Below, in pieces: positions 1 through 24,000 of a stretch of DNA of 24,000 nucleotides. A model generated the notes under the pieces. That model was not told where the DNA came from. It saw nothing but the letters and a program-made list of their open reading frames with translations, and searched no databases. A program made the translations under genes and the position numbers. Source of the stretch: an uncultured Actinomycetes bacterium (lineage in GTDB: Bacteria > Actinomycetota > Acidimicrobiia > IMCC26256 > BP-133); contig CAWBJP010000001.1 of the NCBI GenBank assembly GCA_963789165.1, positions 272,096 to 296,095 on the forward strand. The letters run 5' to 3'. Numbering within the stretch: position 1 is the stretch's first letter; each line of letters opens with the position of its first letter.

Positions 1-460
1 TTTGTACCAGTTGGCCGAGGCCGCTGGTACCGGGAACCTCGACTTCGTCGTGGTCTGCGCCCGGGCGCCCCATGGCATGGTCTGTCTCAACTCGGCGCTC
101 GCCTACTGGGATCTGAGCGACGAGATCCCGCCCGCAGTGCACCTGGCCGTACCGGACGGATCGCACCGGCCCGCCATCGACCACCCACCGGCGAGGATCC
201 ACGTCTTCCGGGCCTCGACCTTCAACCTCGGGCGACTGGAGGTGACGCTCGAGCGAGGCGAGCAGTTCTGGATCACCGATCGCGAGCGAACCGTCGTCGA
301 CGCCTTCAGGCTGCGCCATCTCATCGGGGAGGATCTCGCCCACGACGCGCTCCGCCGCTACCTCCGCTCCCGACCGAAACCCGCCCGGGTTGCGGAACTG
401 GCCAGGGCCTTGCGGGTCTGGCACCCCGTGGCCGACGCCATCCGGATCCTCTCCGGATGA
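1..460 (+). CDS. abiEi: AbiEi-family antitoxin of a type IV toxin-antitoxin system, 5'-truncated by the window edge
   Basis: The ORF is open to the window start, and the ORF-track TTG at position 2 is probably not the real start. The sequence (...VCLNSALAYWDLSDEIPPAVHLAVP...WITDRERTVVDAFR...) matches my recollection of the AbiEi C-terminal domain. Its stop TGA (458-460) overlaps the ATG (457-459) of the downstream AbiEii-like gene as ATGA, a typical TA coupling. Confidence 0.75.
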   Translation, partial: LYQLAEAAGTGNLDFVVVCARAPHGMVCLNSALAYWDLSDEIPPAVHLAVPDGSHRPAIDHPPARIHVFRASTFNLGRLEVTLERGEQFWITDRERTVVDAFRLRHLIGEDLAHDALRRYLRSRPKPARVAELARALRVWHPVADAIRILSG

Positions 461-1345
461 ACAGGCCGAGCCGGGACACGACCGCCAGACGCGTCTACCT
501 CGACCTCCAGGCCGAGGCTCGGCGCCGCGGCCGGCCAACGGACGAGCTCTTCGTGTTGTACACCCTCGAACGCTTCCTCTTCCGGCTCTCGCTCTCGCCG
601 CTTCGCAGGCAGTTCGTGCTCAAAGGCGGCATGCTCCTCGCCGCTCTCGACGAACGCCGCGCCACGTGACGTCGACCTGCTCGCCCGGGACACCGAGAAC
701 GACATCGACACGACCGCGTCGCTGGTCCGAGAGCTCGCCATCGACGTGGACGACGGCGTCGTCTACGAACCCGCCCGAATGGCGGCCAACGTGATCCGAG
801 ACGAAGATCCCTATACCGGGGTCCGAATCGTGGTGCCGGCGCGCGTCAATCGCGCTGAGCACCCGTTGCGGATCGACGTCAACGTCGGTGATCCCGTGAC
901 ACCGCCCGTCGAAATCGCCTACCCCGCTCTCCTCGGCGAACCGTTCACGATCCTGGTGTACCCGCTCGAAACGGTGCTCGCCGAGAAGATCGTGACGATG
1001 ATCGACCGTGGGGACACCACCACCCGCGAGCGCGACTTCGCCGACGTGGTCGTGCTCATCAAGCGACACGAGATCGACGCGGCGCGTCTCCACCGTGCCA
1101 TCCAAGCAACCGGCGCTCATCGCCACTCCGATCTTCGGCCCCTCGCCGATGTGCTCGTTGTCCTTGCCGCGACCCGCCAAGACGCGTGGGAGCGGTTCGT
1201 CGCACGCAGCGGGCTCGGCGGCGAGGTACCAGCGACCTACGGCGAGGCGATCGCCGCAGTGATCGCCTTCGCCGATCCGCTTCTGAGTGGATCGATCACC
1301 CTCGGGCGTTGGCACCCCTCGGCCGGCGAGTGGAGGGTCAGTTGA
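457..1345 (+). pseudogene. abiEii: AbiEii/AbiGii-family nucleotidyltransferase toxin (DUF1814-like), split by a 1-nt frameshift near 664-668 as assembled
   Basis: The N-terminal piece (457-669, frame 1) ends ...KGGMLLAALDERRAT*. Shifting one frame at that point reads RDVDLLARDTENDIDTTASLVRELAIDVDDGVVYEP..., which runs straight into ORF 746-1345 (frame 2). The join restores the family-typical R-x-T-R-D-[IV]-D-L motif and a protein of about 295 aa. Confidence 0.8.
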
Positions 1346-1421
1346 CCCTCGACGCAGAAACCCCGTCGCAAATCCACCCACGGCACACGCATAGGTGCGG
1401 TGAAGGCGGAAGAAGCGCACC

Positions 1422-1435
1422 AACCAACGGAGAAA
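1422..1435. repeat. Left copy of the 14-bp direct repeat AACCAACGGAGAAA; candidate target-site duplication of the IS481-like element
   Basis: An exact 14-mer is present at 1422-1435 and 3192-3205, immediately outside the putative IS termini, each of which begins TGT. Confidence 0.55.
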
Positions 1436-3191
1436 TGTCAAGTCCCGGTACCCGGGCGACAGTTGAGTTCCGGTACCTGCACGACAGGTAGTTTCGGGAG
1501 CTAGGCGACAGTGCGCGGTTTACGGGGCCGGCCTTTCGGGGTGGCGAAGGCGCCGTGTTCCTTGGACCGGTCGTGACGGATGGGATGGACCCGCACGACC
1601 TTGCCGTCGACGGCCGAGCTAGACCGAGCCGGCCACGATGGCGACCTCGACGGGAGCGGCCCCGGTAGGCCCGTTCCCGCCCGGTACGGCGTCCCGGCGA
1701 AGCTCATGTTCCCGCTGCCGTCGGCCTGGCGGATGACCGGCGATCCGACCGTGGCGACCCGCCGGCGACGAACCGCCGGGCCCTGGGGTGACCGCTGTGG
1801 TGCCGGGGTGCCGGGTGGGCGGCGCTGGGCGTGGGAGGCAACCAGCACGCCCCGGTGGGTGATCTCGACGAGGCCGTTGCGGCAGATGGCCTCGACCAGC
1901 TCGCCGGCGAAGAAGCGGCCCACGTGGTAGCGGAACCCGCCCAGGCCGATCCGGCCGGCCTGGTCGACCCAGCGGGTCACACCCCGCAACCCGGCCACGG
2001 CCACCACCGCATCACCAGCACAGCGAACGCGCTGATCCTCGCCGGCTCGACCACGACCAGGTCGGGGCGGGCGAGCGCGAACCGCTCGATGGGCGGGACC
2101 ATGCCGATGCCCTGATGAGGCCGCTTGAGTGTTGTAGTGCTCGACCCACTCGTCGACCGCCGCCTGGGCTTCCTCGATCGTGGCGAACACCCGGCCGGTC
2201 GAGGCACTCGGCCTTGAGCGTCTTGTGGAACCGCTCGACCTTCCCCGTCGTGGTCGGTGACCGGGGCGCGGTCAGCAGATGGCGGATCCCGTTCTCCCGA
2301 CAGATCCGGTCGAAGAGCACCTCCCCGTTCCCCGGCCCGTACTTCCCGGTGAACACCTTCCCGTTGTCAGTCAACACCCCCTCGGGGACCCCGTGGCGGC
2401 GCATGGCCTCGGCGAAGGCGTCGCACACCGGCCGGGCCGTGGCCCGCCGCACCACCTTGGCGCACACACAGAACCGCGAGTTGTCATCCAGGCCGGTCAC
2501 CACCGACGCCTGCGACCCGTCCACCAGGTGCACCCCGCCGGTGATGTCCATCTGCCACAACTCCATCGGCCGGGACCGCTCCCACCGCTTGTAATCCGAC
2601 CGGCGCCGCCTCCTGCGCCTGCGGGTCGATCAGCCCGTGGCGGACCAGACGCCCGATAGATCGACGACCGCCCCGGCAGCCGGTCGACCCCTTCCCGGCC
2701 CAGCTCATAGAGGATCGTCTGCGGCCCCCACGACCCGGATGCTCCCGCCGCAACGAGACCACCCGCGCCTCCACCGCCGGCGCGCATCTGATGCGGACAC
2801 GTCGCCGGCTTCGAGCGAACGGTCCGCCAGGCCCCATGATCCCGTCCCGGGCATAGTCCCGCAGCCAGCCGTGCACCGTCTGGCGCACCACCCCGAACCG
2901 GCGCGCCACCTCCACCACCGACAACCCACCCTCGAGCACCTCAAGCACGGCCCGATGACGCTGATCCACCAGTCCCAACTCCACGAGCACGGCCATGCCT
3001 CCTCGGTCTCCGGGCGCGACAACCCAGAGCCAAAGGAGCGCCAACAACAGCCGAATCAACAACCCCCGGAAGTGGTCAGGCCGACCGTCGCCTAGCAACC
3101 GGACGACTGTCGCCCAGGTACCGGAACCGCGTCCACGAAGTGTCGCCCACCTACCGGAACCACGATGTCCAGCATGAACCGGGCTCGCACA
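1436..3191 (-). mobile_element. IS481-family insertion sequence (about 1.76 kb) with a decayed transposase
   Basis: The termini begin TGTCAAGTCCCGGT (left) and TGTGCGAGCCCGGT (reverse complement of the right end). Subterminal motifs CCGGTAC[CT][CT]GGGCGACAGT are repeated in inverted orientation at both ends (about 1446-1464 and 3116-3135, plus a second degenerate copy at each end). The element encloses a DDE/rve transposase and is flanked by a 14-bp direct repeat. Confidence 0.75.
1501..2996 (-). pseudogene. IS481-family transposase (HTH + rve/DDE integrase core) with multiple frame disruptions
   Basis: Recognisable segments are scattered over all three minus-strand frames. They include MAVLVELGLVDQRHRAVLEVLEGGLSVVEVARRFGVVRQTVHGWL (ATG at 2996), PAVEARVVSLRREHPG, WGPQTILYELGREGV, RPMELWQMDITGG...LTDNGKVFTG...TTGKVERFHKTLK, EWVEHYNTQ/RPHQGIGMVPPIERF, and TRWVDQAGRIGLGGFRYHVG...HPIRHDRSKEHGAF up to the stop at 1501. 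At least six frame switches are needed to join them. Confidence 0.8.
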
Positions 3192-3205
3192 AACCAACGG
3201 AGAAA
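3192..3205. repeat. Right copy of the 14-bp direct repeat AACCAACGGAGAAA (candidate TSD)
   Basis: Identical to 1422-1435 and abuts the right IS terminus. It lies 84 nt from the 3' end of tRNA-Glu. Confidence 0.55.
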
Positions 3206-3288
3206 CTTCTATGGATGTGTGATGGATGGCAAGCCGAAGGGCCACCTCCGAACCCATCGGAAATGGCCCCCCACCTGCACTTTTCTCG

Positions 3289-3361
3289 TAGCCCGTACGG
3301 GATTCGAACCCGTGTCTCCACCTTGAGAGGGTGGTGTCCTAGGCCCCTAGACGAACGGGCC
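3289..3361 (-). tRNA. tRNA-Glu (anticodon CUC)
   Basis: The reverse complement folds by hand as GGCCCGT TC GTCT AGGGGCCTA GGAC A CCACC CTCTCAA GGTGG AGAC ACGGG TTCGAAT CCCGT ACGGGCT A. This gives a 7-bp acceptor stem (G1:U72 wobble), D and T arms, a TTCGAAT T-loop and anticodon loop CT-CTC-AA. CCA is not encoded. Confidence 0.9.
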
Positions 3362-3470
3362 AAGCGGCGTCCGGTGCCCCGGACCGCCACGATGATAGGG
3401 CATCGTTCTCGACACCCGACCATCTTCGGCGCCGCCGGCCTGACCCTGCTCAGGGGGACGAACCGACCGG

Positions 3471-3689
3471 TCAGCCGGCCAGAAGGAGGGGGGCGACGAA
3501 GGCGGTCCGGTTGAATCCGACCTCGGCCTCCCAGACCAGTTCGTCGATCTCCTCGTCGGCCAGCGTCTGGCTCAGCAGCCCGTGCACCCGGACCGCCGCC
3601 CGAGCCCAGTTCGTCGGGGCCAGGAGGGCGTCTTCCCACTCCAGGGTCGTCGACATGGTCGTCGGCGGGTTCTCCATCGTGAGGGTCAT
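3471..3689 (-). CDS. Hypothetical small protein (72 aa)
   Basis: ATG at 3689 is preceded by AGGAGG with a 5-nt spacer (cccAGGAGGccgacATG). Third codon positions are almost all G/C, consistent with the coding bias of the window. I recognise no family. Confidence 0.55.
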   Translation of the reverse strand: MTLTMENPPTTMSTTLEWEDALLAPTNWARAAVRVHGLLSQTLADEEIDELVWEAEVGFNRTAFVAPLLLAG

Positions 3690-3773
3690 GTCGGCCTCCT
3701 GGGCTGCGTACGGATGGGCGTGTCGATCATCCCGGTGCGGGCCGGGGTCGTCCTTCGCTCGGGCGACCGAGGC

Positions 3774-3793
3774 TGTGTGCCGGCGGCGACACA
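3774..3793. promoter_or_regulatory. 20-bp palindromic motif TGTGTG-CCGGCGGC-GACACA; candidate operator in a divergent promoter region
   Basis: It lies midway between divergent starts, 85 nt from 3689 (minus) and 87 nt from 3880 (plus). It shares 16 of 20 positions, including both A/T-containing arms, with the site at 11401-11420. I found no other TGTGT-N10-ACACA when scanning the window by eye. Confidence 0.4.
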
Positions 3794-3879
3794 GGAGGCG
3801 TCGCCCTCAACGACCTGGGGTCGGGTCAGGACGACGATGGACTCGACCGCAGCACACCACCGTCGCCGAGGAGGCCGGA

Positions 3880-4035
3880 ATGACCGTCACCCTGGAGTTT
3901 CCGCCCAGCACCACCGTCACCGACGACCGGCCGGAGTCCGAAGTCGCCGAAGAGCAGGCTGTCCCGTCGAAGCCGTTCGAGGAGTTCGCGGCTCTCCTGG
4001 CCCAGTCCTACATGTGGACGCCCCTCTTCGCCTGA
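3880..4035 (+). CDS. Small ORF (51 aa) with an acidic N-terminal half and an aromatic C-terminus ...AQSYMWTPLFA
   Basis: ATG at 3880 is preceded by GAGGAGG (gccGAGGAGGccggaATG). About 90% of third positions are G/C. The stop lies 35 nt upstream of the peroxidase ATG at 4071, so the two are likely co-transcribed. Confidence 0.55.
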   Translation: MTVTLEFPPSTTVTDDRPESEVAEEQAVPSKPFEEFAALLAQSYMWTPLFA

Positions 4036-4070
4036 GCCACGGAGAGATCGTCGAGAGGACGAGTAAGCCC

Positions 4071-5124
4071 ATGGGGCGACGGTCGAGAGCACCGGACGAA
4101 CACGGAAATGTCTTCTCCAGGTGGCTCATCGGTGTCCCCCTGGCGCTGGCCGCGCTGGCCGCCCTGGCGTTCGGCTGCACCCGACACGTCTCGGGCGCCG
4201 AGCCGCTCACCGCCGGGCGGATCCTCGGCCCCGTCCCGGTCCCGGCGGGGAACCCGCAGACCCCGGACAAGATCGCACTGGGCAAGCTCCTGTTCTTCGA
4301 CAAGCGGCTGTCCGCCGACAACGCCACGGCCTGCGCCAACTGTCACGACCCGGCCAAGGGCTGGAGCGACGGTCTGCCCCGCAGCGTCAGCCCCGCCGGC
4401 GAGATGGAACGCAACAGCATCAGCCTGTTCAACATCGCCTACGAGGACTTTCCGGCCTGGGACGGATTCGCCGCCAGCCTGGAAGAACACAATGGCGCCG
4501 CGCTCACCTTCGACTTCGGGGCCGGTGCGCAGGACGTTCCCGAACTGATCCGGAGCTGACGGACGACCCCGGATACCGGGAGCGCTTCGGGAAGGCCTTC
4601 GCTGGTGAGATCAGCTTCACCAGCGTCATCCGAGCCCTGGCCGCCTTCGAGCGCAGCGTGCTCACCTTCGGCTCCGACTTCGACCAATTCGCGATGGCGA
4701 CCGGTCCCGGCTGACGGCCGAGCAGCAGGACGGTCTGGCCCTGTTCATGGGGAGGGCGGCCTGTTCGTCATGCCACATCCCGCCGCTGTTCACCGACAAC
4801 CGCTTCCACGCCCTCGGCGTCCCCCAGGCCGGGCCCCTGGCCGAGGACCCGGGGCGGTTCGCCGTCACCGGCGACGAGGGGGACCGGGGCGCTTTCCGCA
4901 CCCCGACGCTGCGCAACCTGACCCTGACCGCGCCCTACATGCACGACGGCGTCTTCACCACCCTCGACGAGGTGGTCGCCTTCTACGACGCCGGTGGCGG
5001 TGCGGTGCCGGGCCGGAGTGGCCCCGAGATCGGGCCCCTCCACCTCAGCGCCGGAGAGCGCAAGGCACTGGTGGCGTACCTGGAGTCACTCACCGACACG
5101 AGATCTCAGACCGTCGGACCCTGA
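4071..5124 (+). pseudogene. Di-haem cytochrome c peroxidase / MauG-family protein, two frameshifts as assembled (about 4545-4556 and 4696-4698)
   Basis: There are two CxxCH haem motifs (CANCH and CSSCH) plus family-typical strings: LGKLLFFDKRLSADN, DPGYRERFGKAF, FRTPTLRNLTLTAPYMHDG, LDEVVAFYD. The three pieces lie in frames 3, 2 and 1. Restoring one G in ATGGCG (about 4696) gives ...FAMGDRSRLTAEQQDGLALFMG.... The N-terminus carries a hydrophobic signal/anchor (WLIGVPLALAALAALAFGC). Confidence 0.8.
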
Positions 5125-5148
5125 CGTCATCCCCGGCATCGCCGGCGG

Positions 5149-5843
5149 CTACCGGGCGAAGACGACCAGGAACTCGAGCTCGCCGTGGTCCTCGGTGGTC
5201 ACCGGGCCGAAGCTTGGGCTGGGGATGCCCCACTCAGCAAAGACGATGGGGATGGAACCCTGCACGTTGATGTTGGCGCCATCGCGACTGTGCCGTCAGG
5301 TCGACGGTGACGGTCTTCTTTGTGCCGTGCAGGGTCAGCTCGCCGGTGGCCGGCACGGTGATCTGCTTCCCGTCGGCCGGAAGCTCACCGAGGTCGATGG
5401 GCGTGGTCAGGGTGAACGTCGAGGTGGGGTAGGTGGCCACGTTCATGATCCGGCCCCGGAACTGGTTGTCACGGCGGTTCTCGTCGCTCTCCACCGTGGT
5501 CATGTCCACCGTCACGGTGGCCGTCGTGACCTTGGTCCCCTCGATGACCAGCTCGCCGGTCACGTCCTCGGTGCGGCCCGCCGCCTCGGCGTTCCGGCCG
5601 AGGAGCACCTCGTTCACCCGGTACCCGGCCTGGCTGCCGGTGGTCGCCGTCCAGGTGCCCTCCACGCCGGCCGCAGTCGAGGACCCCCCGTCGGTCGACG
5701 ATCGGGGCCGGGTCCCCGGAGCCTTTGAGGGTCAGAGGGGCGGGGGCGTCCTCCTTGATCAGGTCGACGTAGACCCAGGTCCCGCCGAAAGCGAGGACGG
5801 CAGCGAGGGGTACGGCGACGAGGAGCCACTTGAAACGGTGCAT
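5149..5843 (-). pseudogene. YceI-family periplasmic/secreted protein, two frameshifts as assembled (about 5279-5290 and the C6 run at 5684-5689)
   Basis: The N-terminal signal is MHRFKWLLVAVPLAAVLAFGG and the core reads GTWTATTGSQAGYRVNEVLLG...TVESDENRRDNQFRGRIMNVATYPTSTF. The C-terminus is recovered in a third frame: GANINVQGSIPIVFAEWGIPSPSFGPVTTEDHGELEFLVVFAR*. RBS GGAAAGG lies 7 nt upstream of the ATG. Confidence 0.8.
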
Positions 5844-5944
5844 GGGAGAACCTTTCCAGAACGCGGTGTGTTATCGGGGAAAGTCTCGGCGCCGCGCTTC
5901 CGACCAGCCTGGGGACTTCATGTGAAATCCCTGGGAACGACGGA

Positions 5945-5974
5945 GGCCGGCCCGAGGGCGCGCTCGGGCCGGCC
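5945..5974 (-). terminator. GC-rich hairpin 20 nt downstream of the 5995-6585 gene; candidate intrinsic terminator
   Basis: A perfect 12-bp stem GGCCGGCCCGAG / CTCGGGCCGGCC with loop GGCGCG. There is no clear U-tract, as is common in high-GC actinobacteria. Confidence 0.55.
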
Positions 5975-5994
5975 CCCCGGGACGGGCACGGCCG

Positions 5995-6585
5995 CTAGGA
6001 GCCGGGCTTCCGTTCGCTGAAGCGTTCGACATGGGCGAGCTTCATGGCCGCGGCGTCGAAGATCTGGACGGCCCGGGCCTCGCTTCCCTTGACCTCGGCG
6101 CTGAGCCGCACGGAGTCGCCCTGCTTCAGGTTGTCGATGCCGTCGCGCCCGGCGGTGACCACGGTGGCTTCGTCCACCGAGTAGGTGCGCTTGTAACCGT
6201 CCTCGCTCTCCAGCGTGATCGACGTGGGGCTGACCGAGACGACCTTCCCCAGTTGCGTGGCGGTCGTCTGGTACTTGCCCTCGGGGTTCTCGAAGGTGAC
6301 CTCGGAATGGATGCCCCCGGGGTCGAAGCCGCCGAACCCGAAGCCGAAGCCACCGGGCCTGCGCACCCGGAACACGGCGTCCGCACCGGGGCCGGGGAAC
6401 GGCATCCCGGGAGGGCCGGCGAAGAAGGGCGGCGGCACCGGGACGGCCTCCTCGGCGGGAACGGCCTTCTGCTCCTCGGCGCCGGCGATGCCGAGACCCC
6501 CGGCGACGAGACCCACGGCGAGTGCGGCGAGCGCGATCCCGGGGCGGAACCACCGGGACCCGGGCGGTGAATGGTGGGTATCCAT
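5995..6585 (-). CDS. Hypothetical membrane-anchored/secreted protein (196 aa)
   Basis: ATG at 6585 has RBS GGAAAGGA upstream. The N-terminal hydrophobic segment is WFRPGIALAALAVGLVAGGLGIAG, followed by a Pro/Gly-rich linker (PPFFAGPPGMPFPGPG...GGFGFGFGGFDPGG) and a beta-rich C-terminal domain. The longer 277-aa ORF-track version adds an R/P-rich N-terminus that looks non-coding. Confidence 0.7.
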   Translation of the reverse strand: MDTHHSPPGSRWFRPGIALAALAVGLVAGGLGIAGAEEQKAVPAEEAVPVPPPFFAGPPGMPFPGPGADAVFRVRRPGGFGFGFGGFDPGGIHSEVTFENPEGKYQTTATQLGKVVSVSPTSITLESEDGYKRTYSVDEATVVTAGRDGIDNLKQGDSVRLSAEVKGSEARAVQIFDAAAMKLAHVERFSERKPGS

Positions 6586-6593
6586 GGTGTCCT

Positions 6594-6620
6594 TTCCGGG
6601 CCCGTGCTTCGGGCCCGGAA
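6594..6620 (-). promoter_or_regulatory. Perfect 11-bp-stem hairpin overlapping the Shine-Dalgarno region of the 5995-6585 gene
   Basis: The hairpin is TTCCGGGCCCG-TGCTT-CGGGCCCGGAA. On the minus-strand transcript its 3' arm ends in ...CCCGGAA, continuing AGGACACC-ATG, so part of the GGAAAGGA SD is inside the stem. It could equally be the terminator of bldC, whose stop is about 100 nt upstream. Confidence 0.4.
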
Positions 6621-6719
6621 CGAACATCTCGCACCCAGCTGATAACAGGCTGTGGACAACCTGAGAAGCCGCGAACCGGACACGCGGGGTTCGGGGTGTC
6701 CCCGGAAGTGGGGCGCGCT

Positions 6720-6992
6720 TCAGGCGCCGAGCCGTTGCTCCTCGAGGTAGCGGAGGATCTCGGCGGCGTTGAAACGCCGGTGCCCGCCCAGGGTGCGGAT
6801 GGCGGAGATCTTCCCGGCCTTGGCCCACCGGGTGACCGTCTTGGGGTTGACCCGGAACAGTTCGGCCACTTCGGTAGGGGTGAGGAGGTCGTTGGGGTCG
6901 GTGCGGGGCTGCTGCACGGCGGTCCTTTCCTGGTCTGCCTCACTCGGGGGGACAGAGGGGACAGCCCGGGCGGTGACGGGCATTTCTCTCAT
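6720..6992 (-). CDS. bldC: BldC-like small MerR/excisionase-type DNA-binding regulator
   Basis: LLTPTEVAELFRVNPKTVTRWAKAGKISAIRTLGGHRRFNAAEI is nearly identical to the Streptomyces BldC core as I recall it (...FRVDPKTVTRWAKAGKL..IRTLGGHRRY...). The start is uncertain: TTG at 7001, or ATG at 6992 or 6983. Confidence 0.8.
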   Translation of the reverse strand: MREMPVTARAVPSVPPSEADQERTAVQQPRTDPNDLLTPTEVAELFRVNPKTVTRWAKAGKISAIRTLGGHRRFNAAEILRYLEEQRLGA

Positions 6993-7049
6993 AACGGACA
7001 ACGCACGAGTGACCCGGCTATGACGCCTGGCCGGCGGACAGTCGGGACC

Positions 7050-10149
<3,100 letters not shown>

Positions 10150-10163
<14 letters not shown>

Positions 10164-11124
10164 GCCACCGCACCCGCCGCTCCACCTCGCGCCGCACCGC
10201 CCGGTCGGCCACCGCGGCCGCCGCCCGCCGGCGCACCTCCCCGTCGTCCTCGGCCGGCACCTCCCGGGACAGCACCCGGGTCACCCGCCAGCCCTCGGCC
10301 ATCCGGGCCGGTCCGAGCGCGTCGCCGGCCCGCGCCCCGATGAGGGCCGGGCGCAACTCGGGTTCGAAGTCACACAGATGGGCCCGCCGCCGCCCCGGGG
10401 CAGCCCGGGCCGGGGTGTCCCCGGAGAAGAGTACGGCGGAGAAGTCCCCGTCCTCCCGCAGGCACAGCAACGCCTCGCGGGCGGTCGCCTCCTCGGGAAA
10501 CGACACCCACTCCAGGTCGAGGTCGATCCAGTCGAGGCGGCGGGCCACCACCTCCTCGGCGATGACCCGATCCGTGGCCGCCGCTCGCCGAAAGGCGACG
10601 TAGGCGGCTTCGAGCACCTCCCAACGGTCGCCGGCCCCCGGCGGGCGGGTGGGGACATGACCGGGCTCCGCACCGGCGGCTTCGGTCCGGGCGGCGGCGG
10701 CCGCGGCCCGATCAGCCACGGCCGCGGCGAAGGTCGAGTAGAGGCCGGAGCAGATGCCGGTGGCCCACAGCCGCGACGCCTCCTCCGCGTCCGCCGTCGG
10801 CCCCGCCCGCAGTTCGGGGTGGCGCTCCCGGGCCACGGTCCGACGGATGTGGTCCATCCAGGCGGAGACGGAGAGACGGCGCCCGGCCAGCCAGCGCTCT
10901 GTGTCCTCGGCTGAGATCAGGCGGTGCCGCCGGCGGAAGGCAGCCGCCGCCGCCCGCACCTCCTCGTCGCGCTGTCCCTCCGGCGCGGGGACGAGCGCCA
11001 GCGCCGCGACGCCCTCACGGACCTCACGAACATGGTCGCTCCACGCCTCCTGGCGGCGGCCCCAGTCGAGCACGTCCCCCCAGGTGTAGTCGGTGGAGGC
11101 GACGCGGAAGACGACGTCGTCCAA
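10150..11124 (-). CDS. Hypothetical 324-aa cytoplasmic protein with a degenerate parvulin (PpiC)-like C-terminal region; candidate peptide maturation/chaperone partner
   Basis: High-GC3 ORF with no signal peptide. The C-terminal stretch EEATAREALLCLREDGDFSAVLFSGDT...CDFEPELRPALIGARAGDALGPARMAEGWRVTRVLSRE follows the parvulin pattern (G-D-F..., then 'xG(D/E)xxGPxxxxxGWxxxxV') by eye. It is translationally coupled to the PCAT. The start is uncertain: TTG at 11124 lies 15 nt from AGGAG, and a GTG 17 codons downstream is an alternative. Confidence 0.65.
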
Positions 11125-11142
11125 GCGCCGGGTGACCCGCTC

Positions 11143-11295
11143 CTAGCCCGATCCGCCCTTGCCGCCCTGGCCCGTGGGGTCGGCGTCGTCGGCGGCGGCG
11201 CCCCCCTTGATGTTCTCGGCGTCGGACGGCTCCGGCTCGAGGTCCTCGAGCTCGTCGACGTCGTCGGTCGGCCCGGCGGCGCGGATGTCGTTCAT
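11143..11295 (-). CDS. 50-aa precursor micro-peptide with an acidic double-glycine-type leader: MNDIRAAGPTDDVDELEDLEPEPSDAENIKGG | AAADDADPTGQGGKGGSG
   Basis: ATG at 11295 is preceded by GCGAGGGG with a 5-nt spacer. In the C-terminal 18 codons, 17 of 18 third positions are G/C, which fixes the frame across the G6 run. ...SDAENIKGG resembles the LSxxELxxIxGG leader end cleaved by C39 peptidases. It is the first gene of the operon that ends with a catalytically intact C39-ABC exporter. Confidence 0.65.
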   Translation of the reverse strand: MNDIRAAGPTDDVDELEDLEPEPSDAENIKGGAAADDADPTGQGGKGGSG

Positions 11296-11400
11296 GTCGG
11301 CCCCTCGCTCTCTCCTATGCACCCCGCCGGCAGCGCCGTTGGGGATGCCCGCATGGTATGGCCAGGATGCGACAGCGTCGATGCTCCCTTGAGCGCTGCA

Positions 11401-11424
11401 TGTGTCACGGTGCCGACACACCGT
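11401..11424. promoter_or_regulatory. Overlapping palindromes TGTGTC-ACGGTGCC-GACACA (11401-11420) and CACGGTG-N5-CACCGTG (11406-11424); candidate operator
   Basis: The site lies 106 nt upstream of the peptide ATG (minus strand) and 41 nt upstream of the ATG at 11461 that I reconstruct as the native cyclase start (plus strand). It shares the TGTGTS-N8-GACACA architecture with 3774-3793. Confidence 0.4.
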
Positions 11425-11483
11425 GGCCGGGCCGGCCGCACGGGCTACCGTCACCAGACGATGACCTTCAATCGAGCCGCAAG

Positions 11484-11503
11484 CCCACGGGTTCAGCCGT
11501 GGG
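11484..11503 (+). other. IS200/IS605 left-end subterminal hairpin
   Basis: The hairpin is CCCACGG-GTTCAG-CCGTGGG, extended by outer arms CGAGCC (11473-11478) / GGCTCG (11508-11513) around an internal loop. Confidence 0.65.
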
Positions 11504-11566
11504 TCAAGGCTCGGTCGGGGCTAGGCCCCGGAGGTAGTTGTCGTACCCGCGGTCCAGAATGGGCCT

Positions 11567-11956
11567 GTGGAGTATCGGTCGATGAACAAGACGGTGTACT
11601 CGACGAAGTACCACCTGATCTGGTGCCCGAAGTACCGCCGCCGCGTACTGGCCGGCAGGGTCGAGGAGCGCCTGAAGGAGATCCTCGCCGAGGTTGCCGG
11701 TGAGGTCGGGGCGGAGATCATCGAGGTGGAAGTGATGCCCGACCATGTGCACCTGCTCGTTGAGGTGCCCCCGGCGGTGGCGCGGTCCCGGTTCGTGCAG
11801 TTGGAGGGACGGTCGGCCCGGCTGCTGCGCCAGGAGTTCCCCCCGCTGCGCCGCCTGGGGTGTTTGTGGAGCCCGTCGTGGTTCGTCTCCACCGTCGGTG
11901 GAGCGCCGCTCGAGGTGGTCCGCCGCTACGTCGAGAACCAGAAGCGGGTGGCGTAG
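11567..11956 (+). CDS. tnpA: IS200/IS605-family Y1 (HUH) transposase TnpA
   Basis: YSTKYHLIWCPKYRRRVL, HUH motif MPDHVHLLV, and the catalytic Tyr context RRYVENQ. Length is about 125-129 aa. The real start may be the ATG at 11582 (MNKTVY...). Confidence 0.9.
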   Translation: MEYRSMNKTVYSTKYHLIWCPKYRRRVLAGRVEERLKEILAEVAGEVGAEIIEVEVMPDHVHLLVEVPPAVARSRFVQLEGRSARLLRQEFPPLRRLGCLWSPSWFVSTVGGAPLEVVRRYVENQKRVA

Positions 11957-11959
11957 CTC

Positions 11960-13144
11960 GTGGCCTTCCGTTACCGCCTTTACCCCACCCCGGCCCAGGC
12001 GGGGGGTTGCGAGCGGCACTGCGGCGACGCCCGCTACGTATGGAACCTGGCCCTGGAGCAGGCGAACTACTACCGGCCCGGGCATCCCACGCCCGGGAGC
12101 ACCGAACGGTTCCGCCAGCTCGCCGAGGCCCGGAAGGGCTCCTGGCTCGGCGAGGGGTCGTCGTCGGTGCAACAGCAGGCCCTGCGCGACTTCGACCAGG
12201 CGCTGCGGAACTGGTGGGCCGGCACGCATCGCCGGCCCAGGTGGCGCAAACAGGGAATCGACGAGGGATTCTGCCTCCGCGACGTCAAGGTGCAGAAGAT
12301 CTCAGGCAAGTGGGCCGAGGTCTACGTACCCAAGGTCGGCCCGGTGCGCTTTCGACTCACCCGCCCCCTCGGCGCGCACGGCATGGCTCGGGTCACCAGG
12401 GACCGGGCCCGGCGCTGGCACATCTCGTTCTCCGCCCCTCAGCCGCCCCTCGAACGCCCCGGCACTGGTTTGGCGGTCGGCGTCGATGTCGGCGTGGCCC
12501 ACACCGTCACCACCAGCGCCGGGAAGCATCTCGACATCCCCGGCCTCCGACCCGGCGAGCAGGCCCGCCTGCTCCGCCTGGAACGCAAGAAGGCCCGGCA
12601 GCGCAAGGGCAGCAACCGGCGTGCGAGAACCAAGCACGCCATCGCCGCCCTCCACGCCCGGGCCGCCGACCGCCGCAAGGACTGGGCCGAGAAGACCTCC
12701 ACCGGCCTCGTCGCCGACTTCGACCTGGTCGTCTTCGAGGCGCTCAGGGTCAAAGACATGCTCCGCTCCGCCCACGGCACCGCCGAGAACCCGGGCCGCA
12801 ACGTCGCCGCCAAAGCCGGGCTCAACCGGAAGATCGCCGCATCGGCCTGGGGGTTCCTCATCCGGCGCACCCAGGAGAAAGCCGCCACGACCGACGACTG
12901 CCAGGTGGTGCTCGTCGACCCTCGGCACACGTCGCAGCGCTGTTCGGCCTGCGACCACGTGGCCCCGGGCAACCGGCCGACCCAGGCAACCTTCCGGTGC
13001 GTGGCCTGCGGCCACGCCGAACACGCCGACATCAACGCGGCCAAGAACATCCTGGCGGCAGGGCTTGCCGCCACTGCGCGTGGAGGGAGGCCCGAAATCG
13101 GGGCGCCCAGCGAAGCGCGAACCACCGGACGGGAGGCGGCATGA
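11960..13144 (+). CDS. tnpB: TnpB (OrfB_IS605 RuvC-like, RNA-guided nuclease family) with a zinc ribbon
   Basis: GTG start. The N-terminus FRYRLYPTPAQ is typical of TnpB. RuvC triad candidates are present: GVDVGV (D), VVFEAL (E), HADINAAKNI (D). The zinc ribbon reads CSACDH...FRCVACGH. There are no frame disruptions. Confidence 0.9.
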   Translation: MAFRYRLYPTPAQAGGCERHCGDARYVWNLALEQANYYRPGHPTPGSTERFRQLAEARKGSWLGEGSSSVQQQALRDFDQALRNWWAGTHRRPRWRKQGIDEGFCLRDVKVQKISGKWAEVYVPKVGPVRFRLTRPLGAHGMARVTRDRARRWHISFSAPQPPLERPGTGLAVGVDVGVAHTVTTSAGKHLDIPGLRPGEQARLLRLERKKARQRKGSNRRARTKHAIAALHARAADRRKDWAEKTSTGLVADFDLVVFEALRVKDMLRSAHGTAENPGRNVAAKAGLNRKIAASAWGFLIRRTQEKAATTDDCQVVLVDPRHTSQRCSACDHVAPGNRPTQATFRCVACGHAEHADINAAKNILAAGLAATARGGRPEIGAPSEARTTGREAA

Positions 13145-16100
13145 ACACGCCCCCCAAAGGAATCCCACGGCTCCAGCCGAGGGAGGAGGTCAAGGAGTCC
13201 GGACTCCATGCCCGGGAAGGGGAGCTCCCCACGGGAGCGGTCACGTTCCTCTTCACCGACATCGAAGGTTCGACCCGCATGGCCGAGCATCTCGGGTCCA
13301 GCTTCGGCGAGCTGCTGGACGCCCACCACCGGTTGCTGGGCGAGGCGGTCGTCTCCCACCGGGGCGTGGTCGTCAACACGCAGGGTGACGCCTTCTTCGC
13401 CGTGTTCCTCGCCGCCGCCGACGCCCTCGCCGCGGCCGTGGCCGCCCAGCGGGCCCTGGCCGCCGAAGCGTGGACGGGCGGCGTGGAGCTGCGGGTGCGC
13501 ATGGGCATGCACAGCGGCGAGGCGGTCCTCGGCGGCGCCGACTACGTGGGCCTGGCCGTCCACCGGGCCGCCCGGGTGGCCGGCCTGGCCTACGGCGGTC
13601 AGGTCCTGGTGTCGGAGGCGACCCGGCGCCGGGCCGATCCGGAGCTGCCCGTCGACGTCAGCTTCACCGATCTCGGTCTGCACCGGCTCAAGGACCTGAC
13701 CGAGCCCGAACGGATCCATCAGCTCGTCCATCCCGACCTGTCCCGCGACTTCCCCGCGCTCCGATCCCTCGACGCCTTCCGCCACAACCTTCCCGTCGCC
13801 GCCACCAGCTTCGTGGGCCGGGAGTCGGAGGTGGCCGCCCTGGCCAAGCACCTGGCCGACGCCCGCTTGGTCACGCTGCTCGGACCGGGCGGTTCGGGCA
13901 AGACCCGCCTCGCTCTCCAAGTGGCGGCGGAACGGGTGGACCAGCACACCGACGGGGTGTGGCTGGCGGAGCTGGCGCCCTGGGGCGATCCGGCGCTCGT
14001 GCCCGCCGCCGTGGCCGCCGTGCTCGCGGCCCGGGAGGAGCCGGGCAAGAGCCTGGTGGAAACTCTGGAGAGCTGGGTGGCGGACCGGGACGTGCTCCTC
14101 GTGCTGGACAACTGCGAGCACGTGGTGGCCGCCGCCGCCGACCTGGCCGGCCGCCTCCTGCGGGCCGGACCGGGAGTGCGGGTACTGGCCACCAGCCGGG
14201 AGGCGCTCGGCCTGGCCGCCGAGCAGGTGGTGACTGTGCCCCCGCTGCGCCTGCCCGATCCGGCGGCGGGGACGTCACCTTCGCTCGAGGCCCTCCTCGA
14301 CTCCGAGGCCGTCCGGCTCTTCGTGGAACGGGCCCGTTCGGCCCGGCCGGACCTGGAGCTGGGCCCCGAACACGCCGCCGCCGTCATCCGCATCTGCACC
14401 CGGCTCGACGGGATCCCCCTGGCCCTGGAGCTGGCCGCCCGCCGGGTCCGGGCGCTGTCCCTCTCCGAACTGGCCGACCGTCTCGACCAGCGTCTCCGCT
14501 TCCTGACCGGCGGGGGCCGGGAGACCGAGGCCCGCCACCAGACCCTGCGCGCCGCCATCGACTGGAGCCACGACCTGCTGGAGGGCGACGAACGCACCCT
14601 CTTCCGGCGCCTGGGGGTGTTCGCCGGCGGCTTCGACCTGGCCGCGGCCGAGACGGTGTGCGCCGGGCCCTACGACACCCTCGACCTGATCGCGGCGCTG
14701 GTCGACAAGTCGCTCGTGGTGGCGTCGGAGGCGGGCGGAGCGACCCGTTACCGGATGCTGGAGACCATCCGGGAGTACGCCCTGGAACGCCTGTCCGAGG
14801 CCCGGGAGGACGACGCCACCCGCCACGCCCACCTGGCCTGGGCGCTGCACGTGGTGGAGCGCGGCGCACCACCCCGCTCCCGGGGCCTGCCCCGGGAATG
14901 GGTGGATCACCTCGATGTGGCGCACGACAACCTGCGGGTGGCCCTCGACCATGCCCAGGAGCACGACCCGGAGGCGGGCCTGCGGCTGGCCGCCGCCCTA
15001 CGGCCCTTCTGGTGGGTGCGGGGCCACTGGCACGAAGGTCGGGTCCGGCTGGAGGCGGCCCTGGCCCGGACCCCGGGCGCGGCCCCCGCCCTCCGGGCCA
15101 AAGGCCTGGTGGGGGCGGCCGACCTGGCCGAGTGGCAGGGAGACCTGGGCCCGGCCACGGCCCTGGCCGAGGAGGCCCGCCAGATCTTCCGCCGGGCGGG
15201 CGACCGGCCCGGCGAAGCGGAGTGCTGCTGGAAGCTGGGCAACGTGGCCTTGATGCGGGGGCGGACGGCCGACGCCCGGGGCCTGCTGGAGGAGGGCGTG
15301 GCCATCTCCCGGGACCTCCCGGCTCGGGAGCATCTGGCGGAGTTGCTCAACGCTCTCGGTTGCCTGTTCCTGGACGAGGGCGACTTCGGCGCCGCCCGCC
15401 ACTGCTGGGAGGAGACCCTGGCCACCGACCCGGCCCTCTCCGACGCCTTCGTCGGCGGCCCCGGCTCCCACGCCCGGTTCAATTTGGCCATGGTCCTCTG
15501 CTTCGAGGGGGCCTACCCCGCGGCCCGGGAACTGGCCCAGGAGAGCCTGGAGCGGGGCCGGGTGCTGGGCGACGCCAGCCTGGCCGCCGGAGCCCGGGGC
15601 CTGCTGGGGGAGATCGCTCTCTACGAAGGCGACTTCGCCGCCAGCCGGTCGCTCCTGGAGGAGAGCCTGGCGCTCCAGCGGCAGCTGGGCGAGGCGACGA
15701 TGGTGGCGGGCACCACGCTGCGCCTCGGCCGCCTGGCGCTGGCCCGCGGCGACCTGGCGGGGGCGCGGACGCTCCTGGAGGACGGGCTGCGCCAGCAGCG
15801 GGAGCTGGACGGCAAGTGGGGTACCGCCTCCGCTCTGCGGGGCCTGGGCGTCGTCGCCCGCCAGGAGCAGCGCTACGGGGAGGCCCGGTCGGCCCTGGAA
15901 GAGAGCCTGGCCCTCTTCCGCGAGATGGGCAGCCGCGACGACGTGATGACCAACCTGGGTGAGCTCGGGGAGCTGGCCCTGGCCGAAGGCGACCTGACCT
16001 CGGCCCGGGCCCTGCTGGAGGACAGCCTGGATCAGAGCCGGGCCCTGGGCGTGCAGCGGGAGACGGCGTGCCGGCTGGAGGCCCTGGGTCGCCTGGCCCT

Positions 16101-16431
16101 GGCCGAGGGTGACCTCGACGGCGCGGCGCGACGGGCTGGCCGACGCCCTGGCCCGGGCCGTCGAGCTCGGAGCCCGGCCCGTCGCCGCGGACGCGGCCGA
16201 AGCCCTGGCCGCGGCGGTCGCCGCCGGCGACGACCTCCAGCGGGCCGCCCGCCTGCTCGGGTCCGCCTCCGGCCTGCGCGAATCCATGGGCGCCGCCACT
16301 CCTGCCGTCGGTACGCGTCGGGCACGACACCACCTGGGCCGCGGTGCAGAAGGGCGCTCGGCCCCGAGGAAGCGGGGCGGGCCGTGGCCGACGGGAGAGG
16401 CTTGGCCCTGGAGGAGCTCGCCGCGCCATGA
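13141..16431 (+). CDS. Class III adenylate/guanylate cyclase domain + STAND P-loop NTPase (NB-ARC-like) + TPR repeats; C-terminal 300 nt needs three +1 frame corrections
   Basis: The cyclase domain has LPTGAVTFLFTDIEGST...NTQGDAFFAVF...GLAVHRAARV...LGLHRLKDL. The P-loop is LLGPGGSGKTRLA and Walker B is VLLVLDNCEH. It also has RLDGIPLALELAA and a long TPR-like array (G(D/E)xxxAxxLLEESLAL...). The ATG at 13141 overlaps the tnpB stop (ATGA). The ORF-track version starting at 11860 is an out-of-frame run-through of tnpB. The tail is read best as frame 1 to about 16125, frame 2 to about 16292, frame 3 to about 16352, then frame 1 to the stop at 16431. Confidence 0.85.
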   Translation: MNTPPKGIPRLQPREEVKESGLHAREGELPTGAVTFLFTDIEGSTRMAEHLGSSFGELLDAHHRLLGEAVVSHRGVVVNTQGDAFFAVFLAAADALAAAVAAQRALAAEAWTGGVELRVRMGMHSGEAVLGGADYVGLAVHRAARVAGLAYGGQVLVSEATRRRADPELPVDVSFTDLGLHRLKDLTEPERIHQLVHPDLSRDFPALRSLDAFRHNLPVAATSFVGRESEVAALAKHLADARLVTLLGPGGSGKTRLALQVAAERVDQHTDGVWLAELAPWGDPALVPAAVAAVLAAREEPGKSLVETLESWVADRDVLLVLDNCEHVVAAAADLAGRLLRAGPGVRVLATSREALGLAAEQVVTVPPLRLPDPAAGTSPSLEALLDSEAVRLFVERARSARPDLELGPEHAAAVIRICTRLDGIPLALELAARRVRALSLSELADRLDQRLRFLTGGGRETEARHQTLRAAIDWSHDLLEGDERTLFRRLGVFAGGFDLAAAETVCAGPYDTLDLIAALVDKSLVVASEAGGATRYRMLETIREYALERLSEAREDDATRHAHLAWALHVVERGAPPRSRGLPREWVDHLDVAHDNLRVALDHAQEHDPEAGLRLAAALRPFWWVRGHWHEGRVRLEAALARTPGAAPALRAKGLVGAADLAEWQGDLGPATALAEEARQIFRRAGDRPGEAECCWKLGNVALMRGRTADARGLLEEGVAISRDLPAREHLAELLNALGCLFLDEGDFGAARHCWEETLATDPALSDAFVGGPGSHARFNLAMVLCFEGAYPAARELAQESLERGRVLGDASLAAGARGLLGEIALYEGDFAASRSLLEESLALQRQLGEATMVAGTTLRLGRLALARGDLAGARTLLEDGLRQQRELDGKWGTASALRGLGVVARQEQRYGEARSALEESLALFREMGSRDDVMTNLGELGELALAEGDLTSARALLEDSLDQSRALGVQRETACRLEALGRLALAEGDLDGAARRAGRRPGPGRRARSPARRRGRGRSPGRGGRRRRRPPAGRPPARVRLRPARIHGRRHSCRRYASGTTPPGPRCRRALGPEEAGRAVADGRGLALEELAAP
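13164..13183 (+). other. IS200/IS605 right-end subterminal hairpin
   Basis: The hairpin CCCACGG-CTCCAG-CCGAGGG has one mismatch and is closely related to the LE hairpin sequence. It lies within the first 15 codons of the cyclase ORF as now assembled. Confidence 0.6.
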
Positions 16432-16433
16432 CA

Positions 16434-16461
16434 AAGGCCCAGGTCGTCGGACCTGGGCCTT
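16434..16461. terminator. Perfect 12-bp hairpin between the convergent cyclase gene and tRNA-Gln; candidate bidirectional terminator
   Basis: AAGGCCCAGGTC-GTCG-GACCTGGGCCTT starts 3 nt after the cyclase stop and ends 17 nt from the tRNA-Gln 3' end. Confidence 0.65.
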
Positions 16462-16477
16462 CACCATCCTGATGGAG

Positions 16478-16549
16478 CTCGGGGGCAGGGATTCGAACCC
16501 CGAATGGCAGGGCCAGAACCTGCTGTGATGCCGATTTCACCACCCCCGA
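16478..16549 (-). tRNA. tRNA-Gln (anticodon CUG)
   Basis: The reverse complement folds as TCGGGGG TG GTGA AATCGGCA TCAC A GCAGG TTCTGGC CCTGC CATT CGGGG TTCGAAT CCCTG CCCCCGA G (72 nt). It has the U1:A72 pair typical of bacterial tRNA-Gln and anticodon loop TT-CTG-GC. Confidence 0.9.
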
Positions 16550-16563
16550 ACGCGGCCCGCAGG

Positions 16564-17253
16564 TTAGCGCGTCAGTGGGCCAGGAAAGCCCCCCCGACCT
16601 CCCGGCCGACCTCGCCGGCCCGGACCATCCGGCGGAATCCGATGATCCGGCCGACGCCCGACCTGGGCCGTCTCGGTGAGCAGGTGGCGGAACTCGTCGG
16701 CGCCCTGGATGGGACTCGTCCGCGTCGGCGAGGTGGCCGCCTCGAGGCCCAGTTCCTCGGCCATGCCGTTGATCCGGGCGGCGTGGAACGGGTCGGAGAC
16801 GAGCACCACGTCGTGGATCCCCTGAGCCTTGAGGAACCGGGCCGATGCAGCCAGGGACTGCCATGAGTTGCGTCCCTGGACCTCGCGGAGGATGACGTCG
16901 TCCGGCACGCCCTTGCCGTGCAGGTAGCTGGCGCTGGCCCCCGACTCGGTGAACCGGTCGCCCTCGGCCCGGCCTCCGGTGACAACGATCACCGGGGCCA
17001 GACCCTGGTGGTAGAGATCGGCGGCGTGGTCGAGGCGGGCGGCCAGCACCCGGGACGGGCGGCCGTTGTACTGGGCCGCGCCCAGCACCACGATGGCCTC
17101 CGCCTTGCGGGCTTCGTCGTGACGCCCCGCCCACCACACCTGGACGAAGGTGACGGCGAAGTAGCCGGTCACGATCACCAGGCCGGTGGCGATGGTTCGC
17201 CGGACGAGGCGCGGTCTCATCCGCCCCATCGAAGCACGCCCGTCGGGGTCCAC
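16564..17253 (-). CDS. DUF218 / YdcF-ElyC-SanA-family protein with an N-terminal membrane anchor; probable frameshift near 16650-16660
   Basis: The sequence includes IVVLGAAQYNGRPSRVLAARLDHAADLY, VIVVTGG, VVLVSDPFHAARI and an N-terminal TM segment (IATGLVIVTGYFAVTFVQVWW). The last 35 aa in this frame are R/G/P-rich. The alternative frame ending at 16572 reads ...GRIIGFRRMVRAGEVGREVGGAFLAH*, which looks like the conserved family C-terminus. Confidence 0.75.
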   Translation of the reverse strand: MDPDGRASMGRMRPRLVRRTIATGLVIVTGYFAVTFVQVWWAGRHDEARKAEAIVVLGAAQYNGRPSRVLAARLDHAADLYHQGLAPVIVVTGGRAEGDRFTESGASASYLHGKGVPDDVILREVQGRNSWQSLAASARFLKAQGIHDVVLVSDPFHAARINGMAEELGLEAATSPTRTSPIQGADEFRHLLTETAQVGRRPDHRIPPDGPGRRGRPGGRGGFPGPLTR

Positions 17254-17269
17254 GGGGGGACCCCGACGG

Positions 17270-19449
17270 TTACCTGGCGTCGAACTGGGCGAAACCGGGT
17301 TGGGTCTTGAGGTTCACCTTGGTGAAGTCGCCACCCACGTAGAGGTGGCGGGCGCCGACGGTGGCCACGTAGGGGCCTTGCGGCGTGTTGGCCTCGGGGT
17401 CCCAGGCGTCCAGCTTTCCGGTGGCGGCGGCGAAAGCGGACAGGTGGCGCCGGCCCGGTGCCCTCGGGGCAGGCCTGATAGCAGCTGGAGCTCTTCGGGA
17501 CGATGTTGTCGTAGTGGCCGATCAGGTAGAGCATCGACCCGGTGGCCACCACGTCGACGTTGTCGCCGTCGGTCTTCACCTCCCAAACCCGGGTGGTCGA
17601 ACCGCCCGGGTCGAACCGCCACAGGCGCCCGCCCTTCCCGCCCGTGGCCGTGTAGAGCGTGCGGCCGTCGGCGGGTGAGATGGCCAGGGCGAAGACGGGC
17701 CGGTCGGTCTCCGCCTGCCAGGCGGTGGGCCGGCCGTCGGCCGCGTCGAGACTGAGGATCCCGTCCCGGCCCCCGAAGTGGAGGAAGTCGCCGGCTACGT
17801 GCACGGTGCGGCCGTCGGCGGAGACGGCGATGTCGTGGACGAGGCCGTCGGTGCCGTCTTCGAGGGCGACGCCCTCGTGTCCGAAGTAGCGGCCGCCGGT
17901 GTTGGCCGGCGGGACCCAGTCCCGCACCAGGGCTCCGCTGGTGGCATCGAAGGCGGCCACCTGGGGTCGGCTGTGATCCCCGGCGCCGGGCCGGCCGGCG
18001 GGCACGGTGATGACGGTGAAGTTGCCGCCGGCGTAGAGGCGGTTGCCGGCGAGGGCCATGGTCCGGACCCCGGAGTTGAGCCGGGGCAGGTCGAACGACG
18101 GGTCGAGGGCGCCCGTGGCCAGATCGAGGGCGGCCAGGTTGCGCGCCGCGCCCCCGCCGATGGCGTTGAAGTCGCCGCCCACGTAGAGGCGCCGGCCGTC
18201 GGCCGATACGGCCAGGGCCCGCACCGAGCCCGTCGGCGGTCGGGTTCCAGGGCAGGAGCTTGCCGGTGGCGGCGTCGATGGCGGCCAGGAAGGACCGGGG
18301 CGTGACCGGGCCCCCCGACGGGGGCACGAAGCCGGTGAAGTCGCCGCCGAGGTAGACGACACCGCCCCTCTCGACCATGGCCAGGACCCGGCCGGCCTTG
18401 TCCGGTTCGCCCGGGCTGGTGCCCCAGGTGACGTTGGCCGAGGTAGAGAACCGCTCGGGCCCGCCGCCGGGCACGCCCATCGGGGTGATCGGGTTCGTCG
18501 TCGAACCCGGGCCGGCGGCGCCGCCCGCCGGAGCCGACCCGGCGTCCGGCGGACCGGGGCGGGCCAGGCCGACCAGCGGACGGTTCAGGCCGCTCGGCCG
18601 GCCGAGATCGGCGGCGTCGCCGAAGGCCAGCAGCTCGCCGGTGGCACTGGCCTGCCAGTAGCCCTTCCCGCTGGCCGAGGGGACCAGGGCCACGACCGCC
18701 CGGGGGGCGCCGGGAGGAGCCGCCCGCTCGGGCCCGGAGCCGAAGAACCCGGCGTCGCCAAAGGTGAACACGCCGCCGTCGGATGCCACCATCCAGTAGC
18801 CGGCGCTGGTGGAAGTGGCGGCCATGCCCACGATGGGCTGCGCCAACCGGAGGGCCCCCGTCGAACCGAAGAACCGGGCGTCGCCGAAGGTGAAGACGCC
18901 CCCGTCGGAGGCCACCAGCCAGTAGCCCCGGCCGTTGGGGGCGGAGGCCATCCCCACGATGGGCTTGTTCAGCGTCATGGCTCCGGTCGAGCCATAGAAG
19001 GCGGCGTCGCCGAAGGTGAAGATGCCGCCATCCGAAGCGGCCAGCCAGTAGCCCCGGCCGCTGGGGGTGGCGGCCATCCCGACGATGGGCTTGTTCAGCC
19101 TCATGGCTCCGGTCGAGCCGTAGAAGGCGGCGTCGCCGAAGGTGAAGATGCCCCCGTCCGAGGCCACCAGCCAGTAGCCCCGCCCCGTTGGGGTGGGGGC
19201 CATGCCCACGATCGGCTGGTTGAGCCGGAGCGAGCCCGTCGAGCCGAAGAAGGCGGCGTCGCCGTAGGAGAAGATGCCGCCGTCGGTGGCCACCATCCAG
19301 TAGCCACCGACGGGCGGGGCCGCCTGGGCCCGGGGGGTAGTCGGGCCGAGCGGGACCAGGAGGGCGGCGAGGAGGGTCGCGACGACGAAAGCGGGGACGA
19401 TGGCTGGACGGTGCCGCTGCACCGCCCGAGTCCGGGCGAGGAGAGACAT
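17270..19449 (-). pseudogene. Secreted protein with a signal peptide, six ~42-aa GYW..SDGG.F.FGDA.F.GS repeats, and a second beta-propeller-like domain with LYVGGDF repeats; two frameshifts as assembled (about 18240 and 17454-17456)
   Basis: The signal is MSLLARTRAVQRHRPAIVPAFVVATLLAALLVPLGPTTPRAQA. The repeats are listed below. The C-terminal half is recovered by switching to the 17217-18362 frame (SVRALAVSADGRRLYVGGDFNAIGG...) and then to a third frame (GRRHLSAFAAATGKLDAWDPEANTPQGPYVATVGARHLYVGGDFTKVNLKTQPGFAQFDAR*), which has its stop at 17270-17272. Both shifts fall at GG/GGG runs. Confidence 0.75.
18568..19308 (-). repeat. Tandem 126-bp (42-codon) coding repeats, five good copies plus one degenerate
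   Basis: GYW recurs at ORF residues 66, 108, 150, 192 and 234, then 280. At the DNA level GCGGCGTCGCCGAAGGTGAAGATGCC recurs exactly 126 nt apart (for example 19001 and 19127). The central copies are near-identical. Confidence 0.75.
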
Positions 19450-19496
19450 ACCGCCAGTTACTGCTCGCCGGGGGCTATTTCCTGTCCTGTCGCTCA

Positions 19497-19518
19497 AACG
19501 TCATACCGGCTTGACGTT
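19497..19518 (-). terminator. Small hairpin 3 nt downstream of the gltX stop; weak candidate terminator
   Basis: AACGTCA-N8-TGACGTT (7-bp stem) is followed on the transcript by UUUGAG. It sits in an unusually AT-richer 70-nt spacer. Confidence 0.35.
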
Positions 19519-19521
19519 CGC

Positions 19522-20956
19522 TTAAGCCACCAGCGTCCTTGCGGCCCGTACCCGGTCCAAGGCCCGGTCCCGGCCCAGGAGCACGATGGAGTCGAACAGG
19601 GGCAACCCGGCGTGGCTGCCCTCCACCGCGGCGTAGACGGCGGGCAGCACCTGGCGGGGCTTGACCTCGAGACGGGCGAGGACGGGGCGCAGGTCGACGC
19701 CCTCGGGGGTCCACTCGCACGTCTCCAGATGCTCGGCCACGGCGTCGAGCACTTCGGCCACCCGCTCCGTCCTGACCAACCTTTCGAGCGACTCGGGGGC
19801 GATGGCGAACTCGTCGTCGGCCACGAACAGGAAGGCCGTCATGTCGGCCAGCTCGGCCAGGGTCGAGGCCCGTTCCCGGGCCAGGGGGACGGCCCGGGCG
19901 AAGGTCTCCTCGTCGAGGCGTTCTCCGAAGCGCCGGCGGGCGAAGGGCAACGCCCGCTCGACCAGCGCGGGGACGGGGAGTGCCCGGATGTACTCCCCGT
20001 TCATCCAATTGAGCTTGTCGTAGTCGAAGAAGGCGGCGGAGCGGGTGACCCGGTCGAGGTCGAAGGCGGCCACCATCTCGTCGGTGGAGAACAGCTCGCT
20101 CCCCTCCTCCACGCCGGCAGAATCCGAGGAGGAAGAGATAGTTGCGCAACGCCTCGGGGAGGTAACCCCGCTCGGCGAAATCCTCCAGGGCGACGGCGCC
20201 GTGACGCTTGGACAGCTTGCCCCGGTCGGCGCCGACCAGCAGCGGGAGGTGGGCGAACACCGGCCGGCCGGGCACCCCGAGCGCCTCCCGCAGGGCCAGC
20301 ACCCGGTGCGTGGAGTCGATGAGATCCTCGCCCCGGATCACGTGGGTGATGCCCATGTCGGCGTCGTCCACCGCATTGGCCAGGAAGAAGACCGGCGCGC
20401 CGGAGGAGCGCACGATGACGAAGTCGCTGATCCGCGACCACTCGACCGTCACCTCACCCCGGACGGCATCCTCGAAACGGCTCACCCCGACGTCGGGGGT
20501 CCGGAACCGGATCGAGCGGGGTCGCCCCTCGGCCGCCCGAGCCGCCCGCTCCTCCGCCGTCAGGTCCCGGCAGTGCCCGTCGTAACCCGGGTCGCCGCCG
20601 GCCGCCCGGGCCGCCTCCGATCGGGCCGCCAGCTCCTCTTCGGTGCAGGAGCACTCGTAGGCGGCTCCCTGCGCCAGCAACTGCCCCGCCGCTTCCCGGT
20701 AACGGTCGAGACGTTCGCTCTGGCGATGGGGCCCTTCGTCCCAGTCGAGGCCCAGCCAGCGCAAGGTGGACTGGATGCCCTCCACCCACTCTTCCCGGGA
20801 ACGGTCCAGGTCGGTGTCCTCGATGCGCAGCACCAGGGTGCCGTGGTGGTGGCGGGCGTAGAGCCAGTTGAACAGGGCGGTCCGGGTACCTCCGACGTGG
20901 AGGAAGCCCGTCGGGGCCGGAGCGAACCGGACCCGCACCCCCGGGCTCGGAGTCAT
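19522..20956 (-). pseudogene. gltX: Glutamyl-tRNA synthetase, single frameshift as assembled near 20118-20124
   Basis: The N-terminal part has VRVRFAPAPTGFLHVGGTRTALFNWLYAR...LRIEDTDLDRS...and KLSKRHG (HIGH-like and KMSKS-like motifs), ending ...EALRNYLFLLGF. The C-terminal part continues one frame over as ...AGVEEGSELFSTDEMVAAFDLDRVTRSAAFFDYDKLNWMNGEYIR... to the stop at 19522. The ATG at 20956 overlaps the upstream stop. Confidence 0.9.
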
Positions 20957-21501
20957 TCGTGCGGCGAGGAGAGGGCCGAGACCCCGACCCCGAGCAGCTG
21001 GCGCCAGTTGCCCAGGGCGGCGCGCACGTCTTCGCCGGGCTTGAGCCGCAGCGTCGCGTCGGGCACGCCGTCGACCAGCCCCCGCCGGCGGGAGTAGTCG
21101 TGATCGGCGCCGGCCACCGTGAGCCGGCGCCACTCCGCCAGCTCGGGGGTTCCTCCCCCTAGCCAGCCGAAGAGGCTGAAGGCCAGCGCCAGGTCTTCGG
21201 TCACCGGCGCCCGGCCGAAGAGGGAGGCCCGGCGCATGGCCAGCTCGGCGGCAACCGTCATGGCGTCGTGCTCCGTCTCCGGGGGAACGATCTCCAGCCG
21301 GCCGTGGAAGCGCCCGGCCAGGGTCAGGGCGTAGCCGGAGTCAGGCCCGGGATTGCCGAACAGCCGCCCCGGAGGGCACAGCGGCTCTCCGGGGGGAAGG
21401 TCACCGGGTCGCAGGGCCCGCCATCCCTTGGGGGGAGGGATCCGCACCGACTCGCGGGGAGCGTCCTCGGCCTGGGTGGGAACGAAGGGGTCGACGGCCA
21501 C
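20953..21501 (-). CDS. Hypothetical protein (182 aa)
   Basis: High-GC3 ORF packed between the cimA stop (3-nt gap) and the gltX start (4-nt overlap). I recognise no family. Confidence 0.6.
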   Translation of the reverse strand: MAVDPFVPTQAEDAPRESVRIPPPKGWRALRPGDLPPGEPLCPPGRLFGNPGPDSGYALTLAGRFHGRLEIVPPETEHDAMTVAAELAMRRASLFGRAPVTEDLALAFSLFGWLGGGTPELAEWRRLTVAGADHDYSRRRGLVDGVPDATLRLKPGEDVRAALGNWRQLLGVGVSALSSPHE

Positions 21502-21504
21502 GCC

Positions 21505-23112
21505 TCAGTCGCCTCCGTTGGCGTTGGTGCCGGTCTCGGCTTGGAGGAGGCCGTAGACGATGGAATCGGACAGGGCTGCCCAGGAGGCCTCGATGATGTT
21601 CTCGGAGACGCCGATGGTGCTCCAGGAGCGCTCACCGTCGGCCGAGTCGAGCAACACCCGGGTGACCGCCCCGGTGCCTTTGTGGGTGTCGAGGACCCGC
21701 ACCTTGTAGTCGGTCAGATGGATGCCGGCCAGGGCCGGGTGGGCCTGGCCGATGGCCTGGCGCAGGGCCTGGTCGAGGGCATGGACGGGACCGTTGCCCT
21801 CGGCCGTGGCGATGATCCGCTCGCCCCGGGCGTGGAGCTTGATGGTGGCCTCGGTGGACACCGCGCCGTTGGCCTGCTTCTCCATGGTCACCCGGAAGCT
21901 CTCCAGGCGGAAGAACTCCTGCTCCCAGCCCGCCGCCCCCCGCAGCAACAGCTCGAAGGAGCCGTCGGCGGCCTCGAAGTGGTAGCCCACGTGCTCCAGG
22001 GTCTTGAGCGTCTCGAGCACATCGGTGAGCTGGGCGTCGGAGAGGTCGACACCCAACTCCGCCGCCTTGAGGGCCACGGTGGACTTCCCCGCCAGCTCGG
22101 AGACCACGAAGCGGGTCAGGTTGCCGATGGTGTCGGGCGGGACGTGCTCGTAGGCGTCGGGAGCCCGCACGATGGCCGAGGTGTGCAGCCCGGCCTTGTG
22201 GGTGAAGGCGGAGGTGCCGACGTAAGGCGACTGGGGATCGAGGGTGAGGTTCACGATCTCGGCGATGTGGTGGGCCACGGGGGTGAGCAGCGCCAGGCGA
22301 TCGGGCGGCAGGGTCTCGACCCCCATCTTCAGGGCCAGGTTGGGGATGATCGTGCACAGGTTGGCGTTGCCCGTCCGCTCGCCGTAGCCGTTGATGCAGC
22401 CCTGGACCTGGACGACGCCCTGGCGCACGGCGGCCAGGGCGTTGGCCACGGCGCAGCCGGCGTCGTTGTGGAAGTGGACCCCGAGCTTGGCTTCGGGCAG
22501 GGCGGCCCGGACCTCGGAGATGATCCATTCCACCTCCTGGGGCAGGGTGCCGCCGTTGGTGTCGCACAGCACCAGCCGGGATGCACCCGCTTCGAAAGCG
22601 GCCCGGATCACCCGCAGGGCGAACGCCGGGTTGCCCTTGAACCCGTCGAAGAAATGCTCGGCGTCGAGGAACACCTCGAGGCCGGCGGCCCGGAGGAACT
22701 CGACCGAGTCGGCGGCCATGGCCACGGCCTCGTCCTCGGTCGTCCGCAGCGCCTCCCGGACGTGGTAGTCCCACGACTTGGCCACGATGCACACCGTGCT
22801 GGTGCCCGCCTTGACCAGGTTGCGCAGGACATCGTCATCGTCGGCGTTGGCGCCGGCCCGGCGCGTGGAGCCGAAAGCCACCAGCTGCGAGTGCTCCAGC
22901 CGCAGCTCCGAAGGCGCCCGGGCGAAGAACTCCTCGTCCTTGGGGTTGGCGCCGGGCCAGCCGCCCTCGATGTAGTCCACCCCGAGGTGGTCGAGCTGCT
23001 CCGCCACCCGCAGCTTGTCGTGCACGGTGAGGGAGAGACCCTCGCGCTGGGACCCGTCCCGCAGGGTGGTGTCGTAGATCTCGACCCTTGCGGGTCTCTC
23101 AGGCGCGGACAT
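21505..23112 (-). CDS. cimA: Citramalate synthase / 2-isopropylmalate synthase family (CimA-type)
   Basis: VEIYDTTLRDGSQREGLSLTVHDKLRVAEQLDHLGVDYIEGGWPGANPKDEEFF, HFHNDAGCAVANALAAV, and a LeuA-dimer-type C-terminal regulatory domain. I chose the start at the ATG at 23112 (MSAPERPARVEIYD), 8 nt after the ilvE stop, rather than the ORF-track 23145. Confidence 0.8.
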   Translation of the reverse strand: MSAPERPARVEIYDTTLRDGSQREGLSLTVHDKLRVAEQLDHLGVDYIEGGWPGANPKDEEFFARAPSELRLEHSQLVAFGSTRRAGANADDDDVLRNLVKAGTSTVCIVAKSWDYHVREALRTTEDEAVAMAADSVEFLRAAGLEVFLDAEHFFDGFKGNPAFALRVIRAAFEAGASRLVLCDTNGGTLPQEVEWIISEVRAALPEAKLGVHFHNDAGCAVANALAAVRQGVVQVQGCINGYGERTGNANLCTIIPNLALKMGVETLPPDRLALLTPVAHHIAEIVNLTLDPQSPYVGTSAFTHKAGLHTSAIVRAPDAYEHVPPDTIGNLTRFVVSELAGKSTVALKAAELGVDLSDAQLTDVLETLKTLEHVGYHFEAADGSFELLLRGAAGWEQEFFRLESFRVTMEKQANGAVSTEATIKLHARGERIIATAEGNGPVHALDQALRQAIGQAHPALAGIHLTDYKVRVLDTHKGTGAVTRVLLDSADGERSWSTIGVSENIIEASWAALSDSIVYGLLQAETGTNANGGD

Positions 23113-24000
23113 ACTCCAACCATCCCTTGTAGGCCTCGACCTCACCCCGGATGGCGGCGAAGTACGTCTCCTGGATCTTGCGGGTCATCTCGCCGGGCTC
23201 GCCGATCATGCGGTCGTCGACCGAGCGGATGGGGACCACCTCGGCGGCGGTACCGGTGAGGAACGCCTCGTCGGCGGTGTAGAGGTCGCTGCGCAGCAGG
23301 TTCTCCTCCACCACCTCGTAGCCGAGGTCGCGGGCGATGATCCACACCGAATCGCGGGTGATCCCGTCGAGGGCGCCGGCGGCCAGGGGCGGGGTGATGA
23401 TCCGCCCGCCCTTGACGATGAAGATGTTCTCCCCCGTGCACTCCGACACGTAGCCCTGGGTGTTGAGGAGGATGGCCTCGTCGTAGCCGGACTTGAGAGC
23501 CTCTACCTTGGCCAGGGAGGAGTTGACGTACAGCCCGGTGACCTTGGCCGCCGGCGGGATCATGTTGGGGTCCTGGCGGCGCCAGGAGGAGACCTTCATC
23601 CGCACGCCGTGCCGGATGCCCTCCTCGCCCAGGTACGTGCCCCACGGCCACACCGCCACCGACACGTTGACCGTGCAGGGCAGCGGGTTGAGGCCCATCT
23701 CGCCGTAACCGAGGTAGACGAGGGGGCGGATGTAGCACGCCTCGACGTTGTTGACCCGCACCGTCTCCTTGACCGCCTCGACGATCTGCTCGACGGAGAA
23801 GGGCACCTCGATCATCAGCATCGAGGCGGAGTCGAACAGCCGGCGGATGTGGTCGGTGAGGCGGAACACGGCGGGGCCGTCGGCGGTGGCGTAGGCGCGC
23901 ACGCCCTCGAAGACACCCGAGCCGTAGTGGAGGGTGTGGGTGAGGACGTGGATCTTGGCGTCGTCCCAATCGACGAGCGTCCCGTCCATCCAGATCTTGT
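23099..24000 (-). CDS. ilvE: Branched-chain amino acid aminotransferase, 5' end beyond the window
   Basis: HVLTHTLHYGSGVFEGVRAY, EACYIRPLVYLGYGEMGLNP, GENIFIVKGGRIITPP and LTGTAAEVVPIRSVD. The frame stays open upstream of the listed Met (reads ...KIWMDG at the window edge), so the true start lies outside. Confidence 0.9.
   Translation of the reverse strand, partial: KIWMDGTLVDWDDAKIHVLTHTLHYGSGVFEGVRAYATADGPAVFRLTDHIRRLFDSASMLMIEVPFSVEQIVEAVKETVRVNNVEACYIRPLVYLGYGEMGLNPLPCTVNVSVAVWPWGTYLGEEGIRHGVRMKVSSWRRQDPNMIPPAAKVTGLYVNSSLAKVEALKSGYDEAILLNTQGYVSECTGENIFIVKGGRIITPPLAAGALDGITRDSVWIIARDLGYEVVEENLLRSDLYTADEAFLTGTAAEVVPIRSVDDRMIGEPGEMTRKIQETYFAAIRGEVEAYKGWLEYVRA

What the first reader, a model, noticed from the sequence alone, without database searches (positions are those of the whole stretch)
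11143..11295. Unusual predicted core peptide: 18 residues, Gly/Ala/Asp-rich, no Cys
Cleavage after IKGG would release AAADDADPTGQGGKGGSG. It is small, net-acidic, has no cysteine or aromatic residue, and has a single Thr, Ser, Pro and Lys. This is unlike lanthipeptide, sactipeptide, class II bacteriocin or pheromone cores I know. It contains two further GG dipeptides (QGG|K, KGG|S), so alternative or serial C39 cuts are conceivable. The leader is extremely acidic (DDVDELEDLEPEPSD). The reading frame is supported by GC3 (17 of 18 third positions in the core). This matters because a G6 run sits exactly at the GG cleavage codons (AAG GGG GGC) and this assembly shows homopolymer indels elsewhere.
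Basis: partly seen in the sequence, partly recalled or inferred. Interest (0 to 1): 0.7.

Follow-up and report, generated by a model that had tools for sequence, protein, structure and literature searches.

The report
Conserved secreted mini-peptide with dedicated exporter
The 50-codon ORF is a real, conserved gene for a double-glycine leader peptide, whose tiny acidic Gly/Ala/Asp-rich tail is probably cut off and exported by the adjacent cyclic-nucleotide-sensing transporter, aided by a SurA-like helper protein; this gene set is widespread in uncultured soil bacteria and I found no study of it.

Summary
Window 11295..11143 (- strand) encodes MNDIRAAGPTDDVDELEDLEPEPSDAENIKGG|AAADDADPTGQGGKGGSG, with GC3 of 0.98. 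The G6 run (11201-11206) is not an assembly error. Two independent metagenome assemblies carry the same AAGGGGGGC and the same frame, and about 24 homologous peptides keep the frame.

The ORF heads a three-gene operon:
- the precursor peptide;
- a 324-aa cytoplasmic SurA/PrsA-like protein, a distant relative of MirC/TIGR04500 that is not a member;
- a 1037-aa transporter with two cNMP-binding domains, an intact C39 peptidase and an ABC exporter.

A class III cyclase-STAND-TPR gene lies divergently upstream. Here an IS200/IS605 element splits it at codon 2.

The helper-plus-transporter pair occurs in 233 species-level genomes and about 2,500 protein clusters. It is usually accompanied by small "DLxP...KGG" leader peptides with short, hydrophilic, Cys-free cores. 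No ATP-grasp, radical-SAM, Lan or YcaO enzyme accompanies it.

Best reading: the peptide is unmodified or minimally modified, is handed by the chaperone to the transporter, and its export is gated by a nucleotide second messenger. It is probably a signal rather than a toxin, but its extracellular function is unknown.

Classification: a new variant of the known double-glycine peptide and PCAT (peptidase-containing ABC transporter) theme.

The parts
11143..11295 (-). Precursor gene: 50 codons plus stop. Leader is 11295-11200 (32 aa, ending IKGG). Predicted core is 11199-11146 (AAADDADPTGQGGKGGSG). Stop codon is 11145-11143. The G6 run (C6 on the + strand) is at 11201-11206.
   Evidence: Translation. 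GC3 0.98. Conserved homologues in the same frame and position.
11296..11460 (-). Conserved 5' region between the divergent cyclase start codon and the precursor gene. It contains the palindrome TGTGTC-N8-GACACA (11420-11401), the invariant GCATCGACGC with a -35-like TCGACG (11381-11376), a 17-nt spacer, a -10-like TACCAT (11358-11353), and the Shine-Dalgarno-like GAGGGG (11306-11301).
   Evidence: Phylogenetic footprint in 7 Acidimicrobiia loci. Reading it as a promoter and operator is inference; the simple sigma-70 scanner reported nothing.
10150..11124 (-). 324-aa cytoplasmic SurA/PrsA-like protein: chaperone module plus a parvulin-like domain. It is a distant relative of MirC/TIGR04500. The start codon is TTG, 18 nt after the precursor stop codon.
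   Evidence: TIGR04500 scores 29.5 bits against a cutoff of 180. Rotamase_2 E 0.005. AF2 model pLDDT 87.8. Foldseek top hits are SurA, PrsA, PEB4 and Cj1289. SurA by sequence profile at E 1e-4.
7050..10163 (-). 1037-aa transporter: two cNMP-binding domains, a C39 peptidase, six transmembrane helices and an ABC ATPase (a PCAT). Its start overlaps the SurA-like gene by 14 nt.
   Evidence: Pfam domains. Residues 327-1034 align with PCAT1 4ry2 at E 2e-111 and with ComA. Q332, C338, H411 and D427, and FGE...R in both cNMP-binding domains, are conserved in at least 67 of 71 orthologues.
11461..11465 (+). Orphaned start (ATGAC) of the divergent cyclase-STAND-TPR gene, cut off from the rest of the gene by the IS element.
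   Evidence: Alignment with the uninterrupted loci L088 and L089.
11466..13193 (+). IS200/IS605-family element (tnpA 11567-11956, tnpB 11960-13144) inserted within codon 2 of the cyclase gene.
   Evidence: Pfam Y1_Tnp, OrfB_IS605 and Cas12f1-like_TNB. Junctions.
13194..16431 (+). Body of the class III cyclase / nSTAND1 NTPase / TPR gene. Its reading frame resumes at 13195.
   Evidence: Pfam Guanylate_cyc, nSTAND1, TPR_12 and TPR_MalT. 87% identity in a single frame to the L088 orthologue. The gene is divergently adjacent to the precursor in all Acidimicrobiia loci with enough flank.

Best explanation
The ORF encodes the precursor of a small secreted peptide and is the first gene of a three-gene operon.

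**Shown from sequence**
- It is a genuine, conserved gene with a conserved leader (ELEDLEPEPxDAENxKGG) and a short variable core.
- It is followed by a SurA/PrsA-like protein with no signal peptide.
- Next comes a transporter with an intact C39 peptidase and two canonical cNMP-binding cassettes.

**Inferred**
1. The SurA-like protein binds the unfolded precursor through the Pro-containing leader (DLxP motif). It presents the precursor to the transporter, acting as a chaperone or adaptor rather than an enzyme.
2. The C39 domain cuts after Gly32, and the ABC part exports the 18-mer AAADDADPTGQGGKGGSG (monoisotopic mass 1530.65 Da), unmodified or only lightly modified.
3. Binding of a cyclic or related nucleotide to the N-terminal tandem cNMP-binding domains gates cleavage and export. 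In this clade the nucleotide would come from the divergently encoded cyclase-STAND-TPR protein.
4. The product is too small, acidic and non-amphipathic to be a membrane-active bacteriocin. It most likely acts as an extracellular signal or another non-toxic secreted factor.

In this particular genome an IS element has separated the cyclase from its start codon and promoter, so the nucleotide input may be rewired or lost.
For: **Gene reality and frame**
-.

**Operon and synteny**
- The order precursor, SurA-like gene, cNMP-PCAT, with a divergent cyclase, is seen.

**Family-wide linkage**
- The SurA-like gene is next to a cNMP-PCAT in 82 of 83 loci that carry it (of 88 sources examined).
- An HMM search found 59 'DLxP..KGG' leader peptides in 39 of those loci. 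The acid-leader clade adds more.

**Active peptidase and nucleotide-binding cassettes**
-.

**Chaperone fold without conserved parvulin histidines**
-.

**Precedent**
- The relative MirC is a non-catalytic partner that co-purifies with its enzyme (PMC13097080).
- HetC is a cNMP-domain PCAT whose cNMP domain is essential (PMC10986499).

**Charge complementarity**
- Leader charge anticorrelates with chaperone charge across loci (Spearman -0.58, p 6e-7). This is not corrected for phylogeny.

**No modifying enzyme**
- None is present in the window and none recurs across loci.
Against: - There is no experimental evidence for expression, cleavage, export or nucleotide binding.
- The leader departs from the canonical GG-leader pattern. 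Position -4 is Ile, but -7 is Ala, -12 is Pro and -15 is Asp (by inspection, against textbook knowledge).
- The only studied cNMP-PCAT, HetC, bound ppGpp and not cAMP in vitro.
- The cyclase is linked only in the Acidimicrobiia clade. By inspection it has non-canonical residues (NTQGD instead of K..GD; HRAAR instead of N..AR). Here it is interrupted by an IS element.
- MirC's known role is as partner of a modifying enzyme, not of a transporter.
- The charge correlation may be phylogenetic.
- No receptor or target for the mature peptide is identified.
Confidence: 0.6

Rival explanations
1. The peptide is a RiPP precursor whose core is modified before export. Candidate modifications are graspetide-type Ser/Thr/Lys-to-Asp ester or amide bridges, or another change. 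The enzyme would be encoded elsewhere in the genome, or the SurA-like protein itself would act as catalyst or prolyl isomerase.
For: - The SurA-like protein is a distant relative of MirC/TIGR04500, which is required with an ATP-grasp ligase for rosaritide.
- The MirA core (LPRNGAGSSKTIDDIPGGGRPDTDSDF, translated from the synthetic gene) is similarly rich in Gly, Ser, Asp, Thr and Pro, and has no Cys.
- Cores of this clade always contain Asp/Glu plus Ser/Thr/Lys and a conserved (D/E)P.
- Some related loci carry a HemK-like methyltransferase.
Against: - No ATP-grasp, radical-SAM, Lan, YcaO or other RiPP enzyme is present in the 24-kb window, in the Pfam-annotated neighbourhoods, or among recurrent neighbour clusters of 88 loci.
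- The TIGR04500 score is far below its cutoff, and the MirC N-domain is absent.
- No histidine is conserved in the parvulin-like domain.
Confidence: 0.2
2. The locus is a conflict or alarm module. The STAND-TPR cyclase senses an intracellular trigger such as a phage or a foreign protein and makes a cyclic nucleotide. That nucleotide switches on the cNMP-binding transporter, releasing the peptide as an alarm signal or emptying the cell of a factor. The logic resembles Pycsar-type cyclase-plus-effector systems.
For: - The cyclase is fused to an nSTAND1 NTPase and TPR sensor repeats.
- There are domain-level PADLOC hits: the cyclase to PycC, and the transporter's cNMP domains to Pycsar effector cNMP domains.
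- Mobile elements lie nearby.
Against: - The PADLOC hits are weak and generic (PycC 21 bits). No PADLOC model matches the peptide or the SurA-like protein.
- The core system occurs in most phyla without a linked cyclase.
- Flanking genes are syntenic housekeeping-type genes, not a defence island.
Confidence: 0.08
3. The small ORF is not the transporter's cargo. It would be a regulatory upstream ORF, or a cis-acting peptide that only tunes translation of the downstream genes or occupies the peptidase, while the real cargo is encoded elsewhere.
For: - The ORF lies 18 nt upstream of the SurA-like gene.
- The leader is far more conserved than the core.
- In other phyla the peptide genes sit 6-7 kb away from the SurA-like gene.
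Against: - A 'KGG' double-glycine site with a conserved leader is linked to a C39 transporter across several phyla, in variable gene orders. That is the signature of a substrate, not of a positional uORF.
- Many loci carry multiple precursor paralogues.
Confidence: 0.05
4. The ORF is a chance open frame in GC-rich DNA, or its C-terminal part is an artefact of a wrong G-run length.
For: - Long spurious ORFs are common in this 71% GC window.
- At least one other gene, yceI, is frameshifted next to a G6 run.
Against: - GC3 is 0.98.
- The G6 run and the frame are identical in L088 and L089, and a Logan-derived peptide is 95% identical.
- The ORF is conserved as a protein, with in-frame indels only, in about 24 clusters.
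Confidence: 0.02

Closest known systems
Double-glycine leader peptides exported by peptidase-containing ABC transporters (PCATs): PCAT1/CtA, ComA/ComC, LahT, CvaB/colicin V
   Same: - A short N-terminal leader ends in GG.
- The adjacent transporter has a catalytic C39 domain.
- Transporter residues 327-1034 align end to end with PCAT1 (4ry2, E 2e-111) and ComA.
   Different: - The leader is very acidic and contains prolines, with a DLxP motif in place of the usual hydrophobic -7/-12/-15 pattern.
- The core is 14-18 residues, acidic, Gly-rich and non-amphipathic.
- The transporter has two extra N-terminal cNMP-binding domains.
- A dedicated cytoplasmic SurA-like protein is co-encoded.
- No immunity gene or two-component sensor is present.
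MirC (TIGR04500) in the rosaritide graspetide cluster of Micromonospora rosaria (PMC13097080)
   Same: - A SurA-like chaperone-type protein is encoded between a GG-leader precursor and a PCAT.
- The core is Cys-free and rich in Gly, Ser, Asp, Thr and Pro.
- The partner is probably non-catalytic.
   Different: - No ATP-grasp ligase is present here.
- The TIGR04500 score is 29.5 against a cutoff of 180, and only profile positions 109-337 are matched, so the MirC N-domain is missing.
- The MirA leader (IDTIPADGVELADDQLATMLGG) lacks the DLxP..KGG motif.
HetC of Nostoc PCC 7120 (PMC10986499)
   Same: - The architecture is cNMP-binding domain, C39 peptidase and ABC exporter.
- The cNMP domain is essential for function.
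- It is thought to export a small signalling peptide.
   Different: - HetC's substrate is unknown.
- HetC bound ppGpp, not cAMP, in vitro.
- No SurA-like partner or adjacent cyclase is reported for HetC.
- The window protein has two cNMP domains with canonical FGE...R cassettes.
SurA / PrsA / PEB4 / Cj1289 chaperone-parvulin proteins
   Same: - The predicted fold is the same: a helical chaperone module, one parvulin-like domain and a C-terminal helix. The top Foldseek hit is SurA lacking its second parvulin domain (2pv3).
- SurA is also hit by sequence profile at E 1e-4.
   Different: - The known proteins act outside the cytoplasm (periplasmic or lipoproteins). This one has no signal peptide.
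- It is operon-linked to a peptide exporter.
- No histidine is conserved in the parvulin-like domain.
Pycsar-type cyclase plus cNMP-binding effector pairs
   Same: A class III-type cyclase is encoded next to a protein whose activity would be switched by a cNMP-binding domain. PADLOC gives domain-level hits.
   Different: - The hits are weak and generic.
- The 'effector' here is a peptide exporter, not a TIR or pore-forming protein.
- The cyclase is linked only in one clade.

Membership tests
Double-glycine (GG) leader peptide / PCAT substrate | Leader of about 15-35 residues ending in GG, GA or GS immediately before the core | tested here: met
   The leader is 32 aa and ends IKGG. KGG is invariant in 8 aligned clade members and is shared with 59 peptides from other phyla.
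Double-glycine (GG) leader peptide / PCAT substrate | Genetic linkage to an ABC transporter with a catalytically intact C39 domain (Gln/Cys/His/Asp) | tested here: met
   Peptidase_C39 E 1.7e-37. Q332, C338, H411 and D427 are present and conserved in at least 67 of 71 orthologues.
Double-glycine (GG) leader peptide / PCAT substrate | Canonical amphipathic leader with hydrophobic residues at -4, -7, -12 and -15 | tested here: not met
   By inspection, -4 is Ile, -7 is Ala, -12 is Pro and -15 is Asp. Hydrophobic residues sit at -14, -17 and -20, before a PEP break. The canonical pattern is from general knowledge of GG leaders.
Double-glycine (GG) leader peptide / PCAT substrate | Demonstrated cleavage after GG and export | not testable with these tools
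   Needs biochemistry or mass spectrometry.
TIGR04500 (MirC-type putative peptide maturation protein) | Score at or above the curated cutoff of 180 bits over the full 340-position model | tested here: not met
   29.5 bits with only partial coverage. Relatives score 21-41 bits.
Graspetide biosynthetic cluster | ATP-grasp ligase (for example TIGR04187) encoded with the precursor | tested here: not met
   No ATP-grasp domain is found in any window gene, in the annotated neighbourhoods, or in recurrent neighbour clusters. An unlinked ligase cannot be excluded.
Graspetide biosynthetic cluster | Core with Ser/Thr/Lys donors and Asp/Glu acceptors | tested here: met
   The core has 3 Asp and one each of Thr, Ser and Lys. 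Homologues are similar. This is a matter of composition only.
Lanthipeptide / sactipeptide | Cys in the core and a Lan or radical-SAM enzyme | tested here: not met
   There is no Cys in the core and no such enzyme in the window.
Class II bacteriocin | Cationic or amphipathic or hydrophobic core of at least about 25 aa, plus an immunity gene | tested here: not met
   The core is 18 aa with net charge -2 and GRAVY -0.90. No small membrane immunity gene lies next to it.
NHLP-type bacteriocin exporter TIGR03796 | Score at or above 853.3 bits | tested here: not met
   510.8 bits.
Catalytic parvulin PPIase | Conserved dual-histidine active-site motif | tested here: not met
   No His column is invariant or nearly invariant among 21 family members. 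Rotamase_2 scores only 18 bits against a cutoff of 27.
cNMP-binding domain (PF00027) with functional phosphate-binding cassette | FGE...R(T/S)A cassette | tested here: met
   There are two domains, E 5e-45. FGE and Arg are conserved in at least 67 of 71 orthologues. The ligand identity is not testable here.
Pycsar defence system | PycC cyclase plus a cNMP-activated TIR or TM effector | tested here: not met
   Only domain-level hits were found: PycC at 21 bits, and the PycTIR hit is confined to the cNMP domain.

The most novel reading that the evidence does not exclude
The four genes form a self-contained, post-translationally gated peptide-signalling loop of a kind not yet described. The exported mini-peptide (or an intracellular cue) would be sensed by the TPR domain of the STAND cyclase. 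The nucleotide made by the cyclase would bind the transporter's tandem cNMP domains and open peptide processing and export, with the SurA-like protein holding the precursor ready. The SurA-like protein, cNMP-PCAT and 'DLxP..KGG' peptide module would then be a major uncharacterised cell-cell communication system of uncultured soil phyla: Acidimicrobiia, Gemmatimonadota, Acidobacteriota and Verrucomicrobiota.
Probability: 0.15. Interest if true: 0.8.

Novelty: new variant of a known kind. Interest (0 to 1): 0.6.

Why it matters
- **A new control mode.** Double-glycine peptides and their exporters are best known as bacteriocin and quorum-sensing machinery of cultured Firmicutes and enterobacteria. 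Here the same chassis is joined to a cytoplasmic SurA-like chaperone and to second-messenger-binding domains. It carries tiny, hydrophilic, sometimes repetitive cargoes that cannot be classical toxins.
- **Scale.** The module is abundant: 233 species-level genomes and about 2,500 clusters at 50% identity. It sits almost entirely in uncultured soil lineages, and the literature I could search does not mention it.
- **A tractable test.** If export is really gated by a nucleotide, this would be a new way of controlling peptide secretion. It would also give a direct experimental handle: a three-gene operon and a product of known expected mass.
- **Bearing on known proteins.** It would inform what cNMP-domain exporters such as HetC do, and what MirC-type partner proteins do when no modifying enzyme is present.

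Tried and rejected
- **Peptide family searches.** Pfam and NCBIfam scans of the window peptide and six related peptides gave no family.
- **RNA families.** An Rfam scan of 10900-13400 gave no match.
- **Promoters and terminators.** The simple sigma-70 and terminator scanner found no promoter in 6900-11600. The promoter call therefore rests only on conservation.
- **Sigma-54 promoters.** A strict regex upstream of precursor genes in loci with a sigma-54 activator matched 1 of 59, which gives no support.
- **PADLOC.** Only generic domain hits were found, so a defence-system assignment was rejected.
- **Literature.** Searches for TIGR04500, cNMP-PCAT, SurA-like RiPP chaperones and PteB/EbfG found MirC and HetC but nothing on this module.
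- **MirB and MirC sequences.** The sequences in the paper's supplement are truncated, so no direct MirB search of the loci was possible.
- **Exact-sequence look-up.** The window peptide itself is not in the protein collection. Relatives are present, but only as 'hypothetical protein'.
- **Ideas rejected.** A frameshift artefact, a spurious ORF, and a lanthipeptide, sactipeptide or class II bacteriocin identity were all considered and rejected; see the membership table.
Full report
**1. The observation**

The - strand of window 11295..11143 reads MNDIRAAGPTDDVDELEDLEPEPSDAENIKGGAAADDADPTGQGGKGGSG*.
- The 18 residues after IKGG are A4 D3 G6 plus one each of P, T, Q, K and S. They contain no Cys and no aromatic residue, and they carry two more GG dipeptides.
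- The leader has 11 acidic and 2 basic residues.
- GC3 is 0.98 for the whole ORF and 17/18 in the core, against 0.78 and 0.50 at codon positions 1 and 2.
- The G6 run lies in codons 30-32 (AAG GGG GGC), at + strand 11201-11206.

**2. It is a real gene and the frame is right**

I fetched contigs that encode homologues of the downstream 324-aa protein. In every close relative a small ORF sits in the same place, with a nearly invariant leader and a short variable tail.
- Two independent assemblies, L088 (JGI) and L089 (ENA), carry exactly the same AAGGGGGGC. Both read on in the same frame to AAADDADPTGHGGKGGSS.
- A Logan-derived peptide is 95% identical (AAADDANPMGQGGKGGSG).
- A profile of eight clade members finds 24 peptide clusters. 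All their length differences are in frame.
- The leader block ELEDLEPEPxDAENxKGG is invariant in the eight.
- The core keeps a looser skeleton: a small residue, then an acidic patch, then (D/E)P, then ...KGG, then 2-4 small residues.
- The GAGGGG Shine-Dalgarno-like element is conserved as well.
- The frameshift worry is therefore refuted for this site.
- The general suspicion about the assembly is still fair. The yceI homologue at 5152-5843 is split over three frames, once next to a G6 run.

**3. Context in the window**

The ORF is the first gene of an operon on the - strand.
- Eighteen nt downstream starts a 324-aa protein (11124..10150).
- That gene overlaps by 14 nt a 1037-aa protein (10163..7050) with two cNMP_binding domains, Peptidase_C39, ABC_membrane and ABC_tran.
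- Divergently upstream, all Acidimicrobiia relatives encode a class III cyclase fused to an nSTAND1 NTPase and TPR repeats.
- In the window this gene is interrupted inside codon 2 by a 1,728-bp IS200/IS605 element: ATGAC | 11466-13193 | GGAGTCC.
- The rest of the cyclase gene is intact and in one frame.
- The 165-nt region between the cyclase ATG and the precursor ATG is untouched by the IS element. Across seven loci it shows a strong footprint:
  - a palindrome TGTGTC-N8-GACACA;
  - an invariant GCATCGACGC;
  - a TACCAT/TACGAT box 17 nt after TCGACG.
- I read this as an operator plus promoter. That is inference; the consensus scanner reports nothing.
- No other gene of the window has a RiPP-type enzyme domain.

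**4. The family is large**

- A degenerate-pattern scan of species-representative genomes found 233 relatives of the 324-aa protein. All 80 that were retrieved are MAGs. The closest, at 69-76% identity, are Acidimicrobiia. The others are Gemmatimonadota, Acidobacteriota, Verrucomicrobiota, Solirubrobacterales, Binatia, Rokubacteria and Nitrospirota.
- A profile search of 1.84 billion cluster representatives gave 2,535 hits at E <= 1e-3 and 910 at E <= 1e-30.
- I clustered all ORFs of 88 sources:
  - the SurA-like gene is present in 83 sources;
  - a cNMP-PCAT is present in 82;
  - a HlyD-type adaptor is present in 47;
  - a sigma-54 activator is present in 45;
  - no recurrent modifying enzyme appears.
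- In the Gram-negative-type loci the peptide genes lie about 6-7 kb downstream. A leader HMM found 59 of them in 39 loci.
- They share (h)hLxDLxPxxDxKGG, followed by short hydrophilic Cys-free cores. Some start xKLxFGE. Others are low-complexity or tandemly repeated.
- The window peptide is the acidic-leader version of the 'DLxP..DAxxxKGG' type.
- None of these peptides matches any Pfam or NCBIfam model.

**5. The 324-aa protein**

- It hits TIGR04500 at only 29.5 bits against a cutoff of 180, and Rotamase_2 below threshold.
- Its AlphaFold model is confident (pLDDT 87.8).
- Foldseek against the PDB returns SurA, PrsA, PEB4 and Cj1289. The best match is SurA lacking its second parvulin domain.
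- A sequence profile also reaches SurA at E 1e-4.
- It has no signal peptide (by inspection), so it acts in the cytoplasm.
- No histidine is conserved in the family, so the parvulin-like domain is probably a binding module rather than an isomerase.
- Its one studied relative, MirC, is a chaperone-like partner that co-purifies with, and is required by, the ATP-grasp ligase of the rosaritide cluster (PMC13097080). That cluster also has a GG-leader precursor and a PCAT.
- Here there is no ligase.
- Across loci the net charge of the leader anticorrelates with that of the SurA-like protein (Spearman -0.58, p 6e-7). This fits direct binding, but it is not corrected for phylogeny.

**6. The transporter**

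- Residues 327-1034 align end to end with the solved PCAT1 and ComA transporters.
- The C39 oxyanion Gln and the Cys/His/Asp triad are present and conserved in at least 67 of 71 orthologues.
- Both N-terminal cNMP domains keep the FGE...R phosphate-binding cassette.
- The only studied exporter of this architecture is HetC of Nostoc. Its cNMP domain is essential in vivo but bound ppGpp rather than cAMP in vitro (PMC10986499).

**7. How it most likely works**

Shown from sequence:
- the gene is conserved;
- it has a GG leader;
- it is linked to an active C39 transporter with nucleotide-binding cassettes;
- it is linked to a SurA-fold protein;
- no modifying enzyme is nearby.

Inferred:
- The SurA-like protein captures the precursor through its Pro-containing leader and hands it to the transporter.
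- A nucleotide licenses cleavage after Gly32 and export of the 18-mer (1530.65 Da). In this clade the nucleotide would come from the neighbouring cyclase.
- The product acts outside the cell as a signal or another non-toxic factor. It is far too small, acidic and non-amphipathic to be a pore-former.
- In this genome the IS insertion may have uncoupled the cyclase.

I put 0.6 on this overall picture. My confidence is about 0.85 for 'PCAT substrate cut after Gly32', about 0.5 for nucleotide gating, and about 0.3 for a signalling role.

**8. Rivals**

- **(a) A RiPP with an unlinked or unrecognised modifying activity (0.2).** The MirC kinship and the Asp/Ser/Thr/Lys composition speak for it. MirA's core is compositionally similar. 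The complete absence of a ligase in 88 loci speaks against it.
- **(b) A STAND-cyclase-driven alarm or defence module (0.08).** Only generic PADLOC domain hits support it.
- **(c) A regulatory uORF or decoy (0.05).**
- **(d) A spurious or frameshifted ORF (0.02).** This is contradicted.

Serial cuts at the inner GG sites remain open. The conservation of a second KGG near the C-terminus is unexplained.

**9. Comparison with what is known**

- It works like a double-glycine peptide and PCAT system, and it meets that family's two structural criteria. Its leader is not canonical.
- It is not a member of TIGR04500, of TIGR03796, of any graspetide, lanthipeptide, sactipeptide or class II bacteriocin family, or of Pycsar (see the membership table).
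- I therefore class it as a new variant of a known kind.
- The novelty lies in four things: the combination of a cytoplasmic SurA-like partner with no enzyme, tandem cNMP domains with a cyclase next door in this clade, featureless mini-cargoes, and the module's abundance in uncultured soil phyla.
- Six full-text literature searches found no description of it. The searchable library lacks most subscription journals.

**10. Dead ends**

These are listed under 'tried and rejected'. The main ones:
- no Rfam match;
- no sigma-54 promoter signal;
- truncated MirB and MirC sequences in the supplement.

Noticed in passing
window 11461-13195: An IS200/IS605 element (tnpA plus tnpB) is inserted inside codon 2 of the cyclase-STAND-TPR gene: ATGAC|IS|GGAGTCC. 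The tnpB stop (TGA, 13142-13144) overlaps an in-frame ATG (13141-13143). From that ATG the cyclase could still be translated, with an 18-residue N-terminal extension.
   Followed up: partly
window 5152-5843 (- strand): The yceI homologue is split over three reading frames relative to the L001 orthologue. One shift lies next to a G6 run (about 5686-5691). It is either a pseudogene or a homopolymer-length error in the assembly.
   Followed up: partly
window 11401-11420 and 11353-11384 (- strand): A palindrome TGTGTC-N8-GACACA, an invariant GCATCGACGC and a TACCAT box are conserved in the divergent cyclase/peptide intergenic region of seven Acidimicrobiia loci. They probably form an operator plus promoter. 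The binding regulator is unknown.
   Followed up: partly
window 457-669 and 1501-3257: Fragments of mobile or defence genes: an AbiEii-like N-terminus, and rve integrase, Mu-transposase C-terminal and HTH pieces in several frames. This looks like a decayed or frameshifted insertion sequence.
   Followed up: no
L064 12494-12811; L087 14593-14793; L085 7179-7847; L055 14648-14956: In Verrucomicrobiota loci the 'KDAKGG' precursors have tandem-repeat, low-complexity cores: GGGGN(R/K)GLS x4, GGGHSAQT x3 and RQQGAT x3. They occur in arrays of up to four paralogues.
   Followed up: no
L052 5899-7392; L075 6255-7436: In two Actinomycetes MAG loci a HemK/PrmC-like methyltransferase gene lies just upstream of the SurA-like gene. 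This may be a modified-peptide variant of the module.
   Followed up: no
window 11146-11166 and homologues P0171-P0196: Most cores of the acid-leader clade keep a second 'KGG' two to four residues before the C-terminus. This mirrors the leader's cleavage motif. The purpose is unknown.
   Followed up: partly
window 5995-7001 (- strand); L001 10221-11907; L003 10231-11999: Downstream of the transporter, three genes are syntenic in several Acidimicrobiia loci: a MerR/HTH_17 gene, a conserved gene for a signal-anchored protein of about 200 aa with no Pfam match, and yceI. Whether they belong to the system is open.
   Followed up: no
window 10630-10660 (SurA-like protein residues about 155-167): The window protein has an 8-residue insertion (GHVPTRPPGA region) relative to its 95%-identical relative P0001. 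The insertion is in a low-confidence loop of the model.
   Followed up: no
L005 1434-3866: One Gram-negative-type locus encodes a cyclase-like domain followed by a transmembrane segment and TPR repeats, a few kb upstream of the module. This hints at an extracytoplasmic sensor version of the cyclase link.
   Followed up: no

What the first reader, a model, noticed from the sequence alone, without database searches (positions are those of the whole stretch)
11296..16431. Cyclase-STAND-TPR sensor divergently paired with the cNMP-gated exporter: a possible self-contained second-messenger circuit
Ignoring the IS insertion, the nucleotidyl cyclase-P-loop-TPR gene (plus strand) and the peptide/PCAT operon (minus strand) would share a divergent control region of about 165 bp (11296-11460). 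One side encodes a cNMP synthase fused to a STAND switch and a TPR sensor array. The other encodes a protein with two cNMP receptor domains.

Inference: the STAND-TPR module senses a ligand or partner and activates the cyclase, and the local cNMP opens the peptidase/exporter. Cyclase-ATPase-TPR/LuxR proteins are common in actinobacteria (for example the M. tuberculosis Rv0386 type). This one has no DNA-binding output domain, which fits an output that is purely the nucleotide.
Basis: inference. Interest (0 to 1): 0.7.

Follow-up and report, generated by a model that had tools for sequence, protein, structure and literature searches.

The report
Cyclase sensor beside cNMP-domain peptide exporter
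An uncultured Acidimicrobiia bacterium keeps a gene for a sensor-linked cyclic-nucleotide synthase back-to-back with an operon for a small secreted peptide and an exporter carrying two cyclic-nucleotide receptor domains. This looks like a private signalling circuit but is unproven, and in this copy a mobile element has cut the synthase gene off from its own promoter and start codon.

Summary
A class III cyclase–STAND–TPR gene (+ strand) faces an operon on the − strand. That operon encodes a double-glycine-leader peptide, a SurA/PpiC-like protein and a 2×CNB–C39–ABC exporter. The gap between them is 165 bp once an IS200/IS605 element (11466-13193) is removed.

A 93%-identical empty site (L092) shows the IS sits after ATGAC, inside codon 2 of the cyclase gene. 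An ATG in the IS right end, overlapping the tnpB stop codon, keeps the cyclase body in frame.

The divergent pairing recurs in every informative orthologous locus, all from Acidimicrobiia. Nearly all of these share wider synteny, and only one (L001) has different flanks. Roughly 70 loci from other phyla carry the SurA-like and CNB-exporter pair. Of these, only L044 has a cyclase directly adjacent, and four have one within 10 kb, about the background rate.

The cyclase keeps both metal-binding Asp, the adenine-side Asp and the catalytic Arg, and dN/dS is about 0.2. Both CNB domains keep the canonical Glu/Arg phosphate-binding cassette and best resemble PKA/PKG receptor domains.

Three 1-nt insertions scramble the cyclase 3′ end, but the window has similar frameshifts in essential genes, so assembly error is likely.

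The parts
7050..10163 (-). PCAT exporter, 1037 aa: CNB1 (PBC at aa 84-98), CNB2 (PBC at aa 214-228), C39 peptidase (Cys338, His411), ABC transmembrane domain, and NBD (Walker A aa 833, Walker B aa 956).
   Evidence: Pfam hits. Closest NCBIfam families TIGR01846 and TIGR03796 are both below cutoff. Motif positions. PKA/PKG-like CNB tandem.
10150..11124 (-). SurA/PrsA/PpiC-like partner protein, 324 aa. Its stop overlaps the PCAT start by 14 nt.
   Evidence: TIGR04500 hit at 29.5 bits, below the cutoff of 180. AlphaFold model has pLDDT 87. Foldseek best matches are SurA and PrsA at E 5e-6. It sits next to a CNB-PCAT in about 88 of 91 loci.
11143..11295 (-). Precursor peptide, 50 aa: MNDIRAAGPTDDVDELEDLEPEPSDAENIKGG | AAADDADPTGQGGKGGSG. 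It has a double-glycine leader and a short acidic, Gly-rich core.
   Evidence: ORF. The leader ELEDLEPEPxDAEN(I/V)KGG is conserved and the core is variable in orthologous loci.
11296..11460 (.). Native divergent control region (165 bp). It contains a conserved palindrome TGTCA-N6-CGACA (11403-11418), a -10-like TACCGT (11446-11451) 10 nt before the native cyclase ATG, and a conserved ATGGTA (11353-11358), which reads TACCAT on the minus strand.
   Evidence: Alignment of 8 orthologous intergenic regions. The palindrome is the only match in the window, against 0.10 expected. The generic sigma-70 scan finds nothing.
11461..11465 (+). Orphaned native start of the cyclase gene (ATG AC), left upstream of the IS.
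   Evidence: Empty-site comparison with L092...GACGATGAC|GGAGTCCGG....
11466..13193 (+). IS200/IS605-family element, 1728 bp: left-end hairpin 11481-11503, tnpA 11582-11956, tnpB 11960-13144, right-end hairpin 13161-13183. It ends in ...GGTCAA and has no target duplication.
   Evidence: blastn breakpoints. Junction sequences. Y1_Tnp at 134 bits and TnpB NF040570 at 224 bits. The two end hairpins form an 83% direct repeat.
13141..16431 (+). Present cyclase-STAND-TPR ORF, 1096 aa. Residues 1-18 (MNTPPKGIPRLQPREEVK) are IS-derived, and native sequence starts at 13194. Cyclase domain is about 13222-13725, P-loop 13882-13905, Walker B 14095-14121, TPR about 15337-16125. The segment at about 16131-16355 is scrambled.
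   Evidence: Pfam. Orthologue alignment. Catalytic residues. Indels relative to L092. Motif coordinates.
16477..16549 (-). tRNA-Gln (CTG), immediately downstream of the cyclase stop. It marks the end of the module.

Best explanation
**What it is.** This is a lineage-specific four-gene module of uncultured Acidimicrobiia. A cytoplasmic class III nucleotidyl cyclase fused to a STAND NTPase and a TPR array is transcribed divergently from an operon. That operon encodes a small double-glycine-leader peptide, a SurA/PpiC-like chaperone or adaptor, and a peptidase-containing ABC exporter with an N-terminal PKA-like tandem of cyclic-nucleotide-binding domains.

**Most likely working (inferred).**
- The TPR/STAND part switches the cyclase on in response to a bound ligand or partner.
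- The cNMP produced is read directly by the exporter's two CNB domains.
- These license leader cleavage and export of the peptide, with the SurA-like protein presenting the precursor.

**In this window (shown).** An intact IS200/IS605 element has inserted after ATGAC in codon 2 of the cyclase gene. The native promoter, operator and start codon are disconnected. The gene body is fused in frame to an ATG with a GGGAGG ribosome-binding site in the IS right end, overlapping the tnpB stop codon. If the cyclase is still made, it carries 18 foreign N-terminal residues and is expressed from IS read-through rather than from the shared control region. The peptide/exporter promoter side is untouched.
For: **Anatomy**
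- Domain content.
- IS boundaries and empty site.

**Linkage**
- The cyclase is divergently adjacent across 108-166 bp in L001, L002-L004, L005 and L092. It is also adjacent in L012, L013 and L094 by HMM.
- L001 keeps the four genes in entirely different flanks.
- The cyclase orthogroup has 8 clusters at 79-94% identity, then a gap to 50% or less. None of its members is known from a different genomic context.
- 0 of 80 paralogous cyclase-STAND-TPR loci carry a SurA-like neighbour.
- An unrelated DUF5985-cyclase lies directly upstream of, and co-directional with, the CNB-PCAT in L044.

**Enzyme competence**
- D40 and D83 (metal), D134 and R145 are conserved.
- His141 at the Asn position is a common family variant: N 36, H 30, A 20 of 97 paralogues. 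Ma1120, described in the literature as an active adenylyl cyclase (recalled, not checked here), has Ala at this position.
- dN/dS is 0.18-0.26.

**Receptor competence**
- FGESALLEGQVRGAT and FGERALLEGTHRTAS keep the Glu and Arg of the phosphate-binding cassette in every clade member.
- The best solved relatives are the PKA RI-alpha and PKG tandem CNB domains, at E of about 1e-23.

**Exporter and partner**
- The C39 Cys/His and the ABC motifs are intact.
- The peptide leader is conserved.
- A TIGR04500 SurA-like protein (MirC) is a proven partner protein in a PCAT-containing RiPP cluster (PMC13097080).
Against: - Almost all supporting loci are one vertically inherited syntenic block, so conserved adjacency carries little independent weight. 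Effectively there are one or two independent observations (L001, L044).
- Roughly 70 loci from other phyla with the same SurA-like/CNB-PCAT pair, many with canonical cassettes, have no cyclase within 10 kb. The few that do (L006, L081) sit among housekeeping genes at roughly background density.
- The CNB domain of HetC, the one studied CNB-PCAT, did not bind cAMP and bound ppGpp (PMC10986499).
- The substrate-specifying Lys is Asn79. This residue is seen in 0 of 97 paralogues, so the product nucleotide is unknown.
- No experiment exists, and no organism is in culture.
Confidence: 0.45

Rival explanations
1. The adjacency is inherited but not functional. The cyclase contributes to the general cellular cAMP pool or to some unrelated output. 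The exporter's CNB domains respond to the global cNMP level or to a different ligand such as ppGpp. The two transcription units simply happen to be neighbours in a conserved chromosomal block.
For: - There is long-range synteny around the module in L002, L005, L012, L013, L014, L092, L093 and the window.
- Cyclases are not enriched next to the SurA-like/CNB-PCAT pair outside this clade.
- The cyclase belongs to a very large family, with more than 7900 proteins at E<1e-50, that occurs in many contexts.
- HetC's CNB domain binds ppGpp, not cAMP (PMC10986499).
Against: - L001 retains exactly the four genes while both flanks differ.
- The short divergent intergenic region carries a conserved palindrome.
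- The cyclase orthogroup has not been seen anywhere else.
- Asn79 is unique to the orthogroup.
- An unrelated cyclase sits immediately upstream of the exporter in L044.
Confidence: 0.3
2. The link is transcriptional rather than post-translational. cNMP from the cyclase acts through a CRP/FNR-type regulator encoded elsewhere. That regulator binds the conserved TGTCA-N6-YGACA palindrome in the shared control region and switches the peptide/exporter operon, and possibly the cyclase gene itself. The CNB domains on the exporter could add a second layer.
For: - The palindrome has CRP-like 5-6-5 geometry. It is conserved in 7 of 8 orthologous intergenic regions and is unique in the window.
- A paralogous cyclase-STAND-TPR gene (L155) is followed directly by a Crp-type CNB-HTH regulator.
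Against: - No CRP-like gene is present in the module.
- The half-site differs from the actinobacterial CRP consensus TGTGA-N6-TCACA (own knowledge).
- The palindrome could equally serve the highly conserved HTH_17/MerR-like protein encoded just downstream (6720-7001).
- This rival does not explain why the exporter carries two intact CNB domains.
Confidence: 0.15
3. The module is an anti-phage or conflict system of the Pycsar/Avs type. A STAND-TPR sensor detects an invader and its cyclase effector domain makes a cyclic nucleotide. A CNB-bearing effector, here a peptidase/exporter, then executes the response.
For: - STAND-TPR plus an N-terminal enzymatic domain is the Avs-like layout (own knowledge).
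- PADLOC gives CNB-domain hits to Pycsar effectors (58 bits) and weak PycC hits for the cyclase (21 bits).
- An AbiEii toxin gene and transposase fragments lie 8-10 kb away.
Against: - The PADLOC hits reflect generic domain similarity only, and no defence-system model is matched as a whole.
- The module sits in a conserved housekeeping neighbourhood (GluRS, LeuA-like, tRNA-Gln) with stable synteny and purifying selection.
- It includes a conserved secreted-peptide precursor and a chaperone.
Confidence: 0.03
4. In this particular genome the cyclase gene is a pseudogene. The IS removed its promoter and start codon, and the 3' end has since accumulated three frameshifting insertions. The circuit is broken and the exporter runs without its dedicated input.
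For: - The IS sits in codon 2.
- Three 1-nt insertions at 16131, 16298 and 16355 scramble about 75 codons of the last TPR helices.
- In L093 both the cyclase (P-loop region missing, frameshifts) and the PCAT (two frameshifts) look degraded.
Against: - An in-frame ATG with a GGGAGG site at 13141, overlapping the tnpB stop, keeps a 1096-codon ORF open.
- dN/dS against L092 is 0.18, with no sign of relaxation.
- The window shows comparable frameshifts in GluRS, the 725-aa protein, DUF218, YceI and a cytochrome c peroxidase. The 3' indels are therefore more likely assembly errors.
Confidence: 0.3

Closest known systems
Rv0386-type mycobacterial/actinobacterial cyclases (class III cyclase - ATPase - TPR - LuxR HTH)
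   Same: Both have an N-terminal class IIIc-like cyclase starting within about 10 residues of the N-terminus (LPTGxVTFLFTDIEGST). This is followed by a P-loop STAND NTPase and a TPR array. Substrate-specifying residues are non-canonical (Gln/Asn in Rv0386 from own knowledge; Asn79/Asp134 here).
   Different: There is no LuxR or any other DNA-binding output domain. The closest relatives are LuxR-less proteins annotated 'predicted ATPase/class 3 adenylate cyclase'. This orthogroup is tied to a peptide-export operon.
HetC of Nostoc PCC 7120 (CNB-domain PCAT; PMC10986499)
   Same: Both are ABC exporters with an N-terminal cNMP-binding-type domain followed by an active C39 peptidase. In HetC the CNB region is required for function.
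   Different: HetC's domain did not bind cAMP and bound ppGpp in vitro. The protein here has two CNB domains with canonical PKA-like Glu/Arg cassettes, a SurA-like partner, and in this lineage a dedicated neighbouring cyclase.
Rosaritide cluster MirA-D (TIGR04500 partner protein MirC + PCAT MirD; PMC13097080)
   Same: Both have a precursor peptide, a SurA-like/PpiC-related partner protein and a C39 PCAT in one operon. The fold of the 324-aa protein is SurA/PrsA-like, as reported for MirC.
   Different: There is no ATP-grasp graspetide synthetase or any other modifying enzyme in the module. The TIGR04500 score is far below cutoff, 29.5 against 180. MirD is not reported to carry CNB domains.
Pycsar (cyclase + CNB-domain effector anti-phage pairs)
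   Same: The logic is the same: a class III-type cyclase is encoded next to a protein whose CNB domain reads the product, forming a private second-messenger channel.
   Different: The effector here is a peptide exporter rather than a TIR or membrane-disrupting protein. The cyclase is a 1080-aa STAND-TPR protein. The context is housekeeping and syntenic. PADLOC similarity is only at domain level.
IS608/ISDra2-type IS200/IS605 elements
   Same: Y1 TnpA plus TnpB, similar imperfect hairpins near both ends, 19 nt between the left cleavage site and the hairpin and 10 nt after the right hairpin, a right end finishing in TCAA, insertion 3' of a short motif (here ATGAC), and no target duplication.
   Different: Nothing unusual about the element itself. 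The noteworthy point is its position in codon 2 of the cyclase gene, and that its right end supplies an in-frame start codon.

Membership tests
Class III nucleotidyl cyclase (PF00211) | Profile match above the curated threshold | tested here: met
   Guanylate_cyc scores 39.9 bits against a cutoff of 21.9, over aa 31-166. The best solved relative is Ma1120 at E 5.7e-22.
Class III nucleotidyl cyclase (PF00211) | Two metal-binding Asp and the transition-state Arg | tested here: met
   D40 (FTDIEG), D83 (QGDAFF) and R145 are invariant in all orthologues and present in 95-96 of 97 paralogues.
Class III nucleotidyl cyclase (PF00211) | Canonical transition-state Asn and substrate-specifying Lys/Asp pair | tested here: not met
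   The Asn position is His141. This is a common variant: H 30, N 36, A 20 of 97 paralogues, and Ma1120 has Ala. The Lys position is Asn79, found in 0 of 97 paralogues. The Asp is conserved (D134). Activity and nucleotide specificity therefore cannot be read from sequence.
STAND NTPase with TPR sensor (MalT/AfsR/NB-ARC-like) | P-loop Walker A and Walker B, STAND profile, C-terminal repeat array | tested here: met
   GPGGSGKT at aa 248 and LLVLDNCEH at aa 319. nSTAND1 scores 32.7 against 27.1. TPR_12 scores 111 bits and TPR_MalT 48.6 against 45.
Rv0386-type cyclase-ATPase-TPR-LuxR regulators | C-terminal LuxR-type HTH output domain | tested here: not met
   There is no PF00196/GerE or other HTH hit in the window protein or in orthologues P0022-P0029.
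Peptidase-containing ABC transporter (PCAT) | C39 domain with catalytic Cys/His, ABC TMD and NBD, and a double-glycine-leader substrate gene nearby | tested here: met
   Peptidase_C39 at 128.7 bits, ABC_membrane at 136.7 and ABC_tran at 115.4. Cys338 and His411, Walker A/B, signature and H-loop are present. The conserved ...KGG leader peptide is encoded two genes upstream. No NCBIfam equivalog reaches its cutoff.
Cyclic-nucleotide-binding domain (PF00027), ligand-competent | Phosphate-binding cassette FGE...R(x)A(T/S) with Glu and Arg | tested here: met
   Both domains carry it: aa 84-98 and aa 214-228. They align to PKA RI-alpha cassettes.
Cyclic-nucleotide-binding domain (PF00027), ligand-competent | Actual binding of cAMP, cGMP or another cNMP | not testable with these tools
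   The HetC precedent shows a CNB-type domain on a PCAT can bind ppGpp instead (PMC10986499).
TIGR04500 / TIGR04510 'peptide maturation/modification system' (NCBIfam) | Scores above the curated cutoffs for the PpiC-related protein and for the system cyclase | tested here: not met
   TIGR04500 scores 29.5 against 180 and TIGR04510 scores 32.1 against 400 for the window proteins. Distant family members and the L006 cyclase are also sub-threshold.
IS200/IS605 insertion sequence | Y1 transposase, optional TnpB, sub-terminal hairpins, no inverted repeats or target duplication, insertion next to a short motif | tested here: met
   NF033573 scores 135.6 against 55 and NF040570 scores 224 against 100. 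Hairpins at 11481-11503 and 13161-13183. There is a clean empty site in L092 with no duplication, and insertion is after ATGAC.
Pycsar anti-phage system | PycC cyclase and CNB effector matching system models, in a two-gene operon | tested here: not met
   Only weak or domain-level PADLOC hits: PycC at 21 bits for the cyclase, and CNB-region hits for the exporter. The genes are divergent, not an operon.

The most novel reading that the evidence does not exclude
A dedicated STAND-TPR cyclase and an exporter with PKA-like tandem CNB domains form a private, post-translational second-messenger gate on peptide secretion. The TPR array may read the exported peptide itself, which would close a quorum-type feedback loop. 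Cyclic-nucleotide control of a PCAT by its own neighbouring cyclase has not been described in the literature searched. The unique Asn79 could mean the messenger is not cAMP.
Probability: 0.35. Interest if true: 0.7.

Novelty: new variant of a known kind. Interest (0 to 1): 0.45.

Why it matters
Peptidase-containing ABC exporters release bacteriocins, quorum signals and RiPPs. How their activity is controlled after translation is poorly understood. The one studied CNB-bearing example, HetC, has an unclear physiological ligand.

A lineage in which such an exporter sits beside its own sensor-coupled cyclase offers a concrete test of whether cyclic nucleotides gate peptide export. It needs only three proteins and a 50-residue peptide.

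It would also assign an output to one member of the very large, functionally obscure family of LuxR-less cyclase-STAND-TPR proteins found in soil bacteria.

The IS insertion is a natural 'uncoupled' allele next to an intact one (L092). That pair could be exploited for comparison.

Tried and rejected
- **TIGR04500/TIGR04510.** I considered whether the module is simply NCBI's 'peptide maturation system' with its 'system cyclase'. All scores are far below cutoff for the window and for distant relatives. The literature search found only graspetide contexts, and there is no ATP-grasp gene here.
- **Distant cyclases as independent support.** The L006 and L081 cyclases are 2-5.6 kb away, and in L006 a housekeeping threonine dehydrogenase gene lies between. 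A rough density estimate from the flanks gives about one adjacent cyclase expected by chance, and one was observed (L044).
- **His141 as evidence of a dead enzyme.** His is in 30 of 97 paralogues, and Ma1120 has Ala at this position.
- **CNB neighbours of paralogous cyclases.** 5 of 80 paralogous cyclase-STAND-TPR loci have a CNB-protein neighbour. Extra CNB genes appear in about 4 of 90 control flanks. There is no enrichment.
- **Pycsar/Avs-type defence reading.** PADLOC gives domain-level hits only.
- **Rfam.** The gathering scan found only two tRNAs and no omega-RNA family.
- **Generic promoter/terminator scan.** It found nothing in the control region.
- **Other copies of the IS.** None were found among the 175 fetched loci.
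- **Metagenome scan for more cyclase orthologues.** It returned only paralogues at 35-52% identity.
- **The last context look-up (P0027).** It was uninformative because the contig ends inside the gene.
- **Actinobacterial cyclase survey paper (PMC2447327).** It is held only as a reference list, so statements about Rv0386 rest on my own knowledge.

Full report
**Gene map**

The window has about 70% G+C. Third-position GC profiles and translations define the genes.

On the minus strand there is an operon of three genes:
- A 50-codon ORF at 11143-11295, MNDIRAAGPTDDVDELEDLEPEPSDAENIKGG|AAADDADPTGQGGKGGSG.
- A 324-aa protein at 10150-11124.
- A 1037-aa protein at 7050-10163, whose start overlaps the previous stop by 14 nt.

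Pfam assigns the large protein two cNMP_binding domains, Peptidase_C39, ABC_membrane and ABC_tran. The C39 Cys/His and all ABC motifs are present.

The 324-aa protein has only a sub-threshold match to TIGR04500, 'PpiC-related putative peptide maturation system protein'. A confident AlphaFold model (pLDDT 87) matches SurA and PrsA chaperones.

On the plus strand lie an IS200/IS605 pair and a long ORF ending at 16431. The IS genes are Y1 TnpA (11582-11956) and TnpB (11960-13144). The long ORF's real coding signal starts near 13170. It carries a class III cyclase domain, a STAND P-loop NTPase and a TPR array, and has no HTH output domain.

**The insertion sequence**

A metagenomic contig, L092, is 93% identical at the DNA level and lacks the IS. 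Window 10000-11465 and 13194-16550 are contiguous in it.

The junctions read ...GACGATGAC|CTTCAATCGAGCC...GAGGAGGTCAA|GGAGTCCGGACTCC... The empty site reads ...GACG ATG AC|G GAG TCC..., encoding MTESGLH. The element is therefore 11466-13193 (1728 bp). It lies after ATGAC inside codon 2 of the cyclase gene and made no target duplication.

It has similar imperfect hairpins 19 nt inside the left end and 10 nt inside the right end. That is the IS608-type layout (own knowledge).

The IS right end happens to contain GGGAGG-N6-ATG at 13141. This ATG overlaps the tnpB TGA and is in frame with the cyclase body. As a result MNTPPKGIPRLQPREEVK replaces the native MT. No other start codon exists before the LPTG motif.

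The cyclase can therefore only be expressed by read-through from the IS. The peptide operon's side of the control region is intact.

**The 3′ end of the cyclase gene**

Relative to L092, the window has single-base insertions at 16131, 16298 and 16355. Together these restore the frame but scramble about 75 codons of the last TPR helices.

The window also has frameshifts relative to orthologues in several other genes:
- glutamyl-tRNA synthetase
- a 725-aa protein
- DUF218
- YceI
- a cytochrome c peroxidase

I therefore regard assembly error as the likelier cause. dN/dS between the window and L092 is 0.18, similar to other pairs at 0.23-0.26.

**Is the pairing conserved?**

*From the SurA-like protein.* This protein is rare, with 21 clusters in a 5.8-billion-protein database. 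All informative contexts place it directly upstream of a 2×CNB-C39-ABC gene. A scan of 185,579 species genomes with a family alignment gave 80 more loci. They come from Acidimicrobiia, Gemmatimonadota, Verrucomicrobiota, Acidobacteriota, Binatia and other Actinomycetota. My HMM scan finds the SurA-like and CNB-PCAT pair in essentially all of them.

*Where the cyclase is adjacent.* The cyclase-STAND-TPR gene is adjacent only in the Acidimicrobiia clade, where the SurA-like protein is 57-95% identical. These loci are L001-L005, L012, L013, L092 and L094. In the loci with called genes the intergenic region is 108-166 bp. In L093 the two are separated by a roughly 6-kb insertion, and both the cyclase and the PCAT look damaged.

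*From the cyclase.* The reciprocal search finds 8 orthologous clusters at 79-94% identity, then an abrupt drop to 50% or less, into a family of more than 7900 proteins. Every orthologue with enough contig is either next to the peptide operon or, where the contig ends first (L175), in the same syntenic block. None of 80 paralogous loci has a SurA-like neighbour.

**How much that conservation is worth**

Almost all clade members share the wider gene order p725-DUF218-cyclase-peptide-SurA-like-PCAT-HTH_17-p196-YceI, at dS of about 0.6. Adjacency would persist by descent alone at that divergence. Only L001 shows the four genes intact in different flanks on both sides.

Outside the clade:
- A different cyclase (DUF5985 + Guanylate_cyc, 97 bits) lies immediately upstream of, and co-directional with, the CNB-PCAT in L044.
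- An FHA-linked cyclase-like gene lies 2.2 kb downstream in L008-L010.
- The cyclases in L006 and L081 are kilobases away; in L006 the genes in between are housekeeping ones.
- Roughly 70 other loci have none.

A rough density estimate from the far flanks predicts about one adjacent cyclase by chance. The comparative evidence is real but thin, amounting to one lineage plus one or two independent hints.

**Are the parts competent?**

*Cyclase.* Aligned with the solved cyclase Ma1120, the cyclase keeps both metal Asp (D40, D83), the adenine-side Asp (D134) and the Arg (R145). The transition-state Asn is His141 and the substrate Lys is Asn79, in every orthologue.

In 97 paralogous domains the metal Asp and the Arg are near-invariant. 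The Asn position is N 36, H 30, A 20, S 10. Ma1120 itself, which I recall from the literature as an active adenylyl cyclase, has Ala there. The Lys position is highly variable but never Asn. The enzyme does not look dead, but its product cannot be predicted.

*Receptor domains.* Both CNB domains carry canonical cassettes, FGESALLEGQVRGAT and FGERALLEGTHRTAS. The same is true of every clade member and of 50 of 85 family members overall. Their best solved relatives are the tandem CNB domains of PKA RI-alpha and PKG.

*Caveat.* The CNB region of HetC, the only studied CNB-PCAT, is essential but bound ppGpp rather than cAMP (PMC10986499).

**Control region**

Alignment of eight orthologous intergenic regions shows three conserved elements:
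- A palindrome TGTCA-N6-YGACA at window 11403-11418. It is the only match in 24 kb, against 0.1 expected.
- A TACCGT box 10 nt before the native cyclase ATG, which suggests a near-leaderless transcript.
- A box reading TACCAT on the peptide strand.

The palindrome has CRP/FNR-like geometry. This allows a transcriptional route for cNMP as a rival or an addition to direct gating.

**Comparison with known systems**

- The cyclase resembles the Rv0386-type cyclase-ATPase-TPR-LuxR proteins but lacks the LuxR domain.
- The exporter resembles HetC but has two canonical CNB domains.
- The peptide, SurA-like protein and PCAT trio parallels the rosaritide cluster. There the TIGR04500 protein MirC is an obligatory partner of a graspetide synthetase (PMC13097080). 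No modifying enzyme is present here.
- The producer-next-to-receptor logic recalls Pycsar, but PADLOC shows only domain-level similarity and the context is housekeeping.
- Literature searches found no description of a cyclase paired with a CNB-PCAT.

**Verdict**

I estimate about 0.45 that the cyclase's product directly gates the exporter.

It is best filed as a new variant of known kinds (PCAT export systems and cyclase-STAND-TPR sensors) confined to a narrow uncultured lineage. In this window the circuit has been rewired or broken by an IS200/IS605 insertion into codon 2 of the cyclase gene.

Noticed in passing
window 13141-13215: The IS right end supplies GGGAGG-N6-ATG overlapping the tnpB stop (ATGA), in frame with the cyclase body. 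The first 16-20 nt after the IS (GGAGTCCGGACTCCATGCCC, cyclase codons 2-8) would be the guide of the element's TnpB omega-RNA. ATGAC/TGAC would be the target-adjacent motif, matching the conserved empty site in relatives.
   Followed up: partly
window 5286, 5702, 16131, 16298, 16355, 16449, ~16660, ~17450, ~18230, ~20117: Frameshifts or 1-nt indels relative to orthologues cluster in two tracts (5.2-5.7 kb and 16.1-20.1 kb). They hit glutamyl-tRNA synthetase, a 725-aa protein, DUF218, YceI and the cyclase 3' end. None occur in 5998-16130. This suggests uneven assembly quality rather than biology.
   Followed up: partly
window 11403-11418: A palindrome TGTCA-N6-CGACA is conserved in orthologous control regions (perfect TGTCAC-N4-GTGACA in L001 and L013). 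It has CRP/FNR-like spacing, and the binding protein is unknown.
   Followed up: partly
window 6720-7001 (-): A small HTH_17/MerR-type DNA-binding protein lies just downstream of the exporter. It is 89-94% identical across relatives, higher than the PCAT at 84-88% in the same comparisons. It is absent next to the module in L001. It is a candidate local regulator.
   Followed up: no
window 746-3361: An AbiEii-type toxin domain (746-1345) and a fragmented rve/HTH transposase in three frames (1501-3257) abut tRNA-Glu(CTC) at 3288-3361. This is a second mobile or degraded element at a tRNA gene.
   Followed up: no
window 3582-4714 (+): A di-haem cytochrome c peroxidase (CCP_MauG) is split between two overlapping frames.
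   Followed up: no
L093:1458-14129: This is a relative in which the module looks degraded. The cyclase lacks about 125 residues including the P-loop and is frameshifted. The PCAT has two frameshifts. A roughly 6-kb insert separates cyclase and operon and carries a 367-aa CNB protein, an ADH_N protein and a TPR protein. This may be co-decay of both partners.
   Followed up: partly
L044:330-6381: In an Actinomycetota MAG the gene order is DUF5985-cyclase, then CNB-PCAT, then SurA-like, all co-directional. The cyclase is canonical (Asn and Arg present) and unrelated to the STAND-TPR type. This is an independent cyclase/CNB-PCAT juxtaposition.
   Followed up: partly
L014:3573-6896 (-): A second, divergent cyclase-AAA_16 gene is inserted between the PCAT and the HTH_17 gene in a close relative. 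The contig ends before the expected upstream cyclase.
   Followed up: no
L155:1069-4592 and L162:781-6502: Paralogous cyclase-STAND-TPR genes lie next to other CNB-domain proteins: a Crp-type CNB-HTH regulator in L155 and a TLC-transporter/HEAT/CNB protein in L162. At 5 of 80 loci this is not enriched over background.
   Followed up: partly
L092:442-1338 versus window 16550-16570: L092 carries about 1.19 kb more than the window here (rc 4797-5987), a stretch that includes the Esterase_PHB gene, between tRNA-Gln and DUF218. The window has only 20 bp at this position.
   Followed up: no
L049 and L054, upstream of the SurA-like gene: Other Actinomycetes loci encode peptides with a related acidic leader (...DLEVRGDEAR(D/E)VAGG) but basic, Lys-rich cores. 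This contrasts with the acidic, Gly-rich cores of the Acidimicrobiia clade.
   Followed up: no
window 13375-13377 (Asn79 codon): Asn at the substrate-specifying Lys position is invariant in the orthogroup and absent from 97 paralogous cyclase domains. This hints at a distinct nucleotide specificity.
   Followed up: partly

What the first reader, a model, noticed from the sequence alone, without database searches (positions are those of the whole stretch)
11401..11424. The same rare 20-bp palindrome (TGTGTS-N8-GACACA) marks both small-peptide promoter regions
Site B is aTGTGTCACGGTGCCGACACAc at 11401-11420. Site A is cTGTGTGCCGGCGGCGACACAg at 3774-3793. They match at 16 of 20 positions, including both A/T-containing arms, which are rare compositions in this GC-rich DNA. 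By eye I found no third TGTGT-N10-ACACA in the 24 kb.

Both sites lie in divergent intergenic regions. Site A is between the 72-aa ORF and the 51-aa ORF/peroxidase operon. Site B is between the GG-peptide operon and the reconstructed cyclase start.

For the peptide operon, a plausible promoter has a -35 TCGACG (11376-11381), a 17-nt spacer and a -10 TACCAT (11353-11358). That would centre site B near -64, an activator-like position. Inference: one dimeric regulator co-controls the two loci. The arms recall CRP/FNR-type sites (TGTGA-N6-TCACA), but spacing and inner bases differ.
Basis: partly seen in the sequence, partly recalled or inferred. Interest (0 to 1): 0.6.

Follow-up and report, generated by a model that had tools for sequence, protein, structure and literature searches.

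The report
Shared CRP-family (Cmr-type) operator pair
The two matching 20-bp palindromes are real, conserved binding sites of the kind used by a cyclic-nucleotide-responsive (CRP/Cmr-type) transcription factor, and they probably put a secreted-peptide export operon and a pair of small-protein genes under one cyclic-nucleotide-controlled switch.

Summary
TGTGT-N10-ACACA occurs exactly twice in the 4.31 Mb genome (0.06 expected), both times in this window, in divergent promoter regions.

Both sites are conserved where the orthologous region exists. Site B is present in 10 of 10 peptide/cyclase intergenic regions. Site A is present in 6 of 7 orf51/orf72 regions. The arms are invariant and the spacers vary.

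The conserved core is the inner 16-mer TGTS-N8-SACA. That is ordinary CRP-family geometry. It matches the published consensus of Mycobacterium tuberculosis Cmr (TGTCA-N6-[C/T]GACA, discriminator bases 4C/13G).

The palindrome always sits 20 nt from a -35-like SGACS and 42 nt from a -10-like hexamer, so its centre is near -64.5. A search for this composite architecture gave 26 hits in 11 of 12 genomes of the family. It gave 2 hits in 29 genomes outside the family and none for the reversed control.

The same architecture lies upstream of a CRP-family regulator gene in the sister genus. In that protein, Ala replaces the Glu that reads 4G/13C.

The best reading is that a Cmr-like regulator co-controls the GG-peptide/cNMP-gated exporter operon, orf72/orf51 and one further promoter. 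Protein binding, the sign of regulation and the ligand were not tested. This is a new member of a known kind, of moderate interest.

The parts
3774..3793 (.). Site A: 20-bp palindrome. The core 16-mer is 3776-3791, which reads TGTC-N8-CACA on the minus strand. Its centre lies within 1 bp of the midpoint of the orf72/orf51 intergenic region.
   Evidence: conserved in 6 of 7 orthologous regions
11401..11420 (.). Site B: 20-bp palindrome. The core 16-mer is 11403-11418 (TGTCA-N6-CGACA).
   Evidence: conserved in 10 of 10 orthologous regions
11376..11381 (-). -35-like TCGACG of the GG-peptide promoter. It lies inside the invariant 10-mer GCATCGACGC, 20 nt from site B.
11353..11358 (-). -10-like TACCAT of the GG-peptide promoter, 42 nt from site B in all 10 orthologs (TAC[CG]AT).
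11143..11295 (-). 50-aa double-glycine leader peptide gene, the first gene of the operon controlled from site B.
10150..11124 (-). 324-aa helper protein, with a weak match to the TIGR04500 peptide-maturation family.
7050..10163 (-). Exporter with two cNMP-binding domains, a C39 peptidase domain and an ABC transporter.
6720..7001 (-). BldC-family small HTH protein at the end of the operon. Orthologs are called as 65 aa.
3726..3731 (-). -10-like GATGAT of the orf72 promoter, 42 nt from site A in 6 of 6 orthologs.
3749..3753 (-). -35-like GGACG of the orf72 promoter, 20 nt from site A.
3471..3689 (-). orf72, a conserved 72-aa protein of unknown function.
3833..3838 (+). -10-like GACGAT of the orf51 promoter. 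It is 39 nt from site A here and 42 nt in the four other orthologs.
3880..4035 (+). orf51, a 51-aa protein. Its N-terminus (MT.T.E.PP.TT) and ribosome-binding site are paralogous to those of orf72.
4100..5124 (+). Di-haem cytochrome c peroxidase (CCP/MauG family) downstream of orf51. It is split over three reading frames in this assembly.
11446..11463 (+). Conserved TACCGT (-10-like) and the ATG of the divergent cyclase gene. Its distance to site B varies from 6 to 27 nt among orthologs.
11470..13195 (+). IS200/IS605 element (tnpA, tnpB) inserted about four codons into the cyclase gene. It is absent from all orthologous loci, and site B lies outside it.
13198..16431 (+). Remainder of the class III cyclase / STAND ATPase / TPR gene.

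Best explanation
Both palindromes are operators for one homodimeric CRP/FNR-family transcription factor of the Cmr type.

**What is recognised.** The functional element is the inner 16-mer TGTS-N8-SACA, with G2, T3, A14 and C15 invariant and C/G at positions 4 and 13. The outer TG...CA is incidental.

**Candidate regulator.** The most likely regulator is the 231-aa cNMP-binding-plus-HTH protein encoded about 41 kb upstream on the same contig (G000:C1:231100-231795). Its recognition helix reads SRATVNR. Ala stands where CRP has the Glu that reads G4/C13.

**Position.** The operator sits at a fixed place: 20 nt upstream of a -35-like SGACS and 42 nt upstream of a -10-like hexamer. That puts its centre near -64.5, as in a class I CRP-dependent promoter.

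**Targets.**
- Site B serves the GG-peptide / helper / cNMP-gated exporter operon, and it shares the region with the divergent cyclase gene.
- Site A sits at the dyad of an inverted duplication and serves orf72 and orf51(-peroxidase) in both directions.
- A third promoter of the same build (G000:C2:92376-92395) drives a secreted protein of about 207 aa.

**Status of each step.** Shown: existence, rarity, conservation, fixed phasing, family-restricted distribution, and linkage to the regulator gene in the sister genus. Inferred: that this protein binds the sites, that it activates, and that a cyclic nucleotide is the signal.
For: - **Rarity.** There are 2 copies in 4.31 Mb against 0.06 expected.
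- **Conservation of site B.** T[G/C]TGTC-N8-GACACA is present in 10 of 10 orthologous regions. In an alignment of 8 of them, one per near-identical group, the right arm is identical in 8/8 and the left arm in 8/8 except position 2 (3/8). The spacer averages 3.75/8 and the whole intergenic region 5.4/8.
- **Conservation of site A.** The arms are invariant in 6 of 7 orthologs, with five different spacers.
- **Phasing.** There are exactly 42 nt to the -10-like hexamer in 10/10 (peptide side), 6/6 (orf72 side) and 4/5 (orf51 side). Indels occur only on the other side.
- **Specificity of the architecture.** The composite pattern has exactly 3 hits in G000. It has 26 hits in 11 of 12 family genomes, 0 reversed-control hits, and 2 hits in 29 genomes of other families.
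- **Link to the regulator gene.** In genus g3 the same architecture lies about 130-150 nt upstream of the CRP-family gene in 5 of 5 orthologs. G005, where that gene was not found, has no composite hit.
- **Recognition helix.** SRATVNR aligns to SRETVNK of solved actinobacterial CRP-family (CRP/FNR) regulators (chains 4cyd, 4byy). It is invariant in 10 orthologs that are 67-100% identical overall.
- **Literature.** The Cmr SELEX consensus is TGTCA-N6-[C/T]GACA, and Cmr autoregulates from a site about 150 nt upstream of its start (PMC4705688). Positions 4/13 discriminate between the two mycobacterial regulators: Cmr prefers 4C/13G, and Glu189 of CRP_Mt is replaced in Cmr (PMC5758884).
Against: - No binding, expression or transcription-start data exist.
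- The -35/-10 assignments are inferred from conservation and fail a strict sigma-70 consensus scan. The -64.5 position and the activator role are therefore provisional. Cmr itself is described as an autorepressor.
- In the window's own genus the regulator gene lacks the upstream site. It follows a LuxR-type gene instead.
- The candidate protein is closer in sequence to solved actinobacterial CRP-family regulators, M. tuberculosis CRP among them, than to Cmr. It has Ala where Cmr has Pro.
- Site A has the less preferred C at position 13, and it was lost in one ortholog (L039).
- The bare core TGTS-N8-SACA is only weakly enriched in intergenic DNA of G000 (20 of 40 sites).
- The relaxed 18-mer is only about twofold denser inside the family than outside it.
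Confidence: 0.7

Rival explanations
1. The palindromes are operators for a dimeric regulator of another family. Candidates are a PadR-type winged-helix protein (canonical ATGT-N8-10-ACAT), a LuxR/GerE-type protein (20-bp boxes with CTG-N10-CAG geometry), or the BldC-family protein encoded at the end of the peptide operon.
For: - The TGT-N10-ACA geometry also fits the PadR motif (PMC3506622). By my recollection, not checked in the library, it also fits the lux box.
- The genome has six PadR genes and many cyclase-STAND proteins with LuxR HTH domains.
- The BldC-family gene is syntenic with the operon in 9 of the 10 loci that reach that far. It is the only DNA-binding domain found in the cluster.
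Against: - No PadR or LuxR gene is linked to any site.
- BldC binds AT-rich direct repeats (AATTxxxxC) head-to-tail, not GC-rich inverted repeats (PMC5859096). The cluster protein keeps the BldC recognition helix and wing.
- BldC paralogs number 2-8 per genome and show no consistent linkage to the sites.
- L075 keeps site B without an adjacent BldC gene.
- None of these families explains the conserved site upstream of the CRP-family gene, or the exact match to the Cmr consensus.
Confidence: 0.17
2. Site A is only a by-product of the inverted duplication that created orf51 and orf72, and its likeness to site B is coincidental. In that case only site B is an operator.
For: - orf51 and orf72 share their N-termini, ribosome-binding sites and promoter-like blocks in mirror image.
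- Site A lies within 1-3 bp of the intergenic midpoint.
- It is lost in L039.
Against: - The arms of site A are invariant across orthologs with five different spacers, while the flanks diverge.
- It keeps the same 20/42-nt spacing to -35/-10-like elements as site B.
- A second exact copy falling by chance within the 13-kb cluster is expected about 2e-4 times (derived).
Confidence: 0.06
3. The palindromes act as nucleic-acid structures (RNA hairpin, attenuator, cruciform) or as recombination or transposon-end sites rather than protein operators.
For: They are inverted repeats able to form 6-bp stems. An IS200/IS605 element, which uses hairpins at its ends, lies about 50 bp from site B.
Against: - Folding energies are no better than those of shuffled sequence (z = 0.03, 0.20, -0.82, -1.81).
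- There is no Rfam match.
- The conserved T-C-TGTC variant breaks a stem pair on one side without compensation in six orthologs.
- Site B lies outside the IS, whose ends are set by a second copy, and it is present in every relative that lacks the IS.
- The region between the two sites is not a mobile unit.
Confidence: 0.03
4. The two matches are chance occurrences with no function.
For: The pattern was picked post hoc by eye, and alternating TG/CA runs arise easily.
Against: Only 0.06 copies are expected genome-wide. Both sites are conserved across many orthologs. The reversed control gave no hit in 41 genomes for the composite pattern.
Confidence: 0.01

Closest known systems
Cmr (Rv1675c) binding sites of Mycobacterium tuberculosis complex (CRP/FNR family)
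   Same: - It is a 16-bp palindrome with 5-N6-5 geometry. The published SELEX consensus TGTCA-N6-[C/T]GACA fits the site B core in the window (TGTCA-N6-CGACA), and its orthologs fit or differ only at position 5.
- Bases 2G, 3T, 14A and 15C are critical, with 4C/13G as discriminators.
- The regulator lacks the Glu that reads 4G/13C.
- An autoregulatory-type site lies about 150 nt upstream of the regulator's own start.
- The setting is rich in cyclic-nucleotide signalling.

Sources: PMC4705688, PMC5758884.
   Different: - The candidate regulator here carries Ala, not Pro, at the discriminator residue. Its best matches among solved structures are other actinobacterial CRP-family regulators, M. 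tuberculosis CRP among them; Cmr is not named among the 60 shown. Orthology to Cmr is therefore not shown.
- The regulon looks tiny (about 2-4 promoters per genome) against hundreds of Cmr ChIP sites.
- The sites sit in a rigid promoter architecture (20 nt to the -35, 42 nt to the -10).
- The organism is an uncultured Acidimicrobiia bacterium.
Class I CRP-dependent promoters (E. coli CRP site TGTGA-N6-TCACA centred at -61.5)
   Same: A dyad-symmetric 16-mer with the same half-site spacing. It lies one site upstream of the -35, on a fixed helical phase. A cyclic nucleotide is the presumed signal.
   Different: - Position 4/13 is C/G rather than G/C in site B.
- The centre is about 3 bp further upstream (-64.5, from the predicted -10).
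- The transcription start is not mapped, and activation has not been shown.
PadR-family operators (ATGT-N8-10-ACAT)
   Same: A TGT...ACA inverted repeat with a spacer of about 10 nt (PMC3506622).
   Different: No PadR gene is linked to any site, and the match to the Cmr consensus is closer and longer.
BldC operators of Streptomyces
   Same: A BldC-family protein is encoded in the regulated operon.
   Different: BldC binds AT-rich 9-bp direct repeats head-to-tail (PMC5859096). The sites here are GC-rich inverted repeats.

Membership tests
Cmr-type CRP/FNR-family operator | 16-bp dyad with 5-N6-5 half-site geometry | tested here: met
   The conserved columns are T3 G4 T5 S6 ... S15 A16 C17 A18 of the 20-mer, which is TGTS-N8-SACA.
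Cmr-type CRP/FNR-family operator | Critical bases 2G, 3T, 14A and 15C of the 16-mer (PMC5758884) | tested here: met
   These bases are invariant in 10 site B orthologs, 6 site A orthologs, 5 sites upstream of the regulator gene, and the third G000 site.
Cmr-type CRP/FNR-family operator | Discriminator bases 4C and 13G, as opposed to 4G/13C for canonical CRP | tested here: met
   Site B and all its orthologs have 4C/13G. Site A has 4C/13C, one preferred and one less preferred base, which Cmr is reported to tolerate (PMC5758884).
Cmr-type CRP/FNR-family operator | A CRP-family regulator in the genome lacking the Glu (Glu181 in E. coli, Glu189 in M. tuberculosis) that reads 4G/13C | tested here: met
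   The protein from G000:C1:231100-231795 has a cNMP-binding domain and an HTH_Crp_2 domain. Its helix SRATVNR aligns to SRETVNK and is invariant in 10 orthologs.
Cmr-type CRP/FNR-family operator | Demonstrated binding of the regulator to the site | not testable with these tools
   This needs EMSA, DAP-seq or ChIP. The only indirect support is that motif and gene occur together.
Cmr orthologous group (Rv1675c) | The regulator is an ortholog of Cmr (Pro at the discriminator residue, Arg-rich loop) | tested here: inconclusive
   The family's protein has Ala. More distant relatives in G037 and G022 have Pro (SRPTANR). The best matches among solved structures are CRP-family chains of other names, M. 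tuberculosis CRP among them; Cmr is not named among the 60 shown. The Arg-loop was not examined.
Canonical CRP site (TGTGA-N6-TCACA) | G at position 4 and C at position 13 | tested here: not met
   Site B has C/G at these positions in all 10 orthologs.
Class I activator-dependent promoter | Operator centred near -61.5 or integral helical turns upstream, on a fixed phase with the -35/-10 | tested here: inconclusive
   The fixed 20-nt and 42-nt spacings hold in four promoter sets. The centre computes to about -64.5 from a predicted -10, and no transcription start is mapped.
BldC operator | AT-rich direct repeats AATTxxxxC bound head-to-tail | tested here: not met
   The sites are GC-rich inverted repeats with no AATT element.
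PadR operator | ATGT-N8-10-ACAT with an adjacent or linked PadR gene | tested here: inconclusive
   The geometry is compatible. None of the six PadR genes in G000 lies near a site.

The most novel reading that the evidence does not exclude
The locus is a self-contained second-messenger circuit with two tiers of cyclic-nucleotide control.

- A cyclase-STAND-TPR sensor is transcribed divergently from the same operator.
- Its cyclic nucleotide acts on a Cmr-like regulator, which switches on the GG-leader peptide, its exporter and the paralogous small proteins orf51 and orf72.
- The same nucleotide acts on the two cNMP-binding domains of the exporter, which gate release.

This would be a previously undescribed, nucleotide-gated peptide-signalling module in soil Acidimicrobiia.
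Probability: 0.25. Interest if true: 0.7.

Novelty: new member of a known kind. Interest (0 to 1): 0.5.

Why it matters
- **A link between two modules.** The finding ties together two gene modules that otherwise look unrelated: the GG-peptide with its cNMP-gated exporter and cyclase, and orf51/orf72 with the di-haem peroxidase. It also gives this widespread but unstudied peptide-export system a concrete, testable regulator and operator.
- **Wider reach of a specificity rule.** The Cmr-type rule (C/G at positions 4/13, loss of the CRP glutamate) would extend from mycobacteria to uncultured Acidimicrobiia. Here it comes with an Ala variant and an unusually rigid promoter architecture.
- **A tractable system.** With about three promoters per genome, this is a simple system for asking how genomes with more than 50 cyclases keep cyclic-nucleotide signals specific.

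Tried and rejected
1. **Site B as part of the IS200/IS605 left end.** Rejected. The IS boundaries set by a second copy begin at about 11470, and the site is present in all relatives that lack the IS.
2. **The motif as a general signal upstream of cyclase genes.** G000 has about 55 cyclase-domain genes. Apart from the cyclase beside site B, none has a relaxed motif within 500 bp upstream. Three sites next to cyclase genes in G011 remain only suggestive.
3. **The motif tied to the peroxidase.** Eight orthologous peroxidase loci have no site within the fetched contigs at up to 2 mismatches.
4. **The BldC-family protein as regulator.** Its published specificity does not fit, and the paralogs show no consistent linkage to sites.
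5. **orf72 as a small DNA-binding autoregulator.** It has no Pfam or NCBIfam hit. The AlphaFold model is poor (pLDDT 55, a two-helix hairpin), so I made no fold search.
6. **PadR and LuxR geometry.** These are compatible in shape, but no gene of either family is linked to a site.
7. **RNA or DNA structure.** There is no energetic signal and no Rfam hit.
8. **Enrichment of the bare core or relaxed 18-mer.** This test is weak or noisy. Only the composite promoter pattern is sharply specific.
9. **Literature search on the outer TGTGT/ACACA arms.** It found nothing relevant.

Full report
**1. The observation**

Site A (TGTGTGCCGGCGGCGACACA) lies at 3774-3793 and site B (TGTGTCACGGTGCCGACACA) at 11401-11420. 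They agree at 16 of 20 positions. Allowing one mismatch, the window holds no third TGTGT-N10-ACACA, and shuffles give 0.12 expected matches.

I laid down the whole assembly: 4.31 Mb, 71% G+C, 14 contigs, with the window at C1:272096-296095. The exact pattern occurs twice in it, and both copies are these sites. All other spacers from 0 to 20 together give two hits. Half-site counts predict 0.06 copies at this spacing.

**2. Context**

The window comes from an Acidimicrobiia MAG. Record titles of close relatives say so. Between tRNA-Glu (3288-3361) and tRNA-Gln (16477-16549) the genes run in this order:

- orf72 (3471-3689, minus strand)
- site A
- orf51 (3880-4035, plus strand)
- a di-haem CCP/MauG peroxidase, split over three reading frames
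- YceI (also frameshifted)
- a 277-aa protein
- a BldC-family small HTH protein (6720-7001, minus strand)
- a cNMP-binding x2 / C39 peptidase / ABC exporter (7050-10163, minus strand)
- a 324-aa helper protein
- the 50-aa GG-leader peptide (11143-11295, minus strand)
- site B
- the start of a class III cyclase / STAND / TPR gene

These assignments rest.

An IS200/IS605 element (tnpA and tnpB, about 11470-13195) interrupts the cyclase gene. Its boundaries come from a second copy on contig C3. The insertion lies about four codons into the cyclase gene and is absent from all relatives. Site B lies about 50 bp outside the IS.

**3. Conservation of site B**

I collected orthologous loci from same-genus genomes, from metagenome and genome contig collections, and through close homologs of the 324-aa protein. 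Ten loci contain the peptide/cyclase intergenic region. All ten carry T[G/C]TGTC-N8-GACACA at the same place.

I aligned eight of them, one per near-identical group:

| Region | Mean identity to the window (of 8) |
|---|---|
| Right arm | 8.0 |
| Left arm | 7.2 (8/8 except position 2, which is 3/8) |
| 8-nt spacer | 3.75 |
| Whole intergenic region | 5.4 |

The conserved T-C-TGTC variant breaks a potential stem pair on one side without compensation. Together with unremarkable folding energies and no Rfam match, this argues for a protein site and against a nucleic-acid structure.

**4. Conservation of site A**

orf72 is a real conserved small protein, with seven clusters at 67-100% identity. 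Seven orthologous orf51/orf72 intergenic regions were recovered. Six carry TGTGTC-N8-CACACA with five different spacers. One of them (L039) has lost the orf72-proximal arm through a small deletion.

orf51 and orf72 share their N-terminus (MT.T.E.PP.TT), their ribosome-binding site and their promoter-like blocks in mirror image. They therefore arose by an inverted duplication. Site A lies within 1-3 bp of the midpoint between them.

**5. A fixed promoter architecture**

Reading from each palindrome toward the small gene, the same layout recurs:

| Promoter | -10-like hexamer | Loci with exactly 42 nt from the 20-mer |
|---|---|---|
| GG-peptide | TAC[CG]AT | 10 of 10 |
| orf72 | [GC]ATGAT | 6 of 6 |
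| orf51 | GACGAT | 4 of 5 (the window has 39 nt after a 3-nt deletion) |

A -35-like SGACS sits at offsets 21-25 in all of them. On the opposite (cyclase) side of site B, the distance to the conserved TACCGT varies from 6 to 27 nt.

The operator is therefore phased with the small-gene promoters. Its centre lies near -64.5 if transcription starts 7 nt after the -10. These hexamers fail a strict sigma-70 consensus scan, so the assignment rests on conservation alone.

**6. Specificity of the architecture**

I searched for the composite pattern: core 16-mer, then N22, SGACS, N17, then NANNNT.

- In G000 it has exactly three hits: site B, site A, and C2:92376-92395. The third drives a secreted protein of about 207 aa.
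- Across 41 related genomes it gives 26 hits in 11 of 12 genomes of this family.
- It gives 2 hits in 29 genomes of other families in the order.
- The reversed control gives no hit anywhere.

The bare core and the relaxed 18-mer are much noisier.

**7. Which regulator**

The conserved core TGTS-N8-SACA has ordinary CRP-family geometry. G000 encodes two CRP-family proteins. One of them, at C1:231100-231795, has a canonical phosphate-binding cassette (Glu and Arg retained). Its recognition helix SRATVNR aligns to SRETVNK of solved actinobacterial CRP-family (CRP/FNR) regulators (chains 4cyd, 4byy), so Ala replaces the Glu. The helix is invariant in ten family orthologs that are 67-100% identical overall.

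In the sister genus, all five orthologs of this gene carry the same operator about 130-150 nt upstream of the start codon. Four of the five have the exact 20/42-nt architecture, and the fifth is off by 1 nt. G005, in which the gene was not found, has no composite hit. In G010, a 67%-complete assembly, the gene was also not found, yet there is one composite hit. One of the two hits outside the family lies 23 bp beyond a related gene in G037.

The published work fits closely. M. tuberculosis Cmr binds TGTCA-N6-[C/T]GACA and autoregulates from a site about 150 nt upstream of its start (PMC4705688). Positions 2, 3, 14 and 15 are critical. Positions 4 and 13 discriminate: Cmr prefers 4C/13G, while Glu189 of CRP_Mt reads 4G/13C and is replaced in Cmr (PMC5758884). 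The site B core in the window (TGTCA-N6-CGACA) matches this consensus, and its orthologs match it or differ only at position 5.

**8. Mechanism proposed**

A Cmr-like, presumably cyclic-nucleotide-responsive dimer binds both operators, and a third elsewhere in the genome, from a class I-like position. It co-regulates three things:

- the GG-peptide / helper / exporter operon;
- the orf72 and orf51 (with peroxidase) pair, in both directions;
- a secreted protein encoded on another contig.

The divergent cyclase shares site B, but without fixed phasing. The exporter itself carries two cNMP-binding domains, so the same messenger could act on both transcription and export. The sign of regulation, the ligand and the binding itself are inferred.

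**9. Rivals**

- **PadR-, LuxR- or BldC-family regulators.** These cannot be excluded, but they lack any linkage to the sites. BldC's published specificity (AT-rich direct repeats, PMC5859096) does not fit.
- **Site A as a by-product of the inverted duplication.** This does not explain its invariant arms with variable spacers.
- **Structure-based explanations and chance.** The data argue against both.

**10. Verdict**

The finding is real. This is a new member of a known kind. Its interest is moderate, because it gives an unstudied cNMP-gated peptide-export system a concrete regulator and operator to test.

Earlier notes of this scan had already described the operon, the peptide, the IS insertion and the cyclase-exporter pairing on this same window. 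None of the notes shown to me dealt with the operator or its regulator.

Noticed in passing
3690-3879 and the first ~15 codons of orf72 (3645-3689) and orf51 (3880-3925): orf51 and orf72 are mirror-image paralogs. They share the N-terminus MT.T.E.PP.TT, the same ribosome-binding site and the same promoter-like blocks. This is an inverted duplication centred on site A. In one relative (L039) the peroxidase between orf51 and YceI is absent.
   Followed up: partly
11374-11383: The 10-mer GCGTCGATGC, which contains the -35-like element, is almost invariant in the peptide/cyclase regions aligned: nine of the ten columns are identical in all eight aligned loci. That is longer than a -35 needs. It may hold a second protein contact or a specialised sigma element.
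   Followed up: no
G000:C1:218033-218056 (about 54 kb upstream of the window): An extended palindrome GGAGTGTC-N8-GACACTCC, with the same core TGTCG-N6-TGACA, lies in a divergent region 25 bp upstream of a stand-alone 142-aa cNMP-binding protein gene. It lacks the composite promoter spacing.
   Followed up: partly
G000:C10:435530-435590: The second CRP/FNR-family gene of the genome (helix RRASVSV) is preceded by repeated GCGTAC units that include TGTACG-N4-CGTACA. This is possibly its own operator, of a different specificity.
   Followed up: no
whole genome G000: About 55 class III cyclase-domain genes occur in 4.3 Mb. Many are fused to STAND ATPase/TPR modules, and some to LuxR HTH domains. 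BldC-family genes number 2-8 per genome in this family.
   Followed up: partly
4100-5124, 5234-5843, 19475-21133: The peroxidase, YceI and gltX genes are each split across reading frames. This points either to indel errors in the assembly or to real pseudogenes. An essential gene (gltX) is affected, which favours assembly error.
   Followed up: no
G000:C3:756677-758395 and C3:713952-714255: There is a second copy of the IS200/IS605 element, 81% identical. There is also a remnant of about 300 bp that keeps only the two ends, a PATE-like miniature element.
   Followed up: partly
L011 (G011:C53) 2145-2372 and L107 (G001:C178): A conserved 74-75-aa protein (..LALRDGSRIDDC.LVS.GR..) lies next to an operator of this type in two genera. 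In G011 it is divergent from a cyclase-AAA gene.
   Followed up: partly
L016 (G009:C10) about 7057-7120: A palindrome of this type is followed by a run of further GTGTC/GACAC units, between a serine recombinase gene and a primase-polymerase gene. It looks like a mobile-element site rather than a member of the regulon.
   Followed up: no
11407-11426: In the window and its two closest relatives, a second inverted repeat CACGGTG / CACCGTG overlaps the right half of site B. It is not conserved in more distant orthologs.
   Followed up: no

Follow-up and report, generated by a model that had tools for sequence, protein, structure and literature searches.

Gene content of the locus

The window, by which we mean the whole analysed stretch of 24,000 nucleotides, contains an IS200/IS605-family element of the IS605 group (11466-13193, 1728 bp) and, overlapping its right end, an open reading frame of 1096 aa (13141-16431) whose translation matches Pfam Guanylate_cyc together with STAND NTPase and TPR domains. 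All features described here lie on the + strand, except for a palindrome to which no strand is assigned. The element carries co-directional tnpA and tnpB genes as well as a left-end and a right-end hairpin. The product of tnpA (11582-11956, with an alternative GTG start at 11567) is a Y1 (HUH) transposase that covers the full Pfam profile Y1_Tnp (E = 3.1e-39) and also matches NCBIfam transpos_IS200 (135.6 bits). The tnpB gene (11960-13144, GTG start) encodes a RuvC-type RNA-guided nuclease of 394 aa, with matches to Pfam HTH_OrfB_IS605, OrfB_IS605 and Cas12f1-like_TNB and to NCBIfam guided_TnpB (224 bits). Its residues 2-372 match the ISDra2 TnpB structures 8bf8 and 8exa (E = 4e-24). The best structural match is 9yyg_A, an AI-designed nuclease, and in the printed alignment the motifs GVDVG, FEAL and HADINAA are aligned with GVDLG, VEDL and DRDENAA of that protein. 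An Rfam search of the element gave no intron. Judged from its sequence, the element is apparently full-length and functional.

The upstream region of the cyclase gene is shared with two orthologous loci, L001 and L002, whose proteins (P0001 and P0002) are 82% and 80% identical to the cyclase. The palindrome TGTGTC-N8-GACACA (11401-11420), a candidate operator located 41 nt upstream of the ATG at 11461, is found at the same place in both orthologs by alignment, and TACCGTCA is unchanged among the three loci. A -10-like hexamer of the TAnnnT type, TACCGT (11446-11451), lies 9 nt before the native ATG; since a sigma-70 consensus scan gave nothing at this position, the hexamer is a reading of the sequence and not a tool result. 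No Shine-Dalgarno sequence was seen between TACCGT and the native ATG, and the native cyclase gene may be leaderless. ATGAC (11461-11465), comprising the start codon and AC of codon 2, is preceded by the conserved sequence that also precedes the starts of both orthologs. At present this ATG opens an orphan ORF of 80 codons (11461-11703), which enters the left end, overlaps the tnpA start and has no Pfam match.

The left end and the insertion site

The left end (11466-11520), for which homologous left ends are found in the related copies L006 and L205, consists of a variable linker, CTTCAA, an outer stem, TCGAGCC...GGCTCG, and a hairpin, CCCACGG-GTTCAG-CCGTGGG (11484-11503), with GCAAG directly 5' of it. 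The tetranucleotide TGAC at 11462-11465 lies 18 nt from the hairpin foot. The orthologous loci share the upstream region through ATGAC and read ATGACGGAG..., without the extra 6 nt that precede the element in the reading discussed below; both read ...TACCGTCAnnnnnnTGATGACG GAG.... After ATGAC, L001 runs on as GGAGTCCGGACTCC..., with no TTCAAG and with TCC GGA CTC CA following without an indel. Excision of exactly 11466-13193 yields ATGAC/GGAGTCCGGACTCCA (the slash marks the junction), identical to L001 over 20 nt. The ortholog proteins begin MTESGLHARPGELPTG and MTELQLTPRPGELP; as the orthologous loci lack the 6 nt, the native N-terminus would be MTESGLH and not MTFKESGLH.

A sister copy, L003, reads ggcgcgagactcggcccATGAC[IS]CGAGTCGGCGCA, and its empty homolog L203 has the near-identical site ggcgcgagactcggcccATGACCGAGTCTGCGCC. 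This pair of an occupied and an empty site places the L003 boundary directly after TGAC, at an enoyl-CoA hydratase (ECH) gene whose orthologs begin MTESA.... The poorly conserved bases CGGGACCTT of L003 are absent from L203, and are therefore element-derived. In all nine subfamily copies with a left flank (the window, L003, L004, L006, L007, L205, L206, L210 and L211), TGAC precedes the left hairpin by 17-24 nt; more distant relatives carry TCAC or TCAT at about 19 nt before it. By the pairing scheme of IS608, CAAG 5' of the left hairpin does not form four canonical pairs with TGAC, which counts against the TGAC reading. The data nevertheless give a left boundary at 11465/11466, after TGAC in codon 2 (ATG AC/G).

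The sequence-only reading had placed the element at 11472-13193, after TTCAA in codon 4, with TTCAA as the target-adjacent motif (TAM), so that the empty allele would carry ATGACCTTCAAGGAGTCC. Deletion of these 1722 nt indeed leaves the frame intact, TCAA is found at both junctions, and TTCAA resembles the T-rich TAMs of other TnpBs (table in PMC10787141). Moreover, the first 3-6 nt after TGAC vary among the copies, and because of this poor conservation the left-end similarity appears to begin near 11470. Against this stand the FK codons, which are missing in both orthologs, and their L003 equivalents, which are missing from the empty L203. In addition, a TTCAA-like motif is not common to the nine left flanks, whereas TGAC is present in all, and TTCAA lies only 12 nt from the hairpin foot. 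In IS608 of Helicobacter pylori, left cleavage occurs 19 nt 5' of the left hairpin and the right TCAA is found 10 nt 3' of the hairpin (PMC3201880). We regard a boundary after TTCAA as very improbable. What stands of that reading is an intact element at the very beginning of the cyclase gene, the letters ATGACCTTCAA at 11461-11471 and the ATG at 11461 as the native start; its left boundary is 6 bases off, its reconstructed empty site is wrong, and codon 4, the MTFKESGLH terminus and the TTCAA motif give way to codon 2, MTESGLH and TGAC. The alignment of other copies that it proposed supports its right end at 13193 and not its left end at 11472. Its proposed search for the empty site was without success: a metagenome scan with ATGAC-N(0-7)-GGAGTCCGGACTCCAYGCCCGG found neither the TGAC nor the TTCAA version. 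Support for the boundary in the window thus comes from the orthologs at 80-82% identity and from analogy with the sister copies.

The right end and the predicted guide RNA

The right end, together with the predicted omega-RNA scaffold (13044-13193), overlaps the 3' end of tnpB. Its hairpin, CCCACGG-CTCCAG-CCGAGGG (13164-13183), is followed by the cleavage site TCAA (13190-13193), whose last base lies 10 nt beyond the hairpin foot on the 3' side; the junction in the window reads ...GAGGTCAA/GGAGTCCGGACTCCAT. About 180 related copies (some 65 from genomes and 120 from metagenomes) terminate as ...GGAAT-hairpin-GGAGGAnGTCAA, with GTCAA as their shared last bases, and diverge immediately beyond, by which sequence comparison the right end at 13193 is confirmed. 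In an alignment of 33 copies, compensatory changes were observed at 13 of the 20 consensus pairs of the structure formed by the tnpB 3' end and the right end.

In the TnpB model, the omega-RNA is made from the tnpB 3' end and the right end, and its guide is the right flank (PMC10055086). On this model the predicted guide covers 13194-13213, which is the same as the target in the empty allele, and TGAC is the predicted TAM. The earlier proposal of a guide start at 13194 is thus kept as following from the right end, and the first 14 nt of the guide, GGAGTCCGGACTCC (13194-13207), do form a perfect palindrome. L001, the uninterrupted ortholog, has this palindrome too, and we read it as native to the cyclase gene. 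In the predicted RNA fold it pairs on itself, which suggests that the guide may self-fold.

A probable substitute start for the cyclase gene

After a Shine-Dalgarno-like GGGAGG and a further 4 nt comes an ATG that shares bases with the tnpB stop as ATGA (13131-13143). From this ATG at 13141 to the right end there are 53 nt (3n+2), and it therefore replaces ATGAC (5 nt, likewise 3n+2) in frame. The element thus encodes residues 1-17 and two-thirds of codon 18 of the present ORF (MNTPPKGIPRLQPREEVK), the right-end hairpin falling within these new codons, and the native sequence restarts at ESGLHAREGELPTG. No further in-frame ATG, GTG or TTG occurs from 13141 to the catalytic FTDIEGST motif, which supports the ATG at 13141 as the only usable start before that motif. 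The IS-derived N-terminus of the sequence-only reading is confirmed at the sequence level, as is the palindrome that it placed 41 nt before the native ATG. Its statement that the insertion separates the gene from the native promoter and operator is overstated. The element and the cyclase gene have the same orientation and no terminator-like site was found by a scan of the + strand between 11200 and 13400, so that read-through from the native promoter is possible.

Such read-through, which would preserve the native regulation and make dependence on a tnpB promoter beside the issue, with the ATG at 13141 still required for translation, is also in line with the conserved TACCGT and palindrome directly upstream of the insertion. 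A sigma-70-like promoter was not found inside the element, by a scan that does not model actinobacterial promoters. On the other hand, the hairpins of both ends and omega-RNA processing could terminate or cut the transcripts; processing would sever the cyclase message from everything transcribed upstream. We rate regulated read-through as a real possibility, at slightly less than even chances.

Start-codon fusions in related copies

The GGAGG-ATGA arrangement was also observed in L003, L004, L005, L104, L209 and L210, and as GTGA in L206 and L118. In the window and some six other independent copies the right-end ORF continues in frame into the N-terminus of an intact host gene: the cyclase in the window, ECH in L003, a glycosyltransferase in L005, a short-chain dehydrogenase in L206, a luciferase-like monooxygenase in L209, a flavin oxidoreductase in L097 and RlmN in L170. 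In most of these N-terminal fusions the Pfam domain model begins no more than about 16 residues from the junction. Among subfamily copies with the 53-nt right-end ORF they form the majority, and other relatives occupy TGA-C stop codons or intergenic sites. Counting against the fusion reading, a 3n+2 ATG is only mildly enriched across the broader right-end family (37 versus 27 and 14 in the other phases, counted after removal of the GGATGTCAA motif). In-frame fusion of related copies to the N-termini of unrelated genes appears, from these sequences, to be new here.

With the same boundaries, the cyclase could instead have been knocked out by a recent insertion that has not yet decayed, the in-frame ATG being an accident of the omega-RNA and the clustering at ATGAC a preference of target or accessibility. 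In the predicted RNA, GGGAGGCG can pair with CGCCCCCC, with ATGA in the loop, so that GGAGG and ATG may serve RNA structure and be occluded in the omega-RNA stem-loop. The phase is lost in some relatives (d = 52 in L086, d = 51 in L205). A precedes TGAC in five of the nine left flanks, and ATGAC could therefore be a preferred target; furthermore, the TnpB of the window is recorded once, on a single contig, so that the insertion is undated. A knockout is at odds, however, with about seven long-diverged copies (TnpBs 72-92% mutually identical among the copies compared), each of which precedes an intact, full-length host ORF in frame. The ECH of L003 is still 92% identical to its uninterrupted ortholog over the full length, and the one copy with a broken right-end phase, L205, precedes an ECH gene with at least three frameshifts, although the tnpA and tnpB of that copy are intact. 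Finally, by a rough estimate of gene count, only a small minority of the 148 TGAC sites in the window can fall on start codons, yet fusions account for the majority noted above. A plain knockout thus seems unlikely.

Proposed explanation

We consider it probable, from the sequence comparisons, that the element at 11466-13193 was inserted 3' of a TGAC that spans the cyclase start codon and the beginning of codon 2 (A-TGAC/G), and that it supplies a substitute start in frame. The native ATG and its conserved upstream region would have been left behind, opening only a junk frame of 80 codons, and the cyclase product could be MNTPPKGIPRLQPREEVK joined to ESGLH... instead of the native MT joined to ESGLH.... 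Translation would most likely begin through coupling to tnpB or reinitiation after it; the transcripts would presumably start at the native promoter or within the element. An omega-RNA that reaches from the tnpB 3' end through the right end, with its guide from 13194 onward and TGAC as the TAM, would direct TnpB to cleave the allele left by precise excision, TGAC/GGAGTCCGGACTCC..., and retention of the element would thereby be favoured. The copies at start codons, at stop codons and between genes most likely represent TGAC sites where insertion does little harm.

Comparison with known systems

IS608 is the paradigm of the IS200/IS605 family for peel-and-paste single-strand transposition. The element described here shares with it the co-directional tnpA (Y1) and tnpB, imperfect subterminal hairpins, insertion 3' of a tetranucleotide without duplication and the end spacings (left about 19 nt versus 18 nt here, right TCAA 10 nt in both). 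GCAAG of its left end occupies the IS608 guide position, and its right end, GAAT-hairpin-...GTCAA, presumably resembles that of IS608. In contrast, the IS608 target is TTAC and not TGAC, the present element resides in an actinobacterium of high GC content and Acidimicrobiia type, and here the tnpB stop overlaps an outward-reading ATG that is phased with ATGAC start codons.

The TnpB-omega-RNA homing system of ISDra2 (Karvelis 2021; Meers 2023, PMC10055086) is similar in the homology over the whole length of TnpB, in the catalytic-motif positions kept in the printed alignment to 9yyg_A, and in a conserved structured tnpB 3' end and right end with the predicted guide as the right flank and the TAM as the target motif; it differs in its TAM, TTGAT versus the predicted TGAC. 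The published TAMs of the ISAba30 TnpB (TGAC) and of the actinobacterial ISTfu1 TnpB (TGAT) are the same or near-identical (table 2, PMC10787141), and no report of start-codon insertions of either was found in the literature searched.

The IStrons, in which an IS605/IS607-type element is combined with a group I intron (bioRxiv 10.1101/2023.11.20.567912), are likewise TnpB elements that soften the damage done within a gene, with the same expected conflict between omega-RNA production and an intact host message. In the present case there is no intron, and the damage would be limited in translation, by the substitute start codon, and not by splicing.

ISAba1 and IS6110 are insertion sequences that activate neighbouring genes by means of outward promoters. 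Here, too, an element end would give expression signals to the adjacent host gene, but these are a ribosome-binding site and a start codon that make a protein fusion, rather than a promoter.

Insertion site and native start of the cyclase gene

At two loci that lack the element (L001 and L002), the cyclase orthologs (82% and 80% identity) start MTESGLHARPGELPTG and MTELQLTPRPGELP, respectively. Upstream, both loci and the window have in common the start of the divergent gene, GCGTCGATGC, a palindrome, TACCGTCA and ATGAC. After ATGAC, L001 continues ATGACGGAGTCCGGACTCCA, and in the window ATGAC is followed by the element (CTTCAATCGAG ... GGTCAA) and then by GGAGTCCGGACTCCA. Deleting 11466-13193 (1728 nt) gives the L001 sequence exactly across the junction. 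The sequence-only reading had placed the insertion after TTCAA in codon 4 (boundary 11471/11472; slashes mark junctions), with TTCAA as the target motif of TnpB (TAM) and MTFKESGLH as the native N-terminus. The features that it listed are present (ATGACCTTCAA at 11461-11471 and ...GAGGTCAA/GGAGTCCGGACTCCAT around 13193), but deleting 11472-13193 leaves six extra bases, coding for F and K, which are absent from both orthologs.

A second comparison is provided by L003, where a related copy (TnpB 79% identical) is flanked as ggcgcgagactcggcccATGAC, element (CGGGACCTTTGCTGGC...GTCAA), CGAGTCGGCGCAAGTGGTG. The metagenome contig L203 carries the uninterrupted gene (protein 92% identical to that of L003) and reads ggcgcgagactcggcccATGACCGAGTCTGCGCCAGTGGTG. 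Between the occupied and the empty site no bases are gained or lost and there is no target duplication. The pair therefore places the cut directly after TGAC and assigns the variable bases between TGAC and the left outer stem to the element.

TGAC is found 17-24 nt 5' of the left hairpin in all nine subfamily copies with a readable left flank. The junction is ATGAC/C in the window, L003 and L007, ATGAC/T in L206, ATGAC/G in L211, CTGAC/A in L205, CTGAC/C in L210, TTGAC/T in L004 and GTGAC/T in L006; in more distant relatives (about 55% identity) the tetranucleotide some 19 nt from the hairpin is TCAC or TCAT. In the window TGAC lies 18 nt from the foot of the left hairpin, whereas TTCAA would lie just 12 nt away. 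For comparison, IS608 is cleaved 19 nt 5' of the foot of its left hairpin and, at TCAA, 10 nt 3' of its right hairpin (PMC3201880). TGAC is the published TAM of the ISAba30 TnpB (PMC10787141).

The orthologs, the L003/L203 pair, the nine flanks, the geometry and the ISAba30 precedent together make it highly probable that the element is inserted in codon 2 of the cyclase gene (AC/G), with its left end 6 nt further left than had been proposed, that the native protein starts MTESGLH, and that the target is TGAC, which is also the predicted TAM. This correction alters every downstream prediction, namely the empty site, the TAM and the native protein start. The empty site predicted by a TGAC target is ATGACGGAGTCC; in the same species, an empty allele reading CAGACGATGACGGAGTCCGGACTCCATGCC would fit TGAC, and ATGACCTTCAAGGAGTCC would fit TTCAA. 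The search for an empty site, suggested earlier as a check, gave 0 matches in a metagenome scan that covered both versions (ATGAC-N0-7-GGAGTCCGGACTCCAYGCCCGG).

Two further candidates were set aside. L004 cannot serve as an independent boundary test, since its left flank is not tnpB and the junction with the interrupted tnpB remnant is thus uncheckable. TCACC at 11451-11455, a possible target by analogy with the TCAC-type relatives, is host sequence common to L001 and L002. The 3-13 nt between the TGAC cut and the left outer stem vary in sequence and length (CTTCAA at 11466-11471 of the window, TGAAA, AGGAA, CGGGACCTT, TTGAATCTT and CAAAGTCTTTGTT, as compared in the window, L003, L004, L006, L205, L206 and L210).

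Right end and family membership

Loci with TnpB relatives were taken from species-representative genomes. About 65 of these genome loci end GGAAT-hairpin-GGAGGA(T/C/G)GTCAA, where the similarity stops, and a metagenome scan with GGAATCCC-N14-GGGAGGAGGTCAA gave at least 120 contigs with a G+C content from 37% to 74%, all listed ones diverging right after GTCAA. A single match, at 13159-13193, occurs in the window, where chance would give none; the right hairpin occupies 13164-13183, and TCAA comes to an end 10 nt 3' of its foot. Since the genome and metagenome copies diverge right after GTCAA, the right end proposed at 13193 can be regarded as firm. The alignment of other copies, which had been advised for defining ends and target motif, thus upheld the right end and gave TGAC as the shared target.

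The 35-nt right-end motif (L083-L202) is nearly unchanged across soil, marine, brine and bioreactor contigs over the whole range of G+C content, a conservation that is unusually strong for the terminus of a mobile element. Most of the more distant relatives (right ends of L007-L082) terminate in GGAGGATGTCAA, where an ATG stands 7 nt (3n+1) before the terminus; this type makes up 52 of the 176 distinct right ends among the matches listed, and in several of them long open frames run on from the ATG into the flank. As a general outward start this ATG was rejected, because its phase misfits insertions at TGAC or TCAC starts and GGAGG abuts it.

Both ends of the element carry subterminal imperfect hairpins rather than terminal inverted repeats: CCCACGG-GTTCAG-CCGTGGG on the left (11484-11503, + strand) and CCCACGG-CTCCAG-CCGAGGG on the right (+ strand), the latter with one A-A mismatch and covarying across 33 copies. 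In the IS608 scheme the cleavage site pairs with the 4 nt 5' of the hairpin, with C:G at position 4 and A:A at position 3. Under this scheme CAAG, 5' of the left hairpin, and TGAC likewise give C:G at position 4 and A:A at position 3, positions 1-2 being without canonical pairs.

TnpA (11582-11956, + strand) matches Pfam Y1_Tnp with E = 3.1e-39 over the full profile (positions 1-121 of 121) and NCBIfam transpos_IS200 with 135.6 bits (cutoff 55), and shows the motifs HVH and RRYVEN. TnpB (11960-13144, + strand) contains Pfam OrfB_IS605, a Cas12f-like TNB domain and HTH_OrfB_IS605, matches NCBIfam guided_TnpB with 224 bits (cutoff 100), and is matched over its full length by two structures of ISDra2 TnpB, 8bf8 and 8exa (E = 4e-24). 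Its residues 2-372 align with structure 9yyg_A, such that GVDVG, FEAL and HADINAA, which we take to be the catalytic residues by analogy with ISDra2 TnpB, lie opposite GVDLG, VEDL and DRDENAA; both the RuvC residues and the zinc-finger cysteines (CSAC and CVAC) are present.

By its sequence, then, the element belongs to the IS605 group of the IS200/IS605 family, of which it is a new but otherwise unremarkable insertion sequence. Rfam gave no match to a group I intron in the element, neither at the gathering cutoff nor with the limit relaxed to E <= 1; because there is no intron, the element is not an IStron. Exact-protein look-up revealed no identical copies of the window TnpB (tried with either V or M in first position) or TnpA, and this TnpB is recorded once in the protein database, on one 318,761-nt contig. 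The window has a G+C content of about 70%, and the nearest relatives of its genes are in Acidimicrobiia metagenome-assembled genomes.

Putative guide RNA

The last 150 nt of 33 copies share a fold with compensatory changes in 13 of 20 pairs, and the single-sequence fold of the window right end has a z-score of -2.25. This fold fits a putative omega-RNA over the tnpB 3' end, but the right-end hairpin is also a DNA site of TnpA. An omega-RNA overlapping the tnpB 3' end is established for ISDra2 and Geobacillus elements (PMC10055086); searching Rfam for an omega-RNA family gave nothing relevant. If the model holds, the guide is predicted to start at 13194 and to target the excised allele TGAC/GGAGTCCGGACTCCATGCCC, with the TAM TGAC predicted from the insertion sites. 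RNA folding predicts that the palindromic guide GGAGUCCGGACUCC pairs on itself.

The perfect 14-nt palindrome GGAGTCCGGACTCC at 13194-13207, pointed out before, is indeed present. It spans codons 3-7 of the native cyclase, and is found at 850-863 in L001 and in a shorter form, GGAGCTCC, at about 153-160 in L002. Since it is present in the uninterrupted L001, this coding palindrome is a feature of the host gene and not of the insertion sequence.

A possible substitute start for the cyclase

The cyclase ORF (13141-16431, + strand; 1096 aa) encodes an adenylate/guanylate cyclase domain, a STAND NTPase and TPR repeats. In its frame no ATG, GTG or TTG occurs between 13141 and the catalytic FTDIEGST motif, so that the ATG at 13141 is the only plausible start that keeps the cyclase domain. 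This ATG lies 4 nt after GGGAGG. As described earlier, it overlaps the tnpB TGA as ATGA, and the first 17 codons are encoded by the element. A start that overlaps an upstream stop is the classic arrangement for translational coupling. The distance to the right end is 53 nt (17 codons + 2 nt), and because ATGAC comprises 3+2 nt the right-end ORF replaces the ATGAC start exactly in phase. Translation would yield a fused product MNTPPKGIPRLQPREEVK-ESGLH..., for which MNTPPKGIPRLQPREEVKESGLH is the predicted N-terminal peptide. Whether this fused cyclase is expressed from the ATG at 13141 is, in our judgement, an even bet.

An ORF of 80 codons, without a family match, now begins at the native ATG. 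The gene had been described as cut off from its native promoter. Its separation from the native ATG is evident; the loss of the promoter is less so. Element and cyclase gene point in the same direction, and scanning the + strand through the element revealed nothing that resembles a terminator, so that transcripts begun at the native promoter may still extend into the cyclase. Omega-RNA processing would sever the cyclase message from upstream transcripts. It may be that the cyclase is now made solely as a fusion to transposon sequence, and its output could depend on tnpB translation and on omega-RNA processing.

The region upstream of the cyclase is kept in three genomes (window 11401-11460; L001 780-844; L002 100-147), including the TGTGTC-N8-GACACA palindrome already reported at 11401-11420 and TACCGT 9 nt before the ATG, without a Shine-Dalgarno sequence. 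The arrangement suggests that the gene is leaderless and under operator control. On the - strand, divergent from the cyclase, lies an operon (7050-11295) with three products: an acidic peptide of 50 aa (MNDIRAAGPTDDVDELEDLEPEPSDAENIKGG/AAADD...), in which the double-glycine motif ...ENIKGG is kept in L001; a protein of 324 aa without a family match; and one of 1037 aa that combines two cNMP-binding domains, Peptidase_C39 and an ABC exporter. The operon looks like a cyclic-nucleotide-gated peptide-export module paired with the cyclase. Two tRNA genes are found on the - strand of the window, tRNA-Glu(CTC) at 3288-3361 and tRNA-Gln(CTG) at 16477-16549, the latter 46 nt after the cyclase stop and on the opposite strand to the cyclase.

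In-frame fusions and other insertion sites

At six further loci the right-end ORF enters the N-terminus of a host gene in frame. The hosts are an enoyl-CoA hydratase (ECH) in L003 (92% identical to uninterrupted orthologs over its full length), a family-4 glycosyltransferase in L005, a short-chain dehydrogenase in L206 (with GTGA in place of ATGA and left flank ATGAC), a luciferase-like monooxygenase in L209 (left end truncated) and, on metagenome contigs, a flavin oxidoreductase (L097) and RlmN (L170). The host genes of L206 and L209 are called by the source databases from the start that overlaps the tnpB stop, and the Pfam models start 4-16 residues past the junction in L003, L097, L170, L206 and L209. 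As the TnpBs within the subfamily are 72-92% identical (window and ten genome-derived copies; L097 and L170 not included), the compared copies represent old, separate lineages.

Other insertion sites are also found. L006 and L211 have their copies on a TGA-C stop codon, L210 has one 16 nt before a start codon, L004 one inside another element, and in L007 the copy apparently lies, as judged by eye, a few codons short of a stop codon. The copy in L205, with CTGAC and not ATGAC as left flank, takes the expected place of an ECH start codon. Its right-end hairpin is 2 nt shorter, which puts the right-end ATG out of phase, and the ECH gene behind it has at least three frameshifts, tnpA and tnpB being intact (2026-4700). 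L205 is thereby a suggestive natural control in which the phase is lost and the host gene has decayed, though it is a single case, in what may be an assembly of long reads.

The elements of L003 (2786-4237) and L205 (2023-3735), with TnpBs 81% identical, occupy the same start-codon position of homologous ECH genes, and the closer ortholog L203 is empty at that position. Either an ancient insertion was followed by precise excision, or the same position was hit repeatedly. The tnpB-only copy of L209 (2400-3737), without a left-end hairpin and with an upstream ROK-family gene call that enters element sequence, looks immobilised, wedged between two host genes.

Why start codons

The 24 kb of the window contain 148 TGAC sites, and since only a small minority of these can be gene starts, insertions on start codons appear to be in large excess. 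Treating each in-frame fusion as an independent one-in-three coincidence was rejected, as any insertion at an ATGAC start necessarily puts a 3n+2 ATG in phase; because the fusion phase is automatic, the informative observations are the start-codon enrichment and the phase of the right-end ATG. The phase xTG ACx of sense-strand TGAC is not universal (7 vs 6 in two long ORFs). We read the excess as survivorship: start, stop and intergenic TGAC sites would be the harmless ones, and those on start codons would be rescued by the right-end ATG. A true insertion preference for ATGAC is a possible alternative explanation of the same excess.

Survivorship leaves two ways of regarding the right-end start itself. 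We tentatively suggest, while holding it to be somewhat doubtful, that it is an adaptation and not a tolerated accident, i.e. that a TGAC-targeting IS605 subfamily evolved a "start-codon prosthesis", with a right-end ribosome-binding site and an ATG or GTG over the tnpB stop in the phase that replaces ATGAC (Met-Thr). The start signals may instead be a by-product of RNA structure, perhaps masked, because the subfamily sequence GGGAGGCG (the ribosome-binding site) can pair with CGCCCCCC, with ATGA left in the loop. If the prosthesis is real, the element could colonise first codons, possibly borrowing promoters, while host genes survive, and could persist on start codons in the long term. Host-gene translation would then be coupled to tnpB, and host expression would compete with omega-RNA processing.

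Comparison with known systems

The common view of IS200/IS605 and TnpB elements is that they disrupt genes, or that they ride along between genes and are retained there by RNA-guided homing. Here a long-diverged subfamily is found repeatedly on start codons, handing the gene a substitute start, which, if functional, would be a simple way for a transposon to cut its cost to the host. It points to where long-lived TnpB elements may occur, and to tolerated natural N-terminal tags of about 17 residues. A limited literature search found no start-codon-replacing IS605 elements, and a subfamily with a phase-matched right-end start, recurring as in-frame ATGAC fusions, was not found described there.

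The geometry of the window element is close to that of IS608, with the left site at 18 nt as compared to 19 nt, and the right site at 10 nt with TCAA in both (PMC3201880). Its predicted TAM is the same tetranucleotide as that of ISAba30 (PMC10787141). Finally, IStrons (10.1101/2023.11.20.567912) are subject to the same type of conflict, between guide-RNA processing and the host message, but they contain an intron, which the window element lacks. A start-codon prosthesis would be the translational counterpart of the IStron strategy.
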